Shown piece after piece: positions 1 to 64,000 of a stretch of DNA of 64,000 bases. The position numbers and the translations under genes are program-made. Numbering within the stretch: the stretch's first letter is position 1; every line of letters begins with the position of its first letter. The DNA comes from Terriglobia bacterium (GTDB lineage: Bacteria > Acidobacteriota > Terriglobia > 20CM-2-55-15). The notes below the pieces were generated by a model. The model worked only from the letters and a program-made list of their open reading frames with translations. It searched no databases and had not been told where the DNA came from. The stretch covers positions 416,001-480,000 of the forward strand of contig CBDAOY010000007.1 in assembly GCA_965198225.1 (NCBI GenBank). Reading direction: 5' to 3'.

Positions 1-2088
1 CTAGTCTCCTCCGCCCGACGACGACTTGCCGGCCTGACCTTCAAGGTACCTGCTCCACCACGCCAGCTCGTTGATCATCCTGTGAACGTTGTTCCAGTGA
101 CCACGGATTCCGTGAGCCTGACCGGCGTACCGGATCATCTTCGCAGGCACTCCCTGTCGCTTCAGCGCGAAATACATCTGCTCGCCTTCCGGATAGGGAA
201 CGCGCTGGTCCACCTCGCCGTGAACGAAGAGCGTCGGCGTTTTCACGTTGCCGGCGTGGGTCAGCGGCGATTGCTTGATCAACCGTTCCAGCGCCTCTTC
301 TTCCCACGGCGTCCCGAAGAATTCGGTCTCCTTCGTGCGGTAGATGTCGGCGGTACCGTAGTCGCTGACCCAGTTCGTGATGCCGGCGCCGGAAATGGCC
401 GCCGCGAAGTGGTCGGGGTACTGCGTGATCACCCAGTTGGTCATGAACCCGCCGTAAGAGTGGCCGGTGTGGCCGACGCGACCGGTGTCGATCGGGTATC
501 GTTCCAGGACGTAATCGACGCCGGACACGACATCCTGCCCGTCCTTGTTGCCCCATTCGCCCCACGTCGCCCACTTGAATGCCTCACCGTATCCGGTCGA
601 GCTCCTGAAATTCGTGTCCAGGACGAAGTAGCCGTTCGCCGCGAAAAACTGCTTCTTGAAGTTGAACCTGTAGCCCACGGCGGAGTGAGGACCCCCGTGA
701 CTGAAGACAATGAGGGGGTAGGGCCCCGTCGCACGGTCGTAGCCGGAAGGGAAGGTCAGCCAGCCCTCGATCGATGTCCCGTCGTAGCTCGGCCATTCCA
801 GCCGTTCCGTCCGGCTGAAGGCGACCTCCTCCAGGATGTTGTCGTGAACGGCGCTGAGCCGGCGTTCGTTCCCTCCGTCCAGGTCCGCAGCATAGATTTC
901 GGGAGGGGACTCATGAAGGCCGACGGTATAGACGATCGTGCGGAAATTCTCGTCGATTGACACCCCGCCGAGACGACGCTCGCCGCGGGTCACCTGCTCC
1001 ACGTCCCCGTCGGGAACTGACACTCGGAACACGTGGGTCTGCCCGCCGATTCCGGCCGTGAAGTACATAAACCGACCTTCCGGCGCCCATCGCGCAGGGC
1101 CCGGTTGGAGATCCCAGTTCGCGGTGAGGTTGATCGGGGCTCCGCCTTCGACGGGCCGAACGAACAGGTCGCGGGGGCCGCCATGATCGAGCTTGTCCCG
1201 GATGACCAGGTCCGTCCCGTAGCTGCGGGCGTATGAAATGAATCGACCGTCGGGGGAGAAGGCAACGCTGTTGTGAACGTAGAGGTCGTCGGTGAGCTGG
1301 GTGACCGTTCCCTCCGTCGACACCGTGTAGAGATCCGCCCGTCCGTAGCTGAGCTCGTTCCGCCAGTCCGAGTCCGCGGTAAAAGCCAGGAGGTCGCCCC
1401 TCGGATGCCAGCTCACGTTGGCGGGACGCAGGTCTTCGCTGAGCAGGACTCTTGCTTCACCGCCCTCAACAGGCTGGATGGCGATTTCGGTGGCCGCGCG
1501 AGCGGTTGGGTCTGGTGAAGGGAATTCCGCTCCATCCCGCTGGAAGTCCTTCCAGTCGAAGATGGCCCCTTCGAACCGCTCCTGGTGGCGGCGCTCGAAA
1601 TCAGTGGCATATGTCGGCTCCAATATCGGCCGCGGCTTGTCTCTGAGGGTTGCGAACCACTTTCCGTCCGGGCTCAGGACCGATCGTTCGTGCGGTCCGG
1701 CTGTTCTGGCGGGCAGAGCCGTGGGATCTGCCGGATCCAGAGTCCACCACCCGCCGTCGGCCGCGTACCGGAGCAGGTTGTCAGCGATCCATCGGGCTCC
1801 TGAAATGTCCTTTCCGTAGTGGACGACTCGTCGCGGCTGTGCCGACGCATCGGCGGGCACGATGCGTGTCTCGACCCGGGTGCTATTGTCCTCCTCGATT
1901 CTAGTGGACACCGTAAAAGCCACCCAATCACCGTCTGGTGAGATCTGAGGGTTCCCGACCGACTGGATTCGATAGAAGTCCTCGATGGCCAGCGGCCTGC
2001 TCTGGGCGGCTGCGAAGCCAACTGCGAGGGTCGAAACAAGAATCAGCGCGAGAAAAACGTGAAGCTGGAAAGACCTTGAGCGTGCCAT
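1..2088 (-). CDS. Exported S9-family peptidase (PD40/TolB-like propeller plus alpha/beta hydrolase)
   Basis: GHSYGG nucleophile motif, HGGP, HGEVDQRV, signal peptide; ATG at 2088 preceded by GGAGG. Confidence 0.9.
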   Translation of the reverse strand: MARSRSFQLHVFLALILVSTLAVGFAAAQSRPLAIEDFYRIQSVGNPQISPDGDWVAFTVSTRIEEDNSTRVETRIVPADASAQPRRVVHYGKDISGARWIADNLLRYAADGGWWTLDPADPTALPARTAGPHERSVLSPDGKWFATLRDKPRPILEPTYATDFERRHQERFEGAIFDWKDFQRDGAEFPSPDPTARAATEIAIQPVEGGEARVLLSEDLRPANVSWHPRGDLLAFTADSDWRNELSYGRADLYTVSTEGTVTQLTDDLYVHNSVAFSPDGRFISYARSYGTDLVIRDKLDHGGPRDLFVRPVEGGAPINLTANWDLQPGPARWAPEGRFMYFTAGIGGQTHVFRVSVPDGDVEQVTRGERRLGGVSIDENFRTIVYTVGLHESPPEIYAADLDGGNERRLSAVHDNILEEVAFSRTERLEWPSYDGTSIEGWLTFPSGYDRATGPYPLIVFSHGGPHSAVGYRFNFKKQFFAANGYFVLDTNFRSSTGYGEAFKWATWGEWGNKDGQDVVSGVDYVLERYPIDTGRVGHTGHSYGGFMTNWVITQYPDHFAAAISGAGITNWVSDYGTADIYRTKETEFFGTPWEEEALERLIKQSPLTHAGNVKTPTLFVHGEVDQRVPYPEGEQMYFALKRQGVPAKMIRYAGQAHGIRGHWNNVHRMINELAWWSRYLEGQAGKSSSGGGD

Positions 2089-2140
2089 CAGGACCTCCAC
2101 TTACGAAAAGTTTTGTCGAACCCTACTCATGATGCCCTGT

Positions 2141-3019
2141 TCACGGGCACGGATCTTCGCCTTCGACCGGGGCGACGCCGGAGGGCAGGAAGCGACACGG
2201 GTCGGCCGACTCGAGCGAGACGCGCGTTCCGGTTCGGATGAGGCTCGTGGCGCTCGGACCCTGGAAGAAGCTGTATCCCTCGCGGGTTCCCATCCATGCC
2301 AGCGGACCGCCCAGTTTACGGCCGGCCCCGAGGGTTTCGTCCTTGATCTTCGTCACGAGCGCCTCGTAGTCCGGGTCGCCCTGCCGTCGTCCGGTAAAAC
2401 TGCCGAGGTCGGAGCTTGCCGCGAAGACGACATCGACACCGGGGACGCCGGCGATCTCTTCGGCGATCTCCACACCGGCCGGCGATTCGATCATGGCAAC
2501 GATCATGATGTTGTCGTTCGCCGCCCTGCGGTAGTCGTTGCCCCAGATCGCACGGTATTGCCCACCGCCCTGGCTCCTTTTGCCGATGGGCGGGTATTTG
2601 GCGAAGGTGACTGCATTCTGCACTTTCTCGACGCTGTCGACCATCGGGATGATGATTCCGAGGGCTCCGATGTCGGTAGCCTTCTGGATGTCTCCTTCTG
2701 TTGCGTCGGGTACCCGGATGAATGGGATCGCCGGGGTGTCCTTGCAGGCCCAGATCATGCGTGCTGCATCGGTGTAGGTCAATGGGCTGTGTTGCATTTC
2801 GATCCAGAGGAAATCGAACCCGGCGCCAGCCATCGCGCAATAGATATCCGGGTCGGCCGTGGAGACCGTTCCCCCGACAACCTGTTTGCCCTCGGCCAGT
2901 TTCTGCTTCACCGTATTGAACATTCGCACCTGACCGGTCTGTTGCCCCTGAGCTTCGAACGCGGCGGTGGCGGTCAAGCCGACAGCCCACAGTAGCGCGA
3001 ACAATGTTACGTGCTTCAT
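2141..3019 (-). CDS. HpcH/HpaI aldolase family protein with signal peptide
   Basis: GFDFLWIEMQHSP, MIESPAGV and DVVFAASSDL motifs. Confidence 0.85.
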   Translation of the reverse strand: MKHVTLFALLWAVGLTATAAFEAQGQQTGQVRMFNTVKQKLAEGKQVVGGTVSTADPDIYCAMAGAGFDFLWIEMQHSPLTYTDAARMIWACKDTPAIPFIRVPDATEGDIQKATDIGALGIIIPMVDSVEKVQNAVTFAKYPPIGKRSQGGGQYRAIWGNDYRRAANDNIMIVAMIESPAGVEIAEEIAGVPGVDVVFAASSDLGSFTGRRQGDPDYEALVTKIKDETLGAGRKLGGPLAWMGTREGYSFFQGPSATSLIRTGTRVSLESADPCRFLPSGVAPVEGEDPCP

Positions 3020-3134
3020 CGGTACAACCTCTCTGTTGGAAGGATAATTGCGTCGAGAATCGTACCATTGTGGGGCGTTGGGCGGAAGGAACTGCGTGCG
3101 TCGATACGCTCTGCGAGCGCACAGACCGGGAGGC

Positions 3135-3167
3135 GTGTAGGTGCGGTCTCATAGAGCGCACCTACAC
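3135..3167. repeat. REP-like GTAG palindrome (fused, internally deleted copy)
   Basis: GTGTAGGTGCGGTCTCATAGAGCGCACCTACAC. Confidence 0.75.
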
Positions 3168-3241
3168 CCGATCCCAATCGCTTTGTGTCGGCCACTACAA
3201 TTGGGGTGCGGGAACAAACGATCTGGCGGGAGGTAGACTGA

Positions 3242-3577
3242 ATGTGGATCATGGTCGCGGGACCTTACAAATCGGGAGCCCGGAGTCGGGAAGAAGCAGA
3301 CGCCAATCTGAGGACGCTGAACGATGCCGCCTACGCGCTGTTTTTGAAAGGACACGTTCCGGTCATAGGCGTCAACATGGCCCTGCCGGTCATCGAGGCG
3401 GCCGGCATGGATCGCTACGAGGAGATCATGATGCCGATTTCGCTGTCGCTGGCCGAACGTTGTGACGCGATTCTGAGAGTCGGTGGCCACTCGCGCGGCG
3501 CTGATGAAGAAGTCGCCGTGTTGGCGGGGAAAGGTCGGCCGGTTTTCCGGCGAGTGGAAGAAGTCCCTCAGGCATGA
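3242..3577 (+). CDS. DUF4406-like / nucleoside deoxyribosyltransferase-fold small protein
   Basis: IMVAGPY start and CDAILRVGGHSRGADEE motif. Confidence 0.7.
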   Translation: MWIMVAGPYKSGARSREEADANLRTLNDAAYALFLKGHVPVIGVNMALPVIEAAGMDRYEEIMMPISLSLAERCDAILRVGGHSRGADEEVAVLAGKGRPVFRRVEEVPQA

Positions 3578-3616
3578 CAACTGACTACCGACTGAGCCCG
3601 GAACTGACTACTGACT

Positions 3617-4268
3617 ACTGACTACTTCCCCCCATCGCTTACTCTATTCTCATATGGCCGCGGATCACTTCAGTTCAGAGATCAAATCCGGAGCGCTCCT
3701 CATACTTCTTGCCCTGGCTCTTCCAACGGACCTGCCTGGTGCCAACACGCAGACCGTGGGGCCCGCAGCGTCGCCAGGGCCGGGGGTCCCGGAATGTCCG
3801 CGGCTTTCTCTTTTCATGGCTCAGGACGACTGGCTCGAACGGCTTGTCAATCCGATCTACACCACCACCGAAGAGGTGGATCAGGCGGTCCGGGAACGCG
3901 GGCGCATGCTGGAGTGTCTCGATTCGGTCGGACCGGGAGGTCCTAAATCTGTCGGACACTACTGACTACCGACAACTGACAACTGACTACTGACGAACTG
4001 ACTACTTCCCCCCATCGCTTACTCTATTCTCATATGGCCGCGGATCACTTCAGTTCAGAGATCAAATCCGGAGCGCTCCTCATACTTCTTGCCCTGGCTC
4101 TTCCAACGGACCTGCCTGGTGCCAACACGCAGACCGTGGGGCCCGCAGCGTCGCCAGGGCCGGGGGTCCCGGAATGTCCGCGGCTTTCTCTTTTCATGGC
4201 TCAGGACGACTGGCTCGAACGGCTTGTCAATCCGATCTACACCACCACCGAAGAGGTGGATCAGGCGG
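3617..4268 (+). repeat. 272-bp direct repeat (3617-3888 = 3997-4268)
   Basis: Identical sequence at a 380-bp offset; both copies begin in ACTGACT heptamer tracts. Confidence 0.95.
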
Positions 4269-5394
4269 CCGGGCGTTTTTGTCCGATCAGCTACGCATGG
4301 TGCGCTACCATCTGGCCCTGTTCCTGTCGTTCGCCGACGCCGGAACGGGTTCTCCAGAGCTTGTCGATCTCTCCACGACCCCGGACCCGGCGGTGCGACG
4401 ACTGAGGGAAGACCTTGGCCTGCTTCCGCCCTCGGGTGTCATTCTGATTCGATACTTCATCGATCCCGAGCAAGTGCCCGACCCCATTCGCGACGCTTTC
4501 GAAAACCCACAGACTCAGGCGGTCACGCTGTGGTGCCGCTACGTTGCCGTTTTGACGTCCACCCGGAGAGACCTCAGCCAAACCCCGACCGCAACCGATG
4601 GCCTGCAATCGACCTTCTCCCACGAACTCGTGCATGCGTTCCTCAACGCCAGACTCGGCTCCGGGATCATCGAGAGCGGATTCCCATCGTGGTTTCACGA
4701 GGGCATGGCCATTCATTTCAGTGGCAGCGGGCGTGGACACGTGACGCTGGACCCCTCCACGGGTGGCTTCACACGAACCGAGCCGACCGCGCAATACGAG
4801 CGATACCAGAGGACCTTTCTCTACCTGGAATCGAGCCTGGGCCATTCCGGTTTCAATCAGGCTTTGCATCTCGCAGTTGAAAACGCCGATCCCTCGTTGT
4901 TGATAGCCGCCGCTGACGAATCTTCATACGACGAGCTTGTCGCGACGGCCGAGCTGTGGTGGCGGTGGTGGCCCCTTCCAGTCGCGCTGGTTCGAGGGTG
5001 GGCACTCTGGTGGCTGGCGGGGTTGATCGTGATGTCGATCGGAGCGGGATGGTCGTTGTGGAGGCGATGGCAGCCCGCTGTTCCCCGATCGGCCCTCGAA
5101 GTCGAACTGAACTCGGATCTGCTGGCTGCGATCCAGAGCGGGGATGCGGGAACCGTTCGATACCTTATCCGCTCCGGAGCGCATGCCAACGCGCAGGATG
5201 GTGACGGGAGGTCTGCCCTCATGTGGGCGGTTTGGATGGACCAGTTTCAGGCGGTGGAGGCTCTGGTCAATGCCGGGGCGAAGGCCACGCGTGAGATCCG
5301 GGGCGTCGCGGAGTTGCGGGGCTGTTCTCCGGACATCGTCCGTGTGCTTGCCGATGGGGTCGCCAGGGACGGGGAGGAGTGGAGCGATGATTGA
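4034..5394 (+). pseudogene. Signal-peptide gluzincin-like metallopeptidase (peptidase MA-like) with TM segment and C-terminal ankyrin repeats, frameshifted near 4268
   Basis: HELVH...PSWFHEGMA zinc motif, GAHANAQDGDGRSALMWA ankyrin; the N-terminus is in another frame and duplicated upstream. Confidence 0.7.
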
Positions 5395-5471
5395 CCCCGC
5401 CGGTCCCTTCCAGTTACATTTGCGCGCAAGATGACGTTCCATCAAGGTCGCGGCAAGATCGAGTGCCCACG

Positions 5472-6785
5472 ATGACCACCACCGAACCCACCGTCACGAC
5501 CCGGGCATCTGCAGGCGACCCGTCTCTGATCTCGACCGGCAGCTGGGTTATCTACGACCTTGCCAATACGATTTTCTCTTTCAACATCGTGTCGTTCTAT
5601 TTCGTGCTGTGGGTGACGAACGTTATGGGGGGAACGGATGCCGACTACGGCTACGCAAACTCCATCTCGATGGCCGTTGTTTTCTTCCTGTCCCCTGTGC
5701 TGGGCGCCCTGACCGATCAGGCTCCGAAACGAATGCCTTTCCTCGTCATCTCCACCGTGATCTGCGTGGCCCTGACGTTTCTACTCGGTTCCGGTGGATT
5801 GACGTTTTCGCTCGTGTTTTTCGCCTGCGCCAACGTCGCCTACCTGGCCGGCCTCCAGTTCTACGACGCTCTGTTGCCCGAGGTCAGCACCGAGGCGACT
5901 CGGGGCCGGGTCAGCGGTGTGGGCGTCGGCGTGGGCTACCTGGGTTCGTTCATCGGGCTCGCAGTCGGAGCGATGATTCTGGGCCTGGAAATCGACTCTC
6001 TGCCGGTGGCGGAGCAGGCGGTTCGCTACCGCACGGTTTTCCTTCTGACGGGATTCCTGTTTCTGACGTTTGCGATCCCCTGCTTTTTGTTCGTACAGGA
6101 GCGAGGACGTCCGGGGCGCCGGTTCTCCAGCTCTTCGGTGGGCGCGGCATTCCACCAGGTTGCGACGACGTTCCGACACTCCCGGCGGTATCCCGGCCTG
6201 CTGCGCTTCCTTATCGGCCGGATGTTCTACACCGACGCCGTCAACACCGTCATCATCTTCATGGGCGTGTACGTCGTCAACGAGGTAGGTTTCGGGACAG
6301 TGATGGCTCAGGTGGTGCTCCTGGTTGCTATCCTCTTCGCCGTCGTCGGTGGTCTCGTTTGGGGACGAATCGTCGATCGAATCGGCCCGAAACGCTCGCT
6401 GACGATCGTGCTGCGACTGTGGATGGTCGTGTTCAGCTGGACCGCCCTGGTCGGGTTCCTGCCCGTGCCGAGCTGGACGTTCTGGCCCGTGCCGGTCCTG
6501 GCGGGTATCGCGCTGGGCGGGACCTGGACGGCCGATCGTCCCTATATGCTGCGTCTGACGCCACCCGCGCGAGTCGGCGAGTTTTACGGCCTCTACGGGA
6601 TGGTCGGCCGTTTTGCGGCGATTCTCGGACCCGCTCTCTGGGGCCTGATCGTCAACACACTGGGTTTGGGGCGACCGGTCGCGGTGACGACATTGTTGGT
6701 CGCCATCCTGATCAGCTACTTCATCCTCCGTCCCGTTTCCGACGAACGTAGAGACTGGCCCGCGGAAGAACGAATCCCGGCCTGA
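5472..6785 (+). CDS. MFS transporter (UMF1/ATG22-like)
   Basis: SWVIYDLANT, YDALLPEVS, GEFYGLY; about 12 hydrophobic segments. Confidence 0.85.
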   Translation: MTTTEPTVTTRASAGDPSLISTGSWVIYDLANTIFSFNIVSFYFVLWVTNVMGGTDADYGYANSISMAVVFFLSPVLGALTDQAPKRMPFLVISTVICVALTFLLGSGGLTFSLVFFACANVAYLAGLQFYDALLPEVSTEATRGRVSGVGVGVGYLGSFIGLAVGAMILGLEIDSLPVAEQAVRYRTVFLLTGFLFLTFAIPCFLFVQERGRPGRRFSSSSVGAAFHQVATTFRHSRRYPGLLRFLIGRMFYTDAVNTVIIFMGVYVVNEVGFGTVMAQVVLLVAILFAVVGGLVWGRIVDRIGPKRSLTIVLRLWMVVFSWTALVGFLPVPSWTFWPVPVLAGIALGGTWTADRPYMLRLTPPARVGEFYGLYGMVGRFAAILGPALWGLIVNTLGLGRPVAVTTLLVAILISYFILRPVSDERRDWPAEERIPA

Positions 6786-6854
6786 GTTTCCGTCCTTTTG
6801 CCCGAATTTCATGGGACGGTCCGGGGCGAGCCTGCTATCGTCGAATCGATGTTG

Positions 6855-7177
6855 TATCGAGTCAGGCTGCCCGAGCCTTCTATTACCTCGGCTCCGCGCT
6901 ATACAAGCTCGACCATTTGGAATACGCCGAAACGAGCCTCGAGTGGTCGCTCGGCCATGACGAAGTGATCCCGGACGCGCGACTGATGCTGGTCAACATC
7001 TACATGAAGCAGCGCCGGTACCGCGAAGCCGCCGATCAACTGACAGTCTACCTGGTAGAGTTTCCGGACAGTCCTCAACGGAAGGGTGTCGAAAAGATGC
7101 TGGACGACATCCGCAAGGTCCTGCAGCAGTCGCCCGGACAATCGCAGTCCTGTGTCTTCTGCAGTCGGGAAGAATAA
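6855..7177 (+). pseudogene. C-terminal TPR-protein fragment
   Basis: AFYYLGSALYKL...ARLMLVNIYMKQRRYREA TPR pattern; no convincing start. Confidence 0.55.
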
Positions 7178-7191
7178 TCCGTCGGAAGGGC

Positions 7192-7685
7192 AAAAAAAAT
7201 GGAAAGGGGCCAACTGTCCGCTTGCTCTCGCCACTAGTTGCTCGAGCACGGGACTGATTCTCCGGCGAGCCCTCGATCGCAGGGCTGATCATGATTCGAT
7301 CGTGAGTTGCCCCACTTTCTCTTCGCGGTCCGATCAACTCCCTTCAGGCTTTGCGAGTTGCCCCGCGCCGCCGTCCGGAGGCTGATTCAAGCTCCGTTCG
7401 GTCCACGAGTTGCCCCGCTTCCCTCCCTTTGCTTGACCTTCAAACTCTGACTGAGACGCGAGTTGCCCCGCTCCTCGTCCAGGGTTTGAGTCAGACTCTG
7501 CTCGGTCTGCGAGTTGCCCCGCATTCCGCTCAGGGTCTGATTCAGACTCTTCTCGATTTGCGAGTTGCCCCGCTCCTCGTTCAGGATCTGAGTCGGTCTC
7601 TGGTCGGCCTGCGAGTTGCCCCGCATTCCGTTCAGAAACCGTGCCGGGTCGTCAATCTCTAACGATCAGCTAACCCCTTACCGAG
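7192..7685 (-). ncRNA. Candidate structured ncRNA, copy 1, with 7 tandem ~51-nt GNRA-hairpin modules
   Basis: GCGGG-GCAA-CTCGC hairpins (plus-strand starts 7302, 7353, 7405, 7458, 7509, 7560, 7611); 5'/3' closing helix 7667-7679 with 7204-7216; U8 tract at 7192-7199; paralog at 11.1-11.4 kb. Confidence 0.7.
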
Positions 7686-7735
7686 CAGTAGAATCTACCT
7701 TTCTCGGAATCCTGTCAATATAGAAAATTTTGCGC
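7685..7735 (-). promoter_or_regulatory. Sigma70-like promoter for ncRNA copy 1 with overlapping GTAGA-N-TCTAC palindrome
   Basis: TTGACA (7713-7718), N15, TAGATT (7692-7697), AT-rich upstream tract; conserved in copy 2. Spacing is shorter than the canonical 17. Confidence 0.55.
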
Positions 7736-7934
7736 GCCATTGCTCATGTATAGTACTGAATACAAGTAGTTTAACGTGTATGCGAATATCTTGCGTCGAT
7801 CACAGAACGGCGCGGTGGGAAATGTTGCAATTTTCGCTATTTGAGGTGCGCGAAGTGCGCCCTGCGCTCGGTTATGGTCAGACCTCCTCGCCTAACGCCT
7901 CACCTGTCTTTTGGGCTGCCTGTTCGGGGTTCCA

Positions 7935-8050
7935 CGAACTATGCAGGCGTCCCAAAGGGTCGCGATGGCGGGACACAAGACCCGGTCCGTTTTGACGGGT
8001 ACAACATCGTCAACGAGGACGACATTCCGGAGGCCGGACAAGCCGTCGCA
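7935..8050 (+). pseudogene. Tyrosine recombinase (phage integrase) C-terminal remnant
   Basis: Frameshifted AGVP-RVAMAGHKTRSV-FDGYNIVNEDDI, resembling the integrase GH...Y box II. Confidence 0.75.
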
Positions 8051-8142
8051 GCCTCCTTCACCGATCCATGGGCACAGTTCCCGCACAGATCGCAGAAATC
8101 CATGAGGAAAGGAAAATAGCCGAGATGCAAAGTATTTGAGAC

Positions 8143-8198
8143 TGGATGCCGAAAGGGGGTTTCGAACCCCAAGTCCCTGGCGGACAATAGATCCTGAA
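8143..8198 (-). pseudogene. Degenerate 3' fragment of tRNA-Leu(CAG), att-site-like
   Basis: Minus strand reads TTCAGGATCT...GGGGTTCGAAACCCCCTTTCGGCATCCA; no D-arm or 5' half. Confidence 0.6.
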
Positions 8199-8355
8199 GG
8201 CGTCCTGTGAAAGGGTTGGTTTGTTGATGAAAGCTTAGTCTTTCAACTCATCCACGGATTCTTAGCCAATGGAAAACGTGAAAAGTTGTGTCAAGTTAAT
8301 TGTGGAGCGGGCAAGAAGCCGGCGGCCCGCGAAGTAACCACCGGCCTCGTTAACC

Positions 8356-10851
8356 TTAGGGTCGGGCCGGGCAGTCATCGGTTGGGAAATACTGCAGGCA
8401 TTCCTGGGCTGTTAAGTCGCGAAATATGCGCGCGCGCGCGCGTTCGAGCAAACTCTCGATTTCGCGTGCCCATATCTTGGCCGTCCCATCCTGGCTCGCG
8501 GTGGCGACTCGCGTCCCGTCCCCGCTGAACGCCACCCCATACACATCGCCGCCGTGGCCGCTCAGGGTCCGCAACTCCTGCCCCGTTGCCGCATCCCATA
8601 TCTTGGCCGTCCCATCGACGCTCGCGGTGGCGACTCGCGTTCCGCCCCCGCTGAACGCCACGCCATACACATCGGTGCCGTGGCCGCTCAGGGTAAGCAA
8701 CTCTTTCCCGGTTGCCGCATCCCATATCTTGGCCGTCCCATCGGCGCTCGCGGTGCTCACCCGCGTCCCGTCCCCGTTGAACGCAACCCCAATCAAAATG
8801 GTGTCGTGGCCGCTCAGGGTAAGCAAGTCCTCCCCGGTTGCTGTATCCCATATCTTGGCAGTCCCATCCTCGCTCGTGGTGGCCACTCGTGTCCCATTCC
8901 CGCTAAACGCCACCGCATACAGATAGGGCTCGTGGCCGCTCAGGGTAAGCAAGTCCTCCCCGGTTGTCGCATCCCATATCTTGGCCGTCCCATCCTGGCT
9001 CGCGGTGGCGACTCGCGTCCCGTCCCCGCTGAACGCCACGCCATACACACCGGCGTCGTGGCCTCTCAGGGTAAGCAACTCTTCCCCGGTTGTCGCATCC
9101 CATATCTTGGCCGTCCCATCCTGGCTCGCGGTGGCGACTCGCGTCCCGTCCCCGCTGAACGCCACGCCATACACACCGGCGTCGTGGCCTCTCAGGGTCC
9201 GCGACTCCTCCCCGGTCGTCGCATCCCATATCTTGGCCGTCCCATCGGCGCCCGCCGTGCCCACCCGCGCCCCGTCCCCGCTGAACGCCACGCCATACAC
9301 ACCGGCGTCGTGGCCGCTCAGGGTCCGCAATTCCTCCCCGGTTGCCGCATCCCAAATCTTGACCGTGCCATCGGCGCTCGTCGTGCCCACCCGCGTCCCG
9401 TCCCCGTTGAACGCCACGCCATACACATCGCCGCCGTGCCCGCTCAGGGTAAGCAACTCCTGCCCGGTTGCCGCATCCCATGTCTTAGCCGTCCCATCGA
9501 CGCTCCCGGTGGTCAGTCGCGTCCCGTCCCCGCTGAACGCCACCCCATACAAAGAGTCTTCGTGGCCGCTCAGGGTCCGCAACTCTTCCCCGGTTGCCGC
9601 ATCCCATATCTTGGCCGTCCGATCGACGCTCGCGGTGGCGACTCGCGTCCCGTCCCCGCTGAACGCCACCCCATACAGATAGTCTTCGTGGCCGCTCAGG
9701 GTAAGCAACTCCTGCCCGGTTGCCGCATCCCAAATCTTGGCCGTCCCATCGACACTCGCGGTGGCGACTCGCGTTCCGCCCCCGCTGAACGCCACGCCAT
9801 ACACATCGGCGTCGTGGCCGCTCAGGGTCCGCAACTCCTGCCCGGTTGCCGCATCCCAAATCTTGGCCGTCCCATCGGCGCTCGCGGTGGCGACTCGCGT
9901 CCCGTCCCCGCTGAACGCCACCCCATACACATCGGCGTCGTGGCCGCTCAGGGTCCGTTCGACAAAAGATGTCGCGACGGCCCGGTAGAGCACGCCTTCT
10001 GCGACCGGAAGTGTATCCCCGCCGAAATTGTGAGTGGCCTGTACCGCATGCACTCCCAAAATGACGCTAAGTTCCGGATCTTGGGACAGGCTGCCTTCCG
10101 CGTAGGCGGCTAGTTCCCGCGCCCGGCCTTCTCGTCCGTTTTCTTCAGCGATGAAGGTCTGTTGAACGGCGTAGGACACGGCAAGAACGGCGAGAACGAG
10201 TGCCGCCATCGCCACTGATAAATAGGCCTTGAGTCGCGAGCGCATCCTCCTCTCTTTTTGCAAATCTTGTTCTAAGTCTTGCCTGGAGGTAACATTCTCG
10301 CTCTCGCGGATTCCACCGATGATGCGCTCGCGAATGTTAGTCCGGATGTCGTCGCGCTCCTGCGAAGACAGGAGTTCCCACTTCCCGGGCTGAACAGGCA
10401 GGCGCTGCGCGTTTGGCCAGCGTGCTTGCACAACGTCGGGTGTCCATCGGGCGCCCTCTCCCGTTGAATCGATAAGAATTGGTGCGACGTGACGGTTGGC
10501 CAACCACCAGTCCAGTTCCTTGTGGACCCAATCGTCCACGCCTCGATTCGGGAAAGCGCCCGGCGAGCACACAAGAAGCATCGCCCGCGCCCGCTGTAGC
10601 GCCGGCTCGTGAACGCGAGTCCAGTCGTCGACAGCGGGAGCCGATTGATCGTAGTAGAGCTCAAGCTCGGGCGGCGCGTCGTATCCATCGGGGATAAAGG
10701 GGAGGGGTTGCCTGTGAAGAGTCTCGTAAAGCCACTCTGCGGCTCCACCTCCGTCGACTTGGCGATAGCAGATGAAGATGTCCCAGGTTGCAGGGGGGCG
10801 TGCGGGTTCACTCCCTTCAGCGCTGGGGTTATTAGTGTGGTCTGCCGACAT
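8356..10851 (-). CDS. TIR domain + TM helix + 12 near-identical WD40 repeats
   Basis: DIFICYR...WVHKEL TIR motifs; hydrophobic VAMAALVLAVLAVSYAV; 42-aa TLSGH...AKIWD repeats. Confidence 0.9.
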   Translation of the reverse strand: MSADHTNNPSAEGSEPARPPATWDIFICYRQVDGGGAAEWLYETLHRQPLPFIPDGYDAPPELELYYDQSAPAVDDWTRVHEPALQRARAMLLVCSPGAFPNRGVDDWVHKELDWWLANRHVAPILIDSTGEGARWTPDVVQARWPNAQRLPVQPGKWELLSSQERDDIRTNIRERIIGGIRESENVTSRQDLEQDLQKERRMRSRLKAYLSVAMAALVLAVLAVSYAVQQTFIAEENGREGRARELAAYAEGSLSQDPELSVILGVHAVQATHNFGGDTLPVAEGVLYRAVATSFVERTLSGHDADVYGVAFSGDGTRVATASADGTAKIWDAATGQELRTLSGHDADVYGVAFSGGGTRVATASVDGTAKIWDAATGQELLTLSGHEDYLYGVAFSGDGTRVATASVDRTAKIWDAATGEELRTLSGHEDSLYGVAFSGDGTRLTTGSVDGTAKTWDAATGQELLTLSGHGGDVYGVAFNGDGTRVGTTSADGTVKIWDAATGEELRTLSGHDAGVYGVAFSGDGARVGTAGADGTAKIWDATTGEESRTLRGHDAGVYGVAFSGDGTRVATASQDGTAKIWDATTGEELLTLRGHDAGVYGVAFSGDGTRVATASQDGTAKIWDATTGEDLLTLSGHEPYLYAVAFSGNGTRVATTSEDGTAKIWDTATGEDLLTLSGHDTILIGVAFNGDGTRVSTASADGTAKIWDAATGKELLTLSGHGTDVYGVAFSGGGTRVATASVDGTAKIWDAATGQELRTLSGHGGDVYGVAFSGDGTRVATASQDGTAKIWAREIESLLERARARIFRDLTAQECLQYFPTDDCPARP
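8470..9958 (-). repeat. 126-bp tandem coding repeats (WD40)
   Basis: Twelve highly similar 126-bp units. Confidence 0.95.
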
Positions 10852-10917
10852 CGATAAGTGTCAGCTTGGGAAACGAACCCCTAACTGTCAATCAATTACT
10901 AGGAGTCAAATCGAGTG

Positions 10918-10979
10918 TGGTTGCTCTAGAGGGACTTCGAATCTCCACAGGATCGCTCCCGACTAGATCCTTAATCTGG
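10918..10979 (-). pseudogene. Degenerate tRNA-Leu-like 3' fragment
   Basis: Minus strand reads CCAGATTAAGGATCTAG, long variable arm, GGAGATTCGAAGTCC...ACCA; 5' half missing. Confidence 0.5.
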
Positions 10980-11077
10980 TTGTTCCATCAAGGTGGAAGC
11001 GCGTTCCGTGGCGGCTGGCCAAGGTTGAAGGCGGGTGAGGGAAGAACGGCCAAGCCTGAGTACCGGGAGCTGAGGGC

Positions 11078-11373
11078 AAAAAAAAAGGAGGGGTCAGCCG
11101 TCGCCGCTCTCGCCACTAGTATGCGTGAGCCCGGAATCGACTCTCCGGCCAGGCCCCCGATCGTCAGAGCCTGTGTCAGACCCTCATCGGTTTTGCGAGT
11201 TGCCCCGCATCCCCTCTTCGGGCCTGCTTCAAACTCCGTCCGGCTTGCGAGTCGCCCCATAAGCCGTCCAGGGCTTGAATCGGCTCCTGATCGCTCTGCG
11301 AGTTACCCCGCAAATCCGTTCAGAAGCCATGCCGGGTCATCAATCTGGTTGCGATCAGCTAACCCCAACCGCG
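11078..11373 (-). ncRNA. Candidate structured ncRNA, copy 2, with 3 GNRA-hairpin modules
   Basis: Hairpins at 11195, 11247, 11298 with loops GCAA, GCGA, GUAA; closing helix 11356-11366 with 11090-11100; U9 tract at 11078-11086. Confidence 0.7.
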
Positions 11374-11423
11374 CAGTAGAATCTACCTTTCTCGGTAGGG
11401 TGTCAATACAGAAAAATTTGCGC
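11373..11423 (-). promoter_or_regulatory. Sigma70-like promoter for ncRNA copy 2
   Basis: TTGACA (11401-11406), N15, TAGATT (11380-11385); 23-nt block identical to copy 1. Confidence 0.55.
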
Positions 11424-11633
11424 TGTTAATATTGATAAAAGTACTGATACTAAATGTGTTAACAGGTGCATGCATTCGCTGCGTCCGGGCTCGTGTCCAC
11501 GACCGTAACAAATTGCAATTTGCCGTTCGAATGCTTCCAAACCGCGTTTTCGGAGGGCCCGAACGCGGGTGTTTCCTGAGATAATGATGGCCAGATGGCG
11601 CAGTTGTTCGGAAACGCTGCGGAGGAGGTCCCT

Positions 11634-12678
11634 GTGCGTATAGGCATTCCAACCGAGATAAAACCGAAAGAAGGTCGAGTTGCGTTGATTCCACCCGCTG
11701 CGGCCGAGCTTGTGCAAGACGGGCATGAAGTGTTGTTGCAGTCGGACGCCGGGGTTGGGACCGGCTACTCTGATCAGGACTACATCGATGTGGGGGTGCG
11801 CATCGTAGCGGACGCGCAGGAAGTTTACGGTGAGGCCCAGATGGTCCTGAAGGTGAAAGAGCCGATCGAGCCGGAGTTCGAACTCCTGAGAGAAGATCAC
11901 CTGTTGTTCTGCTTCCTCCACCTGGCTGCTCTTCCCGAATTGACGCGCGTCCTTCAGAACAAGGGTTTGACGGCGGTGGCCTGGGAGACCGTCGAGGAGC
12001 GGGGGAGACTGCCGATCCTGGCGCCCATGAGTGAGATTGCCGGCCGTCTCGCTGCTTCATCGCCACCACGGAGGACGCGGGCTGATGCTGGGAGGCCTTC
12101 CCTCGTCGGATCGCGGTCACGTGGTGGTGCTGGGAGCGGGCAGCGTCGGCATCAACTCCGCCGAAGTCGCGGCCGCTCTGGGAGCTCGAGTGACGGTGCT
12201 TGCGCGAAGCCGGGAAAGCCACGCCCGCGCAAACGCTCTGGGCCCGAACGTCACCGGCTTGCCTGCTTATAGAGACATGGTTGCGGAGGCTGTCGCGGAT
12301 GCAGACCTGCTGGTGGGTGCGGTGCTGATCCCGGGAGCCCGGGCGCCGAAATCAGTGGATGCCGCGATGGTGCGCAGCATGAAGCCCGGCAGCGTGATCG
12401 TCGACGTGTCCGTCGACCAGGGCGGTTGTGTGGAAACCATTCGCCCGACCACGTATGAAGACCCGACCTACGTCGTCGATGAAGTGGTTCATTTTGGAGT
12501 CACCAACATGCCGGGAGCCGTTCCGCGCACCAGTTCCCAAGCGCTCTCGAGCGCGCTCGTTCCCTACACGTTACGGCTGGCTGGGGAGGGAGGCCTGTCC
12601 GATCCAGCACTGCGTGCAGGGATCAACGTTCAAGCCGGAACAATCGTCCATCCGGCAGTCGCCGAAGCCATGGTTTGA
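11634..12678 (+). pseudogene. ald: Alanine dehydrogenase, frameshifted near 12045-12055
   Basis: RIGIPTEIKPKEGRVAL N-terminus and GAVLIPGARAPK / DQGGCVET / NMPGAVPRTS C-terminus are in different frames. Confidence 0.9.
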
Positions 12679-12694
12679 AGGAGGAGTCTTTTTG

Positions 12695-14050
12695 ATGTCG
12701 AATGCTGCCAAAGCTGAAGTCGAAAAGTTCATGACGGGGTTGATTCGACGAAATCCCGGAGAGACGGAGTTTCATCAGGCTGTTCGAGAGGTTGCCGAAA
12801 GCATGGCGCCCTTCATGATGGAACATCCCGAATACACACGAGCCCGGATCGCCGAGAGGATGACCGAGCCCGACCGCATCATCATGTTTCGTGTGACCTG
12901 GCAGGACGATGCCGGGAGCGTTCGGGCAAACCGGGCCTGGCGGGTTCAGTTCAACAACGCAATCGGTCCATACAAGGGAGGAATGCGATTCCATCCGACG
13001 GTGACACAGAGCGTGCTGAAGTTTCTGGGGTTCGAGCAGGTATTCAAGAACAGTCTCACGGGGCTTCCGATGGGGGCGGCGAAGGGTGGCTCGAACTTCA
13101 ACCCGAAAGGGAAGAGCGAAAGCGAGGTGATGCGGTTCTGCCAGTCGCTGATGACCGAACTGCACCGATACATCGGTGAGGACATTGATGTGCCGGCCGG
13201 TGACATCGGCGTGGGAGCCCGCGAGATCAGCTTCCTGTTTGGACAGTACAAGCGGCTCGAGAACCGGTTTGCAGGGATCCTGACGGGAAAGGGACTTGCT
13301 TTTGGCGGAAGTGCGATTCGTCGCGAATCGACCGGCTACGGGTGCGTCTACTTTATGCAGAACATGCTCGAGACACGAGGGAGTGGCCTCGAAGGGAAGA
13401 CCTGTACTGTTTCCGGATCGGGGAATGTCGCCCTCTATGCGCTCGAGAAACTCATTCACTTCGAGGCCAGGCCGGTTACCGCATCGGATTCGGAGGGATT
13501 CATCCATGACCCCGACGGGATCGACGAAGAGAAACTGGAATGGTTGAAAGATCTGAAGGAAGCGCGCAGGGGGCGTATCCGGGAATACGCCGAGCATTTC
13601 GACGGCTCGACATTCTATGAGGGCCAACGCCCCTGGGGCGTCAAGGTCGACCTGGCTTTCCCCTGCGCGACACAGAACGAACTGGAAATCCAAGACGCCA
13701 AGGAACTCCTTGGAAACGGCATGATCGGCGTCGCTGAAGGAGCCAACATGCCGTGTACTCCTGAAGCCATCCACGCCTTCCTGCGGGCACGGACGCTGGT
13801 CGGACCCGGAAAGGCAGCCAATGCCGGCGGCGTTGCCGTCTCCGGCCTGGAACAAAGCCAGAACGCCCTGCGTATCTCGTGGTCCCGCGAGGAAGTCGAC
13901 ACCCGCCTTCAACAGATCATGCGGGACATCCACGCCAGATGCGTGCGCTACGGTTACGAGAAAGACGGCTACATCAACTACGTCAACGGTGCGAACATTG
14001 CCGGTTTCGTGAAGGTCGCCGATGCCATGTTGGCCTATGGCGTCGTGTAG
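12695..14050 (+). CDS. gdhA: Glutamate dehydrogenase (GdhA type)
   Basis: GPYKGGMRFHP, DVPAGDIGVG, KAANAGGVAVSGLE; GGAGG RBS. Confidence 0.95.
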   Translation: MSNAAKAEVEKFMTGLIRRNPGETEFHQAVREVAESMAPFMMEHPEYTRARIAERMTEPDRIIMFRVTWQDDAGSVRANRAWRVQFNNAIGPYKGGMRFHPTVTQSVLKFLGFEQVFKNSLTGLPMGAAKGGSNFNPKGKSESEVMRFCQSLMTELHRYIGEDIDVPAGDIGVGAREISFLFGQYKRLENRFAGILTGKGLAFGGSAIRRESTGYGCVYFMQNMLETRGSGLEGKTCTVSGSGNVALYALEKLIHFEARPVTASDSEGFIHDPDGIDEEKLEWLKDLKEARRGRIREYAEHFDGSTFYEGQRPWGVKVDLAFPCATQNELEIQDAKELLGNGMIGVAEGANMPCTPEAIHAFLRARTLVGPGKAANAGGVAVSGLEQSQNALRISWSREEVDTRLQQIMRDIHARCVRYGYEKDGYINYVNGANIAGFVKVADAMLAYGVV

Positions 14051-14134
14051 GTGCGGTCATACAAGCTGTGAACGAATGCCATCTGTTTGAGAATCGGGTG
14101 GCGGGGCTTTTCATGAAGAACCTGCGATCCTCAA

Positions 14135-14207
14135 GTGTAGGTGCGCTCTATGAGCGCACAAATGCCCGCGGGACCACAAGTTGTGCGGTCATAGACCGCA
14201 CCTACAC
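14135..14207. repeat. REP-like paired palindrome
   Basis: GTGTAGGTGCGCTCTATGAGCGCAC...GTGCGGTCATAGACCGCACCTACAC. Confidence 0.85.
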
Positions 14208-14387
14208 TCGACCGACGTTTCGAATACTCCTCAATCAAGCAAGTTGATGGAACCTCCGTCCATCAATTCATCCTGCGTTTCAACGTATTGCTCGCTACTT
14301 CTGTAACTTAGCGGCTTTCCCTCATTCTGGAACTCCACATGCAACATGGTTTTGCACTCCACAAGTGTGTACCAGCGAGGTGACGAC

Positions 14388-15041
14388 ATGGTTGGATCCG
14401 AGCGAGAGCAGGAGAGTCTTCGGCTCGACCCTCTTTTTGCGAGTAAACAGAAGGCGGAAGACCCCGAAGGAAGTCGGGAAGAGATCCTGGCCCAGCTACG
14501 GCGGATGAAGGGGGAGAAATCAGGGCTCGAGGAGGAGTTCGAAGCCGCGACGCATCGCTGGCACGGCGAAAAACGGAGATTGCAGACGGCAGTCGAGATC
14601 CTGCGTGGGAGCGTCGAGGGCTTGCGAGGCCATGAGACGGAAGTGGAGCAGCTTCGGCGGCGCTTTGAAGAAACCCAGCGCTACAACCGTCAGCTCGAGC
14701 TGAAGTGTGAGGAACAGGCAGCCAAGTTCGAATCCGAGGAAAAACGATTCCGTTCTCACATCGAGGATCTGGAAGGTCAGCTCGTCGAACTGCTCGACAG
14801 GTCCGGAAACCACCACCGCGCCGCGCAGGCCATGGAAGAAAGGGCCGAACGCGAACTGGATGCCAAGAAACGTCTGCTGGAGGTGGAGTCCGAGCGACGA
14901 AGACGCTCGAGTGAAATAGAATGGCAGAAGGAACGCCGCAGCCTGGAGCTGGAGATCGAGAAGCTCCAGGGAGAGCTCGCGGTGCTGTCTACGCCTAAAG
15001 TCTCTTCACTGTTCCGCAACTTCCTCTCTCTCCGAAAGTAG
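14388..15041 (+). CDS. Coiled-coil hypothetical protein
   Basis: E/R/K-rich heptad-like ORF with GAGGTG RBS. Confidence 0.65.
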   Translation: MVGSEREQESLRLDPLFASKQKAEDPEGSREEILAQLRRMKGEKSGLEEEFEAATHRWHGEKRRLQTAVEILRGSVEGLRGHETEVEQLRRRFEETQRYNRQLELKCEEQAAKFESEEKRFRSHIEDLEGQLVELLDRSGNHHRAAQAMEERAERELDAKKRLLEVESERRRRSSEIEWQKERRSLELEIEKLQGELAVLSTPKVSSLFRNFLSLRK

Positions 15042-15132
15042 CCACCCGTCCCAGGGAATAAATCGGACATCAACTGGAATATGTTGAGTAAGGCCGGCGA
15101 GCGCGCGCTGCCGGCAGACGGGAGAGACAAGA

Positions 15133-15678
15133 ATGAGGCGAGTCGCTTGGGTTGTGACATTTTGTATTTTGATCGCCGGTTGCGGAACCATGGAGAGCGA
15201 GATCCCATCGGCTGTTCGAGGTGAGTTCGGGCTCCCACCGGCACCGGAGTTTGATCTGGCGGCCTTCTCCGGCGGGACAATAGCTTCGGAGGAACTTCGC
15301 GTCAGAGTCGTGATTGCCGATTTCTGGGCAACCTGGTGCACCTATTGCATCGCCGAAGTGCCCGAATACAACGCGATACACCGCGAGCAGAATCCCGAAG
15401 AGGTGGTCGTGCTCGGGATTGCCGTCGAGTCGGGATCCTTCGAAGACGTGGCGCCCCGCATCAAGGAATTCGGGATGGAATACGCGGTGGTGATGGGGAA
15501 CCTCGATGTGCTGCAAGGCTTCGGAGGGACCACGGGCTATCCGGTCACGTGGGTGGTTACACCGGACTGGAAGATCTACAAGAAGTATTTCGGCGCCCTG
15601 CCGAACAAGAGGGAACTGCTGGAGAGGGACATTCGCGACCTGCTTGCCCGAGCTGCCCCGACCGCGACGTCCGAGTAA
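15133..15678 (+). CDS. TlpA-like thiol-disulfide oxidoreductase lipoprotein
   Basis: DFWATWCTYC motif; lipobox IAGC. Confidence 0.9.
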   Translation: MRRVAWVVTFCILIAGCGTMESEIPSAVRGEFGLPPAPEFDLAAFSGGTIASEELRVRVVIADFWATWCTYCIAEVPEYNAIHREQNPEEVVVLGIAVESGSFEDVAPRIKEFGMEYAVVMGNLDVLQGFGGTTGYPVTWVVTPDWKIYKKYFGALPNKRELLERDIRDLLARAAPTATSE

Positions 15679-15784
15679 GGTTTGACACCCTCGGAATGAA
15701 ACAGCATTGGCTCGGGCGTCACTCCTAGAATCCGACGCCGTTCGGCCGAACGCTGGTACCGATAGCCCTGTTACAGGTAACTAG

Positions 15785-17105
15785 CAGGCTGCTGAAAAAC
15801 TTCGTTCGTTAAGAGAACGAGGGCTTCGATTGGGAATCTCAGAGCAATGAACGCCGAGGTGAATGACGAAAGTGAGAAATCGGTCATCCGATGGAGACGG
15901 ATTGAGGGGCCAGGCGATCCAGAGTGGCCTGTGTTGATCCATTCAGCAGGTCTCCATTGTGAGATTCCGTATGCGAACCATGTTGTAGGCGGCCGCGGCG
16001 AAAGTGAACATCCAGCCCACTCGATCCGCCCCGCGATGGCGCGTCTTGCGCATCGTGCCAACGGTCTTCATCCAGCCAAAGATTTCTTCGACGCGCTTGC
16101 GCTTCCGTTGACTGACCCGGTAGCTGTCGTGTCGCACGGTGCGCCGGTCGATCGCAGTGAACTGTCGTTTCTGAGCGACATGAGGTGTCACCTTCAACGC
16201 GCGTGCCTGAGAGACAAACGACCGGGTGTCGTAGCCCTTGTCCGCACCCAGAGTTGCGCGTCCCGCTCCCGATACGCCGGCAACCATCCTCAAAGCGGCT
16301 TCGCGTTCCGCTGTCCCGGTCGCGGCGGTGACTTCGGCATCGACCACCAGTCCGTGCCGGTTGTCCATGAGCACATGTCCCATGTAATTGAGTTTCGCTT
16401 CAGTCCCAAGCGACTTGCGAAACATCCGGGCACCCGGGTCCGTCGTCGATTGATGCGTCTGATTCGTCCGCTGTTCCCCGTGAAAATGGACATCGGGGTT
16501 CCGCGGCCCACGCCGGTTCTTTCGCCGCACCTTCCCTTTCTTTCGGAAGCTCTTCTGTCCGGCCCACGCTTCAATCAGCGTTCCGTCCACGCTGAAATGT
16601 TCATCCGAAAGCAGACGGCTCGCGCGTGCCTTCTCCACCACAGCCCGGAAGAACAACTCGGCGACTTCTCCGGCCAACAATCGGTCACGGTTCTTGGTAA
16701 ACACCGTCGGTACCCATACCTCGTCGTCCAGGCTCAGGCCAACGAACCAGCGAAACAGCAGGTTATAGTTCAGCTGCTCCATCAACATCCGTTCACTGCG
16801 GACCGTATACAGCACCTGCAACAGCAACGCGCGCAGCAACTGCTCGGGCGGAATCGACGGTCGCCCGACACCGGAGTACATCGAATCGAATACGCCCGAA
16901 AGCTCCTCCAGAACCTCATCGACCATTTCCTTCATCGGTCTCAACGGGTGGTCTTCCGGTACCCGGCGTTCTGGCGATATGTAACTAAACATCGACTCCT
17001 GATGGCTCTCCACTCCTCGCATTCGGTGCCTCCTGGGCTCGTTTCGCCCAGATTCCCCCGAATCGATGTCAGCGTTGGTCCATCTCGGAGTTTTTCAGCA
17101 GCCTG
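15785..17105 (-). mobile_element. Complete IS5-family element
   Basis: TIR CAGGCTGCTGAAAAAC at both ends, flanked by CTAG at 15781-15784 and 17106-17109. Confidence 0.9.
15943..17022 (-). CDS. IS5-family DDE transposase
   Basis: RVPEDHPLR, GRPSIPPE, VDGTLIEAWA, GADKGYD. Confidence 0.92.
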   Translation of the reverse strand: MRGVESHQESMFSYISPERRVPEDHPLRPMKEMVDEVLEELSGVFDSMYSGVGRPSIPPEQLLRALLLQVLYTVRSERMLMEQLNYNLLFRWFVGLSLDDEVWVPTVFTKNRDRLLAGEVAELFFRAVVEKARASRLLSDEHFSVDGTLIEAWAGQKSFRKKGKVRRKNRRGPRNPDVHFHGEQRTNQTHQSTTDPGARMFRKSLGTEAKLNYMGHVLMDNRHGLVVDAEVTAATGTAEREAALRMVAGVSGAGRATLGADKGYDTRSFVSQARALKVTPHVAQKRQFTAIDRRTVRHDSYRVSQRKRKRVEEIFGWMKTVGTMRKTRHRGADRVGWMFTFAAAAYNMVRIRNLTMETC

Positions 17106-17256
17106 CTAGAGACAGAACCTGCCCCAGCCGCCAGCTTTCGCCCTCGAGGAGAAACCGGAACGGCTTTCGCCACAGTTCCCTTATAATGCCTATTTTGGCC
17201 ACGGGCTGGTGTTACCGCGTTTTCGCGTGCGCGAGCTTGCGCAGAGTCAATCTATT

Positions 17257-17326
17257 GTGTAGGTGCGCTCTATGAGCGCACAGCAGTTGCTTTCGCGACC
17301 GTGTGCGGTCATAGACCGCACCTACA
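17257..17326. repeat. REP-like paired palindrome
   Basis: Same family as 14135-14207. Confidence 0.85.
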
Positions 17327-17415
17327 AGTTCTCGACAACTCTCGCGTTCTAGGGGGAGTAACGAGTGCTTGTGAGAAATGCGGACTAGGGGCTCTCGATA
17401 CAGGCAGGGAACTAC

Positions 17416-18411
17416 GTGAAAGAAGTAGTCGAGCTCGACGACAAACAAATCGAACAGTTCCAGACTGAATTCCAACGAGTCAATTCCGAGATTTCCAAGG
17501 TTATCGTCGGATACGGCGAGGTCATCGACGACCTCCTGATCACCGTGCTTGCACGAGGCCACGCCATCCTCGAGGGCGTTCCCGGCGTCGGGAAGACTCG
17601 ACTCGTACAGACTCTGAGCGACGTTCTCCACCTGAAGTCCTCACGAATCCAATTCACGCCCGATCTGATGCCCGCCGACATCGTGGGAACGAATGTCGTC
17701 CAGGAGAGCGATACCGGCCACAAGGTCCTCGAATTTCAACCCGGGCCGGTGTTCGCCAATATCGTGCTTGCCGACGAGATCAACAGGGCCACGCCAAAGA
17801 CGCAGTCTGCGCTGCTGGAGGCCATGCAGGAGAAGACGGTCACTGTAGGGAATCAGACCTACCGGCTCGAACCTCCTTTCATCGTTCTCGCCACGCTCAA
17901 CCCCCTCGAACTGGAAGCCACCTACCCGCTGCCGGAAGCCCAGGTCGATCGATTCTTCATGAAGCTGAGGATGGATTTCCCGGATATGGACAGCATCCAC
18001 GAGATTCTGGATCGAACGACCCAATCCGAATCGCCTGCGGTCAAAAGAGTCTGGGACGCCGAGAAGATACTGGACCTGCGCCAGACCGCTCTGGGACTAC
18101 AGATTTCTGACACGGTACAGGACTACGCCATCCGCATCGTGATGGCGACCCAGCCGACGACCGAATACGCCCACGACCTGACGAAGCGTTACTTGCGCTA
18201 TGGCGCCAGTCCCAGGGGATCGCAGGCGCTGGTGATCGGCGCGAAGGTCTGCGCCCTGCTAAAAGGCCGCCGTGAGGTAGCCCCGGAAGATATCCGTTCC
18301 GTGGTGCTGCCCGCGCTCCGCCACCGTGTCATCTTGAACTTCGAGGGTGAAGCCGAGCGGATCGATCCCGACAAAGTACTGCAGGCGATCATCGACGGCA
18401 CTGCGGAGTAG
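17416..18411 (+). CDS. moxR: MoxR-family AAA+ ATPase
   Basis: GVPGVGKT, RIQFTPDLMPAD, DEINRATPKTQSALLEAM. Confidence 0.93.
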   Translation: MKEVVELDDKQIEQFQTEFQRVNSEISKVIVGYGEVIDDLLITVLARGHAILEGVPGVGKTRLVQTLSDVLHLKSSRIQFTPDLMPADIVGTNVVQESDTGHKVLEFQPGPVFANIVLADEINRATPKTQSALLEAMQEKTVTVGNQTYRLEPPFIVLATLNPLELEATYPLPEAQVDRFFMKLRMDFPDMDSIHEILDRTTQSESPAVKRVWDAEKILDLRQTALGLQISDTVQDYAIRIVMATQPTTEYAHDLTKRYLRYGASPRGSQALVIGAKVCALLKGRREVAPEDIRSVVLPALRHRVILNFEGEAERIDPDKVLQAIIDGTAE

Positions 18412-18455
18412 CGTCTTCGGCTCCGTCCTGCGGAGCAGCCTCTTCGGCCCGTGTC

Positions 18456-19307
18456 CTACGGGCTCAGCATCTCATCGACGAAATTCTTTGCTTCCGTCGT
18501 GCTGTAGCCGTATTTCGTCTTCACGAGAGCCAGGGCGCCGATTTCGTCGCCCCGTTCCAGCAGGTCCAGGATTCGATCTTCCAACTCCTTGCCTTCGAGC
18601 TCTTCCCAGGCTGCATTCCGGATCTTCCAGTCCGGCTCGACGGGGAGTCTCTTTCCGAGGATCTTCAGCGCCTTCTTGATTCGGGGGCTGACACCGCCCC
18701 ACTGGATCCGGAGGATGTCGTCCTCGACCAGCCGCACCGGATAGTGGTGGTGCTTGGTCCTGGAGAAACCCACCTTTGGCGCCTCGCGGGCCCGTTCGGT
18801 TCGGAGAGAATCACCCAGTGCATCGAGATCTCCCCCGCTGAGTTTCACGTCGAGGTAGGACCACGATTCGACGCGATCACCGTCACCGGATGAGGACGGG
18901 TTCGAGAGTTTTTCCCTGGCTCGGCGAATCCAGCTGATTTCCGTGAATGGAACGACAACGGTGACCGCGTCGTCATCCGGGAAGTGATCGTTCAGGTGCG
19001 AACGGAACTTGATAACCAGACGATCGATGCTGGACCGCACCAGCCAGTTAGACTGCTTGAGGCTGGCCCGAAAGTAGAAGTAGCCCAAGAGAGCCAGGAA
19101 ACCGAGGACCGCTCCGATCCAGTAGAGCAGGGTCGGCGGCAAGTGCACGTCGTCGGAGTCGTAGCCGCCGGCTCGAGCGAACCAGATCAGAGCGACAGAC
19201 AACAGCAGGCACGTTGCGAAAAAGAGAAACTTGCCGAGGACCGACTGACGGAAGACGGTTTCTTTGCCGTATGCCCGAGGAATCTCATCGATGGTGTAGA
19301 GCTGCAT
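18456..19307 (-). CDS. Membrane protein with C-terminal L7/L12-like helical domain
   Basis: Two TM segments; GDEIGALALVKTKYGYSTTEAKNFVD tail. Confidence 0.65.
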   Translation of the reverse strand: MQLYTIDEIPRAYGKETVFRQSVLGKFLFFATCLLLSVALIWFARAGGYDSDDVHLPPTLLYWIGAVLGFLALLGYFYFRASLKQSNWLVRSSIDRLVIKFRSHLNDHFPDDDAVTVVVPFTEISWIRRAREKLSNPSSSGDGDRVESWSYLDVKLSGGDLDALGDSLRTERAREAPKVGFSRTKHHHYPVRLVEDDILRIQWGGVSPRIKKALKILGKRLPVEPDWKIRNAAWEELEGKELEDRILDLLERGDEIGALALVKTKYGYSTTEAKNFVDEMLSP

Positions 19308-19531
19308 GGGATGGAGCGGGGCGTCAGGCGTGCGCTCAGCTGTCAGCGTTCAGCCTTCCGGTCATTGAATGACTTTAATGTAGGGCCGTACCGCTTTCAC
19401 ACTGAAACCCGGTTTGGAGCACTGTTACAGGCCACTAGTTCGTGGCGAATTCCTGCCACTCCCTTCATACCGGAAATACCTGCGCGCATCTTGGAACTCC
19501 CGTTGCATACATCCAGGTCAGGAGGTGAAAG

Positions 19532-19756
19532 ATGGCGCAAATAGGAACTTCACAGATCAGGACACGGACGTTTCTCGACGTCCCTACCGCCGCGCGCTTG
19601 GCAGGCTTCTCCATCCGCCATTTCCGCAGAATCATTGAGGAAGACGAGATTCCGATCATGCAGATCGGCCGGAAATTCTTCATTGTGGCCGCGAATTTTG
19701 AGGAATGGCGCGAGACTCACGGCCAACGGCGGGAACGAACCTGTCTACAAAATTGA
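19532..19756 (+). CDS. Small excisionase-like HTH DNA-binding protein
   Basis: LDVPTAARLAGFSIRHFRRII...QIGRKFFI; GGAGG RBS. Confidence 0.75.
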   Translation: MAQIGTSQIRTRTFLDVPTAARLAGFSIRHFRRIIEEDEIPIMQIGRKFFIVAANFEEWRETHGQRRERTCLQN

Positions 19757-19914
19757 TGGATATAACGGCCTGTTGTCTACGAAGTTGACGGACAATAGCC
19801 TAGCGGCGCCTGAATAGCGCGTCGAACCCTAGATCGGATTCTGCGGTTTGAAGACCTCCGAGATTTTCCGATCCCGAAGAGTACCTCTCACAAACAACCC
19901 TTTACACACGCTAC

Positions 19915-19942
19915 GGCGGCCCACAAGGGCCGCCCTTTTTTT
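19915..19942 (+). terminator. Rho-independent terminator
   Basis: GGCGGCCC-ACAA-GGGCCGCC followed by T7. Confidence 0.8.
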
Positions 19943-19980
19943 CTTGAAGCGAAACTCTAGGATCGGGTGTCGATCCTCAA

Positions 19981-20163
19981 GTGTAGGTGCGCTCTATGAG
20001 CGCACAAATGCCCGCGGAACCACAAGTTGTGCGGTCATAGACCGCACCTACACGTGAAAAGCACCGCCAGCCGATTTTCCGTTCCCATAATTCGTTCACA
20101 GCTTGTATGAGCGCACATCGTTTCGGCTCGAAGAATGTGCGGTCATAGACCGCACCTACACAC
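19981..20163. repeat. REP-like palindromes (one full, one partial)
   Basis: 19981-20053 is nearly identical to 14135-14207; 20106-20163 is partial. Confidence 0.85.
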
Positions 20164-20413
20164 CTATCCGATCAGAACCGCTGCGTGAACACCACCTTCG
20201 AGACGGCGCTGCGGTCGTTCGTAAAGATCCCCGCCGGGTCGTTCACCCAAAGGCGGCAGCTCCCCCAGCAGGCCGCACGGGTGTAGGGACCACCCTTTAC
20301 ATACGGCCCGGTCACGGTCACCGCAGACTGGACCTGCTCTGGAACCTTCCGCCTGGACTTCACGTATACTTAGGCTGCCGCGGGCTGCTGTCTCCGCGGC
20401 CGGTTATGTTCCT

Positions 20414-22549
20414 ATGAAGAGAAGGTTTATGGCCGTCCTTATCGGTGTCTTGATTGTCGCGTCGTCCTGTATCAGAGAAAGAGGGCCAGCTGCGGATGAC
20501 GGAAGGTTAAAACCTCCCCAGGCGCGAAGGGTGGTGAAGGTCGATACGTTCCACGGTGATACGAGGGAGGACCCTTACTATTGGCTCCGTGAACGATCCG
20601 ATCCTGAGGTCGAGGCCTACCTGGCAGCCGAGAACGCCTACACCGAAGCCGTCATGGCGCCTACCGCTCCGCTTCAGAAGGCCATCTTTGAAGAGATCAT
20701 CGAGCGGATCAAGGAAACCGACCTCAGCGTTCCATACCGCCGGGGCGACTACTGGTACTACTCGCGGACCGAGGAGGGCAAGCAGTATCCCATCCACTGT
20801 CGGAAGCGCGGCAGCCTGGATAGCGCGGAAGAAGTCCTGCTCGACGTCAACGAACTGTCGGAAGGCGAGGAGTTCCTGCAGCTGTGGACCTCTGAAGTCA
20901 GCGACGACGCAAACCGCCTGGCTTACACGACCGACGTGACCGGTTTCAGGGAATACACGCTCTACGTGAAGGATCTTCCGCGCGGCGAACTCCTGCCGGT
21001 TCGCATCGGCAATGTGACCGAGGCCGTGTGGGCCGCCGACGAGCGGACCCTCTTCTACGTCGTCGAGGATGAAGCCAAGAGGCCCTACCGGGTGTACCGA
21101 CACCGCATCGGTGACGCGCACGATGGTTCGGCCGATGACGTGGTTTACGAGGAATCGGACGAGCTGTTCCGGGCTTCGGTCGGGCGATCGCTCGATGGCC
21201 GCTACGTTTTCATTATGTCAACCAGTTCCACCACGACGGAAGTCCGCTATCTCCCGGCCGATCGTCCCAAAAACGATCCGCGCGTCGTTCTGCCGCGAGA
21301 GGAAGGCCACGAGTACCACGTCCTGCACCGCGAGGGTCTCTTCTACATCCGGACCAACAAGGATGACCCGACATTCCGGATCGTGACCGTTGGGGCCGAC
21401 GATCCGGGGCCGAACAACTGGATCGATTTGCTTGCTCACGACGCCGAGGTCACCCTGGAAGGGTTGGAGGTATTCTCCGGGCACGCGGTGGTCCTGGAGC
21501 GCGAGGCAGGGGTGCCTCATCTGCGGATCGTCGATCTCGAGACCGGCGAGCAGCACCGGGTCGAATTTCCCGATCCGGCCTATTCGGTTTTCCCGACCGC
21601 TAACGAGGAGTTCAACACGACGAAGCTCCGCTTCCGATACCAGTCCCTGGTCAAGCCCGCGTCGGTTTTCGAATACGGAATGGACGACAGGGACCGGACG
21701 CTGTTAAAGGAAACGGAAGTGCTCGCTGGTTTCGCTTCCGAGGATTACGCTTCGGAGCGGATCTATGCGAGGGCTGCAGACGGCATCGACATTCCCATAT
21801 CGCTGGTTTACCGGAAAGGGGTACGAACGGACGAGTCGACTCCGTTGCTGCTGTATGGCTACGGTGCCTACGGCATCCCGCTCTCGCTGTCTTTTTCTTC
21901 CGTGCGTGTCAGTCTGCTCGATCGTGGAGTCATCTATGCGATGGCCCATGTCCGTGGGGGAGGGGATCTGGGCAAAGAGTGGCACGATGCCGGCAAGCTG
22001 ATGTCGAAGCGCAACACCTTTACCGACTTTATAGCGGCGGCCGAGCATCTGATCTCACAGGGGTATACGTCGAGCGAGCGGCTGGCGATTACCGGAGGAA
22101 GCGCTGGTGGATTGCTGACGGCGGCGGTTGCCAACATGCGACCGGATCTGTACAAGGCGGTCGTGTCCGACGTTCCGTTCGTCGATGTGCTCAACACGAT
22201 GCTGGATCCGTCACTCCCGTTCACCGTCGGCGAGTACCTGGAGTGGGGCAACCCCAACGTCAAAGAGGAATACGACTACATCAAGTCCTATTGTCCCTAC
22301 ACGAACATCGCTGCACGGCACTATCCGACGATGCTGGTCAAGACATCGGTCAACGACAGCCAGGTCATGTACTGGGAATCCGCCAAGTATGTCGCCAAAC
22401 TGCGGTCATTGAAGACAGACGAGAACCTGCTCCTGCTGAAGGTCAACATGACGGGCGCGCACGGCGGTTCATCGGGCCGCTACGACATCTATCGCGAGCT
22501 GGCGTTTGACTATGCGTTTATCCTTGACCAGCTGGGTATATCGGAATGA
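20414..22549 (+). CDS. ptrB: Oligopeptidase B (S9A)
   Basis: DPYYWLR, HVRGGG, GGSAGGLL, EWGNP. Confidence 0.92.
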   Translation: MKRRFMAVLIGVLIVASSCIRERGPAADDGRLKPPQARRVVKVDTFHGDTREDPYYWLRERSDPEVEAYLAAENAYTEAVMAPTAPLQKAIFEEIIERIKETDLSVPYRRGDYWYYSRTEEGKQYPIHCRKRGSLDSAEEVLLDVNELSEGEEFLQLWTSEVSDDANRLAYTTDVTGFREYTLYVKDLPRGELLPVRIGNVTEAVWAADERTLFYVVEDEAKRPYRVYRHRIGDAHDGSADDVVYEESDELFRASVGRSLDGRYVFIMSTSSTTTEVRYLPADRPKNDPRVVLPREEGHEYHVLHREGLFYIRTNKDDPTFRIVTVGADDPGPNNWIDLLAHDAEVTLEGLEVFSGHAVVLEREAGVPHLRIVDLETGEQHRVEFPDPAYSVFPTANEEFNTTKLRFRYQSLVKPASVFEYGMDDRDRTLLKETEVLAGFASEDYASERIYARAADGIDIPISLVYRKGVRTDESTPLLLYGYGAYGIPLSLSFSSVRVSLLDRGVIYAMAHVRGGGDLGKEWHDAGKLMSKRNTFTDFIAAAEHLISQGYTSSERLAITGGSAGGLLTAAVANMRPDLYKAVVSDVPFVDVLNTMLDPSLPFTVGEYLEWGNPNVKEEYDYIKSYCPYTNIAARHYPTMLVKTSVNDSQVMYWESAKYVAKLRSLKTDENLLLLKVNMTGAHGGSSGRYDIYRELAFDYAFILDQLGISE

Positions 22550-23793
22550 TCGGTCAGACGGTTTCTCACTACAAGATTCTGGATCCGCTCGGAAGGGGCG
22601 GCATGGGTGTGGTGTATCGTGCCGAGGACACCCGGTTGGGGCGGCAGGTCGCGCTCAAGTTTCTGCCTGAGGAGTATGCGGAAAACAAGCAGGCGCTCGA
22701 ACGCTTTCAGAGGGAAGCTCGGGCGGCGGCCGCCCTGAACCACCCGCACATCTGCACGGTCTATGACATCGGCGAATGGGAACTTCGGCCCTACATTGCG
22801 CTCGAGCTGCTCGAGGGGCAGGCGTTGAACGAGCGCATTTCGGCCGGCCCGATCGAAGTCGATGAATCCATCGAGATGGCCACGCAGGTGACCGACGCTC
22901 TGGGGGCCGCACACGCGGCCGGCATCGTCCATCGGGATATCAAGCCGGGAAACATATTCATCACCAAGGGTGGACAACTGAAGGTCCTCGACTTCGGTCT
23001 TGCCAAGCTGACGCCGACGGAAGCTAAGAGCGCAAGTTCAGCCACCACCGTCGACGACCATCTGACCCGCCCTGGCTCCACCGTTGGAACTGTTGCCTAC
23101 ATGTCGCCTGAACAGGCGCGCGGGAAAGATGTCGATCACCGGACCGACCTGTTCTCGACCGGCGTCGTGATCTACGAAATGCTGACCGGGCAACAAGCCT
23201 TTCCGGGAGAAACCTCGGCCGTGGTGTTTGAGGGGATCCTGACCAAGGAACCTGTCGCCCCGACCCGAATCAATGCGGCCCTGCCGCCCGAACTGGATCG
23301 GATCATCAGCAAGGCGGTGGAGAAGGATCCGGACATGCGCTACCAGGGCGCGAATGACCTGCGCTCCGACCTGAAGCGGCTCCGGCGGGACAGCATGATG
23401 AGCCTGTCGGCGGCAAAGACGGCCGTCGTAGTCGGGAACGTTCCGATGCGGGCTCCGGCCCCGCCTCCGGTTCCCAACGCCGTCGTGGACGTCACGATCT
23501 CCGACGCTCACACGGGAGGACAACGTCCGGGACTGGCTTTCTTCCTGGGTCTCATGCCGGGCGTCGGTGCCCTCTACAATGCGCAGTTCCCCAAGGCGGG
23601 GATCTACCTGTTCACGTTTGCAGTCCTGTCCGGCCTTTCTGGCGCGGCGAGCGGGTTCTTCGGGACGGTTTTCGGCCTGCTCACTTTCGGTTTCTACGCT
23701 TTCATGCCGTTCGAGGCCTACCACACCGCGAAACAGCGCAAGATGCTTCGGCAGAGAGAAGAGGATTCACGGGCTGGAATGGGAAGCCAGTGA
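22546..23793 (+). CDS. Hanks-type Ser/Thr kinase with C-terminal membrane domain
   Basis: LGRGGMGVVY, HRDIKPGN, DFGLAK, YMSPEQ. Confidence 0.93.
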   Translation: MIGQTVSHYKILDPLGRGGMGVVYRAEDTRLGRQVALKFLPEEYAENKQALERFQREARAAAALNHPHICTVYDIGEWELRPYIALELLEGQALNERISAGPIEVDESIEMATQVTDALGAAHAAGIVHRDIKPGNIFITKGGQLKVLDFGLAKLTPTEAKSASSATTVDDHLTRPGSTVGTVAYMSPEQARGKDVDHRTDLFSTGVVIYEMLTGQQAFPGETSAVVFEGILTKEPVAPTRINAALPPELDRIISKAVEKDPDMRYQGANDLRSDLKRLRRDSMMSLSAAKTAVVVGNVPMRAPAPPPVPNAVVDVTISDAHTGGQRPGLAFFLGLMPGVGALYNAQFPKAGIYLFTFAVLSGLSGAASGFFGTVFGLLTFGFYAFMPFEAYHTAKQRKMLRQREEDSRAGMGSQ

Positions 23794-23854
23794 GGATAAG
23801 TCGAGGTGGTCGCGGTCGGCTGGACTCTTCTGCCGAAGCCCGCCCCCAAAGGAA

Positions 23855-23923
23855 GTGTAGGTGCGGTCTATGACCGCACATTCTTCGAACCGAAACATGT
23901 GCGCTCATAGAGCGCACCTACAC
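23855..23923. repeat. REP-like paired palindrome (inverted orientation)
   Basis: Same family as 14135-14207. Confidence 0.85.
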
Positions 23924-24019
23924 CTATCATTGAACCCCGGCTTTACATCAACAGAGCGCAGACTGTAGCATCCCGGCAGATCGCCGGTTCATCGAGAGCC
24001 TGCCAGGTGGAGGAAAGTT

Positions 24020-26239
24020 TTGTTGGTGCGACTCGCAGCTGTTTGTCCAGCCCTCTGCATTCTCGCGGTTCAGGTCGCGTTTCCTCAATCGCAGCCAAGG
24101 GCCGACCCTCCGCAGATCAGCATCAACTATGAAACGGCCAGGTTCGAGCGAATAGCAACAGCGGTCCCGACCGAACAGCAAATCACGATCGACGGAGTGT
24201 TGGACGAGCCTGCCTGGGAGCTGGCGGAACCGGCGGCGAATTTCATCCAGTGGGAACCGATGCCGGGGGCTCTGGAGAGCGAGCCGACCGAGGCCCGGTT
24301 TCTCTATGATTCCGAAAACCTTTACATCGGGGTCTACTGCTACGATTCCGAACCCGACCGCATCATCGTCACTGAGCTGCAGGAGGACTTTAGCGGATCC
24401 GCCGCCGATGGCTTCGGTGTCGTTTTGGACACGCTCAACGACGATCGAACCGGTTTCATGTTCTCCACAAACCCGGCCGGTGCGAAGCGCGACCGCCAGA
24501 TCGCCAACGACGGCGGAGTGATCAACAACGATTGGGACGGAGTATGGGACGTCGGGGTGACCCGTACCGACAAGGGCTGGATCGCCGAATACATCATCCC
24601 CTTCAAGACCCTTCGTTTTTCGAGCTCTGAGACTCAGGTATGGGGCCTGAACATGTTTCGGAGGATCCGAAGAAAGAACGAGAACAACTACTGGTCGCCT
24701 CTGCCGCGGCGATATCGGGCGATTCGAGTATCGATGGCCGGGATCCTTACTGGTCTGGAGGGCATCCGGCAGGGCCGGAACATCAAGGTAAAACCGTTCA
24801 CGATCGGAGGCGTCCGTCAGGTCCGATCCGACGGCGAACTGAGGTCAGATTCCGACTTCGACGGCGGCGTGGACATCAAGTATGGTGTGACGTCGCGGCT
24901 GACGCTCGACCTGACGTTTCGGACGGACTTCTCTCAGGTCGAAGTCGATGAACAGCAAGTCAACCTCACCCGGTTCGGCCTGTTCTTTCCGGAAAAGCGC
25001 GAGTTCTTCCTTGAAAACTCGGGCATCTTCGCGTTCGGCCAACCGGTGGGCTTCGGTCGGCGCGGAAGAGGGGCGAGCAACCTCATCCCGTTCTTCAGCC
25101 GTCGAATCGGGCTCTCATCCGACGGGACGCCTGTGCCCATCGTCGGTGGGGCGAGGCTGTCGGGCTCGATCGGAAGCTATGACCTCGGCCTTCTCACCAT
25201 GAAGACCGAGGGCCTCGATTCCAGGCCGGCCGACACCTTCGCAGTAGGACGCCTCAAGAAAAACGTCATGCGGAACTCATGGGTGGGAGCCCTGTTCACC
25301 AACCGCGACTCGGCCGAGGCCGGAGACTACAACCGGGTGTACGGGCTCGATACGCAGTTCCGGTTTTTCGACCGGCTCAACGTCGCCGCCTATCTGTTAC
25401 GGAGTGAGACCCCGGGGAAAGAAGGAAAGGACCAGGCGCGACAGGTCGAAGCCGCGTGGACGGACAACGATCTGTCCTTCGGCGCTCTACACCACGAAGT
25501 AGGGGAGAACTTCAATCCCGAAGTCGGTTTCATTCGAAGACGGAATACCGAGAAGACATCGGCGAACTTTTCCTGGCGACCGAGAACGACTTCGAGCCGT
25601 CTCGTGCGCAACCTCAGCTTTACCAGCGGCGTCAACTATTTCGCCGGCGGTGCCGGCACGATTGAGACTCGCGAACAGAGTGCCGGGTTCGGCGTGTCCT
25701 TCGAAAACGGCGCTTCGTTCAACGTCGGTGCGAACCGAACGTTCGACCGTCTCGTCGAACCTTTCCAGATTCGCTCGGACATCGCGATACCGGAAGGCGA
25801 CTACGGCTATGACGACTTCTTCGTCTCCTACAACACCGACCCCAGCCGTGCGGTCGCCGGCAACATACGTTACACCGGCGGGGAATTCTGGGACGGCCGA
25901 CGTAACAGCTTCAGCGGATCACTGGCGCTGAAGCCTGACTATCACCTCAACATCGATCTCAGCTACACGCGCAACCGTATTCGACTCGCCGGCGGATCGT
26001 TCACCACGAATCTTCTGGGAACCCGGGTTCTCTATGCCGTCAGTAGCAAAATGTTTTTCAATGCCTTCCTGCAGTACAACACCGATTCGGACCAGTTGAG
26101 CACGAACATCCGCTTCAATATCATTCACCATCCATTGAGCGATCTCTTCGTCGTGTACACGGACCGGCGGGATACTCTCTCGAACCGGATCATCGATCGG
26201 GCGTTCGTGGTCAAGTTCACGCAGCTGTTTAATTTCTGA
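24020..26239 (+). CDS. CBM9-like / DUF5916 outer-membrane protein
   Basis: IDGVLDEPAW, TDFSQVEVD, FFPEKREFFLE, terminal Phe. Confidence 0.8.
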   Translation: MLVRLAAVCPALCILAVQVAFPQSQPRADPPQISINYETARFERIATAVPTEQQITIDGVLDEPAWELAEPAANFIQWEPMPGALESEPTEARFLYDSENLYIGVYCYDSEPDRIIVTELQEDFSGSAADGFGVVLDTLNDDRTGFMFSTNPAGAKRDRQIANDGGVINNDWDGVWDVGVTRTDKGWIAEYIIPFKTLRFSSSETQVWGLNMFRRIRRKNENNYWSPLPRRYRAIRVSMAGILTGLEGIRQGRNIKVKPFTIGGVRQVRSDGELRSDSDFDGGVDIKYGVTSRLTLDLTFRTDFSQVEVDEQQVNLTRFGLFFPEKREFFLENSGIFAFGQPVGFGRRGRGASNLIPFFSRRIGLSSDGTPVPIVGGARLSGSIGSYDLGLLTMKTEGLDSRPADTFAVGRLKKNVMRNSWVGALFTNRDSAEAGDYNRVYGLDTQFRFFDRLNVAAYLLRSETPGKEGKDQARQVEAAWTDNDLSFGALHHEVGENFNPEVGFIRRRNTEKTSANFSWRPRTTSSRLVRNLSFTSGVNYFAGGAGTIETREQSAGFGVSFENGASFNVGANRTFDRLVEPFQIRSDIAIPEGDYGYDDFFVSYNTDPSRAVAGNIRYTGGEFWDGRRNSFSGSLALKPDYHLNIDLSYTRNRIRLAGGSFTTNLLGTRVLYAVSSKMFFNAFLQYNTDSDQLSTNIRFNIIHHPLSDLFVVYTDRRDTLSNRIIDRAFVVKFTQLFNF

Positions 26240-26282
26240 GGAGACGGGGATGCTCGGTGCCGGAGACAGGCGAAACTCTGGG

Positions 26283-26496
26283 GTGTAGGTGCGCTCTATG
26301 AGCGCACACCGTTCCGGCTTGAGGGAGGCGTGGGGGGACCGGACCAGCTGTCTTTCTCCACACAGCCGCGCACTGCGATCGGTGCTTGAACGCTCAAGTT
26401 TTAGACCGTCGACAAGAGGGGGACGGCCAAACTGGGCCATCGACGCATGGGTTAATGAATGGTTCCTAATGAATGGGTCATAGACCGCACCTACAC
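26283..26496. repeat. REP-like palindrome halves separated by an insert
   Basis: Left half at 26283-26307, right half near 26476-26496. Confidence 0.7.
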
Positions 26497-26530
26497 CTCC
26501 GTTTGGACAATGATCGTGCAACACCGGCGT

Positions 26531-27793
26531 CTACCGGCCGGCCAAACTGAGGGTCAAGAGCAGCATCTGTTTGATTCCATCGTACATGGGTTCAATCAGA
26601 ACGGCCTCACTCTCCTGATGGCCCCTCTCTCCCCGGGCCGCTCCGATCGATATCGAGGGTATCCCCATCTCCATAGCCACATTGGCGTCCGTGGAGCCCC
26701 GAAGAGTAAGTTCCGCCTCTATTCCCAACGCATCCAAAACGTCGACGCCAGTTTGAACAATCGTCGAATCAAGAGCCCCCGAAATCTGGGCGGCCGGGAG
26801 GATCAGCGGTCTTTCCACACTTAAACGCACCCCTTCCATCTCCGCGGCATTTTCGGCTGCCCTTCGAATCTTGGATTCCATTTCCTGGAGCTTCTCCGGG
26901 TCAGCCGAACGAACGTCCACCGTGAAGAAGGATTCCTCGGAGATGGCATTGAAAACCTTGCCACCGCCCAGCAAACCGACGTTGTATACCGTTCCCATTT
27001 CGTTTCCAGGTGGTTGTAGCGGAATCGTATAGATCTGGGAGATCGCGCTGGCGATGGCCTTGGCCGGATTCGGTTTCCCGGCGCTGCGATTGGTGTGCGA
27101 ACCCTCCGAGGTGAAGATGAACTTGTACCAGTTGATGCCGAGGGCCCCGTAACTCATCGCTCCTAGAGCGCCGTCGACCGCAACAAACATATCCAGACGA
27201 TCTTTCCAATCCTCCAGGAACTTTCGGGCGCCGAACAGGCCCAATTCTTCTTCGACGGTAAAGACCGCCAGAAAATCGCCCTTCGTCTGGATTCCGGCCT
27301 CTTTGAGTGCACGGACCGCCCAGAGGAGCCCGATACAGCCCGATGTGTCGTCGCCGACACCGGGGGCATACAGTCTCTCCTCCTCGCGCCGCACCTCGAT
27401 GGGCGTGTCCATATTGAAAACCGTATCCATATGCGCCGCCAGGGCGACAGTAGGCCCACCGCCCGAACCCTTGAGTGTCGCGATCAAGTTTCCTCTCTCG
27501 TCGATCGAGATCTCATCCACTCCGATCGCCTCCAACTGATCACGAAGATAGGCCGCTCGCCGCTCCTCCATCGTTGAAGGCGCGGGGATTTCCGTCAGAG
27601 TGATCCACTCCTGGACGATGGCTTCTCGGTTGCTCTCGATGTAGCTGAACGCCGATCGAATGGCTGGGTCGGAGAGCAACTCCCGGTCGAACAGCGAGCT
27701 CGCCTGCTGGCCCGCTCCGGGAACTGGAAACGTCGTCGCCAAAACAACAAAGGCTGCGAACAGAAGTCTGGGTCTGGTCTGTTGGGCGTTCAT
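26531..27793 (-). CDS. M20/M25/M40 metallohydrolase, exported
   Basis: AHMDTVF, PGVGDDTSG, VEEELGL. Confidence 0.88.
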   Translation of the reverse strand: MNAQQTRPRLLFAAFVVLATTFPVPGAGQQASSLFDRELLSDPAIRSAFSYIESNREAIVQEWITLTEIPAPSTMEERRAAYLRDQLEAIGVDEISIDERGNLIATLKGSGGGPTVALAAHMDTVFNMDTPIEVRREEERLYAPGVGDDTSGCIGLLWAVRALKEAGIQTKGDFLAVFTVEEELGLFGARKFLEDWKDRLDMFVAVDGALGAMSYGALGINWYKFIFTSEGSHTNRSAGKPNPAKAIASAISQIYTIPLQPPGNEMGTVYNVGLLGGGKVFNAISEESFFTVDVRSADPEKLQEMESKIRRAAENAAEMEGVRLSVERPLILPAAQISGALDSTIVQTGVDVLDALGIEAELTLRGSTDANVAMEMGIPSISIGAARGERGHQESEAVLIEPMYDGIKQMLLLTLSLAGR

Positions 27794-28161
27794 GCTTGTC
27801 CCCTTCGTTTGATCGTTCCGGATGTGGTTCGGCAACAGTAATGCTCGATCGAGTTGCGTCACCGGACGATTATCTCGGTTTTCTCCGTCAGGCAACAAGA
27901 AAATGGGAATTCCGGAACCGATTATCATCCCCGGAAGCCCGATTCGCCGGCCCGCTTACCATCCTTTACACTGCTTTGCCTGGCCTTAACCATCGCCCTT
28001 TCCAGCGGCGGTTAACTAGGAAAGTGCGCACAAGTTCCAGCGACGTTCGGGAAGCACGGCATGTGACACCGGTTCGACCTATACTATTTCGTCTCGACTT
28101 GAAGAATGGCAATCGATGCTAAGCGTGCGGCGTGTTCGCGCGCATATGGAGAGATCAGATT

Positions 28162-28785
28162 ATGAGGAAGCAAGCTGGCAGGTGGCTTGCGATGGCCGCC
28201 GTAGTGGTCGTGTCTTTCGGGATGGCGGCATGCGCCGACGAACAGGGTGAGAATACTGATGGGGCGAGTGGTTCCGGCGTCGCGCTCGAGGCCGAAGGTG
28301 AGCGGGCGGGTCCCGAGGCCGATGGCGAGCAAGCCGGGTCCGAAGGCGAAGGTGAGCACGGTGGGTCTGAAGGCGAAGGTGAGCACGGTGGGTCCGAAGG
28401 CGAAGGTGAGCACGGTGGGTCCGAAGGCGAAGGTGGTCCGAATTCTTCGGGCGAAGGTGAGCATGGCGAAGGGGAGGAGGGAGAAGAGTCGGGCGAGTAT
28501 ATCGGGCGGGAGGATACCTGGGACGCGACACGGAGAGGGGCGAGGCTCGTTTTGTCCCTCGATCCCGCGTCAAACGCCTTCGTAGGCACAGTCGAAAACA
28601 CGACCGGACAGACGCTCTGTGCCGTTCGAGTCGAGATCCACCTGTCTACGGGCATCGAGCTGGGCCCAACGGAGCGAACGGATCTTCCCTCCGGCGAAAC
28701 GACAGTCGTGGAGTTGTCGACCGAAGGAGAGGCTTTCGACACCTGGACAGCCCACCCCGAGGTCTCGTCCTGTGCCGGCGGGTAA
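28162..28785 (+). CDS. Lipoprotein with Gly/Glu/His-rich GEHGGSEGE repeats
   Basis: Lipobox MAAC; 27-bp tandem repeats near 28339-28435. Confidence 0.75.
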   Translation: MRKQAGRWLAMAAVVVVSFGMAACADEQGENTDGASGSGVALEAEGERAGPEADGEQAGSEGEGEHGGSEGEGEHGGSEGEGEHGGSEGEGGPNSSGEGEHGEGEEGEESGEYIGREDTWDATRRGARLVLSLDPASNAFVGTVENTTGQTLCAVRVEIHLSTGIELGPTERTDLPSGETTVVELSTEGEAFDTWTAHPEVSSCAGG

Positions 28786-28836
28786 AGGCGGGATCGCTCT
28801 AGACGGTCCGTTCGATCGTCCATGTCGAGGAGCGAG

Positions 28837-29352
28837 TCACACCACCGAGTATTCCAGCGCAACCGTGCCCGTCTTCTCGTAAATCGTGTGCGTGGTCAGC
28901 TTGAGCCTAGCCTCCGAAGCCGGGCTGGGCAGAAGTGGCAAACCATCACCGAGTAGCACGGGGATGATCGCCACCTCGACCGAATCCACCAGCCCGAGCT
29001 GCAGTAGGCTGCCAAACAATGAGCCGCAGCCAAAGAGCCAGATGTCCTTACCCGGTGTCGCCTTGACCGCAGCCAACGTCTCTGCCGGGTTGTCCGACAC
29101 AGTCATACCTGGACAGTCTTCCTGGCGCAACGTGCGCGAGAAGACGTAGGCCTGCACCCCGGGCATTCCACCACCACCGCCCTGCTGGCGCGTCGCCTCG
29201 TAGGTTTTCCGGCCCAGGAGCACCGTGTCGAAAGCGCTCATGAGCGCCCCGAAGTCGATGTCTGGATCCACGATGATCCAGTCGCTTTCTCCCTTGGGTC
29301 CTGCGATGTACCCGTCGAGGCTCATGGCCACCGAGAATCGTACGCGTCTCAT
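28837..29352 (-). CDS. Dihydrofolate reductase / RibD C-terminal family protein
   Basis: AMSLDGYIAGP, LLGRKTYE, IPVLLGDG. Confidence 0.88.
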   Translation of the reverse strand: MRRVRFSVAMSLDGYIAGPKGESDWIIVDPDIDFGALMSAFDTVLLGRKTYEATRQQGGGGGMPGVQAYVFSRTLRQEDCPGMTVSDNPAETLAAVKATPGKDIWLFGCGSLFGSLLQLGLVDSVEVAIIPVLLGDGLPLLPSPASEARLKLTTHTIYEKTGTVALEYSVV

Positions 29353-29397
29353 AGCCCCCTCCCGTGACTTCACTCTCCCGATCATCCACAACGGGCA

Positions 29398-30459
29398 TTA
29401 GTCACCGCGGAGATACTCCTTGCGGAGCTTGGCGACGACGGTGAAGTGCGGGTCCACCACGTTGGCAATCTCATATTCCATGACGTGTCCGAGCAACAGT
29501 CCGGAGGCTCGCTCGTCGAACCCGTAGTCGGCAATGAGCCAGCTTTGGAGCTCGGTCGTGGCGTGCTGCAGTGCCTGCAGGAGCGGCCGCGCGCTGCCAA
29601 GCACCATGATGTAGTCTTCGTTTTCCAGACGCGGCCAGTTGATCGTCTTGCCCTTGACCAGGTCCACCGAAAACTCGACGTCCATCGACACCTCCAGCGC
29701 GTTCCCGGCTACTTCGCCGTGACCCTGCCGAGCGTGACCGTCGCCGACGAAGAGCAGCGCTCCGGGCTCATAGACCGGGAGCATCAAAGTCACGCCCTCG
29801 ACCAGCCCGAAATAGTCCATGTTCCCGCCGAACTCGCCCGGGGTTGCGGTGAAGACCGCTTCCTTGTTCGGCGGCGCCACTGCGACACAGCCGAGCATCG
29901 GCACCAGAGGGACTTCGATAACGGACGGTTGCAGGTCCGGGGTTGTCGTCCGCGCGACCCCCTCGGCCAGATCAAGCTCCCAGACCTCGCAACGCGGTGA
30001 ATCCAGGTCCACGCATGGCTGTACCTCGGGGACTCTGCCCCCCTGCGAACGCAGGTAGAAAGGGTCGGCCGCGTACGGGGCCAGCACCTGAGCGGACCAG
30101 GCGGTCGTTCGGTTTGGCTCGATCTTTTCGATTTGCACCACCAACATGTCCCCGGGCTCCGCGCCCTCGACGTAGAAAGGTCCGGTCTGCGGGTTCCACC
30201 TCCCGGCGACTTCGGTCTCGTTCTCATCGAAGCCACGCGCGTCGATCGTCTTCGTGATCACCCTGTCGCCCGGAGCGATACGTAGTACCGGTTCATGTGC
30301 GAAGGAGAACGTGTTGAAGTAGTGATCCGCCTGAAAACGATGTGTCTGACCACTCGCCTGCTGCGGTGCCGGCGCGGCAGGTTCGGCAGCCGGCAGGAGT
30401 CCTGCCAGCAAAACGAGTAACAGCGTTGTATACACGACCTGAGCTGCTGTTCGGTTCAT
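29398..30459 (-). CDS. Acetamidase/formamidase family protein
   Basis: TGPFYVEGAEPGD, GGNMD, GDGHARQGHGE. Confidence 0.9.
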   Translation of the reverse strand: MNRTAAQVVYTTLLLVLLAGLLPAAEPAAPAPQQASGQTHRFQADHYFNTFSFAHEPVLRIAPGDRVITKTIDARGFDENETEVAGRWNPQTGPFYVEGAEPGDMLVVQIEKIEPNRTTAWSAQVLAPYAADPFYLRSQGGRVPEVQPCVDLDSPRCEVWELDLAEGVARTTTPDLQPSVIEVPLVPMLGCVAVAPPNKEAVFTATPGEFGGNMDYFGLVEGVTLMLPVYEPGALLFVGDGHARQGHGEVAGNALEVSMDVEFSVDLVKGKTINWPRLENEDYIMVLGSARPLLQALQHATTELQSWLIADYGFDERASGLLLGHVMEYEIANVVDPHFTVVAKLRKEYLRGD

Positions 30460-30545
30460 TTGCTCCTCCCGAAGGTTGTATTGATGAGTACGGAAGCAAG
30501 CCTATATTGCTTCAACGTGTCGCGTATTGACAGCCTTCTGTGCGA

Positions 30546-30672
30546 GTGTAGGTGCGCTCTATGAGCGCACCTCCGTTTCGGATCGAAGAAATGTGCGGTC
30601 ACAGACCGCACCTACACCTCCTTCACGTTGTTTCGGATCGAAGAATGTGCGGTCATAGACCGCACCTACACC
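30546..30672. repeat. REP-like palindromes (tandem)
   Basis: Same family, with the right half duplicated. Confidence 0.85.
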
Positions 30673-30769
30673 TTTTGGTACGGACTTCTCTTTGACCCCA
30701 GGCTCCGCCTTTTATAGACTCCTGCAAACGATCCTTGGATAAACGAGTAACTTCCAGCGAGAGGAAGCC

Positions 30770-32656
30770 ATGGTCCTTCGCCTTGCCCTGTTCGCGGCCC
30801 TGCTCGGGGTAGCGCAAGCTCCCGAGCCGATCCCCAACGAGTCCCTGTTTCGAGCCATCCAGCGCGCGGACAGCGCCGAAGTGGATCGGCTGCTCCAGAG
30901 CGGCGTCAGTCCCAATGCGGTGAACGCGGGCGGCGATCCCGCGCTCATGGTGGCCACGTTGTTCGCCGACGTCGAATCTATGGAAGTACTCCTCCGGTAC
31001 GGCGCCGATCCCAGACAGGCGAACGGAGTCGGTTCGACGCCGCTGATGTGGGCCATTCCCAACCTGGATAAGGTCCGGCTCCTGATCGACCACGGCGCCG
31101 ATGTCAACGCGCGGACCTCGACGCTGGAACGAACCCCCTTCCTGATCGCCTCCAGCTACCCGGGTTCGGCAGAAGTGCTGGGCCTGCTCGTCGCTCATGG
31201 TGCCGACATCCGTGCCACCGATGCGGGCGGAGCGGATGCCCTGCGCTTGGCGATTCGATCGGCCGACGCCGAGGTGGTCCGGTTTCTCGTCGAGAGCGGG
31301 ATCGACCCGAATCAAGGTACCGTGTCCCTAAACCGTCCCCACTTGCCGACCGTCGATTACCTGATGTCGGCTGGCCTGAAGGTCGGCGAGAACTCGTTGA
31401 TCGGCGCAACGAACTGGCAGGATCCCGCGCTGATCGCGAGCTGGGTCGAGATGGGAGCCGACGTCAACGCCAGAAGCGCGAATTACGGGAGGACCCCGTT
31501 GATGGTCGCGGCCGCTTCGGAACTCGCCGGTCCGGCAACCTTGAAGCTACTCCTCGACCTGGGCGCCGACCCGAACGCCGAGAGTACCGAAGGCGAACGG
31601 CCGTTGGACTGGGCGGTCTACAGGGACGCCCAGGGGAAGATCGAGGTTCTGGAACAGTACGGTGCGAGGCGGGGCGACGGTCCGCGCGCACGGACGTTTG
31701 ATGCCCCGGACGGCATCGATGATCCACGTGTTTCTTTGAGGCGGAGTGTGTCGCTGCTGCTGGCGTCATCACCGCCGATGTTCGACAACGTCGGATGCGT
31801 CACCTGCCACAACAACACGCTGCCGGGGCTCGCGGCAGCAACCGCGCGGCGGAAAGACATCGACGTAGACGAGCGGCTGGTTCGGGAAAACCTGGATGAC
31901 ATCCTGGCTGTCTACGGACCCGGCGCCGACGACATGATGCAGGGCCGGCAGGCGATCGGCGGGATCGGGCTGACCATCGGCTATGTCGCGATGGCACTGG
32001 CGGCGGAAGAGCATCCCGCAGACAGGATGACCGCGGTGTTCACGCACTGGGTAGCAGCGACCCAGATGCCGGACGGAAGCTGGATCGGAAACGGCGCCAA
32101 CCGCCCTCCGATGGAGTACAGCGCCATCAGTCACACGGCGATGGCCGTGCGGGTCCTGACGTTGTACCAGCTCGCCGCACGCGCTGATGAGATCGAAGGC
32201 CGTTTGGAGCGGGCGCGTGACTGGCTGGTGGCTTCCGAAGCGCATTCCGCCGAGGAACGCGGCATGCGACTCATGGGCCTGGTCTGGGCCGGCGCAGAGC
32301 GTCCCGCAGTGGACGCCGCGATCGCGGAAATTCGAGGCCACCAGGGCGCGAACGGCGGCTGGTCCCAGCTCGCCCAACTGGAAAACGACGCCTACGCGAC
32401 CGGCCTTTCCCTGTTCGCGCTGAACGAGTCGGGAGTCGCGGTCACAGACGACACTTACCGTCGCGGTGTCGCGTATCTGCTCCGAACCCAGTATGCGGAC
32501 GGGTCCTGGCTGGTCCGGACCCGTGCGTTCCCCGTGCAGGGCTATTTCGAGAGCGGGTTCCCGTTCGGCAGACATCAGTGGATTTCGGCCGCGGGAACGG
32601 GTTGGGCCGCAGTTGCGATCGCCCGCTCGCTGCCTGACAGGAACAACGCACCTTAG
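30770..32656 (+). CDS. Exported ankyrin-repeat + CxxCH + prenyltransferase/squalene-cyclase-repeat protein
   Basis: Ankyrin TPLM repeats, CVTCH, QMPDGSW / QGANGGW / QYADGSW motifs. Confidence 0.8.
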   Translation: MVLRLALFAALLGVAQAPEPIPNESLFRAIQRADSAEVDRLLQSGVSPNAVNAGGDPALMVATLFADVESMEVLLRYGADPRQANGVGSTPLMWAIPNLDKVRLLIDHGADVNARTSTLERTPFLIASSYPGSAEVLGLLVAHGADIRATDAGGADALRLAIRSADAEVVRFLVESGIDPNQGTVSLNRPHLPTVDYLMSAGLKVGENSLIGATNWQDPALIASWVEMGADVNARSANYGRTPLMVAAASELAGPATLKLLLDLGADPNAESTEGERPLDWAVYRDAQGKIEVLEQYGARRGDGPRARTFDAPDGIDDPRVSLRRSVSLLLASSPPMFDNVGCVTCHNNTLPGLAAATARRKDIDVDERLVRENLDDILAVYGPGADDMMQGRQAIGGIGLTIGYVAMALAAEEHPADRMTAVFTHWVAATQMPDGSWIGNGANRPPMEYSAISHTAMAVRVLTLYQLAARADEIEGRLERARDWLVASEAHSAEERGMRLMGLVWAGAERPAVDAAIAEIRGHQGANGGWSQLAQLENDAYATGLSLFALNESGVAVTDDTYRRGVAYLLRTQYADGSWLVRTRAFPVQGYFESGFPFGRHQWISAAGTGWAAVAIARSLPDRNNAP

Positions 32657-32699
32657 GGCCACGGGGTCTGAACCGACCAACACTCTGAGGAGGCACGTC

Positions 32700-34448
32700 A
32701 TGGTCGATACCAGGAGTCTCTGCGTCACCCTCACTGCTGGAGTGGTGCTGCTGTTGACCGCACGGACGGGATTGGCACAGGAGCAACCACCCCCGGTTCC
32801 GCCGATCCTGCAGGACTACAAATCCGTGACAACCCAACGCCTGGAGAATCCGGAAGACACCGACTGGCTGATGATCCGGCGTACTTACGACGGCTGGGGC
32901 TACAGCCCGCTTGACGAAATCACGCCGGGCAACGTTGGGCGCCTGCAGCCGGTCTGGGTCCTGTCGACAGGTGTAACCAGCGGCCACGAGGCGCCGCCGC
33001 TCGTAAACAACGGCGTCATGTTCGTCTCGACGCCGCAGAACCAGGTCATCGCGATCGACGCCCGGACCGGCTTGATTCTCTGGCGCTACGTCCGGCCGCG
33101 ACCCGAAGGAGCCATCGTACTCCACGAAACCAACCGCGGTGTCGCGTTGTATGGCGACAAGGTTTTTGTCGCCGCCGCCGAGGCGGTGCTCGTCGCACTG
33201 GATGCGAGAACCGGCGCGGAAGTCTGGACCACGCAGGTTGAGGAAAACAGGAACGGCTATTACACGACGATGGCGCCACTCGTTGCCGGCGGCAAGGTCA
33301 TGGTCGGTGCGTCGGGTGGTGAGCGTGGAATCCGCGGTTTCGTGGCCGCCTACGACCCCGATACCGGCGATGAACTGTGGCGGACCTATACGGTGCCGGA
33401 GCCGGGAGAACCCGGCAGCGAAACCTGGCCCGACGGTGACCAGTGGAAGACCGGCGGCGCACCGGTGTGGGTCACCGGCAACTACGATCCCGAGACCAAT
33501 CTGACTTTTTGGGGCACCGGAAACGGGGGTCCGTGGATGGGCGACCAGCGCCCCGGAGACAATCTGTACACCGCCTCAACGGTCGCAATCGACGTCGCCA
33601 CGGGCGAGATCAGAGGTTACCACCAGTATCACCCGAACGATTCCTGGGACTGGGACGAGGTTTCACCTCCGATCCTGGTCGACTACGAGCGCGACGGCAG
33701 GACGATCAAGGGTCTGATCGACGTCGCCCGCAATGGCTACCTGTGGTTCCTCGAGCGCACCGAGGGCCGGATCAATTTCATCGAAGGCAAGCCATACGTG
33801 AACCAGAACGTGTTTTTGAGCCTCGACCCCGAAACCGGGCGGCCCGAGATCGATCCCGAACACAAGCCTGGTACAGGGAAGCTAGCGCAACACTGTCCAT
33901 CGCTCTGGGGCGGAAAGAACTGGCCGCCGATCGCCTTCAGTCCGCAGACGCGGATGATTTACATACCGGCCAATGAGAATCTCTGCGGAACATCGATCGG
34001 ACGGGAGATCGACTACGAACCGGGCCGTCCTTTCACCGGTGCCCGGACGACCTTCATCGTCGTGCCGGGAGCCGAACACATCGGCGAGGTACAGGCGTGG
34101 AACGTCGACACCGGCGAGCGGGTATGGACCCACACCTACGCGAAGTCCCAGAACTGGGGATCGATGATGGCGACCGCCGGCGGATTGGTGTTCACCGGCG
34201 GGACCAACGATCGCCTGTTCCATGCATTCGATGCGTCGAGCGGCGAGCTGTTGTGGGAGTTTCCGACCAACTCCGGCATCCTTGGCCCGGCGACGTCATT
34301 CTCGCTCGACGGGAGGCAGTACATCGCCGTCCAGTCGGGTTGGGGTGTTGACGCACGGAGTATGCAGGGTCGACTCAACACGGCCTCGCCGGGCGAGTAT
34401 CCGGAAGTTCCGGAAGGTGGAGCGGTTTGGGTGTTCGCCATCAGATGA
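32700..34448 (+). CDS. PQQ-dependent dehydrogenase (alcohol dehydrogenase-like)
   Basis: Trp-docking propeller repeats, GNGGPW, DSWDWD, GGKNWPP; RBS GAGGAGG. Confidence 0.9.
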   Translation: MVDTRSLCVTLTAGVVLLLTARTGLAQEQPPPVPPILQDYKSVTTQRLENPEDTDWLMIRRTYDGWGYSPLDEITPGNVGRLQPVWVLSTGVTSGHEAPPLVNNGVMFVSTPQNQVIAIDARTGLILWRYVRPRPEGAIVLHETNRGVALYGDKVFVAAAEAVLVALDARTGAEVWTTQVEENRNGYYTTMAPLVAGGKVMVGASGGERGIRGFVAAYDPDTGDELWRTYTVPEPGEPGSETWPDGDQWKTGGAPVWVTGNYDPETNLTFWGTGNGGPWMGDQRPGDNLYTASTVAIDVATGEIRGYHQYHPNDSWDWDEVSPPILVDYERDGRTIKGLIDVARNGYLWFLERTEGRINFIEGKPYVNQNVFLSLDPETGRPEIDPEHKPGTGKLAQHCPSLWGGKNWPPIAFSPQTRMIYIPANENLCGTSIGREIDYEPGRPFTGARTTFIVVPGAEHIGEVQAWNVDTGERVWTHTYAKSQNWGSMMATAGGLVFTGGTNDRLFHAFDASSGELLWEFPTNSGILGPATSFSLDGRQYIAVQSGWGVDARSMQGRLNTASPGEYPEVPEGGAVWVFAIR

Positions 34449-34527
34449 ACAGGCGGCGGGGTGATCTACAACACCGCTCCTTCCTGAAGACTGCAGCCGA
34501 GTTGTGCCGGCCGTTACAGGCCACTAG

Positions 34528-37281
34528 CTAGAAGCTCAGCCGCAGACTGAGACTGCCGATGATAGCTAGAAGCCAGCCGCGACTGAACTGGATGATCCGA
34601 CCAGCGTTTTGGGTGTCCGTAATCTGACCAAACGATTCTGCCGCCATCCTGGCGTTCGGCTCGGAGAACTGGGGGTGGTTGAAGGCGTTGATGAATTCCG
34701 CGCGGAATAGAAGAGATCGGGTCTGATCGCTGGAGATCGCAAACGACCGGCTGATAGCGATGTTGAAATTCGTCGTGCCGTCCTTGCGAAAGGTGTTGCG
34801 CGAAAGGTTGCCGTAGCCATCTCGGAACGGCGCTCCCACGTCGAAGGCATCCCGGCGGAGGATCGCCAGCGCCGTGTCGGGATCGTCGACACTCCGCCCG
34901 AGCAGGCTCGGATCCAGTATCGAAGGCCGGTCGCCACGCTCTCCGTCCACATTGCCGAAGCCCGGGGCGTCGTTTCCCGTCTGGACCGTGAACGGCGTCC
35001 CATCCTTGAGGATTGTCGTACCCGACACGGACCATGCGCGAAAAATACGTCCCGGCAGCCGAAACGTGTAGCCCAGCACGAAGCTGTGCGGTGCGTCGAA
35101 ACTGCTGCGGGCTTTCAGATCCTGGAACGCGATCGATTCGTCCTGGGTCAGACGCTCCTGGGTGTTCGTCCCGGGGTTCGAGAAGTTTGATCCCGAGTCC
35201 AGCGCCTTGCTCCACGTGTACGTCGCCCGCACCGCCAGCCCACGGCCGAACACTTTTTCCACCGAAAACTGTGCCGCGTCGAAGTAGCCCCGGGCCTGAT
35301 TCGTCACCCGTGCGATCGAGAAGAACCTCGGATCCGGTCGCCGGTCGTTGATGGTCGACGAGAGGCGTGGGATACCGTCGACTTGTTCCGCCCGGTTTTC
35401 TCGAACGACCCGAAACAGCTTCCACGTGCGGCTGCCGACGTATGTGGCCCTCAGGATGACGTCGCGCGGCAGTTCGTGGGTCACGTCCAATGTGTACTGG
35501 TGCGAATACGGCGTGACGAGTTCCGGATCCATCAGATTCAGACCGGACCGAGGCACCTCGCCCGGTTGCTGCACGAAGTCTTTCAAAGGATCCAGCAGGT
35601 CGGGCATCTGCACTCTGACCCGCAATACCTCCGGCGGATTCAGCCGCGCCAACCGGAACGTTGCCGGGAAGACGGACCCGTAAGCGATGCCGTATCCGGC
35701 ACGAAAGGTCGTGGCTCCACGGGCCCAGGCCAGTCCGATCCGCGGCGCAAGATTATTGGTATCCGACGCCTGCGGGAAACGCGTCAGCCGGTCCACTTCC
35801 GACGGTTTGCCCGCGAACTCATAGCGGAGGCCCAGGGTGAGGTGGAAGCCGGGCGCCAGCCGGATGCGGTCGCTGGCATACAGGCTGAGGTTGGTCCGGC
35901 GGAAGCCACGGTACAGCTCACCCAGGACGACGGTGTAACGGGTCGCTTCACCCCGCAGGAAGTTCTCGATGCCGGACCGACCGAGATGCGCTCGGATGCT
36001 GAAGACGCCTCGAGCGCCGTCGGCCTGGAACTCGTTCAGCTGAGTTCGTTCGACGAATCCACCCCAGTCGAACTGGTGGGCATCGAAGGTGGTGCTTCCC
36101 TGCAGAAGGTACTCGAAATCGTTGCTGACGCGCCGGATCGGCAGATTGAATCGCGCGCCCACCCGTTCCAGACCAGGTGTGTTCACGAACGGTCCGATGG
36201 AGCCGGGAGGCACCAGGATGTGAGCCTTGCGGCGTACGAAGTTAAGGCCGGCAGCGAGCCGGCTTCGATCCGAAAGCTGGTGCTCCAGGGCCAGGTTCAA
36301 GGTCTGTGGGCGGAGCCGCTGGTTGGGATTCTGGCCGCCGACGAGCTCGAAACCGTCGATGAAGTCATCCGCAAATGAGTAGCGCATCGAAAACCGTTGC
36401 CGCTCGGTTCGTTCCCAGTCCAACCGGAGGCTCCCCTGCGTGTTCCGGATCTTCTGGGTGGCGTTCGTATTCAACAGGCGCTGGTCGATCTCGGTCCGGT
36501 TGGGCAGCTCGGCCGGATAGGCAGCCAGCCACTCCTGGACGACAGCCCGGACGGCGGGATCGGCCGCCGTCGAGGTGCGTTCGTTGGGCAACGGAACCAG
36601 CACATTTCCGTTCACGAACCCCGATTCCCGAGTCTCTTCGCCCGTGACGAGGAACGAGAATCGGTCCGATCCCAGCGGGCCGCCGAAACGGAATCCGTAG
36701 CGGTTCTCCCGGGATGGCAGGACCTCTCCAACCTGGAAAAAAGCCCGGGCGTTCAAGGTGTGGTTGTTGTGTGTTTCGTAGATCTCGCCGTGAAGGGCTT
36801 GACGCCGGTCGGCGCGGATGAGCTGCGGGCTGCGTCCCACGCCACCCAGTTCGGCGGCGTAGTTCTGACGGGCGGCCGAAAACTCGGTGATCGGCTGCAC
36901 CCGCGCACCCTGCCGTTCCAATGACTCGATCAGGGCCTGGGTGTCGATGAGGTTGATCTGGATGTTCTGGTTGCGACGAGCGCCCGCTTCGGGTTGTTGC
37001 TCGGATTGTTCGACCGATTCGGGGCTGACGCTGACCTGGACGGATTCAGTGAGGGGGACGACTATACCGGCAACCGAAGCGATCACCCTGTCCTGAACCA
37101 CTGCGCGCACAGTGTAGGTGCCTTCGGCGAGGTCGTCGAACAGATAACTTCCGGCAACTGGCGCAGCGGTCTGTCCCACGACTTCGCCGGAGCTATCGGT
37201 CACGACCAGTTCGAGGTTATCGACCGTTCCATCGAGATGGACCGTCAGGCCCACTACGAATGAGATAAGAAACACGAGCAT
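34528..37281 (-). CDS. Oar-like TonB-dependent receptor
   Basis: NNLAPRIGLAW, FRAEFINAFNHPQF, C-terminal LRLSF. Confidence 0.85.
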   Translation of the reverse strand: MLVFLISFVVGLTVHLDGTVDNLELVVTDSSGEVVGQTAAPVAGSYLFDDLAEGTYTVRAVVQDRVIASVAGIVVPLTESVQVSVSPESVEQSEQQPEAGARRNQNIQINLIDTQALIESLERQGARVQPITEFSAARQNYAAELGGVGRSPQLIRADRRQALHGEIYETHNNHTLNARAFFQVGEVLPSRENRYGFRFGGPLGSDRFSFLVTGEETRESGFVNGNVLVPLPNERTSTAADPAVRAVVQEWLAAYPAELPNRTEIDQRLLNTNATQKIRNTQGSLRLDWERTERQRFSMRYSFADDFIDGFELVGGQNPNQRLRPQTLNLALEHQLSDRSRLAAGLNFVRRKAHILVPPGSIGPFVNTPGLERVGARFNLPIRRVSNDFEYLLQGSTTFDAHQFDWGGFVERTQLNEFQADGARGVFSIRAHLGRSGIENFLRGEATRYTVVLGELYRGFRRTNLSLYASDRIRLAPGFHLTLGLRYEFAGKPSEVDRLTRFPQASDTNNLAPRIGLAWARGATTFRAGYGIAYGSVFPATFRLARLNPPEVLRVRVQMPDLLDPLKDFVQQPGEVPRSGLNLMDPELVTPYSHQYTLDVTHELPRDVILRATYVGSRTWKLFRVVRENRAEQVDGIPRLSSTINDRRPDPRFFSIARVTNQARGYFDAAQFSVEKVFGRGLAVRATYTWSKALDSGSNFSNPGTNTQERLTQDESIAFQDLKARSSFDAPHSFVLGYTFRLPGRIFRAWSVSGTTILKDGTPFTVQTGNDAPGFGNVDGERGDRPSILDPSLLGRSVDDPDTALAILRRDAFDVGAPFRDGYGNLSRNTFRKDGTTNFNIAISRSFAISSDQTRSLLFRAEFINAFNHPQFSEPNARMAAESFGQITDTQNAGRIIQFSRGWLLAIIGSLSLRLSF

Positions 37282-37450
37282 TACGGCCTACATCTTATTC
37301 CAGATCAACGCGGCAGCGAGTGCCTCTTCATTTAAAATTGCCATTTCGTCGAACGTTGGCCGGCTTGTGATCATGAACTTGACTTCAATCGAGCGTTCAC
37401 ACAGAGTAGTAGCCACAAGCACTCGATCGACAAGTCAATCGGAGGTCCGA

Positions 37451-39697
37451 ATGAGAAAACTATTGGTGTTTCTCTTTATGTGCTCCCCCCTTGCGGCCCA
37501 GAGCCAGCTTCCCCCTGCTGCTTCAATCGAGGTTGACTACGACCAAGACGTCCGGCCATTGCTTTCGCAGAACTGTTACTCGTGCCATGGACAGGATGTG
37601 CAACAGTCGGGGCTGCGCCTCGACTTGCGGCAGAACGCCTTACGGGGCGGTGATTACGGGCCGGTCATCGTTCCGGGCAACAGCGCGGAAAGCAAGCTGA
37701 CCCGTCGCCTTGTCACTGGGGATGGCGGATTGCAGATGCCGCCTACGGGCGCGCTCACGGATGAAGAGATTGGAATCTTGCGAGCCTGGATCGACCAGGG
37801 CGCGGAGTTTCGGACGGAGATCGCGGAAGAAGCCCCTCCAGAGCCCCTCGATCCCAAGGTCGCGGTGTTTCTGGCAGCCGTCCGTTCCCCTGACCCACAG
37901 ACCGTAGAGAAGCTTATCGCCGCAGATCCCGAAGTTGTGCACTCGAAGGACGCGGCCGGCTCCACTGCGCTGCATCATGCAGCGGGTTTCGGCACTCTGG
38001 AGACTATCCAGTTGCTGCTCGACAAAGGAGCCGGGGTCAATGCGAAGAATCGCCGCTCTTCAACGCCGCTTCACTGGGCGATCCATGACGAGGCGCGGGT
38101 CCGATTGCTGCTCGAGCACGGTGCAGCAATCAACGCCAAACAGGTCGAGGATCGCACGCCACTGTATCAGGCCGCGGTGCTCGAGAACGGGAACGCAGTT
38201 CTCCGGCTTTTGCTCGAAAAAGGCGGTGATCCGAGCCTGGCAACACTGGTCGGGCGGACTCCGCTCATGTCGGCTGCCGGTCGCGGCGACCTCGAAGCAA
38301 TGCGCCTGCTGATCGCGAAGGGTGCGGACGTCAACAGGAAGAGCGGAGCTGGTGACACGGCTTTGATGGCAGCGGCGGCTAACGGAAGTCTTCAAGCCGT
38401 GCAGTTGCTGCTCGATCACGGCGCCGACCCCAGTGTACAAAGCAAGCGCAATGAAACGGCGCTCGGGAATGCCGCCACGGCGGGAAACGAGGAAACATTC
38501 AAACTCGTGCTCGATCAGGGCGCGGATGTGAATATTCGAAACGTCCGTGGCTATTCACCGTTGATGCTCGCCGCCAGTTCGGACACCATGCCGGATGAGA
38601 TTGTGAAAATGCTTCTCTCCAAGGGTGCCGACACGAGCTACTCCGCTGACTATGACGAAACCGCAACCATGCTTGCCGCAAAACGGGGTGACACGGGAGT
38701 GACACGCCTGCTCGGGGGCCTGGAAAAGGAAAGCATGGGCGAGCCTGCCGCGGCGGTACCTGATAGAGCACCTCTGGGTTCGGTGTCCGAGGCTGTCGAA
38801 AAAGCCATGGAGCTGCTGGAAAAACAGAGCTACGACTTCATCCGTATCGCGGGCTGCAATTCGTGCCACTCGCAGGATCTGCCGTCTGCCGCTGCTGGAC
38901 TTGCGCGCGATAGCGGCCTGAGGGCGCCCGAGATCTCGCAACTGCCCGCCTCGATGCTGCCTTCCACGGAGCGAGTCATGGATTTGAGTGGTAGCAGTTC
39001 GGTGACCCTGGCCTGGCAGCTGTTCGATCTGGGTATGAACCATGTTCCGAAGAGTGAGTACACGGATGCCGTCGTGCGCTACATCAAAGCAATGCAGGCG
39101 CCGGAAGGGAACTGGCCCCGCAATGAGAACCGGCGGCCTCCGATGAGCTCCGGTGATTTTCAGGCTACCGGGTTCGCCATCTACGCGCTGGAACACTACG
39201 GCCCGGAAGCGGAGACGGCGAGCACCGATGTGGCTCTGGCCAAAGCCGTCAGGTGGCTCGAAAACGCAAGGTCTTCCATCACACAGGATCGGGCCTTCCA
39301 CTTGCTCGGGCTGGCCTGGGGCAACGCCTCTCCCGCTTCGATCGAGGACGCCACGCGCTCACTGGCTGCCTTGCAGCGGGACGACGGGGGTTGGAACCAA
39401 TTGCCGGAGATGGTCTCGGATGCGTATGCCACCGGACAGGCGCTGTATGCCCTGACCACGGCCGGCAAGATGGCCGTAACCGATCCAGTGTATCGGAGGG
39501 GCGTCGACTATCTGTTACGTACGCAGGCCTCCGATGGATCCTGGCTCGTGAAGACGCGTGCGATATGGGTGCAGCCTTACTTCGAAAGCGGATTCCCATA
39601 CGGTCGAGATCAGTTCATTTCAACCGCCGGAACCGCCTGGGCCGCGATGGGGCTTGCGCCAGCCGTTGAGCGTCAATCGGAAGCCGGAAAAAGATAA
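37451..39697 (+). CDS. Planctomycete-type cytochrome c domain + ankyrin + CxxCH + cyclase-repeat protein
   Basis: CYSCHG...MPP...WIDQGA, ankyrin repeats, CNSCH, QRDDGGW / QASDGSW. Confidence 0.82.
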   Translation: MRKLLVFLFMCSPLAAQSQLPPAASIEVDYDQDVRPLLSQNCYSCHGQDVQQSGLRLDLRQNALRGGDYGPVIVPGNSAESKLTRRLVTGDGGLQMPPTGALTDEEIGILRAWIDQGAEFRTEIAEEAPPEPLDPKVAVFLAAVRSPDPQTVEKLIAADPEVVHSKDAAGSTALHHAAGFGTLETIQLLLDKGAGVNAKNRRSSTPLHWAIHDEARVRLLLEHGAAINAKQVEDRTPLYQAAVLENGNAVLRLLLEKGGDPSLATLVGRTPLMSAAGRGDLEAMRLLIAKGADVNRKSGAGDTALMAAAANGSLQAVQLLLDHGADPSVQSKRNETALGNAATAGNEETFKLVLDQGADVNIRNVRGYSPLMLAASSDTMPDEIVKMLLSKGADTSYSADYDETATMLAAKRGDTGVTRLLGGLEKESMGEPAAAVPDRAPLGSVSEAVEKAMELLEKQSYDFIRIAGCNSCHSQDLPSAAAGLARDSGLRAPEISQLPASMLPSTERVMDLSGSSSVTLAWQLFDLGMNHVPKSEYTDAVVRYIKAMQAPEGNWPRNENRRPPMSSGDFQATGFAIYALEHYGPEAETASTDVALAKAVRWLENARSSITQDRAFHLLGLAWGNASPASIEDATRSLAALQRDDGGWNQLPEMVSDAYATGQALYALTTAGKMAVTDPVYRRGVDYLLRTQASDGSWLVKTRAIWVQPYFESGFPYGRDQFISTAGTAWAAMGLAPAVERQSEAGKR

Positions 39698-39721
39698 ACC
39701 GCAGTTAGCCAACCAGCGTTC

Positions 39722-39762
39722 AAGAACGAGGCCCCGACGCACTTGTCGGGGCCTCGTTTCTT
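39722..39762. terminator. Hairpin terminator
   Basis: ACGAGGCCCCGAC...GTCGGGGCCTCGT followed by TTCTT. Confidence 0.7.
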
Positions 39763-39797
39763 GTGCGCTGAACAATGAAGCACCTGTCCAAACGGAG

Positions 39798-39867
39798 GTG
39801 TAGGTGCGGTCTATGACCGCACATTGTTCTAGACTGCGGAACGTGCGCTCATAGAGCGCACCTACAC
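39798..39867. repeat. REP-like paired palindrome
   Basis: Same family as 14135-14207. Confidence 0.85.
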
Positions 39868-40840
39868 TCGATCCTAAAGTTTCGCTTGACCGCTGATTCC
39901 AACGGGCTGATCTTGCCCACCCACTACAGGACATCCTCTGCGACGGAGTGTAGATATTTCCAGCGCCATGCCTCAAAATCCGGACATTCAGGAGGTTTCA
40001 AGAAGATGCGTATGACCGGAAGATTGTTTCTGTTGCTGCTTTCGATTGTCCTCATTTCACAGGTTGTGCGATCCCAGGCGCCGGACCGCGTCGTCCGACT
40101 TCTGGAAGAGCTGACGAACGCTCCCGGGCCGAGCGGGTTCGAAGCCCCCGTCCGAGAGATCGTCGAACGGGAGTTGAGAGGGTTGGGGGCCGATATGTCC
40201 CACGACGGTCTCGGCTCACTCATCGCCAAGATAGGTCCGGACAACGGCCCCCGCATCATGGTCACCGCGCATCTGGACGAGGTCGGGTTGATGGTTCAGT
40301 TCATCCGGCCGGACGGTTTCATCCGTTTCAAGACGTTGGGTGGCTGGCTGAGCCAGGCACTGGTGGACCAGCGGTGGGTGATCGTCGGAAGCCGAGGCCC
40401 TGTCGTCGGCATCACCGGCATCCGAACGGTTCACGTGACCCGCGGAGATGCGCGCAACCGCGTCTGGGGCGTCGAGGAACTCTTCATCGACGTTGGCGCT
40501 CGCTCACGAGCCGACGCCGAGGCAATGGGTATTCGACCCGGCGATCCGATCGCTCCGTGGAGTCCCTTCACCATCCTTCCGAACGATCGGTACGCGGCAA
40601 AAGCCTGGGACGATCGCGTCGGCCTCGGCGTGATGCTCGAGGCTCTCCACCAGATGAGAGAGCAGAACATCTCGACTCCGAACACGCTGTACTTCGTCGC
40701 CACCGTTCAGGAAGAGATCGGCCTCAGGGGAGCGCAGACCTCGACGCGAATGGTCGACCCGGACATGGGCATTTCCATCGAGGCAGGCGTATCGGCAGAT
40801 TACCCCGTCGCCCGGCCTGAACAGGCACAAGAAAGACTAA

Positions 40841-42854
40841 CCCGACTTCCGCGGTTCGGCAGGTTTGGTAGACCTAAGTTGTTGAGTTAATTAGATCGAG
40901 GTCCCGAAGGTCGGCACTACAAGGCTGTCGGCGATCGGGGCCGTGGCATGGCGCTCAGATGGCGATGCGCGGTGTCGGCTGTTGCGGCAACGTCATGGCG
41001 AGATGATGCAGCAGCAAGAGATGGTCCCTGTTGGGTTGGGTGTAGCGCGGCAGGACGAGGTGGCGTCCGTCGGTGGTCGGCACATGAACATCGACCATCT
41101 GTATGGTCGAGAATGTGTCGAGGATTGCGCGGGGTGTCAGCCCCGGGGCGTGGGGGCGGATGAGGGATTTCAGGGTGACCTGCAGGCACCAGGCGATGAA
41201 GGCAAGGAAGATATGGGCTTCGATGCGGTGGTCGTGCTGATGGAAGATCGGCCGGATCGCGAGGTCGTGCTTGAGTTCCTTGAACGCCTGCTCGATTTCG
41301 GTCAATCGCATGTAGTGGCTCCACAACTGTGCCGGGTCACCGCTGGTCATGTTGGAGCGCAGCAGGTAGCGGCCTTCGCGCCGGTAGGCGGCCCGGAGCT
41401 TGTCGCGCCGGAGCGTGAAGGCAAAGCCGTTGTGGGCCAGTGCCCCATTGCTTTCTGGGACCTCGATACGGACCAGATACCAGGCGCGTCCGGCCTCCTT
41501 CTTTGCGGCGCCCAGCTTGATCAGCAACGCATCCCGGCTGAGGGATTGTCGCTGCAGGTCATGCAGGCGTTTCCACAGCTTCTTCAGCCGTCGCCGCCGC
41601 ATGCTGCGTTCCTTCGAGATCCGTTTTTCGCTACGGACCAGCACATAGAGTTCGCCGTCTCGTGACAGCAGCTTGACGTCAACGGACTGGCGAACCTGCT
41701 GCCAGGGCAGATCGAGGAAGGACGACTCCAGACGGGTCAGCCGACCTTTGGGTGTGCCAACCAGATAGCGCAGGCCCGAGGCACTGGCGCGCATCTCGGC
41801 CAGGGTCTCCTCGGTGGGAATGCCGCGATCCATGATCCAGATGCGGTCGGAACGACCGTATTGCGCCTCAATGCGGTCGATGAAGGCGGCCAGCGTGGTG
41901 TTGTCGGCCGTGTTGCCCGGCATCACCTCATAGGCCAGCGGGAAACCGTCGGGCGTGATGATCAGCGCGATCACCACCTGGACGCAGTCGGGACGCTTGT
42001 CGCGGCTGTAGCCGAACTGGCGTTTGCCCGCCAAGGGCGGGTCCGACTCGAAATAGGTGCTGGTCAGATCGTAGAGCAGAACATCGAACCGGGCCTCAAA
42101 CAGGGTGCTCCAGCGCGCCTTGAGGAACGAGAAGAACTCGCGCTTGTGGTCGAGCAACCGGTCGAGACAGCGGTAGAGCTTGTCGTCGGAGATCACGCGG
42201 TCACTGCCCAGCAGGTCACGTAGCGCGCTGTGTTCATACCAGTGCCGGTGCAGCCGCCAGTCGCTGCCGGGATCGATCAGGTGATAACAGACCTGCACCT
42301 TGAGGATATCGAGCCATCGGGTGCCCTTGCGGCTGGGCGGCAGCCGCGGGCCCCAGAAACGGTCCAGCCCGAGACGGTCCCACAACGCCAGCGCCAGCCA
42401 GCAGGCGCCCCACTGGCGCGGATCGCGCAGTTCCAGTTTGTCGAGCTGGATCTGCACGACATCGCAATCCAACACCGGCGCGGGCCGGTCCTCGGGAAAC
42501 AGCGCCATCTGCTGCAGCGCCGCGCCGCCGCTGAGAACCTCGATCGAGCGGCACCACTCGGCGCGCTGGCTGTCGTTGATCTCGCCGAGATAGAGAAGCT
42601 GGCGCTGGACCACACGGCCGCCACCGACCCGGGTGCTCTCGACGACACTCCAGTAGCGGTGCTCCTTGCCGTCCTTGAATCGCTTCTTGCAGCGCACGAA
42701 CATGCACGCATCGTCGGCATATCCGAAAAACTAATCAAGGGGGTAGGTCGGCACTACACGCCCACCCAGGAGGTCAAGGCACAGAAAACAAACGCGATTC
42801 GTGCTCCAAATGGGCCAAATTAGATGAAAATCGTGCCGAACCGCGGAAGTCGGG
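40841..42854 (-). mobile_element. IS1634-like element
   Basis: TIR CCCGACTTCCGCGGTTCGGCA at both ends; target CTA present on both sides. Confidence 0.88.
40955..42703 (-). CDS. IS1634-family transposase
   Basis: LYDLTSTYFE, GYSRDKRPD, MDRGI, IEQAFKELK. Confidence 0.9.
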   Translation of the reverse strand: MFVRCKKRFKDGKEHRYWSVVESTRVGGGRVVQRQLLYLGEINDSQRAEWCRSIEVLSGGAALQQMALFPEDRPAPVLDCDVVQIQLDKLELRDPRQWGACWLALALWDRLGLDRFWGPRLPPSRKGTRWLDILKVQVCYHLIDPGSDWRLHRHWYEHSALRDLLGSDRVISDDKLYRCLDRLLDHKREFFSFLKARWSTLFEARFDVLLYDLTSTYFESDPPLAGKRQFGYSRDKRPDCVQVVIALIITPDGFPLAYEVMPGNTADNTTLAAFIDRIEAQYGRSDRIWIMDRGIPTEETLAEMRASASGLRYLVGTPKGRLTRLESSFLDLPWQQVRQSVDVKLLSRDGELYVLVRSEKRISKERSMRRRRLKKLWKRLHDLQRQSLSRDALLIKLGAAKKEAGRAWYLVRIEVPESNGALAHNGFAFTLRRDKLRAAYRREGRYLLRSNMTSGDPAQLWSHYMRLTEIEQAFKELKHDLAIRPIFHQHDHRIEAHIFLAFIAWCLQVTLKSLIRPHAPGLTPRAILDTFSTIQMVDVHVPTTDGRHLVLPRYTQPNRDHLLLLHHLAMTLPQQPTPRIAI

Positions 42855-43193
42855 CTAGGGGACGGTCCGGGCATTTTCCTTCTGGACAGTTCGATGATCC
42901 CGAACACGAAGGTCCGGGACTTCTTCATGAAGGTCGCTCGGGAGGAAGGTATTTCGCTGCAACCGGACGTACTGACCGGCTATGGCGAGGACGGACTGAA
43001 GCGCTGGCGAGGACGGAGCAGAAATCCAACGGTACGATACGGGCAGACCCTCGGTGAACATCACGGTGCCGACCCGCTATCTTCATTCCCACACGGGCAT
43101 CATCGAACGCGGCGATTTCGATGGGGCGGTTCAATTGCTGATCGCGGTGCTGAAGCGCCTCGACGCGGAGACGGTGAGGGAGTTGTCGAGTTT

Positions 43194-44447
43194 CTAGTGA
43201 ATCTTGTCGACCACGACCTCGCCGCCCTTCATGACCCAGCGGACGTTTTCGAGAACCACGTTGATGTCCGCCAGAGGGTCCCCTTCGAGGGCGACAATAT
43301 CGGCGAAATAGCCCGGCATCACGGCACCCAGGCTGTCGGACATGCCGAGCATCTCCGCGCCGTTCCGGGTTGCCGTCACCAGCGCCTGCTCAGGCGTCAT
43401 GCCCAGCCTCACGTACCAGCCCAGCTCCCGCGTGTTCAGCCCGAAGCCGTTGTACACCGCGTCGGAGCCCATCGCGAACTTCACACCCGCCTGGAATGCC
43501 TTCCGTGCCGTTTCGAAATTCCGCCGGATGTAGTCGTTGATGTTCTCGACGTCGCTGGCCGGAAAGCCGTAGTTATCCGCGTTCTCGGTGTAATAGCGGT
43601 TGTGGTCGATGGTGGGGACGTAGATCGTTCCCTGGCGCGCCATCGAGGCGATCGTCTCATCGTCCACGTCGGTGGCGTGCTCCAGGGTGTCGGTCCCGGC
43701 GCGAACCGCGTCACGCGCGCCTGACGGCCCGTAGGAGTGGATCGCGATGAGTTTTCCCATCTGGTGCGTCGTGTCCACCATCGCCTTCATCTCTTCGTAG
43801 CTGACCGTCTGCCGAGTGATGACGTTGTTGAAACCGCCAGTGGACCCGAAGACCTTGATCAGGTCCGCACCGGATTCGAGCGTCTCACGCGCCGAGCGCG
43901 CTGCTTCGGCCACCAGGTCCATTCCCTCCGGAGTGTCGCTGCCCGGGCGACGTGCGCTGCGCAGCCCTCTTCCGGAAACGAACATCCGCGGTCCCACCAT
44001 CGCGCCCATGTTGATCAGGTCGCGCATCGCCATGTCCGCGCCGTTCGAAGCGTTCAGATCGCGTACAGACGTGACGCCGGTCTCGAGTGTCTTTCGAGCG
44101 TTTTCCTGTGCCAGGAAGACCGTGACGGCGATGTGCCGGGGAGGCTGACCGCGCGGTCGCGTTCCGGGAGCCTCGTCCCAGTAGTAAGTCATGTGCGTGT
44201 GCGCGTCGATCATCCCGGGAATACCGGTGTATCCGCTCAAGTCGATAACTTCTGCACCGGCTGGAATACGGACCTCGGATCCTCCGACCGTTTGGATTCG
44301 ATCGTCTTCGACGATGACGACAGCATTGGTGATCACCCGATTGCCGTCCCACAGCTTGCCGAATCGGATGACCTTGGTCGCGGCTGTTGCAGGAACGACC
44401 AGCAAAGAGACGAAGATGCAGGTAAGAATCGCCCTTGCGACGAGCAT
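43194..44447 (-). CDS. Amidohydrolase (Xaa-Pro dipeptidase-like)
   Basis: PGMIDAHTH, AMGSDA, ADIVALEGDPL. Confidence 0.9.
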   Translation of the reverse strand: MLVARAILTCIFVSLLVVPATAATKVIRFGKLWDGNRVITNAVVIVEDDRIQTVGGSEVRIPAGAEVIDLSGYTGIPGMIDAHTHMTYYWDEAPGTRPRGQPPRHIAVTVFLAQENARKTLETGVTSVRDLNASNGADMAMRDLINMGAMVGPRMFVSGRGLRSARRPGSDTPEGMDLVAEAARSARETLESGADLIKVFGSTGGFNNVITRQTVSYEEMKAMVDTTHQMGKLIAIHSYGPSGARDAVRAGTDTLEHATDVDDETIASMARQGTIYVPTIDHNRYYTENADNYGFPASDVENINDYIRRNFETARKAFQAGVKFAMGSDAVYNGFGLNTRELGWYVRLGMTPEQALVTATRNGAEMLGMSDSLGAVMPGYFADIVALEGDPLADINVVLENVRWVMKGGEVVVDKIH

Positions 44448-44621
44448 GAGGGGCCTCCTTTGAAATGACGCGCCCACGTTATTCGAGTCAAGCGCCGCTG
44501 TCAAATCCGCGCGCCTGCTACTCTCGCAGTGGGCCGTGGAGTTGGTCCGAGATCAGGATCTCGCTGTCGTCACGAAGAAGTCGCCGACCCAGTCGGCGTC
44601 CCCTCGCCGCGTTACAGGCCA

Positions 44622-46955
44622 CTAGAATCGGGGCTCCGGCTCTCGTTCGCTCTCGGCATCGACCGGTCCGAAATCCGGCGGGGCCTTGCGATGTTGGGTC
44701 GCGGCCTCATAGGCCGAAGCCGCGCGCAGGATGATCGACTCATCGCCCGGTCCCGCCCAGAACGAGATTCCAACAGGGAGCGGGGACTCGAGCTCGGTCT
44801 GCTCGCTGCTAGTGACGCTGTCATAGTCGTCCTTGTCCTCGTTCAGGGCGTACTCCGGTTCGTAGGCAATCGGATTGAAACCAGCCGGTACCGTGAGTTC
44901 GGGGATGCCGAGGTTTGCACTCGTCGGAAACCGGCCCCTCGGTCGGTCCTTGACCGACGGCTCGCCCGCGTAGCCGATTCGCACCGGAGGGATCGTTATC
45001 GTCGGATTGACGAACAAGTCGATGTCGTTCTTGTGCATGACATTGAGCACTACGAGCCGCATGACGTCACGCATCTTGACGCGACGCGTGATGCCCTCCG
45101 ACGCGATGTTCTGTTTGTACTCCCAATTGCGCATCGCGACGGCGCGAGATTCCGTGTAGTACTTTGAATTGGCGTTCAAGCTCGTCCAGCCCGTGACCCT
45201 GTCATCGCCGCGACGCATCAAATACTGAGACAGGTGGAAGCTGAAGCTCGCCGTCGCCGGCGAGGTGTTGATACTGCGGAGGTTCAAGTCTGCCGACAGA
45301 GGCGCTTTGCCTTCGGCAGCTCTGACGAGATAGTCGCGCGTCGACACGTCGTAGCCGGGGACGGCATACTTGTATTCACCCTCGTCGTCTGTTTCCTGGA
45401 TCAACTCGGGCATATGTACGGGCAGAATCTCGGCGATCGCCTGCTGAAAGTCGTATGTCATGTTTGGGATCGAGGGATCGTCCGGATACTCCGGATCGAA
45501 CGACTCGACGATCTCCGCGCCGAGTTCGTCGCGCAGCACGCGAATGATCTCTTCGTTGACGAGGTCGCTCATCGCAGCATCGTTGTCGGTGTGCTTGACC
45601 ATGTACTCACGTACGACGCCGATACGCATGCCCGCAAGCGGTCTGGGCGCCATGGTCTCTCGGTCGACGACGAAACTCGTGTAGGGCTCCTCCGAGATCA
45701 GCCTGCGCGGTAGTGCGCTGTAGATGTCCCGCGGATCGTAGTAGCCGCGTTCCGGGTTCTTGAGCGCGTCCAGTACCATGGCCGCATCCTTGACCGTGCG
45801 GCAGTGAATGCCCGCTCGATCGAGGTAGGGCTCTACGCCCGTGGATCCGCCGTAAGGCATCAACCCCTTGGTCGTCACGAAGCCGACGACGCCGTTTCGC
45901 CATGCCGGCTGCCGACACGATCCGCCGGTTTCCTCACAGATGGAACAGCTGACGAGATTTCCGCCGACCGACACCGCGGACCCGGAGCTCGAACCGCCGG
46001 TTTCCCGCGCCGTATCGTAGACATTGCACGACGTGCCGGCCCAACTGCTGCGGGCGCCGGAGCCGAACGTTCGTGTTCCGGCCTTGGCCCCCCCGGGGTT
46101 CCCTCCGCCGGCGTTGTATTCGGCGAGATTGGCTTTGGCATAAATGATGGCGCCCTTGGCCCGCAACTCGGCGACGATCGTCGAGTCCTCGGGCGCAGCA
46201 TCCATCGCATAACTCGCATCGGCACCGCTCGTCGATCGCAAGTCTGTGGTGTCGAAGACATCTTTGAAAGAGAATGCGGCGCAGTACATCGGCATCGCAT
46301 CGAGATCGGGGTTGTTGCCGTACCTTGCATCGAGCTCTGCCGCTCGCTCCAGCGCGTCCGGCTGCTGTCGAAACGCTTCGCAGACGGCAGGACATAGTGC
46401 CGGAAGAGGGCCGTTCGACGGGTGCTGGTCGCATCCGGCCTGACAGGTCACCGACCGCTCGCCCCGAAGGTTGAGCGTACTCAGCGCATTGAGCTGGCCC
46501 GCGTCGTTCATGCCGACAACCATGCCGTACTGCTGCTGGACGTCGGGATCCGACCGTGTGGCCTCCATGCGGCCGAACTGGATCGGCAAACCCTCGTATT
46601 CATCGTAATCAGCCAGAATCTCACGCACCGCCACGGTGGTCGGCGGGAACACGAGCGGTACGCCTGCCCGAACGGTGCCCTTCCCCGGCGTAATCGTCTC
46701 ACCGTCTTCGGTCACGAGCTGAGAGCATATCCCGTTGTATGCTCTTGCGCGGTCGACGTAGGCCTCGACGACCTGGACACACGTTGTGTCGCCTTGCCGG
46801 ATCGCCTCGTGAATGTCGTCGATGGTTGCTTCCTCGACCTGAAAACTGCTCTGCGCGGAAGCCGAGATGGAACCGATCGTCAACACACTTGCGAGCACCA
46901 CGGTTAGGGTGACCACGCTTGCGATGACGTACCGGGTGTTCGACAGCGTTGTCAT
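44622..46955 (-). CDS. Exported amidase-signature enzyme
   Basis: GGSSSGSA, EETGGSCRQPA. Confidence 0.88.
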   Translation of the reverse strand: MTTLSNTRYVIASVVTLTVVLASVLTIGSISASAQSSFQVEEATIDDIHEAIRQGDTTCVQVVEAYVDRARAYNGICSQLVTEDGETITPGKGTVRAGVPLVFPPTTVAVREILADYDEYEGLPIQFGRMEATRSDPDVQQQYGMVVGMNDAGQLNALSTLNLRGERSVTCQAGCDQHPSNGPLPALCPAVCEAFRQQPDALERAAELDARYGNNPDLDAMPMYCAAFSFKDVFDTTDLRSTSGADASYAMDAAPEDSTIVAELRAKGAIIYAKANLAEYNAGGGNPGGAKAGTRTFGSGARSSWAGTSCNVYDTARETGGSSSGSAVSVGGNLVSCSICEETGGSCRQPAWRNGVVGFVTTKGLMPYGGSTGVEPYLDRAGIHCRTVKDAAMVLDALKNPERGYYDPRDIYSALPRRLISEEPYTSFVVDRETMAPRPLAGMRIGVVREYMVKHTDNDAAMSDLVNEEIIRVLRDELGAEIVESFDPEYPDDPSIPNMTYDFQQAIAEILPVHMPELIQETDDEGEYKYAVPGYDVSTRDYLVRAAEGKAPLSADLNLRSINTSPATASFSFHLSQYLMRRGDDRVTGWTSLNANSKYYTESRAVAMRNWEYKQNIASEGITRRVKMRDVMRLVVLNVMHKNDIDLFVNPTITIPPVRIGYAGEPSVKDRPRGRFPTSANLGIPELTVPAGFNPIAYEPEYALNEDKDDYDSVTSSEQTELESPLPVGISFWAGPGDESIILRAASAYEAATQHRKAPPDFGPVDAESEREPEPRF

Positions 46956-47166
46956 AGTTTTCTCCTGAGCATTGGGGTTAGGACGAGGTGGTCGTGGGCA
47001 CCGTCTACCCAGACCTTGCAGCATGCGAAGGCGCCGTTTCGCGCCAACGCGAAGCGCACCATACCTTCCCGATCGCATCTTATCGAGATCCCGACATCAT
47101 ACCTGACGGGAAATGATTCGCGATGGCCTTTCCCGCGGAGGGTGCAGATAGCACTGTTACAGGTCA

Positions 47167-47757
47167 CTAGGGCAGGAGATACCCCTTCTCGACCGCGTCG
47201 TCGATCAACGATTCGGCGATTTTCCACAGCTTGGTCGATCCGTCTCCGATAGGGCTGTTGCGCTCGATCACTTGTGCGCGGTGGATCCCGTGCTCGAGCC
47301 ACGCGCGACCCTGGGTGTGGTAGTTATGCATCAGCGGCATCAGTCGATCAAGGGCGGCGGCAAACTTCGCATCCGGAGTCTGACGGGCTTCGAATTCCTC
47401 CCACAGCGCGCGCAGTTCCGAGCCCTGGTCTGAGGGCAGGAGTCCGAACAGACGTTCCGCCGCCCCACGTTCCTTCTCTTCCTTTTCCGCCCACCCCTCG
47501 GTGTCGTAACAATAGGTGTCGCCGGCGTCGACCTCGACGATGTCGTGTATCAGTACCATCTTGATGACGCGGGCGAGGGTGACCGGTTCGTTGGCATGTT
47601 CCACCAGTGCCATAGCCATCATCGCGAGGTGCCAGCTGTGCTCTGCAGAGTTCTCCTTACGGTCAACTCCCACGAGATAGGACCGCCGCAGGACTCCCTT
47701 GAGCTTATCGATTTCCAGAATGAATCGGATTTGGTCCGATAGCCGGTCGGTGTCCAC
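47167..47757 (-). CDS. HD-domain hydrolase
   Basis: ENSAEHSWH, IHDIVE, DRLMP. Confidence 0.9.
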   Translation of the reverse strand: MDTDRLSDQIRFILEIDKLKGVLRRSYLVGVDRKENSAEHSWHLAMMAMALVEHANEPVTLARVIKMVLIHDIVEVDAGDTYCYDTEGWAEKEEKERGAAERLFGLLPSDQGSELRALWEEFEARQTPDAKFAAALDRLMPLMHNYHTQGRAWLEHGIHRAQVIERNSPIGDGSTKLWKIAESLIDDAVEKGYLLP

Positions 47758-47797
47758 GGAATTCTCCTCTCGCGGCTGATTGTAGCTGTGTCGGTGT

Positions 47798-48721
47798 CTA
47801 TCTGGGAGATTTACCCAGCAGACGTTCCGTGATGGAGCCGCGCCCGGGAGAGAATTGCGACGCCGCGGTCTGCAGGTAGGGCCGGAACTGTCGCGTCCAG
47901 TACTTGAGGAACCCGATGTCGCGGATCTCCGCTAGAGTCGTGCCGTAGTGTTCCAGGAGTGGACCGGCGAACATCTGGCCCGTCCGCTCGCCGGCCAGCT
48001 TTGCCGACCGCGACAGCCAGTAGACCTTCTCGGGCAGCGTGCCGACAGCCGTAAGAGCCATCACCGACGACATCTCGAACGTCGACCGGTTCTGTCTTCG
48101 TGCTTCACGAGCGATCGCGTTCCACGTTCCTGTGACGGAGTCGATTGACGGGAGACTCTTCGGAGGGAGTTTGCGAAGTTCGGTTTTCACGCTCGACCAT
48201 TCCTCCCGAAGCCCGGCAACGTCCAGAGGAGGAGCGTTGATCGTCTCTGCCGCCTTGCCCGCGCTCTGCTCGAGTCCGTCCAGCATCTGGTCGACGGTGC
48301 TGAACTCGGTGTTCGGGTCGAGCAAGCCCTCGTGCTTGAGCGATTTTGTGATGTCCCCGAGCAGGTTCCGTCCGGCGCCGGTCACGTCCGCCAGCGCCGC
48401 GAGGATCCAGACGGGGGAGGCGCGGAAAGCGAGGATCCCGATCATTTCCAGTCCGCCACCCGCGGTTTTACGAACGAGGAACTGTTCGTTCAGCTTGTCC
48501 TCGTCCGGATATACGCCTTCCACCTCGCCGACCTGTTCGATCATGAACCGGAGCGTCATCTCGACGAGGTTCGTATAGAGCCGGCTCTGTCGAACCCCCT
48601 CGGGAAGCGTGACTTCGCCGATCTCCCGGAGTAGGCCGCCCGCGAGGGCGGACACGGAGCGGACGGCTCGCTCGGGAAGCGAGAGAAGATAAGAGGTCAG
48701 TTGGTTGTTGATGGGTGACAT
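47798..48721 (-). CDS. Hypothetical protein
   Basis: 307-aa ORF co-oriented with its neighbours. Confidence 0.7.
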   Translation of the reverse strand: MSPINNQLTSYLLSLPERAVRSVSALAGGLLREIGEVTLPEGVRQSRLYTNLVEMTLRFMIEQVGEVEGVYPDEDKLNEQFLVRKTAGGGLEMIGILAFRASPVWILAALADVTGAGRNLLGDITKSLKHEGLLDPNTEFSTVDQMLDGLEQSAGKAAETINAPPLDVAGLREEWSSVKTELRKLPPKSLPSIDSVTGTWNAIAREARRQNRSTFEMSSVMALTAVGTLPEKVYWLSRSAKLAGERTGQMFAGPLLEHYGTTLAEIRDIGFLKYWTRQFRPYLQTAASQFSPGRGSITERLLGKSPR

Positions 48722-48856
48722 TCGACTACACCAGTGACAAGTGACGAGTCACAAGTGACGAGTAAGATAGAGAGAAGCCATCGCGTTCGGAAGAGTCGTG
48801 CCGCGTTTCTTCAACGGCCTACGGACAACGGCCTACGGCCTACTTCTTCATCGCAC

Positions 48857-49657
48857 CTACACTTGTATGTACCCTTCCATGAATAGAACGGCATGGCCGG
48901 CGATCGAAACCCGGCCGTCCAGGAGCTCGCAGAACAGATCGCCGCTCCGGGCAGAAACCTGTCGCGCGTGGAATTCCTTCTTGCCCAGTCTGTCGGCCCA
49001 GTAGGGAACCAGGGTGCAGTGGATCGAACCGGTGACCGGGTCTTCATCGATACCATAGCCGGGAGCGAAGTACCGGGATGCGAAGTCGGCCGATTCGCCC
49101 GGGGCCGTGACGATGACGCCCATTCCCCTCAGCCGCTCCAGAACAGCGAAGTTCGGCCGTAGCGCGCGGACGTCGGCCTCGGAGCCATACACGGCCATGT
49201 AATTTCCCGATCCCTCGGTTTCCATGTAGGAGTGGATCTCCTGCGGCCGACTGCCCAGCCCGTCCAACAACTCTTGCGGTGGATTCCGGCATGCGGTCGG
49301 AGCGAGAAGGGGAAAGTTCATCACGAGCAGGTCGTAGTTCTTCTCGACCGTGAGCGTTCCGCTGCGGGTGTGGAAGCGCAGTGTGGACGACTCACTGCCG
49401 AGCTGATCCCAAATCACGAACGCCGACGCCAGTGTCGCGTGGCCGCAGAGATCCGCCTCCGTGGTCGGAGTGAACCAGCGCAGATCATAACCATCCCCAT
49501 TCGGGGAGAAGAAAGCGGTCTCGGAAAGATTGTTCTCCGCCGCTATCTCCTGCATTCGATCTTCCGGCAGCCATTCTTCGAGTGGACAGATCGCTGCCGG
49601 GTTGCCGGAGAAGACTTTATCGGTGAAGGCGTCGACTTGGAAGAGCCGCAGTTTCAT
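48857..49657 (-). CDS. PhzF-family isomerase
   Basis: QVDAF...GNPA, LCGHATLA, EDPVTGS. Confidence 0.92.
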   Translation of the reverse strand: MKLRLFQVDAFTDKVFSGNPAAICPLEEWLPEDRMQEIAAENNLSETAFFSPNGDGYDLRWFTPTTEADLCGHATLASAFVIWDQLGSESSTLRFHTRSGTLTVEKNYDLLVMNFPLLAPTACRNPPQELLDGLGSRPQEIHSYMETEGSGNYMAVYGSEADVRALRPNFAVLERLRGMGVIVTAPGESADFASRYFAPGYGIDEDPVTGSIHCTLVPYWADRLGKKEFHARQVSARSGDLFCELLDGRVSIAGHAVLFMEGYIQV

Positions 49658-49743
49658 GGTTTCCAGTTTACGCGGATTACACGGATCTGCGCGGATTTCG
49701 CCGATCGGGAAGAAGTTCTGATTCGAGAATCATCCCGCGGCTC

Positions 49744-52188
49744 TTACTCGTACCGCAAGCAGACCAGCGGGTCGACCCGGGTGGCCCGGCGGGCCGGAAC
49801 GTAGCTGGCGATGAGTGCAACCAACAGAAGAACGACCGACATTCCTCCAAAGACCGTAGGCTCGGTCGGACTGACCTCATAGAGCTCACTCGCCAGGAGG
49901 CGGGTGAGTGCGACGGCGCTGATCAGACCGAGCCCGACGCCGGCCCCCGTCAGGGTCACCGCTTGCCGGATCACCATCCCGAAAACGTCCGAGCGTTGAG
50001 CCCCGAGAGCGGTGCGCACTCCGATTTCGTGGCTTCGTTGCGCAACGGAATAGCTGATGACGCCATAGATTCCGATCGTCGCCAGTGCGAGCGCCAACCC
50101 GCCAAACACGGCCATGAGAAACGCCATGAAACGAGCGCCGGCGGTCTGCTGCTCGAGCAGATCGCGCATGGGCCTGATCGCGTAGATTGGGATTCCGCGG
50201 TCGATCGACTGGATCTCGCGCTGGAGAGAGCCCGCCAGGCCGGCTGGGCGGCTGGAACTGGTTCTCACGAGAAGCCCGAGGTTTCTCGTGGGATCCTGCC
50301 CAAGGGAAAAGAAGAGATCCGGATCGTCGGGATCCTCTGTCGGGTCGTCGATCAGGGCTCGGTATTTCAGGTCGGTGACCACGCCGATAAGCGTCATCCA
50401 GGCGGAATCGGAATCCGGATTCCCGAACTTGATCCGCTTCCCGATCGGATCCTCGTCGCCCCACAGTCTTCGCACGAACTTCTCGGTGGCGATCACGGCT
50501 ATCGTGGAGTCGGAGACGTCGCGGGAATCGAAGATGCGTCCGCGTAGCAAAGGCATTGTAGTCGTTTCAAAGAAGTTCGGGCTGACGCTGTGACGATAGA
50601 TCCGAACGCCGCGATCCAGACCTGGCGGGTAGTCCTCCGGAGTGACGATCGTTGCGCTCGCCGCCCCCTCCAGCGGGATGTCGGATGTCAATGCCGCCGA
50701 TATCACCGACGGAAGGCTGGCGACTCGCTCCAGAAGTTGCTCTTCAACGGGCCAGACCTGGTCGTTGTCATACGCCGCAGCCGGCAGCGCCAAGCGGAGC
50801 GTGGTGAGGTTTTCGGCTTCAAACCCGGGCTCGATGTCGCGCATCCGGTTGAAGCTGGAGACCATCAAGCCGGCGCCGATCAGCAGCAGAAGTGCCAGAC
50901 CAACCTCGGAAACGACGAGGAAACTCCGCAGGCGCTGCTGGGCAGTTCGCGCGCCGGCACGTCCGCCGCTTCTGAGGGCCGCGTTGACATCCGGTCGGGA
51001 TCCCTGGAACGCCGCCACGGCACCGACGCCCAATCCCGTGATCACAACGACCAGCGACGTGAACAGCAGTACGCCGGCGTCGACGCGGATGTCGACGAAG
51101 CTTGGGAGACTGACCGGGCTCAGGGCCTTGAGCGCTTCGACCGTCCACAGTGCGACGAGAATGCCCAGCAGGCCTCCCAACGTGCTGAGGACCACACATT
51201 CGGTCAGGAACTGGCGCAGCAGGCGCGCCCTCCCCGCTCCCATGGCCGCCCGCACCGCCGTCTCCCTTTCCCTGGACGTCATCCTGGCCAGCATAAGGTT
51301 TCCCACGTTGGCGCAGGCGATCAACAGGACGAATCCGACGGTCGCGAGCAGCACGAGCAGCGGTATTTGGAGCCCGTCCTGGATGCTTTCACGGATGGGA
51401 ATCACCAGCGCCCCGTAGTTTTCGTTCGAGTCGGTGTACTCCTCTTCGAGTCGCGCGGCAATGGCTTCCATCTCCGACTGAGCTTCCTCGATGCTTCGCC
51501 CCGGCTTGAGCCTTGCGACAACGTCATGCCAGCGTGTGCTTCGGCGTTCGAGAAACCGAGAGGGAAAGCTGAGGGCCGTCATGCTCATCGGAACCCACGC
51601 TTCGGTGTCATCGTCCAGTCCCAGAAAGCCTTCCGGGGCGACACCCACCACCGTGAACTCCCGGTCGTTGAGGTTGATGGTGCGGCCTATGATTTCCGCG
51701 TTTTCGCCGAGGCTGCGCTGCCACAGCCCGTGACTGATGATTGTCACCGGATGCGTATCCGGCGTTTCGTCTTCCTCCGGCAGGAAAGCCCGTCCGAGCC
51801 GTGGCTCGATTCGGAGCAAGTCGAAATAGCTGCCTGAAACGAGTTCTCCCTCGATCCTGCTGGCGCCGTCTGTGCCTGAGAGAGTGAACGAGACGCCGGC
51901 GAACGCGACGATGTCTTCGAATACTTCGTTCTGCTCCCTCCAATCCAGGAAGTCCGGGTAGGACACCGCACGCAATTCGGTGATCTCCCGGCGTACGGTT
52001 TCCGAAACGATCACGACTTGGTCCGCGTCGCCGATCGGCAGCGGATTCAGAAGCACGGCGTTGACCACGCTGAATATTGACGTGTTCGCGCCGATACCGA
52101 GGGCCAGGGTCAGTACGACCACAGTCGCGAAGCCGGGGTTCTTGGCTAATTGACGGAGCGTGAAGCGAATGTCCTGTAGAGAGTCCAT
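49744..52188 (-). CDS. ADOP/MacB-FtsX-type ABC permease
   Basis: TLALGIGANT, LLIACANV, PARRATRVDP. Confidence 0.92.
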   Translation of the reverse strand: MDSLQDIRFTLRQLAKNPGFATVVVLTLALGIGANTSIFSVVNAVLLNPLPIGDADQVVIVSETVRREITELRAVSYPDFLDWREQNEVFEDIVAFAGVSFTLSGTDGASRIEGELVSGSYFDLLRIEPRLGRAFLPEEDETPDTHPVTIISHGLWQRSLGENAEIIGRTINLNDREFTVVGVAPEGFLGLDDDTEAWVPMSMTALSFPSRFLERRSTRWHDVVARLKPGRSIEEAQSEMEAIAARLEEEYTDSNENYGALVIPIRESIQDGLQIPLLVLLATVGFVLLIACANVGNLMLARMTSRERETAVRAAMGAGRARLLRQFLTECVVLSTLGGLLGILVALWTVEALKALSPVSLPSFVDIRVDAGVLLFTSLVVVITGLGVGAVAAFQGSRPDVNAALRSGGRAGARTAQQRLRSFLVVSEVGLALLLLIGAGLMVSSFNRMRDIEPGFEAENLTTLRLALPAAAYDNDQVWPVEEQLLERVASLPSVISAALTSDIPLEGAASATIVTPEDYPPGLDRGVRIYRHSVSPNFFETTTMPLLRGRIFDSRDVSDSTIAVIATEKFVRRLWGDEDPIGKRIKFGNPDSDSAWMTLIGVVTDLKYRALIDDPTEDPDDPDLFFSLGQDPTRNLGLLVRTSSSRPAGLAGSLQREIQSIDRGIPIYAIRPMRDLLEQQTAGARFMAFLMAVFGGLALALATIGIYGVISYSVAQRSHEIGVRTALGAQRSDVFGMVIRQAVTLTGAGVGLGLISAVALTRLLASELYEVSPTEPTVFGGMSVVLLLVALIASYVPARRATRVDPLVCLRYE

Positions 52189-52537
52189 CGATGGTGTCCT
52201 TTTCGAGTTTCCGGCCACGACTTATCGGTGCAGAGGTTCCCCACCTGTCGGCTAGAACACGTACCGCGCCAAAGTATTGTGTCGTTGAAATATAACAAAA
52301 CCAATGGGTTAAACGGTAAGGGATCCCGGACTCAGCGGGGTCTCGTGTTCGCGTGTGGGACGCGTCGTTCAAAACCGAACAGGAGCGCTCAACATCGCTG
52401 CGTCGAGGTCCCGGGCCAAAGTCCCTTGGCACCGGCTGTCAGGTGTCATTCGTGTTGGTTTCCCTATAAGATTCGGAGAATACTGCCTGCATGGGGCCAT
52501 ACTGCCTCCGAACCTCCTGCAGTAAGGGTTGAAACTG

Positions 52538-53380
52538 ATGAGTCCACCGCCGAAAGATGAAATCCAGAGCTGGTCGGAATCCTCACTTTACTGGGAACGG
52601 CACTTCTCGAAGATCCGAGAAATGTTTGCCCCAATTTCTCGAGCATTAATTGAGGATGCGGTCGTCGGTGACGGCGACACCGTGCTAGACGTTGCCGGGG
52701 GATCCGGAGAGCCCTCGCTCAGCGTTGCCGAACGCCTTTCCGAAAGTGGCAGAGTCGTCTACACCGATCCGGTTTCGGGGATGGCCCAGGCGGCAAGCCG
52801 GCATGCCCGAAGCGAGGAGTTGGGAAACATTTACTTCTGCCAGGCTGTGGCAGAGGCTCTGCCGTTCGGCTCGAGCTGGTTCGACGCGGTCCTGTGCCGT
52901 TTTGGAGTTATGTTTTTCCCGGATGCCACGGCGGGTATTGCGGAAATGTTGCGGGTTGCCCGATCGGGTGCGCGGGTTGCTGCAGCGGTCTGGGGGCCCG
53001 CCGAGGTAAATCCGTTCCACACCGTCATCTCGGATGTCGTTTCGAAGTACGTCCCGCCTGAACCCGAGGACCCGGATGCGACCGGGGCGTTTCGGTTCGC
53101 CGAGTCGGGCAAATTGGAGCGCGTGTTCCTCGACGCCGGCGCCGCAAACGTCGTCGAACGGCTGCTGGCTTTCAACGTCGAAGCCTCGATGTCGGTGGAC
53201 AGCTTCTGGGAATTGAGATCCCAGCTGTCGGGTACGCTCCGGGACAAACTCGCCGGTCTGCCCGCAGACCAGGCTCACCAGGTTGCCGAGGAGGTCAAGG
53301 AAGGAGCGGCCGCCTTTTCCAGGGACGGAAGGATCAGTCTCCCGGCCCAGGTGATTATTGTGAGGGGCAGCAAGGGGTAG
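52538..53380 (+). CDS. Class I SAM-dependent methyltransferase
   Basis: VLDVAGGSGE, FDAVLCRFGVMFF. Confidence 0.88.
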   Translation: MSPPPKDEIQSWSESSLYWERHFSKIREMFAPISRALIEDAVVGDGDTVLDVAGGSGEPSLSVAERLSESGRVVYTDPVSGMAQAASRHARSEELGNIYFCQAVAEALPFGSSWFDAVLCRFGVMFFPDATAGIAEMLRVARSGARVAAAVWGPAEVNPFHTVISDVVSKYVPPEPEDPDATGAFRFAESGKLERVFLDAGAANVVERLLAFNVEASMSVDSFWELRSQLSGTLRDKLAGLPADQAHQVAEEVKEGAAAFSRDGRISLPAQVIIVRGSKG

Positions 53381-53458
53381 CGGAACCACAAACTCCCCTC
53401 CTTGGACAAGGAGGGGAGTGGGAGTCGGTTCTCCTCACTACTGACTACCGACTACTGA

Positions 53459-54814
53459 CTACTTCTTCAGCACGTCCTTGCCCATCGCGGCTTGCAGTGC
53501 CGCCGGAACCTTCACCGATCCATCGGGTTGCTGATAGTTGTCGAGGATGGCGATAAGCATCCGGCCCATGGCGCAGCCCGTGTCGTTGACGGTGTGGCAG
53601 AAGCGCAGGGTGCCGTCGGCAGTGCGGTACCGGATTTTGAGGCGACGCGCCTGGTAATCGGTTGTATTCGTGTCGGTCATGACCTCCATGAACTCACCCG
53701 ATCCAGACATCCAGACCTCGACGTCCCGCTGCCGGTAGCTGGCCAGGTATCCCGCGTCCCCGGTGCATTTGTCGACGATCCGGTAGGGCAGTTGCAGTTG
53801 CTGCATCAACCATTCATTGATGCTTCCGAATTCGTCGTAGACCGCCTTCGATTCCTCCGGCCGACAGACCGCGTTCATTTCGATCTTGTCGAACTGGTGG
53901 ACCCGCTTGATCCCCTTTACGTCCTTGCCCCATGATCCGGCTTCGGAACGGAAGCACGGGGTCGCCGCGAAGACTTTCACCGGGAGCGTGTCTTCATCCA
54001 GAGTCCGATCCATGAAGTAGCTGAAGTTCGTGGGTTCCGACGATCCGACGAGGAACAGGGGCAGTGGTTCTTCCACGTTGTCGGTCTTGATCTCATAGAC
54101 CTGATCCCGACCCTCCGGAAAGTGGGACGTGCCGTAGAGGGAACGTTCCCGGACCAGCAACGGAGGGATGATCGGCTGATATCGGCGCCGGACGAGCTCG
54201 TCGGAGAGCAGGCGCTGGATCGCAAGCTGCATCAGTGCGACGTCCCCGAACAGATACGCAAATCGTGAGCCCGACACCTTCCCGCCCTGCGGGGTGTCGA
54301 CGCCGCCGAGTTTTTCGCCGAGCTCGGTGTAGTGCAGCGTCTTGAACTCGTTGCTTCCGGCGTGGGGCGGAGCCGTCGGCATGAACTGCGCGGAGTGGTT
54401 CGCCCGGCCGAGTTTCGACGAGTCCAGGTAACCCGTACCCGGGACCCACGCGCACTCTTCGACGTTGTCTTCCTCACCGGTCCCTTCCGGCATTTCAGGA
54501 TCGATAAAGTTTGGAAACCAATCCAGGTGGGATTTCCATTCCGCCGTCACGTCCGACAGGTCTTTGTCCAGACCACGGGACTTTTCCCGCAGCTCCTGAC
54601 CCTTCGCGCGAGCCGAGTCGGGGTCGGTCTTGCCCAGGCCGGCGATCTTTTTCTTCGCGGCGTTCAAGGCGTCGATTTCGGTCTGCAATGCCCGCCTGCG
54701 GGCGTCCAACTCCAGCCAGCGGTCGACGTCCGCCCTGGCCGGGTCGACTTTTCGGAGGCGGAGGATTTCCTTCAACCGGTCGGGATTCGCTCGAACTGCT
54801 TTCACGTCCAGCAT
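53459..54814 (-). CDS. serS: Serine--tRNA ligase
   Basis: CFRSEAG, RVHQFDKIE, TDYQARR, ILDNYQ. Confidence 0.93.
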   Translation of the reverse strand: MLDVKAVRANPDRLKEILRLRKVDPARADVDRWLELDARRRALQTEIDALNAAKKKIAGLGKTDPDSARAKGQELREKSRGLDKDLSDVTAEWKSHLDWFPNFIDPEMPEGTGEEDNVEECAWVPGTGYLDSSKLGRANHSAQFMPTAPPHAGSNEFKTLHYTELGEKLGGVDTPQGGKVSGSRFAYLFGDVALMQLAIQRLLSDELVRRRYQPIIPPLLVRERSLYGTSHFPEGRDQVYEIKTDNVEEPLPLFLVGSSEPTNFSYFMDRTLDEDTLPVKVFAATPCFRSEAGSWGKDVKGIKRVHQFDKIEMNAVCRPEESKAVYDEFGSINEWLMQQLQLPYRIVDKCTGDAGYLASYRQRDVEVWMSGSGEFMEVMTDTNTTDYQARRLKIRYRTADGTLRFCHTVNDTGCAMGRMLIAILDNYQQPDGSVKVPAALQAAMGKDVLKK

Positions 54815-54827
54815 CTGTCACCAGTGG

Positions 54828-56738
54828 CTACATGCTCTCGACCATCAGTTTCGCGACGGCCTGGTTGAACTTCGCCGGGTTCGCCAGCTCCGACCCTTCG
54901 GCGATGAGTGCATAACCCAGAAGCAGCTCCGCGTAGTCGTCGATGGCGGAATCGTCCTTGTCGTTCCCGACCCTCTCCTGGAGTTTCTGAACGATCTCGT
55001 GATCCGGATTCAGCTCCATGATCCGCAGCTGTTTCGGGGCCCGGCCCTGCTGGGCCTGGAGAATTCGTTCCATATGCGGGCTGAAGTCCTCTTCGGCGAC
55101 GACCAGGCAGGCCGGCGAGTCCGTCAGCCGGTTCGTCAGTCGGACTTCCTTGACGTGCTTGTCGAGCTTGGTCTTGAGCAACGCCATGATGTCGGTGAAC
55201 TGGGTCTGCCTGGCGTTCAAGTCCTTCCGCGCCTTCTTCTGCTCCTCGTCTGTCCCAAGATCCACGGTCCCCTTGGCGATCGACTTGAGCTTCTTGTCTT
55301 CGAACTCCGTGAGCGACTGCACCATCAATTCGTCGATGGGATCGCTGAGGAAGAGGACTTCCAGGTCCCTGGCCTTGAACGCCTCGAGGTGCGGTGAACT
55401 GGCGATCGCGGACCGTGAATCGCCGGTGAGGTAGAAGATTTCCTCCTGGTCCGACTTCATCCTGGCCACGTACTCTTTGAGCGTCGTCTGCTTCTCGTCG
55501 TCGTTGGACGAATCAAACCACAGCAATGGAGTAAGCTTGTCCTTGTTCTCGAAGTCGAAGCTGACACCCTCCTTCAACACGCGCCCGAAATGCTTCCAGA
55601 ACTTCGAGTAGGCATCCTTGTCGCCGCCGGCCATCTCAGACAGGGCATCGATGATCTTCCGAGTCAGCCATTTCCGTATCTGCGTGATGTGGCGATCTTC
55701 CTGCAGCCGCTGACGGGAGATGTTCAGCGGCAGGTCGGAGGAGTCGACCAGGCCTTTGACGAACCGCAGGTAGCGTGGGAGCAGATCTTCGGAGCTCTCC
55801 ATGATCAGGACCTTGCGGACGTAGAGCTGGAGCCCGAACTTTCCGGTGTCGAAGAAAAGATCCATCGGGGCCTCGGACGGGAGGTAGAGCAGCGCCTGGT
55901 ACTCGATCCGACCCTCAGCCTGGAACGTCAGGTGCTTCAGCGGCTCGTTCCAGTCGTGGCTGATGTGTTTGTAGAACTCCTTGTATTCTTCGTCGCTGAC
56001 CTCCGACGCCGGTCGCGTCCAGATCGGTTTCATGGAGTTGATCGGCTTCGGCTCTTCCTTGTCCTTCTTTTCCTCGGCCTCCTTCCCCGTCGGCCGGTAC
56101 AGGATCGGATAGCCGACAAAGTCGGAATACTGCTTGACGATTCGCTGGATGATCCATTCTTCGGTGAAGTCTTCGATACCGCTGTCGGAATCAACCTCCG
56201 TCAGGTGCAGAGTGATCGACGTCCCCCGCCGAAACTTGTCCGCTTCCGACAGGGAATACTCGCCGTCCCCCGATGATTCCCACAACGACCCACTCTCCTC
56301 GCCGGCGCGGCGAGTCAACAGGGACACCCGGTCAGCGACCATGAAAGCCGAATAGAAGCCGACTCCGAACTGGCCGATCATCTTCTCGGTGATCTCGTCA
56401 GGCTTGCCCTTGAGGCTTTCCAAGAGCTCGCGTGTGCCCGACTTCGCGATCGTCCCGATGTGTTCGACTACTTCATCGCGGCTCATCCCGATCCCGTTGT
56501 CGTGGATCGTGACGGTCCGGGCTTCCTTGTCGCTTTCGATCGTGATTTCAAGTTGATCGTCCTTGCCCAGCAGGTCCGGGTTCTGGAGCGATTCCACCCG
56601 AAGGCGGTCCAGTGCGTCCGACGCGTTGGATATGAGCTCACGCAGGAAGATTTCCTTGTTGGTGTACAGAGAATGAATCATCAGGTCGAGGACCTGTTTG
56701 GCCTCGGCCTGAAACTGATGTGTCTCGGTCGTACTCAT
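54828..56738 (-). CDS. htpG: Chaperone HtpG (Hsp90)
   Basis: FLRELISNASDA, IGQFGVGFYS. Confidence 0.97.
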   Translation of the reverse strand: MSTTETHQFQAEAKQVLDLMIHSLYTNKEIFLRELISNASDALDRLRVESLQNPDLLGKDDQLEITIESDKEARTVTIHDNGIGMSRDEVVEHIGTIAKSGTRELLESLKGKPDEITEKMIGQFGVGFYSAFMVADRVSLLTRRAGEESGSLWESSGDGEYSLSEADKFRRGTSITLHLTEVDSDSGIEDFTEEWIIQRIVKQYSDFVGYPILYRPTGKEAEEKKDKEEPKPINSMKPIWTRPASEVSDEEYKEFYKHISHDWNEPLKHLTFQAEGRIEYQALLYLPSEAPMDLFFDTGKFGLQLYVRKVLIMESSEDLLPRYLRFVKGLVDSSDLPLNISRQRLQEDRHITQIRKWLTRKIIDALSEMAGGDKDAYSKFWKHFGRVLKEGVSFDFENKDKLTPLLWFDSSNDDEKQTTLKEYVARMKSDQEEIFYLTGDSRSAIASSPHLEAFKARDLEVLFLSDPIDELMVQSLTEFEDKKLKSIAKGTVDLGTDEEQKKARKDLNARQTQFTDIMALLKTKLDKHVKEVRLTNRLTDSPACLVVAEEDFSPHMERILQAQQGRAPKQLRIMELNPDHEIVQKLQERVGNDKDDSAIDDYAELLLGYALIAEGSELANPAKFNQAVAKLMVESM

Positions 56739-56849
56739 TGCTGTTCCTATCCTCCAGAAGACAAACAGTTATTGTAACCCGACCGCACGCCTGGCGTACG
56801 GTCGGGTTAGTTGTCTGTTGCCAGTAGTCAGGAGTCAGTTGAAGCTGGA

Positions 56850-57130
56850 ACCGACTCCCCTCCTTGGATAGATAAGGAGGGGTGGATGCGCCGGAGGCGC
56901 AGACGGGGTGGTTCGATAACAATTGGGTTGCGCCGGAAGCGCGTTGCCTGAGCGGACGGGGTGGTTCGACACGGGGTGCGGACAATTGATGGTGACTTTA
57001 CCCCCTCAAAAAGGGCCTCGGATGCGCCGGAAGGCGCAGACGTTTTCCAGGCGTTGCCTGAGCGGAAACGTTGGTAAAGAGTAGAACCCTGTCACCACCG
57101 TCCCGGACTCTCCTCCTTGCCAAATGGAGC
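56850..57130. repeat. Second REP-like palindrome family (CCCCTCCTT...AAGGAGGGG), also near 53392-53420
   Basis: Inverted repeats and locally duplicated motifs. Confidence 0.6.
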
Positions 57131-57230
57131 AGTCTTCCGGACGGGGTGCGGAGGGCTCGTTGATGGGCCGAGGGGTTTCGGATCCAGTGATGGATGTTTA
57201 TCCCGAATCTCAATCGGGGAAGTGTGCAAA

Positions 57231-57980
57231 TCAGTCTGGGGTTCGAGCGGTTTTGCCTCCCGGGATTTCGGAATAGGACTTTACCCCCTCAAAAAGGGCC
57301 TCGGCAATCTGTTGACGGTAGGTTTCGCCTTTGAGCAGTCGTTCGTCTTCCGGGTTGCTGATGAACGAAACCTCGGCGAGAATCGAGGGCATTTCGGCGC
57401 CGACCAAAACGGCCAGAGGGGCGGGTTTGACGCCTCGGTCCCGGGCAGTCGGGATCTTCGTGGCTAGAGCGTTCTGAATGTGAGTCGCGAATTCCCGCGA
57501 CTCGGCGATTTTGTCCAGCATGAGAATGTCCCGGATTCTGTCCCGAAGAGCCGATATCGACTTCCGGGATGTCCCGCTCTCCCGGGCGGCGACCGCCATT
57601 GCTTCCTGCGAGGTCGTGGGGCTGAGGAAGAAGGTTTCGAATCCCCGAATCGACCGGTGACTGCTGGAATTGGCATGAATGGAGACGAACAGGTCCGCTT
57701 GCGCCCGATTGGCGATCGCGGTGCGTGTTTCCAGCGGTACGAACACGTCGTCGTACCGGGTCAAGACGACTTCCACTCCAAGTCCGGACTCGATATTGGT
57801 TCGCAGGCGGTTGGCGATGTCCAGGACCAGCTCCTTCTCTTTCAATCCGCTGGGGCCGGTGCTGCCGGCATCGCGACCGCCGTGTCCTGCATCGATGACG
57901 ACGCGGCCGAGTCTTTGTTCGGGCCGTGGGATGGGCGAACCTTCTCCGTATATGTCCTGGACGAGGCGAACGTCCTCCAT
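57231..57980 (-). CDS. N-acetylmuramoyl-L-alanine amidase (Amidase_3), start uncertain or N-truncated
   Basis: IDAGHGG, FVSIHAN, ILAEVSFISN. Confidence 0.8.
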   Translation of the reverse strand: MEDVRLVQDIYGEGSPIPRPEQRLGRVVIDAGHGGRDAGSTGPSGLKEKELVLDIANRLRTNIESGLGVEVVLTRYDDVFVPLETRTAIANRAQADLFVSIHANSSSHRSIRGFETFFLSPTTSQEAMAVAARESGTSRKSISALRDRIRDILMLDKIAESREFATHIQNALATKIPTARDRGVKPAPLAVLVGAEMPSILAEVSFISNPEDERLLKGETYRQQIAEALFEGVKSYSEIPGGKTARTPD

Positions 57981-58248
57981 CGCCTTTTCACTCGACTCGC
58001 CGGCACCAAGGTACCGTGCGCACCCCACATCCGGGGCGCCCGTAGTCGGTCGCCGGAACGGAGTGGGGAATGTCGCTCGAGAAGATTCTCGATAGGGAGG
58101 ATCGCCGGATCGGGGACGGCCGGTCGAGCCGTCTCCATTTGCCCAGCAGCACCGGGTGCCATCCAGTAGGAAGAGACCACGGCCGAGTTGGTAGCAAGTA
58201 TCGATATTGCGGCCGCCGCAGTAACTCAGCAGATCGACACTCTGAACG

Positions 58249-59016
58249 ATGTGGAGGTCCATCCAATGCAGACGAGGCAATGAGTCAGGTACTTCAGTGT
58301 CCAGCCAGAAAACATGGAGCGGCATCGGTCGCAGTAGGTGGGTCGCTTCTTCGAGCCTTCCCGAGACGAGCCTCCCGCCGCCGGCCCCGGGGGGGCTCCG
58401 GTCGATCTATTGTCCACAAATCGCTGCTGCCAAGGCCGGTGTTGCCAATGCCATTGTCGATATCAATCCCCCACTCACTCGGCCGGATTCCCGGATCCAG
58501 TTTTTCAGGGTCAATATCTCGCGTGAGAACGACTGGAAGGTCGTCGAGGACCACGTCGCCAAACACGGCAAGTTCAGCTTCAGCATCTGCTCCCACACCT
58601 TGGAGGATGTCGCCAACCCTCTCCTCGTCTGCGAGAAACTGTCCATCATCTCGGAGTCGGGCTACGTTGCCGTTCCGAGCAAGTTTGTCGAGATGGCCCG
58701 TTTCGAGAAGGTAATGGCCACCGGCATTTCCTATCGCGGCTACATTCATCACCGATGGGTCTTCACAATCCGAGACGGCCTACTCTGGGGATTCCCCAAG
58801 GTACCTTTCGTTGAGATTGACCCTTTCTTCGATCAGATCGGGAACCATGCCACGAATTCCAACCTCGATATGAGCTTTTTCTGGGATTCACGGTTGAATC
58901 TGCAGATTGTAAATGATGACTACCTCGGGCCATCGGTAGACGCGGTGATCGGCTACTACCACGATCTGATGATCCGGGACGATGTGGATAGCGTCGCCGG
59001 CACCACGTACCCTTAA
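58249..59016 (+). CDS. SAM methyltransferase-like protein, probably N-truncated
   Basis: FSFSICSHTLEDVANP...GYVAVP; no motif I visible; start uncertain. Confidence 0.55.
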   Translation: MWRSIQCRRGNESGTSVSSQKTWSGIGRSRWVASSSLPETSLPPPAPGGLRSIYCPQIAAAKAGVANAIVDINPPLTRPDSRIQFFRVNISRENDWKVVEDHVAKHGKFSFSICSHTLEDVANPLLVCEKLSIISESGYVAVPSKFVEMARFEKVMATGISYRGYIHHRWVFTIRDGLLWGFPKVPFVEIDPFFDQIGNHATNSNLDMSFFWDSRLNLQIVNDDYLGPSVDAVIGYYHDLMIRDDVDSVAGTTYP

Positions 59017-59144
59017 CAGCCCGTGGCAGAACTCTGCAGGGCCGCGTTACGGCCAAACGGGGCCGGATTCTAGGAGGCGAGGACGAAGCAATGCTCATTC
59101 ATTGGGAGGAGTCGGCGACAACGAAGACGGCCCCGTTTCGCCGT

Positions 59145-59260
59145 AACCCGAAGGGCGCAGGGGGGTTCGGGCCGCAGGCTTTGTCGCTCGTCGGTCACGA
59201 TGAATGATCATCGCTCCGCTCCTCGCTTCGCGCCTGCAACCCGAAGACCCCTGCGCGCGA
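59145..59260. repeat. Palindromic MITE-like intergenic element
   Basis: GCGCAGGGG...GCAGGC and GCCTGC...CCCCTGCGC inverted arms. Confidence 0.45.
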
Positions 59261-59310
59261 CCCTGCAGAGTTCCGCCAGGGGCTGTTAGACCGGACATCC
59301 TGGGGAGCCG

Positions 59311-59949
59311 ATGAAGAACTTCGAAAACCGATTTCGCTTCCATATGTCGCAGGGTCTCCGGCTCGACAGGGCGCTGGACATAGGGGCATATCGCGGCGAG
59401 TTTTCGAGGCTTCTCCATCAGCTCTGGCCTGGAATCAAGGTATGGCAGTTCGAAGCCGATGTGCGCCAGAAGCCACACAACCCGGAGGCCTTTTATGTCC
59501 TCCTGGGCGACCAGCAGAGAGAATGCGACTTCTACACGGTCGATGAAAAGGATGCGTTCACGACGGGGTCTTCCATCTATCGGGAAAACACTGCGTTCTA
59601 CCGTAATCCCATCGTCATGACAAAGGAGATGACGACAATCGACCGGATCATGGAGAGGGTCGATTTTTCCGGGAACTGGAAAGGACACGGCCTCGTGAAG
59701 CTGGATACCCAGGGATCGGAAGTGGACATTCTCAAGGGCGCCCGAAACTTTCTCGAGACATTCACTCCCCGGCTCATCCTGCTCGAAGCGTCGGTCTTCC
59801 CCTACAACGTCGGGGCGCCGCTCATCGCCAGTGTGTTCGCGTACATGACATCCATTGGCTATCGGGCGATCGACGTTCTTGATATGCAGTACATGGACTC
59901 CGTTCTGAATCAGATGGACGTGCTGTTCGAACTCGAACGCGCTCCCTAG
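59311..59949 (+). CDS. FkbM-family methyltransferase
   Basis: LDIGAYRGEFS, KLDTQGSE. Confidence 0.88.
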   Translation: MKNFENRFRFHMSQGLRLDRALDIGAYRGEFSRLLHQLWPGIKVWQFEADVRQKPHNPEAFYVLLGDQQRECDFYTVDEKDAFTTGSSIYRENTAFYRNPIVMTKEMTTIDRIMERVDFSGNWKGHGLVKLDTQGSEVDILKGARNFLETFTPRLILLEASVFPYNVGAPLIASVFAYMTSIGYRAIDVLDMQYMDSVLNQMDVLFELERAP

Positions 59950-60149
59950 CCTGCCCCCCGCTTAAGAACTCGGCAAGAGCTAACCGTTATGGCAACCCTA
60001 CCGACCGCGCCTGTGGTCGGTCGGGGTAGTAATCCGTTATCGGACCGCGACTGGTCTCCACTCGTGAGGCTCCCCAAACGGCCTACGGACAACGGCCTAC
60101 GGACTCCCCTGGTCCCACCGTGTCATCCCCGCGCGGTATACTCCGGGCC

Positions 60150-61070
60150 ATGTGGGCCTTCCTGATCCAACGCCTGGTGCTGACGCTTCCGGTGGTCTGG
60201 ATCGTGGTTACGATGGTCTTTGCCCTCATCCACCTGGTGCCGGGCGATCCGGTCGCCCAGATGCTCGGCGAGGGAGCCTCGGTGACCGAGGTTGAGCGGA
60301 TGCGGCACGAACTGGGTCTGGACCGGCCGGTCCTGGATCAGTACTTCTCCTATATGGCGGGACTGGCGCGGGGCGATCTTGGGGTGTCGTTCCGTAACCA
60401 GGAGCCCGTTGTGTCGTCGATCGCCCGACGATATCCCGCCACGATGCAGTTGGCGGTGGCGGCGATCTTCTTCTCGCTTTCGATCGCGATACCGTTAGGC
60501 ATCATCGCTGCGGTCCGCCGGGGCAGAATCGCGGACCAATCCATCGGGCTCTTTACCCTCCTGGGCGTGTCCCTCCCGAACTTCGCGTTGGGTCCGCTGC
60601 TCATCCTTTTCTTTTCGATCTTCCTCGGTTGGTTGCCCGTTTCGGGCCGCGAGAGCCTGGCGCACCTGATCCTGCCGGCGGTGACGATGGGTGGGGCGAT
60701 GGCCGCGATCACAACGCGGATGGTGCGATCGTCGATGCTGGAGGAAATCCACCAGGACTACGTCCGGACCGCCCGAGCCAAGGGGCTGGCTGAACGCACG
60801 ATCATGTTCCGGCACGCGCTGCGGAACGGGATGATACCGATCCTGACGGTGATGGGGTTGCAGTTTGGAACCTTACTGGCCGGTGCCATTATCACCGAGA
60901 CGATCTTCGCCTGGCCGGGCCTGGGCCGGCTGACCGTCCAGGCTATCAACGCTCGCGACTACCCGCTCGTTCAGGGATGCATCCTGACGATCGCCATGAC
61001 CTACATCATCGTGAACCTGCTGACGGACCTCTTCTACTCGGTCGTCGATCCCCGGATCCGCTATGAGTGA
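60150..61070 (+). CDS. Peptide/nickel ABC permease (DppB-like)
   Basis: PGDPV, DYVRTARAKGL, ETIFAWPGLG. Confidence 0.93.
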   Translation: MWAFLIQRLVLTLPVVWIVVTMVFALIHLVPGDPVAQMLGEGASVTEVERMRHELGLDRPVLDQYFSYMAGLARGDLGVSFRNQEPVVSSIARRYPATMQLAVAAIFFSLSIAIPLGIIAAVRRGRIADQSIGLFTLLGVSLPNFALGPLLILFFSIFLGWLPVSGRESLAHLILPAVTMGGAMAAITTRMVRSSMLEEIHQDYVRTARAKGLAERTIMFRHALRNGMIPILTVMGLQFGTLLAGAIITETIFAWPGLGRLTVQAINARDYPLVQGCILTIAMTYIIVNLLTDLFYSVVDPRIRYE

Positions 61071-61917
61071 ATTTCTCCTCAAGAATCGGCTGGCGTTCGG
61101 TGGCCTGATCATCGTGTCGATATTGACGGCAGTGGCTCTGCTGGCGCCGTGGCTCGTGATCCACGATCCGTCCGCCCAGGAACTGTCGGACCGGCTGTCG
61201 AGCCCCTCCTGGGAACATCCTTTCGGGACCGACGAACTCGGCCGGGACATCCTGTCGCGCGTGATGATGGGAACGCGAGTGAGCATGAGGGTCGGCGCGA
61301 CCGTCGTGTTGTTTTCGGGTCTGATCGGGGTCCTCATCGGAGGAGCTGCCGGCTTTATCGGTGGCCGTTTCGACACGGTGATCACCGTGATCGTGATCAA
61401 TTCGCTAATGGCCTTTCCCGGAATCCTGCTGGCGATCGCTCTGGTTGCGTTCCTGGGGCCGGGCTTGAACAAGTTGATCCTCGCCCTGACCATCATCGGG
61501 TGGGTGGGGTATGCGCGACTCGCGCGCGGGCAGGTCCTCAAAGTGAAGACGCTAGACTTCGTCGAAGCCGCCCACGCCATGGGTGCAACGAAGGTACGCG
61601 TCTTCCTCCTGCATGTCCTGCCGAACATCATACAACCTGTGCTGGTGCAGGCGAGCATCGGGATGGCGGTGGTGATCCTGGCCGAAGCGTCCCTGAGTTT
61701 CCTGGGCCTGGGAATCACCCCTCCGACGCCGAGTTGGGGCTCGATGCTCAATTCCGCACGCAACCACCTTTTCGACGCCCCGCACATGGTGGTTTTCCCG
61801 GCCATCGTCCTGATGGCAACGGTTCTGTCGTTCAACTTCCTGGGGGACGCCATTCGGGACTGGCTGGACCCCAAATCCTACTCCCCCGGTCACACCCGCG
61901 ACATTTCGGCTTCTTGA
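61063..61917 (+). CDS. Peptide/nickel ABC permease (DppC-like)
   Basis: HPFGTDELGRD, EASLSFLGLG. Confidence 0.93.
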   Translation: MSEFLLKNRLAFGGLIIVSILTAVALLAPWLVIHDPSAQELSDRLSSPSWEHPFGTDELGRDILSRVMMGTRVSMRVGATVVLFSGLIGVLIGGAAGFIGGRFDTVITVIVINSLMAFPGILLAIALVAFLGPGLNKLILALTIIGWVGYARLARGQVLKVKTLDFVEAAHAMGATKVRVFLLHVLPNIIQPVLVQASIGMAVVILAEASLSFLGLGITPPTPSWGSMLNSARNHLFDAPHMVVFPAIVLMATVLSFNFLGDAIRDWLDPKSYSPGHTRDISAS

Positions 61918-61923
61918 AAGATT

Positions 61924-62062
61924 TTTTCAACACGAAGGCACGAAGGACACGAAGTCTTTGCTGTCAGGGATTAGGTTTCGGCCCTGGCACAACCGGAGGT
62001 CTAGCTGGGAAAGACCAGGAAGCTTCGTAGAACTTCGTTCGCTTCGTGTCTTCGTGTTGAAA
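61924..62062. repeat. Inverted CACGAAG short-repeat arms
   Basis: TTTCAACACGAAGGCACGAAG ... CTTCGTGTCTTCGTGTTGAAA. Confidence 0.7.
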
Positions 62063-62068
62063 GACTTC

Positions 62069-62335
62069 TTACGTACCGGTGGCGAGGAATTGTTTGCGGC
62101 AGTCTTCCGAGCAGAAGTGGAATACCTCGGAACCGCGGTTGGTGCTGATGGATTGACCCTGGGTGACGTAGGTCCCGCAGATCGGGTCCTTGACGAGTTT
62201 GCCTGATCGAGTGGGGCCTGCTCGGGGGTCCGAGGCGGTCTTTTTCGGTGTCGACGGCGAAAAGAGTGCTCTCAGTGTCGATAGCGCGACCAGCACGAGG
62301 CCGAAGACGATCATGACGCGGATGAGGAATCGCAT
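62069..62335 (-). CDS. YHS-domain membrane protein
   Basis: KDPICGTYV...FHFCSEDC. Confidence 0.85.
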   Translation of the reverse strand: MRFLIRVMIVFGLVLVALSTLRALFSPSTPKKTASDPRAGPTRSGKLVKDPICGTYVTQGQSISTNRGSEVFHFCSEDCRKQFLATGT

Positions 62336-62347
62336 AGCTTCTCCGCT

Positions 62348-62932
62348 CTAGGACCCCGGGTTGCTCGTCCCAGCCAGCCTGCCGCGCAGCGTTCCGAGTC
62401 CCGGATAGTTGGGATCGATGCTTTCGATGCGACGGATCGTCTTCTCGGCCGCTACAACATCGTCCAGCGATTCCAACTGCGCGATGGCGACGTTGTGCAG
62501 CGCGAGCACGTTGCCGGGATCGGATTCGAGTGCCCGTTCGTAGTTTGCCATCGCCTCGTCGACACGGCCGAGGTTGTAGAGAGCGGTGCCCATGTCGGTT
62601 CGAACGACAGGGTCGTCCGGGGTATCTTCGAGGGCCAGTCGGTACATGTCGACCGCTTCGCCGTACCGTCTCAGGTTGAAGAGGAAGTTTCCGTAGCGGG
62701 TCTTCAGTTCAGCGTTGTTCGGGTTTTCCGAGAGCGCCTGATCGAAGAGGGCGAGCATTTCCTCGTCCGTGACCTCCGAGTGGTCCGCCGATGCGGCCGC
62801 CAGGGACTCGGTCAGTTGCGCTGCCTCGGCGCTCCGGCGGGATTCGCTCTGATAGGTACCGTACACGTAAGCCGTCGCCGACCCCAGGATGAGGCCGAGC
62901 AGAGCAACGTGGACGCTTCTCGCGTTGAACAT
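62348..62932 (-). CDS. Membrane-anchored TPR protein
   Basis: N-terminal TM segment, TPR repeats. Confidence 0.8.
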   Translation of the reverse strand: MFNARSVHVALLGLILGSATAYVYGTYQSESRRSAEAAQLTESLAAASADHSEVTDEEMLALFDQALSENPNNAELKTRYGNFLFNLRRYGEAVDMYRLALEDTPDDPVVRTDMGTALYNLGRVDEAMANYERALESDPGNVLALHNVAIAQLESLDDVVAAEKTIRRIESIDPNYPGLGTLRGRLAGTSNPGS

Positions 62933-63005
62933 GCGTCTCAGATACAAAGAGAGGGTCGGACTCCCCGACCCTCTCTGATCAGACGGCCCTGTGGGCAGGT
63001 ACGGA

Positions 63006-63968
63006 TTAGATTCCGCCCGCGGCTGCGATCAGCTGTCGCGCCGCTTCGGCGTTTATGCTGTCAGGCGCCATCTCGAGGTACTTCTGGAGGACCGGGATCG
63101 CTTCTTTCATCGTATCGGATGAGCCGAAGTACGAGATACCGAGCTGGTAGTAGGCTTCGGCGTTTTCAGGATCGAATTCGATCGCCTTCTTGAACGCTTC
63201 CACCGCTGCCGCGGTCCGACCGGTGTTGGTCATTACAGCGCCCAGGTTGTAGTAGGCCTGGCCGGCCGAAGTCGGGTTCAGCTCGGCGGTTTTCTCCAGC
63301 GCTGCGATCGCCTCCTCGGTTTTTCCGGCGTTACCGAGAACGATTCCAAGGTTGTTGTAGTACCCCGCCTCCATCGGCGCCAGGATTATCGCGTTGCGGT
63401 AGCTTGCGGCGGCCTCGTCGTACTGCCGGGCGCCCGAATAGGCGTCCGCCAGGTTGGCGTGGATCACGTGCTGCGAATCATCGCTGTCGATCGCGAGCTT
63501 CAACTGAGTGATCGCTTCCTGGTAATTCTCCGCGTCCAGGGCTACCCGGCCCAGGTCGAAAGCGCCCCGTGCGGCCTCCGCCTTGGCCCGAGCAGCGGCG
63601 GCGGCTTTCGCTTCTTCAGTGTCCGCGAACGAATCGGCCAGAGCTTTCAGGTCGAAGTCGGCGATGGACGGTTCGCCGAGGCGAACGCGAAGGCCGTTGA
63701 TGTACTGCACAGCCCGACCTTCGATCTCGAGCGTGATGCGGTAGGTTCCGCTCGGCAGCCCGGCATGGAAGAACTTACCGTTGTCACCGGTCTCGGTTTC
63801 GAAGTGCTGGGTGATATCCTGTCGGTCTATCAGGATCTTCGCTCCCTCTAAAGGCGCACCGTCGATGTCGAGCACTGTTCCTTCCATGGCTCCGGTCTGC
63901 GCGAGGGCGGGAGCCGAAAAGGCCAGAAGAAGCCCAATCAGTGGCAGCAGCCTGCTGGTGATTCTCAT
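63006..63968 (-). CDS. Exported carboxypeptidase-regulatory-like domain + TPR protein
   Basis: GTVLDIDGAPLEGA; YYNLG TPR repeats. Confidence 0.85.
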   Translation of the reverse strand: MRITSRLLPLIGLLLAFSAPALAQTGAMEGTVLDIDGAPLEGAKILIDRQDITQHFETETGDNGKFFHAGLPSGTYRITLEIEGRAVQYINGLRVRLGEPSIADFDLKALADSFADTEEAKAAAAARAKAEAARGAFDLGRVALDAENYQEAITQLKLAIDSDDSQHVIHANLADAYSGARQYDEAAASYRNAIILAPMEAGYYNNLGIVLGNAGKTEEAIAALEKTAELNPTSAGQAYYNLGAVMTNTGRTAAAVEAFKKAIEFDPENAEAYYQLGISYFGSSDTMKEAIPVLQKYLEMAPDSINAEAARQLIAAAGGI

Positions 63969-64000
63969 CGTTGTCCTCCGTCTCTCAAACTTTCGCATAC

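What the first reader, a model, noticed from the sequence alone, without database searches (positions are those of the whole stretch)
7192..7720. Candidate new large ncRNA carrying a tandem array of seven ~51-nt GNRA-hairpin modules
Seen: on the minus strand the 14-mer GCGGG-GCAA-CTCGC recurs 7 times at spacings of 51, 52, 53, 51, 51, 51 nt. It folds as a 5-bp stem (one G-U) capped by a GNRA tetraloop. One copy has a compensatory change (GTGGG-GCAA-CTCAC). The ~37-nt linkers are related to each other (GAGnnTGAnTCAg core), and several form a second hairpin, e.g. 7371-7401 CCG-AAC-GGAG...CTCC-GGA-CGG. The array sits between a TTGACA/TAGATT promoter-like block and a U8 tract. Inference: a ~490-nt multivalent structured RNA, either a protein sponge/scaffold (conceptually like CsrB, but with GNRA instead of GGA loops) or a precursor cut into ~51-nt units. 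I do not recognise it as RNase P, tmRNA, SRP, 6S or CRISPR.
Basis: partly seen in the sequence, partly recalled or inferred. Interest (0 to 1): 0.92.

Follow-up and report, generated by a model that had tools for sequence, protein, structure and literature searches.

The report
Abundant new RNA with multiplied hairpin arm
The repeats are real and belong to a very abundant, previously undescribed bacterial non-coding RNA whose long hairpin arm has been copied seven times in a row, which makes it a natural case of an RNA that changes how many identical docking tips it displays.

Summary
Seven GYGGGGCAACTCRY hairpin tips lie on the minus strand at the stated spacings.

- **The unit.** Each is a ~50-nt imperfect hairpin capped by a GNRA loop. 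The "linkers" are its lower stem.
- **A second gene.** A paralogue with three modules lies at 11078-11371.
- **The family.** Both are expanded members of a ~200-nt structured RNA family absent from Rfam 15. It has 1-3 genes per genome and was found only in the organism's own family: 12 of 34 genomes, against 0 of 131 and 0 of 150 genomes searched outside it. Covariation is strong: 93.8% of cells paired, and 47 of 62 pairs changed on both sides.
- **Normal members** carry one arm. Only this genome carries arrays.
- **Two other loops** hold self-complementary hexamers that switch between palindromes, the signature of symmetric kissing loops.
- **Expression.** Sponge metatranscriptome contigs cover only the gene, at word depths in the thousands.

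Function is untested. My best guess is a self-associating, multivalent scaffold or decoy whose tips are docking sites. An analogous large array RNA exists in Acidobacteriaceae.

The parts
7192..7685 (-). Copy A: predicted transcript of the expanded RNA (about 490 nt). The 5' end near 7682-7688 is inferred from the -10 box. The 3' end is at the U8 run.
   Evidence: Sequence. MFE fold with closing helix, 7 hairpins, P3 and P4: -224.2 kcal/mol, z -7.44. RNA contigs cover bins 7229-7698 only.
7722..7735 (-). Conserved block just upstream of the -35 box (GCGCAAA-TTTC type). Inferred to be an UP-like or activator site.
   Evidence: Shared by copy A, copy B, L038 and the relatives' genes.
7713..7718 (-). 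-35 box TTGACA
   Evidence: the same box stands before copy B and before the homologues.
   Evidence: the same hexamer at the same spacing stands before the canonical copy L038. Not called by the consensus scan.
7667..7682 (-). 5' strand of the closing helix; pairs with 7201-7216
   Evidence: MFE and centroid. The equivalent helix is 97.3% paired with 10 of 12 pairs changed on both sides in the family alignment.
7652..7657 (-). GAUUGA, 5' strand of an inner helix; pairs with UCAGUC at 7252-7257
   Evidence: the same helix can be drawn in copy B by hand.
7643..7647 (-). CCGGC, 5' strand of the junction helix; pairs with GCCGG at 7262-7266
   Evidence: corresponds to CGGC/GCCG in the canonical RNAs.
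7282..7644 (-). Array of seven ~50-nt hairpin modules (A1 7591-7644, A2 7540-7593, A3 7489-7542, A4 7438-7491, A5 7385-7438, A6 7333-7386, A7 7282-7335). Each has an outer stem, internal loops, a 3-bp middle stem, and a 5-6-bp apical stem with a GCAA loop.
   Evidence: Each unit folds on its own at -12.1 to -30.9 kcal/mol. Pair counts over the 10 modules: 83.3% paired against 26-40% when slid, and 11 of 18 pairs changed on both sides.
7302..7624 (-). The seven apical tips GYGGGGCAACTCRY (starts 7302, 7353, 7405, 7458, 7509, 7560, 7611)
7268..7286 (-). P3 hairpin AGCCC/GGGCU with a 9-nt loop holding the palindrome CGAUCG (7274-7279)
   Evidence: the homologous loop holds a palindrome of 6 nt or more in 22 of 22 canonical RNAs.
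7224..7247 (-). P4-like hairpin whose loop holds the palindrome ACUAGU (7233-7238); GCUCGAGC lies beside it
   Evidence: ACUAGU is shared with copy B (11115-11120).
7201..7216 (-). 3' strand of the closing helix
7192..7199 (-). U8 run at the 3' end (inferred terminator tail)
   Evidence: the consensus scan called no terminator here.
11078..11371 (-). Copy B: paralogous gene (about 294 nt) with three modules (B1 11278-11331 loop GUAA, B2 11227-11280 loop GCGA, B3 11175-11228 loop GCAA), P3 11151-11172 (CGAUCG 11158-11163), P4 11106-11130 (ACUAGU 11115-11120) and U9 11078-11086
   Evidence: 85% identical to copy A over the 5' domain.
11378..11423 (-). Copy B promoter block: upstream conserved block 11410-11423, -35 TTGACA 11401-11406, -10 GATTCT 11378-11383

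Best explanation
The window holds two paralogous genes, A (seven modules) and B (three modules), for a very abundant structured non-coding RNA.

The RNA belongs to a family restricted to one lineage. Its normal form is about 200 nt. The 5' and 3' ends pair to close a multi-helix junction that carries three elements:
- a ~20-bp imperfect arm capped by a GNRA tetraloop, with an almost fixed tip GGGGCAACYC;
- hairpin P3, with a 9-nt loop built as two bases, a 6-nt palindrome, then a purine;
- hairpin P4, with a second palindromic loop.

In this organism the whole arm was duplicated in tandem as a 51-nt unit, so one transcript displays 7 or 3 identical tips.

Shown here: the repeats, the fold, the family, the copy-number change, and the presence of the RNA in RNA libraries at very high depth.

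Inferred: the tip is a docking site for a trans-acting partner, most likely a protein but possibly an RNA receptor. The number of arms sets the valency, as repeat number does in protein-sequestering RNAs. The palindromic loops let the RNA pair with itself and its paralogues through symmetric kissing loops. On this reading the RNA works as a self-associating multivalent scaffold or decoy.
For: - Repeats are far above chance.
- Module fold, over the 10 modules: 83.3% of cells paired against 26-40% when slid, 11 of 18 pairs changed on both sides, and 0 of 500 shuffles reach the covariation score.
- Selection acts on each module. The three pairs next to the loop are invariant in 10 of 10 modules and all 10 loops are GNRA (GCAA 8, GUAA 1, GCGA 1). 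The rest of each module has drifted to 42-79% identity.
- Family fold, over 22 canonical RNAs from 11 genomes: 93.8% paired, 47 of 62 pairs changed on both sides, slid controls 26-49%. That alignment was fitted to the model.
- Only G000 has arrays among the 34 family genomes searched with the module model.
- P3 loop palindromes: 22 of 22 (CGATCG 8, AGATCT 13, CGGCCG 1).
- P4 loop: CCATGG 19 of 22, CCGCGG and AACGTT once each, and ACTAGT in A and B. Chance is 7-9% per 9-nt loop and 18% per 16-mer.
- Central dinucleotides change AU to GC, CG or UA. Adjacent bases cannot pair within one chain. This is the argument used for OLE L9.3, which switches GGCC/GAUC/AGCU (PMC12286853, passages read).
- Abundance: in two RNA libraries of one study, contigs cover bins 7229-7698 at summed word depth 230-16,364 and nothing in the other 20 bins. 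A third library from another study covers 7182-7604 at 1.6-6. A DNA-like run is flat at 12-22 over all 30 bins.
- An unrelated-looking large RNA in Acidobacteriaceae MAGs carries arrays of the same tip at a 49-50-nt period: 19 loci with 5 or more strict hairpins, among the 117 loci returned.
Against: - No partner is known, and nothing here tests binding or oligomerisation.
- The tip is not enriched elsewhere in the genome: 41 GGGGCAACYC against 12-71 (25-40 for most) for nine control words. So no set of competing mRNA sites is visible.
- Normal family members have a single arm.
- The tip is not universal. Two of 22 canonical RNAs have it inverted (loop UUGC), two have GUAU, and three have a different short arm. 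L063 lacks the arm.
- Palindrome switches are few events among related sequences. Two P4 loops are imperfect (L034, L052).
- The outer pair of each palindrome could also close an intramolecular 4-nt loop.
- Contig depth is a poor measure of expression and cannot give the strand or the ends (tool notes).
- The consensus scan did not call the promoter or a terminator.
- The later modules A6 and A7 pair poorly in the common register (4 of 9 and 5 of 9), although each folds on its own.
Confidence: 0.5

Rival explanations
1. RNA-only architecture. The family assembles into dimers, rings or lattices purely through RNA-RNA contacts: two symmetric kissing loops plus GNRA tips docking into helices of neighbouring copies. 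No protein ligand is involved, and the extra arms add RNA-RNA contacts or decorate the assembly.
For: - Palindrome-switching loops.
- GNRA loops are classical tertiary-contact elements (recalled).
- Very high depth in RNA libraries.
- Precedents: OLE, ROOL and GOLLD (PMC12286853, passages); RNAs under 200 nt such as manA that assemble by kissing loops and an intermolecular GNRA loop-receptor contact (preprint 10.64898/2026.07.01.735769, abstract and passages).
Against: - No receptor motif was identified.
- A closed, defined assembly would not be expected to tolerate 1, 3 or 7 arms at the same junction.
- A and B have lost the A-rich junction strand (GAAAAAGA) that is conserved in the canonical RNAs.
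- Nothing here tests assembly.
Confidence: 0.2
2. Precursor. The array is cut, for example by RNase III, into ~51-nt hairpin units that act individually.
For: Each module is a ~20-bp hairpin, about the minimal length of a bacterial RNase III substrate (recalled). Units are separated by only about 3 nt. RNA contigs over the array are short, 56-264 nt (table 8), though repeats alone would break an assembly in the same way.
Against: - Canonical homologues have one arm embedded in a larger conserved fold, which argues that the whole RNA is the functional unit.
- Contigs cannot show ends, and no table of starts or ends was obtained (table 6: none).
- Internal loops interrupt the helices.
Confidence: 0.12
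3. Neutral expansion. The family RNA is functional, but the extra modules are unselected products of replication slippage or unequal recombination in this one species.
For: Arrays were seen only in G000 among the 34 family genomes. The freshest units (A1-A3) are 68-79% identical and the later units are more degenerate. One RNA contig suggests two extra modules (the 'goes back 103' joint).
Against: - All 10 tips are kept, with GNRA loops and invariant apical pairs, while the lower stems diverged with compensatory changes.
- The order-preserving matches B1~A1 (76%), B2~A4 (70%) and B3~A6 (56%) imply that an array of at least 3 modules predates the A/B duplication and was kept in both genes.
- The DNA-like run X2 carries the same array without joints.
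Confidence: 0.12
4. Defence-linked RNA. Copy B, lying about 230 nt upstream of a TIR-WD40 gene on the same strand, is a repeat RNA that controls that gene in the manner of a type III toxin-antitoxin system, with copy A as a second dose.
For: Gene order B, then the TIR_2 + WD40 gene (8356-10851), then A, all on the minus strand. TIR_2 scores 31.2 bits against a cut-off of 28. WD40 repeats are confirmed.
Against: - The N-terminal TIR part was not found in the 3 sister genomes, which all carry the RNA (0 of 3).
- I saw no gene recurring beside the RNA in the ORF lists of 14 homologous loci; these ORFs were read by eye and not run against Pfam.
- Copy A has no downstream gene on its strand.
- Both RNAs have their own promoter block and U run.
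- No ToxN-like nuclease is present.
Confidence: 0.03
5. Repeat peptide or DNA-level repeat. The 51-nt period (17 codons) encodes a repeat peptide (ORF 7387-7626, 79 aa), or the repeats act as DNA.
For: An ORF reads modules 1-5 in one frame. The period is divisible by 3 for 4 of the 6 spacings.
Against: - Spacings of 52 and 53 break the frame.
- Copy B reads the tip in another frame.
- Neither ORF has a Pfam hit.
- The longest sense ORFs in the 22 homologues range from 15 to 67 codons without consistency.
- Changes are compensatory for RNA pairing.
- The invariant G-U pair works on one strand only.
- RNA contigs are confined to the gene.
Confidence: 0.01

Closest known systems
CsrB/RsmZ/CrcZ-type protein-sequestering sRNAs (features recalled, not read here)
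   Same: A stand-alone, abundant sRNA with its own promoter and terminator. It repeats one short structured element many times, and the repeat number differs between paralogues and species.
   Different: The repeated element is a ~50-nt GNRA-capped hairpin, not a GGA or A-rich motif. No Rfam Csr/Rsm model matches. The ancestral form has one element inside a larger conserved fold. No partner is known.
OLE, ROOL and GOLLD RNAs, and small assembling RNAs such as manA (PMC12286853 passages; preprint 10.64898/2026.07.01.735769 abstract and passages)
   Same: Orphan bacterial structured RNAs. Loop sequences switch between palindromes, which in OLE and GOLLD marks symmetric intermolecular kissing loops. 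GNRA contacts are used between chains in manA.
   Different: No sequence or model similarity. Much narrower distribution (one bacterial family). Oligomerisation is untested here. Tandem multiplication of an arm is not mentioned in the passages I read.
ToxI and other type III antitoxin RNAs (PMC3401426 seen only in a search listing; features recalled)
   Same: Tandem direct repeats of a few tens of nucleotides in a non-coding transcript, followed by a terminator. Copy B stands upstream of a possible effector gene.
   Different: No ToxN-type nuclease gene is present. Homologues have a single unit and I saw no gene recurring beside them. The units are long hairpins, not pseudoknot-forming 34-36-nt repeats.
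HIV-1 dimerisation initiation site loop (recalled)
   Same: A 9-nt hairpin loop built as two bases, a 6-nt palindrome, then a purine. This is the layout of P3 in 19 of the 22 canonical RNAs and in copy A; L043 and L044 have three bases before the palindrome, and L052 has one base on each side.
   Different: A viral genomic RNA element. The resemblance is a lead only.
raiA motif RNA (PMC12968392, abstract start in a search listing only)
   Same: An orphan bacterial RNA family whose cellular abundance that abstract compares with rRNA and tRNA.
   Different: A different fold and different phyla. raiA is expected to be in Rfam (recalled) and no Rfam family matches here.
Large hairpin-array RNA of Acidobacteriaceae/Terracidiphilus MAGs, found here (e.g. 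L137 4690-5600 minus strand, L102 1640-2650 minus strand)
   Same: Same apical tip (GGG-GNRA-CYC, often with the same G-U pair). Period of 49-50 nt, own terminator, same bacterial class. One conserved 3' hexamer switches AUGCAU to AUCGAU in L102.
   Different: 10 or more hairpins as the normal state, and different conserved 5' and 3' domains. Not matched by the family model R3 and only weakly by the module model R1. No Rfam match in the four such loci checked.

Membership tests
   MFE folds of A and B reproduce all of these elements. R3 gives partial matches to B (43.6 bits) and A (37.4 bits). The module model R1, built from A and B, found the relatives' single arms at 34-49 bits. The promoter block is shared.
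New ~200-nt GNRA-arm RNA family | Single arm and an A-rich junction strand GAAAAAGA | tested here: not met
   A has 7 arms and B has 3. The A-rich strand is absent from both. They are therefore an expanded, diverged subtype.
CsrB/Rsm family | Many GGA motifs exposed in hairpin loops or between hairpins | tested here: not met
   All 10 module loops are GNRA. A GGA next to the apical stem is present in some modules only and is not conserved in homologues.
CsrB/Rsm family | Match to the curated covariance models | tested here: not met
   cmscan at E<=10 over 6500-8500 gives no such row. Nine loci of homologues give none at E<=1.
CsrB/Rsm family | Binds CsrA/RsmA | not testable with these tools
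   Needs a binding assay.
Type III toxin-antitoxin (ToxIN-like) | Repeat RNA directly upstream of a ToxN/AbiQ-type endoribonuclease gene | tested here: not met
   Downstream of B is a TIR_2 + WD40 protein. Downstream of A there are only convergent genes.
Type III toxin-antitoxin (ToxIN-like) | Repeat array and toxin conserved together in relatives | tested here: not met
   Relatives have single-arm RNAs. The TIR part is found in 0 of 3 sister genomes.
CRISPR array | Near-identical repeats separated by unrelated spacers | tested here: not met
   The stretches between tips are related to each other and pair across the tip.
CRISPR array | Adjacent cas genes | tested here: inconclusive
   The four neighbouring ORFs tested are an MFS transporter, a TPR fragment, TIR-WD40 and alanine dehydrogenase. 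The rest of the window was not screened.
6S RNA / SRP RNA | Match to RF00013 / RF00169 | tested here: not met
   Both are found elsewhere in the genome above their cut-offs: C6:230181-230371 at 64.4 bits and C8:355310-355407 at 78.9 bits. Neither matches this locus.
Acido-1 / Acido-Lenti-1 motifs (RF01686, RF01687; PMC2864571 passages) | Match to the Rfam models | tested here: not met
   No row. The paper's additional files could not be opened (supplements are closed).
RNAs with symmetric intermolecular kissing loops (a functional class, not a homology family) | A hairpin loop whose self-complementary core switches between different palindromes, including the central dinucleotide | tested here: met
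   P3: CGAUCG, AGAUCU, CGGCCG. P4: CCAUGG, CCGCGG, AACGUU, ACUAGU.
RNAs with symmetric intermolecular kissing loops | Forms homo-oligomers | not testable with these tools
   Needs native gels, SEC-MALS or cryo-EM.

The most novel reading that the evidence does not exclude
The family is a self-assembling RNA. Its two palindromic loops join copies and paralogues head-to-head and tail-to-tail. The GNRA-tipped arm is a docking module read by a still unknown partner shared across the class. In this sponge-associated species, and independently in the much larger Acidobacteriaceae array RNA, evolution tuned valency by multiplying that arm. This would be a modular 'brush' RNA with no described counterpart.
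Probability: 0.3. Interest if true: 0.9.

Novelty: new variant of a known kind. Interest (0 to 1): 0.8.

Why it matters
- It adds an undescribed structured RNA family, absent from Rfam 15 and not found in three full-text searches. The family has strong covariation support and very high depth in symbiont metatranscriptomes.
- It offers a rare natural experiment. The same scaffold carries 1, 3 or 7 copies of one arm, so the role of valency can be tested directly by comparing natural paralogues.
- Its two palindrome-switching loops make it a cheap candidate for the new field of natural RNA quaternary structure: about 200 nt, easy to transcribe.
- A second, larger RNA in Acidobacteriaceae uses arrays of the same tip. 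This suggests an unrecognised RNA-recognition system in a phylum where, to my knowledge, few regulatory RNAs have been studied.

Tried and rejected
**Searches that found nothing useful**
- BLASTN of copy B found nothing in 39 relatives. Homologues appeared only with covariance models.
- The R1 matches in G019 (L017, L022) are unrelated GC-rich palindromes that match on both strands. I dropped them from all counts of the family.
I gave 80 of the 117 to R1 and all 117 to a regular-expression count. Loci with spacings of 18, 27 or 36 nt look like coding repeats. The Chloroflexota loci L097 and L079 are other kinds of repeat. None of these was used.
- The metagenome scan for the 3' domain of A/B returned one locus, a chance match inside a coding region. 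So no further A/B-type genes were obtained.
- R3 found nothing in 5 named Acidobacteriota genomes.
- Taxonomy from the protein atlas was uninformative.

**Readings considered and rejected**
- CsrA-type GGA sites.
- An SRP domain IV mimic, which rested on a resemblance recalled from memory and was not supported by any model.
- A retron ncRNA, since no reverse transcriptase is nearby in the ORF lists.
- An anti-start-codon seed for CCAUGG, since the variants lack CAU.

**Items left open**
- Parts of the gene without RNA contigs in X10 and X13 (7192-7228), and the X10 contig that runs on unlike beyond 7674, were not interpreted.
- The joints 'goes back 103' (X17) and 'skips 45' (X13) rest on single contigs.

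**Papers: what I saw**
- PMC12286853: passages.
- Preprint 10.64898/2026.07.01.735769: abstract, outline and passages.
- PMC2864571: passages.
- PMC12968392 and PMC3401426: search listings only.
- The properties of CsrB, ToxI, RNase III and the HIV DIS loop are recalled.
- Supplements were closed. The additional files of PMC2864571 on Acido-1 could bear on the claim that this is a different motif. That claim rests on Rfam alone.
Full report
**1. The observation**

On the minus strand the tip GYGGGGCAACTCRY occurs seven times between 7302 and 7624, at spacings of 51, 52, 53, 51, 51 and 51. The window holds 9 matches to the degenerate pattern against 0.71 expected, and none of 100 shuffles reaches 9. 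Tandem Repeats Finder reports only the youngest part: 7458-7624, period 51, 80% matches.

The generic consensus scan called neither a promoter nor a terminator there. The two remaining matches, at 11195 and 11298, led to a second gene.

**2. Anatomy of the module**

Each unit folds on its own into a ~50-nt hairpin:
- an outer stem of about 9 bp;
- a purine-rich internal loop;
- a 3-bp middle stem;
- a second internal loop;
- a 5-6-bp apical stem closed by a GNRA loop.

Units are separated by about 3 nt.

On an alignment of the 10 modules of the window:
- 83.3% of cells pair, against 26-40% when the partner is slid;
- 11 of 18 pairs show changes on both sides;
- no shuffle out of 500 reaches the covariation score.

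The three pairs next to the loop, including a G-U, are invariant in 10 of 10 modules. The loops are GCAA (8), GUAA (1) and GCGA (1).

The alternative register, in which the 3' half of one unit pairs with the 5' half of the next, fits less well: 42 of 64 cells against 74 of 90. It is also impossible in the single-arm homologues.

**3. A second gene, and the whole transcript**

Copy B (about 11078-11371, minus strand) shares several features with copy A:
- an upstream block, the -35 TTGACA and a -10 GATTCT at 17 nt;
- the 5' domain, 85% identical;
- P3 with CGAUCG;
- a P4-like hairpin with ACUAGU;
- the closing helix and a U run.

Copy B has three modules. The MFE folds of both full transcripts give the same architecture. 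Copy A folds at -224.2 kcal/mol (z -7.44) on the minus strand, against -187.1 (z -3.10) on the plus strand.

Module identities are B1~A1 76%, B2~A4 70% and B3~A6 56%. This suggests an ancestor with at least three arms, followed by further duplication in A.

**4. Not coding, not a known RNA**

An ORF (7387-7626) reads five modules in frame. The evidence against a coding role is:
- the 52- and 53-nt spacings break the frame;
- copy B reads the tip in another frame;
- neither ORF matches Pfam;
- the homologues have no consistent ORF.

Rfam 15 gives no credible match at E<=10 on the locus and none at E<=1 on nine loci of homologues. 6S and SRP RNAs are found elsewhere in the genome.

**5. The family**

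A covariance model of the module (R1) found single-module matches in all three sister genomes and in one genome of another genus. Reading those loci showed a ~200-nt RNA with the same promoter block. Models of the full RNA (R2, R3) then gave the distribution:

| Group searched | Result |
|---|---|
| Own family (= own order), all 34 genomes held | 12 genomes, 1-3 genes each |
| Other families of the class | 0 of 131 |
| Phylum sample | 0 of 150 |

G000 itself also has one canonical single-arm gene, at C6:895852-896056.

On 22 canonical RNAs, 93.8% of cells pair, 47 of 62 pairs change on both sides, and slid controls give 26-49%. That alignment was fitted to the model, which favours it. The RNAalifold structure from seven sequences was derived independently of the later fifteen.

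Among the 34 genomes, only G000 has more than one arm per gene.

**6. Palindromic loops**

The P3 loop holds a 6-nt or longer palindrome in 22 of 22 canonical RNAs: CGATCG 8, AGATCT 13, CGGCCG 1. L063 also has CGGCCG.

The P4 loop holds:
- CCATGG in 19 of 22;
- CCGCGG in the genome's own canonical copy;
- AACGTT in L055;
- ACTAGT in A and B;
- imperfect versions in L034 and L052.

Chance is 7-9% for a 9-nt loop and 18% for a 16-mer.

The switches include the central dinucleotide (AU, GC, CG, UA). That dinucleotide cannot pair within one chain. Exactly this argument supported the symmetric kissing loops of OLE and GOLLD (PMC12286853, passages). Small RNAs that assemble through kissing loops and GNRA-receptor contacts have since been reported (preprint).

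This remains an inference. The events are few and the sequences are related.

**7. Expression**

Of 22 listed runs, 20 hold at least part of the stretch, and 8 are on record as RNA. I laid four:
- In two sponge metatranscriptomes from one study, contigs cover only bins 7229-7698. Summed word depths are 230-16,364, and the 20 flanking bins have none.
- A library from another study covers 7182-7604 at depth 1.6-6.
- A DNA-like run is flat at 12-22 over all 30 bins. It may be the source sample.

The flanks thus serve as the silent control that the tool asks for. Contigs cannot give the strand, the ends or a true expression level. The minus strand is inferred from the G-U pairs, the GNRA loops, the promoter, the U run and the folding asymmetry.

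**8. Context**

Between B and A lies a TIR_2 + WD40 gene. Its TIR part is not found in the three sister genomes. I saw no gene recurring beside the RNA in the ORF lists of 14 homologous loci; these ORFs were read by eye and not run against Pfam. The tip is not enriched elsewhere in the genome. I therefore treat the RNA as an independent trans-acting gene.

**9. An analogous RNA**

The global scan for two adjacent tips turned up 19 loci in Acidobacteriaceae/Terracidiphilus MAGs, each with 5-11 strict tips at a 49-50-nt period. These loci share conserved 5' and 3' domains and a strong terminator.
- A 711-nt stretch of one folds at z -14.97.
- Rfam has no match in the four such loci checked, and R3 has none.
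- Its conserved block hits 2 of 22 genomes of a family labelled 'same class' as G000.

**10. Verdict**

It is an expanded member of a new, abundant structured RNA family.
- What it is: confident, about 0.9.
- How it works (a multivalent, self-associating scaffold or decoy whose tips dock a partner): my best guess, about 0.5 for the whole statement.
- Live rivals: RNA-only assembly, processing into units, and neutral expansion.

Noticed in passing
L137 4690-5600 (-), L102 1640-2650 (-), and 17 further loci among L065-L179: A large (roughly 0.9-1 kb) conserved RNA in Acidobacteriaceae/Terracidiphilus MAGs carries 10 or more GNRA-capped hairpins at a 49-50-nt period. It has conserved 5' and 3' domains and a perfect terminator. 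No Rfam match in the four loci checked. A conserved 3' hexamer is AUGCAU in most loci and AUCGAU in L102, again a palindrome switch.
   Followed up: partly
L038 1551-1593 (G000 C6, canonical copy) and L055: In 2 of 22 canonical RNAs the apical tip reads GGGUUGCCCC, the reverse complement of GGGGCAACCC. The hairpin tip looks inverted at the DNA level and the loop is UUGC instead of GNRA.
   Followed up: partly
window 8356-10851 (-): An 831-aa protein with an N-terminal TIR_2 domain and about 12 near-identical WD40 repeats lies between the two RNA genes. Its TIR part was not found in the three sister genomes, so it is probably a recent insertion or a species-specific gene.
   Followed up: partly
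window 11595-12678 (+): Alanine dehydrogenase appears split over two overlapping frames (11595-12272 with AlaDh_PNT_N, then 12031-12678). This could be a frameshift, a pseudogene or an assembly error.
   Followed up: no
L033 1174-1503 (-), L034, L013 about 1700-1850: In the sister genomes one paralogue of the RNA is followed, after its own TTTACA/TAGGAT promoter-like block, by a small gene. Its product starts MEDNRMDPKIEGLEL and, in L033, ends in a Gly/His-rich tail.
   Followed up: no
L017 and L022 (G019 C12): GC-rich perfect palindromes of about 55 nt, flanked by other inverted repeats, match the module model on both strands. They are probably REP-like elements unrelated to the RNA family.
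   Followed up: partly
L097 2690-2880 (+) and L079 1900-2400 (-): Chloroflexota MAGs hold other tandem repeats that contain GGGGCAAC. L097 has 49-nt units with a GGGGCAACC/GGTTGCCCC palindrome after a gene end. L079 has 60-nt-class units next to a masked stretch.
   Followed up: no
L136 7569-7664 and L068 5193-5288 (+): A TPP riboswitch (64.3 and 63.5 bits) lies roughly 0.5-1.3 kb from the Acidobacteriaceae array RNA, on the opposite strand, in two MAGs. This is probably coincidental synteny.
   Followed up: no
window 7289 (table 4): Three of the four runs laid (X13, X17, X2) carry 7 extra bases (GGCAGAC on the plus strand) after 7289, between the last module and P3. X10 has other 7-base insertions nearby. 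The window's strain, or its assembly, differs there.
   Followed up: no
window 7722-7800 and 11410-11500 (-): Similarity between the two genes extends about 100 nt upstream of the -35 box and includes small palindromes (AGTACT, GTTAAC). These are possible regulator sites.
   Followed up: no

Follow-up and report, generated by a model that had tools for sequence, protein, structure and literature searches.

A new family of self-closing structured RNAs in Terriglobia, probably self-associating, with two paralogues expanded by hairpin amplification

Two non-coding genes that closely resemble each other, W1 (approximately 7682-7192) and W2 (approximately 11370-11078), lie on the minus strand of a 64-kb stretch of DNA from a Terriglobia bacterium (hereafter the window); each is a string of repeats framed by conserved ends. 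This raises the question of what kind of RNA the two genes encode and what the repeats are. The 5' segment conserved in both starts with GGGGUUAGCUGAUCG, and the conserved 3' segment contains ACUAGUGGCGAGAGC and is followed by 8-9 U. Between these ends the repeats recur with a period of 51-53 nt, each bearing GGGGCAACUC or a near variant of it (seven copies in W1, three in W2). A 15-mer that is invariant between the two genes occurs exactly twice in the 64 kb, against 0.09 occurrences expected. The original prediction, made from the sequence alone, was of a stable minus-strand RNA whose conserved core is closed off by long-range helices around a variable array, and this description is upheld by our analysis.

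The two transcription units and their promoters are delineated as follows:

7192..7682, minus strand: W1 RNA, predicted at about 491 nt, from an inferred start near 7682 to the end of the U-run
11078..11370, minus strand: W2 RNA, predicted at about 293 nt, with a W1-type core and three repeat units
7690..7735, minus strand: W1 promoter, a conserved upstream element with TTGACA (7718-7713), a 17-nt spacer and GATTCT (7695-7690)
11378..11423, minus strand: W2 promoter, with TTGACA (11406-11401), a 17-nt spacer and GATTCT (11383-11378)

The W1 promoter arrangement is common to W1, W2 and a W1 orthologue on the metagenomic contig L309 (see below). In W1 and W2 the upstream element takes the form GCGCAAA(A/T)TTTTCT(A/G)TATTGACA, and a related element, GCAAATCTTTCGCGTTGAC, which ends in TTGAC(A), lies upstream of 20 of the 22 members of the wider family. 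A simple scan for sigma-70 promoters and terminators picked out neither W1 nor W2. The transcript ends proposed earlier (about 7685/7195 and 11373/11080) match the promoter spacing and the U-runs, and those of W1 also fit the block shared with L309 (window 7197-7708) and the contigs from RNA libraries that span 7209-7674. On the minus strand the predicted fold of W1 has an energy of -224 kcal/mol (z = -6.7 against dinucleotide shuffles) and that of W2 an energy of -152.6 kcal/mol (z = -7.4), whereas the plus-strand folds are weak against shuffles (z = -3.2 and -1.15, respectively). The minus-strand folds thus lie far beyond the shuffles and the plus-strand folds do not, which backs an orientation that had previously been argued from G-U pairs.

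The core of both RNAs is organized by two long-range helices, the closing helix P1 and the inner helix P2:

7667..7682, minus strand: W1 P1, 5' strand of the closing helix
7201..7216, minus strand: W1 P1, 3' strand of the closing helix, with the U-run directly after it
11356..11370, minus strand: W2 P1, 5' strand of the closing helix
11087..11100, minus strand: W2 P1, 3' strand of the closing helix; the U-run comes next, at 11086-11078
7643..7657, minus strand: W1 P2, 5' strands (GAUUGA and CCGGC)
7252..7266, minus strand: W1 P2, 3' strands (GCCGG and UCAGUC)

Each of these helices had been proposed from the letters alone, and each is recovered here. In W1 all 13 pairs of the closing helix (7679-7667 with 7216-7204) form, three of them G-U, with pair probabilities in the partition function of 0.66-1.0 (0.97-1.0 in 11 of the 13). 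Past a U-U mismatch the helix is extended by two G-C pairs (7682-7681 with 7202-7201) to the predicted first nucleotide. The W2 counterpart (11366-11356 with 11100-11090) is paired at 11 of 11 positions, two of them G-U, with probability 1.0. The inner helix joins GAUUGA 7657-7652 to 7257-7252 and CCGGC 7647-7643 to 7266-7262 in W1, and 11345-11339 to 11141-11135 and 11335-11331 to 11149-11145 in W2, with pair probabilities of 0.6-1.0 and 0.4-1.0, respectively. Pairing is maintained in both helices despite the sequence differences between W1 and W2, and one two-sided change (U-A or U-G versus C-G) lies in a short extension (7665-7661 with 7222-7218).

The original prediction had placed the invariant 15-mer in an asymmetric loop between the two helices. 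In the predicted fold this segment is instead a hairpin, P3 (7248-7223), set on a three-way junction, and the 15-mer is its loop and 3' strand. P1, P2 and P3 were each recovered in separate folds of W1, W2 and L309. The proposed overall shape, a rod with a central bubble and the array at its apex, likewise gives way to a stem, a three-way junction and a multiloop from which three hairpins radiate in W2 and about ten in W1. Two of the hairpins, P3 and one that we call helix 9 after its equivalent in the family, have loops of a distinctive kind:

7268..7286, minus strand: W1 helix-9-equivalent hairpin, loop palindrome CGAUCG (7279-7274)
11150..11173, minus strand: W2 helix-9-equivalent hairpin, loop GACGAUCG
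7223..7248, minus strand: W1 P3 hairpin, loop palindrome ACUAGU (7238-7233), with the rest of the invariant 15-mer as its 3' strand
11106..11130, minus strand: W2 P3 hairpin, loop AUACUAGUG (ACUAGU 11120-11115)

The multiloop also holds the repeats, each of which forms a long irregular hairpin with purine-rich internal loops and an apex of the form GCGGG-GNRA-CYCGC:

7334..7641, minus strand: W1 array of six 48-52-nt units, each capped by GCGGG-GCAA-CUCGC
7641-7594, 7591-7542, 7540-7491, 7489-7440, 7436-7387 and 7385-7334, minus strand: the six W1 units
7302..7315, minus strand: seventh, truncated W1 GNRA hairpin (GUGGG-GCAA-CUCAC)
11328-11282, 11279-11228 and 11226-11177, minus strand: the three W2 units

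We aligned 15 units from W1, W2 and L309. In this alignment 84% of the cells are paired in the unit structure, versus 28-45% when the partners are slid, and two-sided changes are seen in nine of the unit pairs; 3 of 500 shuffles attain this number. The GGG/CYC of the apical stem is invariant across all 15 units; the letters of the loop vary and always conform to GNRA (GCAA, GUAA, GCGA, GUGA or GAAA).

A pattern for the conserved 3' core retrieved a single locus from metagenomes, namely contig L309, which is the orthologue of W1: it has the same number of units and shares the neighbouring transporter gene (79% amino-acid identity). The promoter and 5' core are 96.3% identical between the two, the 3' core 94.6% and the array 77.7%; outside the RNA, the neighbouring gene reaches 75.7% at the DNA level, and the sequence immediately past the downstream end of the RNA 11.8%. 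The block conserved between W1 and L309 corresponds to positions 7197-7708 of the window. When L309 is placed on the W1 fold, 128 of the 164 pairs are unchanged, 21 one-sided and 2 two-sided changes keep the pairing and 13 pairs are broken. Its U-run is weakened (UUUCCAUUUCUGG), and its helix-9 loop, UGAUCG, is self-complementary only via G-U pairs. We also considered a coding reading of the array, in a plus-strand frame at 7351-7662, and rejected it: the protein is 59% identical to its L309 counterpart where the array DNA is 77.7% identical, and it has no Pfam match.

To identify relatives beyond this orthologue, we built a covariance model of the unit (R1) and one of the full RNA from single-unit RNAs (R2). 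R1 matched single hairpins in all three same-genus genomes, and these hairpins sit within RNAs of about 205 nt that have a kindred promoter, P1, P2, P3, one unit, a short hairpin and a U-run. R2 recovered 22 full-length copies in 12 of the 34 genomes of the bacterial family, the present genome (G000) included, with one to three copies per genome; by genus, the positive genomes number 3 of 3, 2 of 2, 4 of 5 and 2 of 5. One of these is a third, single-unit copy in the genome of W1 and W2 (G000:C6:895849-896060). In a sample of 150 genomes from the class, R2 was positive in 10 of the 19 genomes of the same family and gave one weak match among the 130 genomes of other families. Within the window it matched W1 at 7188-7376 (33.4 bits, E = 7e-10), unit 1 of W1 at 7570-7643 (40.7 bits) and W2 at 11074-11265 (29.3 bits, E = 1e-8), the E values of the window matches spanning 1e-8 to 5e-12. 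The array breaks up the model, so that each match covers only part of it; because the 3' halves of both W1 and W2 align to the model, as does unit 1, the two are members of the family with an amplified unit. Both carry the hallmarks of the family, namely P1, P2, helix 9 with its palindromic loop and P3 with its palindromic loop, followed by the U-run. W1 and W2 are lineage-specific expansions in which one GNRA-capped hairpin has been amplified to 6-7 copies (W1) or three (W2).

The structure of the family is strongly supported by its variation. In the alignment of the 22 members (A4), which was fitted to the structure of the model and is therefore biased toward it, 92.7% of the cells are paired versus 26-50% with the partners slid, and two-sided changes are found in 47 of 66 pairs, a count that none of 500 shuffles reaches. 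In P1 compensatory changes occur at 11 of the 14 pairs, with 96.6% of the cells paired. We also checked the variable positions of P1 and P2 by eye in W1, W2, L309 and the same-genus RNAs and found pairing kept throughout, with A-U to G-C exchanges among the changes.

No known family accounts for these RNAs. Rfam returned no match for the window, whether at the gathering score or with E values up to 10, and none for the RNA genes of six single-unit loci, the sole match there being a tRNA gene elsewhere in one locus (L333). BLAST of W2 against 40 related genomes returned nothing: in sequence the homologues have drifted too far apart, and the covariance models alone found them. Specific patterns for the 3' and 5' cores hit no locus in genomes of other species. 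The exact 15-mer occurs at 118 or more loci in species genomes, and none among the matches listed has the other features of the RNA; paired GGGGCAACTC motifs in these genomes are mostly unrelated 18-nt coding repeats, CRISPR-like repeats or other repeats. Three same-genus genomes share the dehydrogenase genes of the region and have no RNA gene at the place of W1 and W2, and no conserved neighbouring genes were seen around the copies of the family. Literature searches aimed at an RNA of this type found no paper. Readings of W1 and W2 as a CRISPR array or as REP elements were rejected. VIPR guide-RNA arrays are described, in the available part of their source, as alternating GGY/NN in 5-nt repeats (bioRxiv 10.64898/2026.04.26.720920); by that description W1 and W2 do not qualify, as the longest GGY run with a 5-nt period is two on either strand. 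We are highly confident that the W1/W2-type RNA is a closed structured RNA of a new family.

The 3' end of the RNA bears on a further role of P1. Directly 3' of P1 there is a U-run, in W1 and W2 as in most of the 22 relatives:

7192..7199, minus strand: W1 U-run, eight U, after P1

A terminator scan found no local hairpin terminator in 6800-11800. Given a U-run directly after P1 and no local terminator hairpin, P1 itself probably serves as the terminator stem, to go by the layout of the sequence. The weakened U-run of L309 weakens this idea.

Stretches of W1 are also present in RNA-seq runs labelled as sponge, coral, crustacean and marine metagenome. We placed contigs from four RNA runs of four studies on positions 6900-8300 of the window. 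Such contigs are silent on strand, exact ends, level and processing. They cover 7209-7674 only, with zero cover in 6900-7208 and 7675-8300. Three runs end exactly at 7209, with no loose end there, and one contig that matches up to 7674 continues into unrelated sequence. As pointers to the ends of the RNA, the gaps and the stop that these runs have in common at 7209 are weak at best. According to the original prediction, transcript ends that leave out either strand of the closing helix would count against it; the contigs exclude neither strand, but they stop 7-8 nt inside P1 on both sides (7674 and 7209) and reach only 8 bp into each strand. The summed word depth attains about 8,400 in one run (238 million letters), and the RNA looks abundant in these libraries; in one run the contig depth along W1 is uneven (about 470 versus 2,000-8,000). 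A joint in run X17 that goes back 103 positions may reflect either a strain carrying two further units or an assembly that looped within the repeats.

The loops of helix 9 and P3 point to what the closed core might do. The 9-nt loop of helix 9 contains a 6-nt palindrome in all 22 relatives, versus 1.5 expected by shuffling, and the loop of P3 does so in 19 of the 22, versus 3.5 expected; these counts are of sequences and not of independent events. The helix-9 palindromes are CGAUCG (8), AGAUCU (13) and CGGCCG (1). Those of P3 are CCAUGG (18) and CCGCGG (1, in the single-unit copy of this genome), and the three remaining relatives have the imperfect loops CCACGG, CCAGGG and CCAUUGG. W1 and W2 have CGAUCG in helix 9 and a third palindrome, ACUAGU, in P3, which L309 also has. 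Because the relatives share ancestry, only about four to five separate palindrome switches are implied. Within a chain, adjacent loop bases cannot form pairs with one another, and switches from palindrome only to palindrome therefore argue for pairing between two copies of the loop. Symmetric kissing loops in OLE and GOLLD have been argued for in the same way, from palindromes covarying into other palindromes, in the available portion of a recent account (PMC12286853). A dimeric protein with a symmetric site would leave an identical palindrome pattern and is the main alternative reader of these loops. On the sequences at hand, we regard self-association of the W1/W2-type RNA through its palindromic loops as an evenly poised proposition.

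The design of the loops has a viral parallel. The dimerisation initiation site hairpin of HIV-1 has a 9-nt loop in which a 6-nt palindrome is preceded by two bases on the 5' side and followed by one purine on the 3' side. The family helix 9 (AA-CGAUCG-A) and the W2 P3 (AU-ACUAGU-G) follow a similar plan; the viral site belongs to a genomic RNA that is unrelated in sequence, and the resemblance goes no further than the plan of the loop.

From these elements we propose the following model, which as a whole we hold to be the probable explanation of the locus: a new family of self-closing structured RNA, probably self-associating, of which W1 and W2 are expanded paralogues. The usual member, found across one bacterial family that is presumably acidobacterial, is an RNA of about 205 nt with its own conserved promoter, W1 and W2 being two expanded paralogues of it. 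P1, at 14-16 bp, joins the first nucleotides of the RNA to the last ones before the U-run, acting as an end clamp and most likely also as the terminator stem. It opens into the three-way junction, with P3 as one arm and P2 as the other, and P2 closes a multiloop that holds one long GNRA-capped unit and the short helix-9 hairpin. Tandem amplification of the unit in this lineage produced the six full units and a stump of W1 and the three units of W2. The helix-9 and P3 loops would make symmetric kissing contacts between copies of the RNA, and the additional GNRA hairpins that W1 and W2 carry may supply further docking points, resulting in a multivalent self-assembling scaffold or a sequestering body. 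Taken furthest, this would mean RNA-only assemblies built through two independent kissing loops, with the GNRA module multiplied for valency so as to give networks, rings or condensate-like bodies, an extension that we offer tentatively and with more doubt than belief. This assembly reading places the amplification in a marine, host-associated lineage.

Such a model aligns the family with the large structured RNAs of bacteria. OLE, GOLLD and ROOL RNAs are about 600-800 nt or more in length. Like the present family, they are highly structured bacterial RNAs of obscure role, with symmetric loops that covary as palindromes and with GNRA/A-minor contacts, as far as the available text of PMC12286853 describes them. 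They differ in being represented in Rfam and in having been seen as oligomers by cryo-EM (PMC12286853), whereas the W1/W2 family has a usual member of about 205 nt, lacks an Rfam match and has a self-association that we infer. A tandemly amplified hairpin module is a feature of W1 and W2, and none is described for OLE, GOLLD or ROOL in that text (PMC12286853).

Among the other ways to read the locus is a protein sponge or decoy like CsrB or RsmZ, in which the repeated, near-identical GNRA hairpins titrate an RNA-binding protein and the palindromic loops are sites for a dimeric protein. It would fit the invariance of the apical GGG/CYC across the 15 units, the difference in unit number between paralogues (3 versus 6-7, with more units giving more capacity), the sharing of one conserved promoter element by several paralogues, the apparent abundance of the RNA in RNA libraries, and the recurrence of 5-13 like units inside the closing helix of the Terracidiphilus-type RNA (see below), whose core is unrelated. 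Several paralogues under one promoter type, a variable number of hairpin modules and high abundance are likewise traits of CsrB and RsmX/Y/Z. However, the modules of those RNAs present GGA in their loops to CsrA, whereas the W1 and W2 loops are GNRA without any loop GGA, and the single-unit form is the usual one in the family, which is not a sponge design. The loop letters vary freely within GNRA (GCAA, GUGA, GAAA, GGAA, GCGA, GUAA), so there is no specific reading of the loop bases; moreover, the RNA has no known partner, and its neighbourhoods showed no conserved gene. CsrA itself is disfavoured as the ligand, as the 14 GGA triplets of W1 and the 7 of W2 all fall outside hairpin loops. The genome of W1 and W2 has two CsrA genes, one of them adjoining FliW, and CsrA genes are present in the same-genus genomes too; CsrA was not found in any of three genomes of genus g19 that bear the related Terracidiphilus-type array RNA. 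A sponge is a rather unlikely reading, and we give still less credit to an ordinary base-pairing sRNA, in which the conserved loops would be seeds for mRNAs and the array a precursor cut into small RNAs. The genes do stand alone in unrelated genomic contexts, their loops are single-stranded and conserved, and the depth of W1 contigs in one run is uneven, though depth cannot measure processing; yet seeds whose changes lead only to other palindromes are unexpected for mRNA targets, and this reading appears decidedly improbable.

The neighbourhood suggests a different partner. The end of W2 is about 230 nt upstream of a same-strand TIR-WD40 gene, and W1 is found about 670 nt beyond the gene on its downstream side, so that the RNA might act as its companion in a layout resembling a type III antitoxin, with a promoter, repeats, a terminator and an effector; the block is also unshared with three same-genus genomes in the stretches compared, bar one 783-nt match. 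Type III antitoxin repeats are 34-36 nt long and are processed by an RNase toxin. The W1 and W2 units, unlike such shorter, toxin-processed repeats, are stable hairpins of 48-52 nt in a closed RNA, and no RNase toxin gene is present. An antitoxin of the ToxI kind was rejected: the gene downstream of the array encodes a TIR-WD40 protein and not an endoribonuclease, and PADLOC is negative. PADLOC indeed assigns the gene to no system, and of the 20 neighbour proteins that we checked, taken from beside 10 of the 22 relatives, none is of the TIR or WD40 kind, making a partnership with this gene very improbable. The 6S-like topology of the original prediction fares worst. Such a regulator of RNA polymerase would be a rod whose central bubble mimics an open promoter, and an abundant stable RNA with paired 5' and 3' ends is indeed what 6S RNA (RF00013) is. 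Only those paired ends and the apparent abundance speak for the comparison; 6S RNA has a central bubble, whereas W1 and W2 have a branched predicted fold without a bubble and no match to the 6S or any other Rfam model (E up to 10). A separate, canonical 6S gene is found elsewhere in the genome (G000:C6:230181-230371, 64.4 bits versus a cut-off of 46.4), and a 6S-like role is barely credible. Self-closing RNAs that probably self-associate are the reading that we prefer.

Comparable architecture is not confined to this family. We found a second array RNA, of 540-970 nt, in genomes titled Terracidiphilus or Acidobacteriaceae, with 5-13 units within a long-range helix of 17 pairs that is conserved in 14 sequences. 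Its unit resembles that of W1 and W2 in the purine-rich internal loops and the apex (NNGGG-GNRA-CYCNN). The RNA differs in its 5' and 3' domains, in having a separate local terminator hairpin and in that no palindromic loops were noticed in it. R2 matched none of 19 genomes of the Terracidiphilus-type family (f9), and Rfam gave no match on 12 array loci that include the Terracidiphilus-type RNA. The existence of a second unit-bearing RNA implies that the combination of a closed scaffold with a hairpin array arose or was kept at least twice in the class.

The findings presented here add a well-supported structured RNA family, absent from Rfam 15, from a poorly studied phylum, one copy of which (W1) appears in RNA libraries of marine animal hosts. 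The signature of intermolecular contacts known from OLE and GOLLD occurs here in an RNA whose small size would allow rapid testing with native gels, SEC or cryo-EM. W1 and W2 further display a rare event, in which a single structural module of an RNA was amplified in tandem while the scaffold around it stayed fixed, and the 6-7-unit form has been kept by selection in the L309 orthologue. Should the RNA-only assembly reading be true, the shift of the P3 palindrome, from CCGCGG in the single-unit copy to ACUAGU in W1 and W2, would set the expanded copies apart as a separate assembly class. The family offers a natural series of one, three and 6-7 units in which the effect of hairpin valency can be studied.

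The window's genome carries, besides the expanded multi-unit RNAs W1 and W2, a third member of the family with a single unit. The palindrome in the loop of its P3 hairpin reads CCGCGG, as against CCAUGG in relatives and ACUAGU in W1 and W2. The features concerned are as follows.

Features in the window and elsewhere in its genome
4174-5394: ankyrin-repeat protein gene, near the TIR-WD40 gene
7713-7735: upstream element and -35 box of W1
8356-10851, minus strand: TIR-WD40 gene, product 831 aa (TIR domain at the N-terminus, about 12 WD40 repeats), lying between W2 and W1
11401-11423: upstream element and -35 box of W2
G000:C6:895849-896060 (locus L328:1501-1712), plus strand: single-unit family RNA, third copy in the genome, 105.4 bits

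The WD40 part of the TIR-WD40 gene is made up of 126-nt DNA repeats (11.8 copies), and PADLOC recovered no clear system in this region. In the stretches compared, the surrounding block (~2923-11634) is not shared with the three same-genus genomes; one of these genomes has a separate 783-nt match to window positions 2141-2923. Within W1, RNA contigs from other samples show 7-nt insertions at 7282-7291, and one contig "goes back 103" bases, equal to two units (7473-7575). Strains may thus differ in their final hairpins and in how many units they carry, or the assembly may have looped within the repeats. Three family members from other genera (L333, L334 and L342) have, in place of the unit hairpin's GNRA apex, a longer apex with the palindrome CCUAGG, which may constitute a third self-complementary loop.

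Array-bearing loci in other genomes
L124:1185-1860, plus strand (also L035, L289-L307, L284-L287): second undescribed RNA, 540-970 nt, of Terracidiphilus-type genomes
L288, L290, L296, L301 (Pseudonocardia thermophila), L297 (Marmoricola), L293 (Amycolatopsis), L300 and L308 (Saccharomonospora): actinobacterial arrays of GCGGGGCAACTCGC

The Terracidiphilus-type RNA has no match in Rfam, and the genes next to it are not conserved. Its 5' hairpin domain is conserved, its long-range closing helix has 17 pairs, it carries between 5 and 13 units with GNRA caps, and its terminator is a separate element. The 14-mer hairpin GCGGGGCAACTCGC also occurs in several actinobacteria as intergenic tandem repeats of 21-22 nt, with some arrays in opposite orientation and facing one another; they could represent an element of the REP kind, or the search pattern could have matched them by chance. 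Other non-coding repeats outside Acidobacteria contain GGGGCAACUC-type hairpins, namely at a Phycisphaerales contig end (L049), where the repeats are perfect and 48 nt long, and in unclassified bacteria (L295/L305).

Upstream of 20 of the 22 family members, the -35 box is joined to an element, GCAAATCTTTCGCGTTGAC, whose sequence is strongly conserved, and a version of it precedes W1 and W2; this suggests that one regulator or a special sigma factor is common to the whole RNA family.

What the first reader, a model, noticed from the sequence alone, without database searches (positions are those of the whole stretch)
11078..11410. Diverged paralog of the same RNA 3.4 kb away, with only three modules and GNRA-preserving substitutions
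Seen: same layout and strand as 7192-7720, with hairpins at 11195, 11247 and 11298. Its loops read GCAA, GCGA and GUAA, so both loop substitutions keep the GNRA consensus. Identical islands survive amid divergence: GCTCTCGCCACTAGT (7224-7238 = 11106-11120), GATCAGCTAACCCC, and the 23-nt promoter block. Inference: selection acts on RNA structure rather than coding, and module number is expandable (7 versus 3). The alternating similarity of copy-1 units suggests a recent 102-bp dimer duplication. This points to a multi-copy RNA family with variable valency.
Basis: partly seen in the sequence, partly recalled or inferred. Interest (0 to 1): 0.85.

Follow-up and report, generated by a model that had tools for sequence, protein, structure and literature searches.

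The report
Modular GNRA-hairpin array RNA, small paralog
This stretch is a real, abundantly transcribed non-coding RNA built from three repeated hairpin units, a small sister of a seven-unit copy nearby, and both belong to a large family of hairpin-array RNAs in Acidobacteria that no database I searched describes.

Summary
Observation confirmed. Window 11078-11410 (minus strand) is a ~290-nt paralog of the ~490-nt RNA at 7192-7720. The two share a promoter-like block, a 5'/3' closing helix and a terminal U-run. Copy 2 carries 3 modules of ~51 nt and copy 1 carries 7. Each module is capped by GGG-GNRA-CUC (GUAA, GCGA, GCAA in copy 2). Both fold far better than shuffles (z -7.4 and -6.8). These are the only two copies in the 6.4-Mb genome. 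They lie in a variable region that same-genus genomes lack.

Contigs from four sponge metatranscriptome runs (one study) cover both genes almost end to end. One strain variant shows two double compensatory changes and a GCAA>GCGA loop change.

New here: the modules belong to a much larger family. Arrays of about 8 to 17 apical CGGG-GNRA-CYCG hairpins at a 49-50 nt period occur in four Acidobacteriaceae genomes. A covariance model built only from those soil modules ranks 8 of the 10 window modules as its top 8 hits in the 64-kb window.

Rfam 15 and six literature searches found no match. CsrA, ProQ and Ro (TROVE) are excluded as partners; Hfq is uninformative. The most likely role is a multivalent platform for an unidentified factor. 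The function is not shown.

The parts
11401..11406 (-). -35-like hexamer TTGACA of copy 2
   Evidence: Read directly. Identical in copy 1 at 7713-7718. The consensus scanner did not list it because the spacer to TAGATT is 15 nt.
11373..11395 (-). 23-nt block identical in both copies; holds the -10-like TAGATT (11380-11385)
   Evidence: RNA-library contigs end at 11360-11364, about 10 nt inside the start predicted from this element.
11352..11366 (-). 5' strand of the long-range closing helix (GGGGUUAGCUGAUCG)
   Evidence: MFE and centroid folds. The sequence is invariant between the copies, while the 3' partner strand differs yet still pairs. Four pairs change on one side and are kept; one is broken.
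11279..11330 (-). module 2.1; apical hairpin 11298-11311, loop GUAA 11303-11306
   Evidence: The soil-only model R1 scores it 19.8 bits, E 0.013. It is 80% identical to module 1.1.
11228..11279 (-). module 2.2; apical hairpin 11247-11260, loop GCGA 11252-11255; apical stem shortened to 4 pairs
   Evidence: R1 does not list it at E<=10.
11176..11227 (-). module 2.3; apical hairpin 11195-11208, loop GCAA 11200-11203
   Evidence: It is the best R1 hit in the window, 31.0 bits, E 1.6e-5, aligned over the full model.
11104..11175 (-). 3' domain; includes the 15-nt island identical in both copies (11106-11120)
   Evidence: The island has no other hit with up to 1 mismatch in the genome.
11090..11103 (-). 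3' strand of the closing helix
   Evidence: RNA-library contigs start at 11086-11097.
11078..11086 (-). U9 run at the 3' end; termination site inferred
   Evidence: Contig ends lie here. No local terminator hairpin was called. The closing helix is the only stem in front of the run.
7192..7718 (-). Copy 1, the 7-module paralog. -35 at 7713-7718; -10 at 7692-7697; closing helix 7663-7677 with 7206-7216; modules 7283-7643; U8 run at 7192-7199
   Evidence: RNA-library contigs cover 7206-7674. R1 hits 7 of its 7 modules at E<=1.8.

Best explanation
Shown: 11078-11410 is an independently transcribed non-coding RNA gene of about 290 nt on the minus strand. It is a paralog of the ~490-nt gene at 7192-7718. 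A 5'/3' closing helix encloses a multiloop. From that loop radiate 3 (copy 2) or 7 (copy 1) hairpin modules of ~51 nt.

Each module has:
- outer arms that vary from module to module but stay complementary;
- a purine-purine internal loop 6 pairs below the tip;
- a nearly invariant apical element, (C/U)GGG-GNRA-CUC(G/A).

The modules belong to a large family of GNRA-hairpin array RNAs that I found described nowhere. Those arrays have about 8 to 17 modules at a 49-50 nt period and occur in Acidobacteriaceae and in many metagenome contigs.

Inferred, about 45% on its own: each apical hairpin is one binding site for the same trans-acting factor, most likely a protein. The RNA would then be a multivalent titrator or scaffold. 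Its capacity would be set by module number and by its very high abundance.
For: Fold and uniqueness:
- z -7.4 and -6.8.
- These are the only two clusters of such hairpins in the genome.
- Frame-breaking indels separate the copies.
- All ten apical stems carry a G-U pair that exists only on the minus-strand RNA.

Transcription:
- Contigs from 4 RNA-library runs of one study cover 7206-7674 at word depth of about 1e3 to 1e4.
- The same runs cover 11086/88/90/97 to 11360/63/64 at depth 67-325.
- Most laid contigs are at least 99% identical to the window.
- The only other listed piece is 10510-10693, at depth 2.9.

Covariation:
- A strain variant changes both sides of pairs 7379-7340 (U-G>A-U) and 7372-7347 (G-C>A-U). 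It keeps 4 more pairs through one-sided changes and breaks 2.
- Own arms pair better than other modules' arms in 9 of 10 window modules and 346 of 404 soil modules.
- On 110 soil modules the proposed structure beats all 500 shuffles on % paired, cells with double changes and covariation score.

Family link:
- Model R1 was built from soil modules only. Its top 8 hits in 64 kb, both strands, are window modules at 31 to 14.7 bits. A ninth module ranks 13th.
- Soil modules from genomes outside the training set score 17-50 bits.

Binding-site inference:
- The apical 12 nt are conserved in sequence, not only in pairing: -4 C 92%, -3 G 90%, +8 G 97%. Arm positions carry 0.1-0.6 bits.
- Module number varies freely: 3, 7, and about 8 to 17.
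Against: - No partner is identified.
- Neighbouring genes are ordinary: a TonB-dependent receptor with a TPP riboswitch, isochorismatase and MFS in soil loci; ankyrin, MFS and TIR-WD40 here.
- CsrA does not co-occur with the arrays. ProQ and TROVE are absent from all five genomes tested. Hfq is present in all five, so it says nothing.
- Apical sequence conservation could equally serve RNA-RNA contacts or stability.
- The RNA is missing from 3 same-genus genomes and from the 33 other genomes of its family that I searched. It is therefore dispensable in close relatives.
- Expression rests on one study. Assembled contigs cannot show strand, exact ends or level.
- The link to the soil family rests on a 52-position model with modest scores. 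One of the ten modules is not detected.
- In the copy 1 versus copy 2 comparison on the copy 2 fold, 24 of 99 pairs are broken. Part of this comes from misaligned, non-homologous modules.
Confidence: 0.55

Rival explanations
1. Self-assembling or architectural RNA. The GNRA caps dock into helices or purine-rich internal loops of neighbouring modules or of other molecules. The result would be a compact bundle, an oligomer or a condensate, and no protein is titrated.
For: - Loops are kept as GNRA rather than as one fixed sequence: 860 scored loops spread over 8 GNRA types, and 100 of 129 GNRA at unbiased positions.
- A tandem purine-purine loop sits at a fixed distance, 6 pairs, below every cap.
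- Linkers between rods are very short and the modules sit in a closed multiloop.
- Abundance is very high.
- From recall, not from any call: large bacterial RNAs such as ROOL and GOLLD have been reported to form multimeric cages.
Against: - The classical 11-nt receptor halves are not enriched: 8 and 13 occurrences in 77 kb of arrays, and 0/0 and 0/1 in the two window RNAs.
- The apical stem is conserved in sequence. Docking of the loop alone does not obviously require that.
- No 3D prediction or experiment was available.
Confidence: 0.2
2. Precursor RNA that is cut into ~50-nt hairpin units. This would resemble a CRISPR precursor, a polycistronic small-RNA cluster or a type III antitoxin array, with the units acting singly.
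For: - Units are regular, 49-53 nt, and their number varies.
- Many RNA-library contigs over copy 1 are only 57-163 nt long.
Against: - Short contigs are expected when repeats are assembled, so they are no evidence of cutting (notes).
- Units are diverged, 55-84% identical, rather than near-identical.
- The arms of each unit pair with each other, so there are no free spacers.
- No nuclease or toxin gene follows either copy. A TPR remnant converges on copy 1, and TIR-WD40 follows copy 2.
- Copy 2 is covered by single contigs of 264-279 nt in all four runs.
Confidence: 0.07
3. Copy 2 is a cis-acting leader of the TIR-WD40 gene (8356-10851, same strand, 226 nt downstream) rather than a free-standing RNA.
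For: Same strand, and only a short gap separates it from the start codon at 10851.
Against: - Copy 1 has the same promoter block and U-run but no downstream gene on its strand.
- The similarity between the copies ends at the U-run.
- All four copy 2 contigs stop at 11086-11097. The one listed piece inside the gene has depth 2.9 against 77.8 for copy 2 in the same run.
- Soil arrays end in their own terminator hairpins and have unrelated neighbours.
Confidence: 0.04
4. Mobile or selfish repeat (of MITE, REP or BOX type), or a DNA-level array of protein-binding sites.
For: The layout of end pieces around a variable number of internal units recalls modular repeat elements (recalled). The locus lies in a region that differs between species.
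Against: - There are only two copies in 6.4 Mb.
- No terminal inverted repeats lie at the unit ends.
- The unit carries a promoter-like block and a U-run, and RNA-library contigs cover it.
- G-U pairs make the structure strand-specific.
- Compensatory changes fit an RNA structure.
Confidence: 0.03
5. A CsrB/RsmZ-type sponge for CsrA.
For: The genome has two CsrA genes. The RNA is multivalent and abundant. GGA triplets occur in the purine-rich arms.
Against: - Loops are GNRA and contain no GGA.
- CsrA is absent from 3 of 3 genomes of the array-bearing genus g19, each 100% complete.
- CsrA is present in same-genus genomes G002 and G003, which lack the RNA.
- No CsrB or Rsm family hit appears in Rfam at E<=1.
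Confidence: 0.02

Closest known systems
CsrB/RsmY/RsmZ-type protein-sponge sRNAs (description recalled)
   Same: Free-standing, abundant sRNAs made of a variable number of repeated hairpin sites. Valency differs between paralogs and between species.
   Different: The loops here are GNRA tetraloops on a conserved G-rich stem, not GGA loops. Units are ~50-nt three-helix rods. CsrA does not co-occur with the arrays. There is no Rfam hit.
Large, abundant orphan bacterial RNAs such as GOLLD, ROOL, OLE and the IMES RNAs (recalled; only PMC2864571 passages were seen)
   Same: Large structured RNAs found through genomes and metagenomes, highly represented in RNA libraries, function unknown or architectural.
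   Different: No sequence or structure match at E<=1 in Rfam 15. This family is built almost wholly from one repeated module whose number varies.
UG27 reverse-transcriptase ncRNA arrays (bioRxiv 10.64898/2026.09.22.753630, passages read)
   Same: Variable arrays of units that are conserved in structure but diverse in sequence, with gain and loss of single units.
   Different: UG27 units are about 135-167 nt and sit beside reverse-transcriptase genes in phages. The units here are 49-53 nt. None of the 11 window ORFs I scanned with Pfam matched a reverse-transcriptase family. The array pattern found nothing real in viral contigs.
Acido-1 RNA motif, RF01686 (PMC2864571, passages read)
   Same: A candidate non-coding RNA restricted to Acidobacteria, with no consistent gene association.
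   Different: RF01686 is in the Rfam library searched. It gave no hit at E<=1 on the window region or on 16 array loci. Its consensus drawing is in supplementary files that I could not open.
BOX, REP and MITE modular repeat elements (recalled)
   Same: End pieces around a variable number of internal hairpin-forming units.
   Different: Two copies only, no TIRs, own promoter-like block and U-run, abundant RNA-library contigs.

Membership tests
GNRA-hairpin array RNAs of Acidobacteriaceae and soil metagenomes (family defined here) | Apical element CGGG-GNRA-CYCG | tested here: met
   All 10 window modules read (C/U)GGG-GNRA-CUC(G/A). Soil consensus.
GNRA-hairpin array RNAs of Acidobacteriaceae and soil metagenomes (family defined here) | Tandem units at a period of about 47-53 nt | tested here: met
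   Window spacings are 51, 51, 51, 53, 52, 51 and 51, 52. Soil mode is 49 (264 cases), then 50 (142).
GNRA-hairpin array RNAs of Acidobacteriaceae and soil metagenomes (family defined here) | Recognised by a covariance model trained without the window | tested here: met
   R1's top 8 hits in the 64-kb window are window modules (31 to 14.7 bits). 9 of 10 modules are listed at E<=1.8 and 1 of 10 is not listed. Scores lie at the low end of the soil range of 17-50 bits.
GNRA-hairpin array RNAs of Acidobacteriaceae and soil metagenomes (family defined here) | Module-specific complementarity of the outer arms, and a purine-purine loop 6 pairs below the cap | tested here: met
   Own arms beat other modules' arms in 9 of 10 window modules and 346 of 404 soil modules. 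Loop position read.
GNRA-hairpin array RNAs of Acidobacteriaceae and soil metagenomes (family defined here) | Shared 5' and 3' end domains | tested here: not met
   None of the 119 metagenome loci holds the window's 5' signature strings. Soil RNAs end in a separate terminator hairpin. The window RNAs are therefore a distinct subtype.
CsrB/Rsm sponge RNAs | GGA-bearing loops (motif recalled) and co-occurrence with CsrA | tested here: not met
   Loops are GNRA. CsrA is in 0 of 3 g19 genomes and in 2 of 2 same-genus genomes without the RNA.
Any Rfam 15 family, including Acido-1 (RF01686) and 6S (RF00013) | cmscan match | tested here: not met
   No hit at E<=1 on window 6500-12500, and none at gathering score on the whole window. 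On 16 array loci the only hits are a TPP riboswitch and a tmRNA beside the arrays. 6S RNA is found elsewhere in all 5 genomes tested.
MITE / REP / BOX repeat elements | Many dispersed copies, terminal inverted repeats, target duplications | tested here: not met
   Two copies. No TIRs at the unit ends. Similarity ends at 7187/7735 and 11073/11423 with no shared flank.
Type III toxin-antitoxin RNA arrays | Near-identical direct repeats followed by a toxin gene | tested here: not met
   Units are 55-84% identical. The downstream genes are a TPR remnant on the opposite strand and TIR-WD40.
CRISPR arrays | Identical repeats alternating with unrelated spacers | tested here: not met
   Sequence between the apical hairpins forms the paired arms of each module. 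The apical element is only 12-14 nt.

The most novel reading that the evidence does not exclude
The window RNAs are the compact, sponge-symbiont form of a new class of large, very abundant comb RNAs of Acidobacteriota. Each is a chain of 3 to about 17 rigid rods of ~20 bp, capped by GNRA. Their job would be architectural: through the tetraloop caps and the fixed purine-purine loops they would assemble into a higher-order RNA body, or RNA-protein body, with size set by module number. They would not act as an ordinary regulatory sRNA.
Probability: 0.2. Interest if true: 0.9.

Novelty: new variant of a known kind. Interest (0 to 1): 0.8.

Why it matters
Abundant, structured bacterial RNAs of unknown function are rare, and several have later proved to be new biology. 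The family is missing from Rfam 15 and from the literature I could search.

The two window genes are its smallest known members, with 3 and 7 modules and a clean closing helix. RNA-library contigs from sponge metatranscriptomes cover them with very high word depth. That makes them convenient minimal constructs for structure determination and for pull-down of the unknown partner.

If the multivalent reading is right, Acidobacteria have a global titration system with an unidentified protein. If the architectural reading is right, this is a new RNA-based cellular structure.

Tried and rejected
Searches for relatives that found nothing:
- BLAST of copy 2 against 39 relatives gave no hit outside G000.
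- The two-core pattern in the 33 other genomes of family f1 gave one hit, in G010, which I read as unrelated.

Genome-contig scan with the two-core pattern:
- I screened all of them by script for clusters of cores and read ten.
- Only L056 and L113 are arrays. The others I read are protein-coding 18-nt-period repeats, CRISPR-like repeats or other repeats.

Phylum-wide three-core pattern:
- 36 of 401 genomes matched.
- From the matched strings I accept only G000, G031 and G157 as arrays. I did not inspect the rest beyond the listing.

Other dead ends:
- Class-wide search with R1 over 150 genomes used stricter filters and scored only 39 candidates per genome. The extra single hits in G474 and G445 are lone hairpins.
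- Viral contigs gave 2 pattern hits, and neither is an array by R1.
- CsrA, ProQ, TROVE and Hfq as partners, and 6S replacement: rejected or uninformative.
- Neighbour-gene clustering around 42 loci with flanks found only local synteny.
- I searched for genomic targets complementary to the conserved 15-nt island. Nothing beyond the two copies appears at up to 1 mismatch.
- Receptor-motif halves are not enriched.
- I considered K-turn and SD-like GGAG enrichment by eye and dropped both. The arms pair in Watson-Crick fashion, and the GGAG count is close to my hand estimate from base composition.

Limits on what the evidence can carry:
- MAFFT did not register the outer helices. In one search, helix 1 is paired in only 47% of cells and helix 2 in 59.5%. 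The arm-swap test carries that point instead.
- The copy 1 versus copy 2 pair count is weakened by misalignment beyond module 3.
- No RNA-library contigs were listed over the rest of 7000-11600, apart from 10510-10693.
- Three runs show loose ends beyond 7670-7674 and one shows a loose end before 7206. I did not resolve whether these are chimeric contigs or other strains.
- The long-range closing helix of the soil RNAs was seen only in one MFE fold. I did not test it for covariation.
- The supplementary files of PMC2864571, which hold the Acido-1 consensus drawing, could not be opened.

Literature:
- Six searches found no description of these arrays.
- Of the listed papers I read passages of PMC2864571 and of 10.64898/2026.09.22.753630. 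All others I saw as search listings only.
Full report
**The observation.**
- On the minus strand, 11078-11410 holds three 14-nt apical hairpins at 11298-11311, 11247-11260 and 11195-11208. Their loops are GUAA, GCGA and GCAA.
- The three 'identical islands' are present in both loci.
- A local alignment limits the duplicated unit to 7187-7735 versus 11073-11423. The flanks show no similarity.
- Copy 1 has seven modules spaced 51-53 nt. Copy 2 has three, spaced 51 and 52 nt.
- Both RNAs fold much better than dinucleotide shuffles: z -7.43 with 0 of 200 shuffles as good, and z -6.80 with 0 of 100.
- The 6.4-Mb genome has 550 hairpins of the type GG-GNRA-C with 4 or more pairs, counted on both strands. 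Ten lie in these two genes, and no other place has three within 200 nt on one strand.
- BLAST and motif searches find exactly two copies in the genome.

**Anatomy.**
- Both copies share a block with TTGACA, a 15-nt spacer and TAGATT. The block is conserved for about 50 nt upstream. The consensus scanner did not call it, because it requires 16-18 nt spacers.
- In the MFE and centroid folds, an invariant 5' strand (11352-11366; 7663-7677) pairs with a 3' strand that differs between the copies (11090-11103; 7206-7216). A run of 9 or 8 U follows directly. No local terminator hairpin is present.
- Between the two strands of this closing helix, the modules radiate from one multiloop.
- Each module is a hairpin of three helices. 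From the base to the tip it has variable outer arms, a short middle helix, a purine-purine internal loop six pairs below the tip, and the apical stem GGG/CUC with a GNRA loop.
- The middle pair of every apical stem is G-U, which would be a C-A mismatch on the other strand. The structure is therefore specific to the minus-strand RNA.
- One- and two-base indels between the copies break every reading frame. The ORFs that overlap the RNAs have no Pfam family.

**Transcription.**
- One search for public runs found four sponge metatranscriptome runs from a single study that hold 13-17% of the sampled words of 7000-11600.
- When laid on the stretch, their contigs cover 7206-7674 at word depth of about 1,200 to 12,000. 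They cover 11086/11088/11090/11097 to 11360/11363/11364 at depth 67-325. Most pieces are at least 99% identical to the window.
- These ends lie at the U-runs and about 10 nt inside the start predicted from the -10-like element.
- The only other listed piece is 10510-10693, at depth 2.9.
- Limits of this evidence: these are assembled contigs of one study. They cannot show strand, exact ends or level, and an RNA library can contain DNA. Six further runs from three studies hold 82-91% of the words. Their kind is not recorded ('?'), and they may include the source sample.

**Covariation within the window type.**
- One contig (run X2) differs from the window at 17 positions. One search lists 16 of them, and I placed those 16 on the fold of copy 1.
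- Two pairs changed on both sides and stayed paired: 7379-7340 went from U-G to A-U, and 7372-7347 from G-C to A-U.
- Four pairs were kept through one-sided changes, two were broken, and six changes lie in unpaired positions.
- One of the unpaired changes turns the loop of module 1.4 from GCAA into GCGA.
- As an alignment-free test I compared each module's 5' arm with its own 3' arm and with the 3' arms of other modules. Own arms pair better in 9 of 10 window modules, with mean -14.9 against -9.65 kcal/mol.
- I projected the copy 2 fold on copy 1. Of 99 pairs with letters in both copies:

| Outcome | Pairs |
|---|---|
| Identical | 53 |
| Kept after a one-sided change | 18 |
| Kept after a two-sided change | 4 |
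| Broken | 24 |

  Many of the broken pairs lie where the alignment sets non-homologous modules against each other.

**A much larger family.** Pattern scans first brought up two Acidobacteriaceae MAG contigs, L056 and L113, and then two genomes of one genus, G031 and G157. All four carry long arrays of the same kind of hairpin.
By script, 110 of the 119 are arrays.
- Spacing peaks at 49 nt (264 cases) and 50 nt (142). Each contig shows 3-15 detected modules.
- The 860 scored loops are:

| Loop | Count |
|---|---|
| GCAA | 440 |
| GCGA | 177 |
| GAAA | 128 |
| GUAA | 46 |
| GUGA | 31 |
| GAGA | 23 |
| GGAA | 10 |
| GGGA | 5 |

  These loops were selected as GNRA by my criterion.
- At 129 module positions found by periodicity alone, where my criterion had failed, 100 still have a GNRA loop in the MFE fold.
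- The soil module consensus has a sequence-conserved apical element: -4 C 92%, -3 G 90%, +8 G 97%. It has a tandem G-A/A-G six pairs below the loop, and arms of low information.
- Own arms pair better than foreign arms in 346 of 404 soil modules. These modules are related, so the Wilcoxon p of 3e-49 overstates the case.
- On a MAFFT alignment of 110 soil modules, a three-helix structure exceeds all 500 shuffles in % paired, in cells changed on both sides and in covariation score. It also beats every slid control. The outer helices are poorly registered: 47% and 59.5% of cells paired.
- In the four genome-derived loci, which were not in the training set, the model finds about 8 to 13 modules each at E<=0.05. 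The hairpin scan finds up to 17.
- These soil RNAs end in their own terminator hairpins.

**Do the window RNAs belong to that family?**
- I built covariance model R1 from the 110 soil modules only. I ran it over the whole 64-kb window with filters off.
- Its eight best hits on both strands are all window modules: 31.0, 21.1, 21.0, 19.8, 19.2, 17.8, 16.7 and 14.7 bits. A ninth module ranks 13th. Module 2.2 is not listed.
- The best hit, 11176-11225, aligns over the full model, including the outer helix and the purine motifs.
- The modules therefore fit the family, at the low end of its score range.
- The end domains do not match. None of the 119 metagenome loci has the window's 5' signature. 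The window RNAs use the closing helix plus U-run instead of a separate terminator.
- I file them as a distinct, compact subtype.

**Distribution.**
- The RNA is not found in three same-genus genomes or in the other 33 genomes of the family that I searched.
- Same-genus genomes share the flanks: window 8-2000 at 76% nucleotide identity (G002 only), and 11635-14054 at 70-77% in all three.
- The interval between the flanks holds different genes in those genomes. In G002, regulator- and permease-like ORFs (my reading, not scanned with Pfam) lie upstream of the alanine dehydrogenase gene, and there is no RNA gene.
- The two RNA genes thus sit in a variable region, 2100-11600. That region also holds ankyrin, MFS, a TPR remnant and a TIR-WD40 gene.
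- In a sample of 150 genomes of the class, R1 finds arrays only in G000, G031 and G157. In 401 genomes of the phylum, the three-core pattern finds arrays only in the same three.
- These are samples searched with limited sensitivity. They are not proof of absence.

**What it is not.**

| Candidate | Result |
|---|---|
| Any Rfam 15 family | No hit at E<=1 on the locus or on the arrays of 16 loci |
| Acido-1 (RF01686, named in PMC2864571) | Among those with no hit |
| 6S RNA | Found elsewhere in all five genomes tested |
| CsrA | In G000 and in G002/G003, which lack the RNA; in 0 of 3 genomes of the array-bearing genus |
| ProQ, TROVE | Absent from all five genomes tested |
| Hfq | Present in all five, so uninformative |
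| Neighbouring genes | No RNA-related gene recurs |
| Mobile repeat | No terminal inverted repeats, only two copies |
| Viral contigs | No arrays |

Six literature searches found no description. The nearest published analogue I saw is the variable ncRNA array of UG27 reverse transcriptases. Its units are 135-167 nt and it sits in a different gene context.

**Mechanism.**
- Shown: a free-standing, structured, modular RNA with variable module number, covered by abundant RNA-library contigs.
- Inferred: each apical hairpin is a binding site. Three observations point that way. The apical 12 nt are conserved in sequence, while the arms vary freely and only keep pairing. The loop keeps the GNRA class but not one sequence. 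Valency varies from 3 to about 17.
- That pattern is what a multivalent platform for one trans-acting factor would look like. I put this at about 45%.
- The main rival, at about 20%, is that the caps and the fixed purine loops make RNA-RNA contacts and the RNA is architectural.
- No call distinguishes the two. No partner was identified.

The proposed recent 102-bp dimer duplication is weakly supported. Alternate units are 80-82% identical, but the adjacent pair 1.2-1.3 is 84% identical.

**Verdict.** The finding also opens onto a widespread RNA family that I could find described nowhere. The function remains unknown.

Noticed in passing
window 8356-10851 (-): An 831-aa protein with an N-terminal TIR_2 domain and about 12 very regular WD40 repeats. 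The repeats are also visible as DNA repeats. The gene starts 226 nt downstream of copy 2 on the same strand.
   Followed up: partly
window 2100-11600 versus L162 (G002): The interval between conserved flanks holds entirely different genes in a same-genus genome. It is a species-specific variable region that carries eukaryote-like repeat proteins: ankyrin at 4174-5394, a TPR remnant at 6917-7177, and WD40.
   Followed up: partly
window 11595-12678: The alanine dehydrogenase gene is split into two overlapping ORFs (11595-12272 and 12031-12678). G002 has a single 376-aa ORF. This could be a frameshift, a pseudogene or an assembly error.
   Followed up: no
window 12428-14050: The glutamate dehydrogenase ORF is 540 aa, but relatives match only residues 91-540. 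The listed GTG start is probably too far upstream.
   Followed up: no
window about 8140-8190 (-): A short stretch looks like the T-arm and 3' end of a tRNA, but ARAGORN and Rfam call nothing there. It may be a remnant of an integration site.
   Followed up: no
L197 783-1119: On a 1.7-kb metagenome contig a tmRNA gene lies about 90 nt downstream of a 12-module array. The four genome loci do not show this, so it may be a chimeric assembly of abundant RNAs.
   Followed up: no
L113 3639-3734 and L056 5193-5288: A TPP riboswitch in front of a TonB-dependent receptor gene lies just upstream of the soil-type arrays, in divergent orientation.
   Followed up: no
L081, L086, G180:C1:246717-247013 and others: Acidobacterial proteins with long runs of an 18-nt-period repeat (I/V-W-G-N/D-S) at the C-terminus. 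In L081 and L086 the repeats follow what I read as a peptidase-like region (not scanned). These repeats match the GGGGNRAYTC pattern and were the main false positives.
   Followed up: no
G000:C9:546155-546310 and C2:30887-31012: The genome has two CsrA paralogs. One follows a 142-aa ORF of the size expected for FliW. I did not scan that ORF.
   Followed up: no
window 7206 and 7670-7674 (table 7): Several RNA-library contigs continue beyond the ends of copy 1 into sequence unlike the window. These could be other strains with different flanks or chimeric contigs. Three different 7-nt insertions near 7282-7289 also occur in the runs.
   Followed up: no
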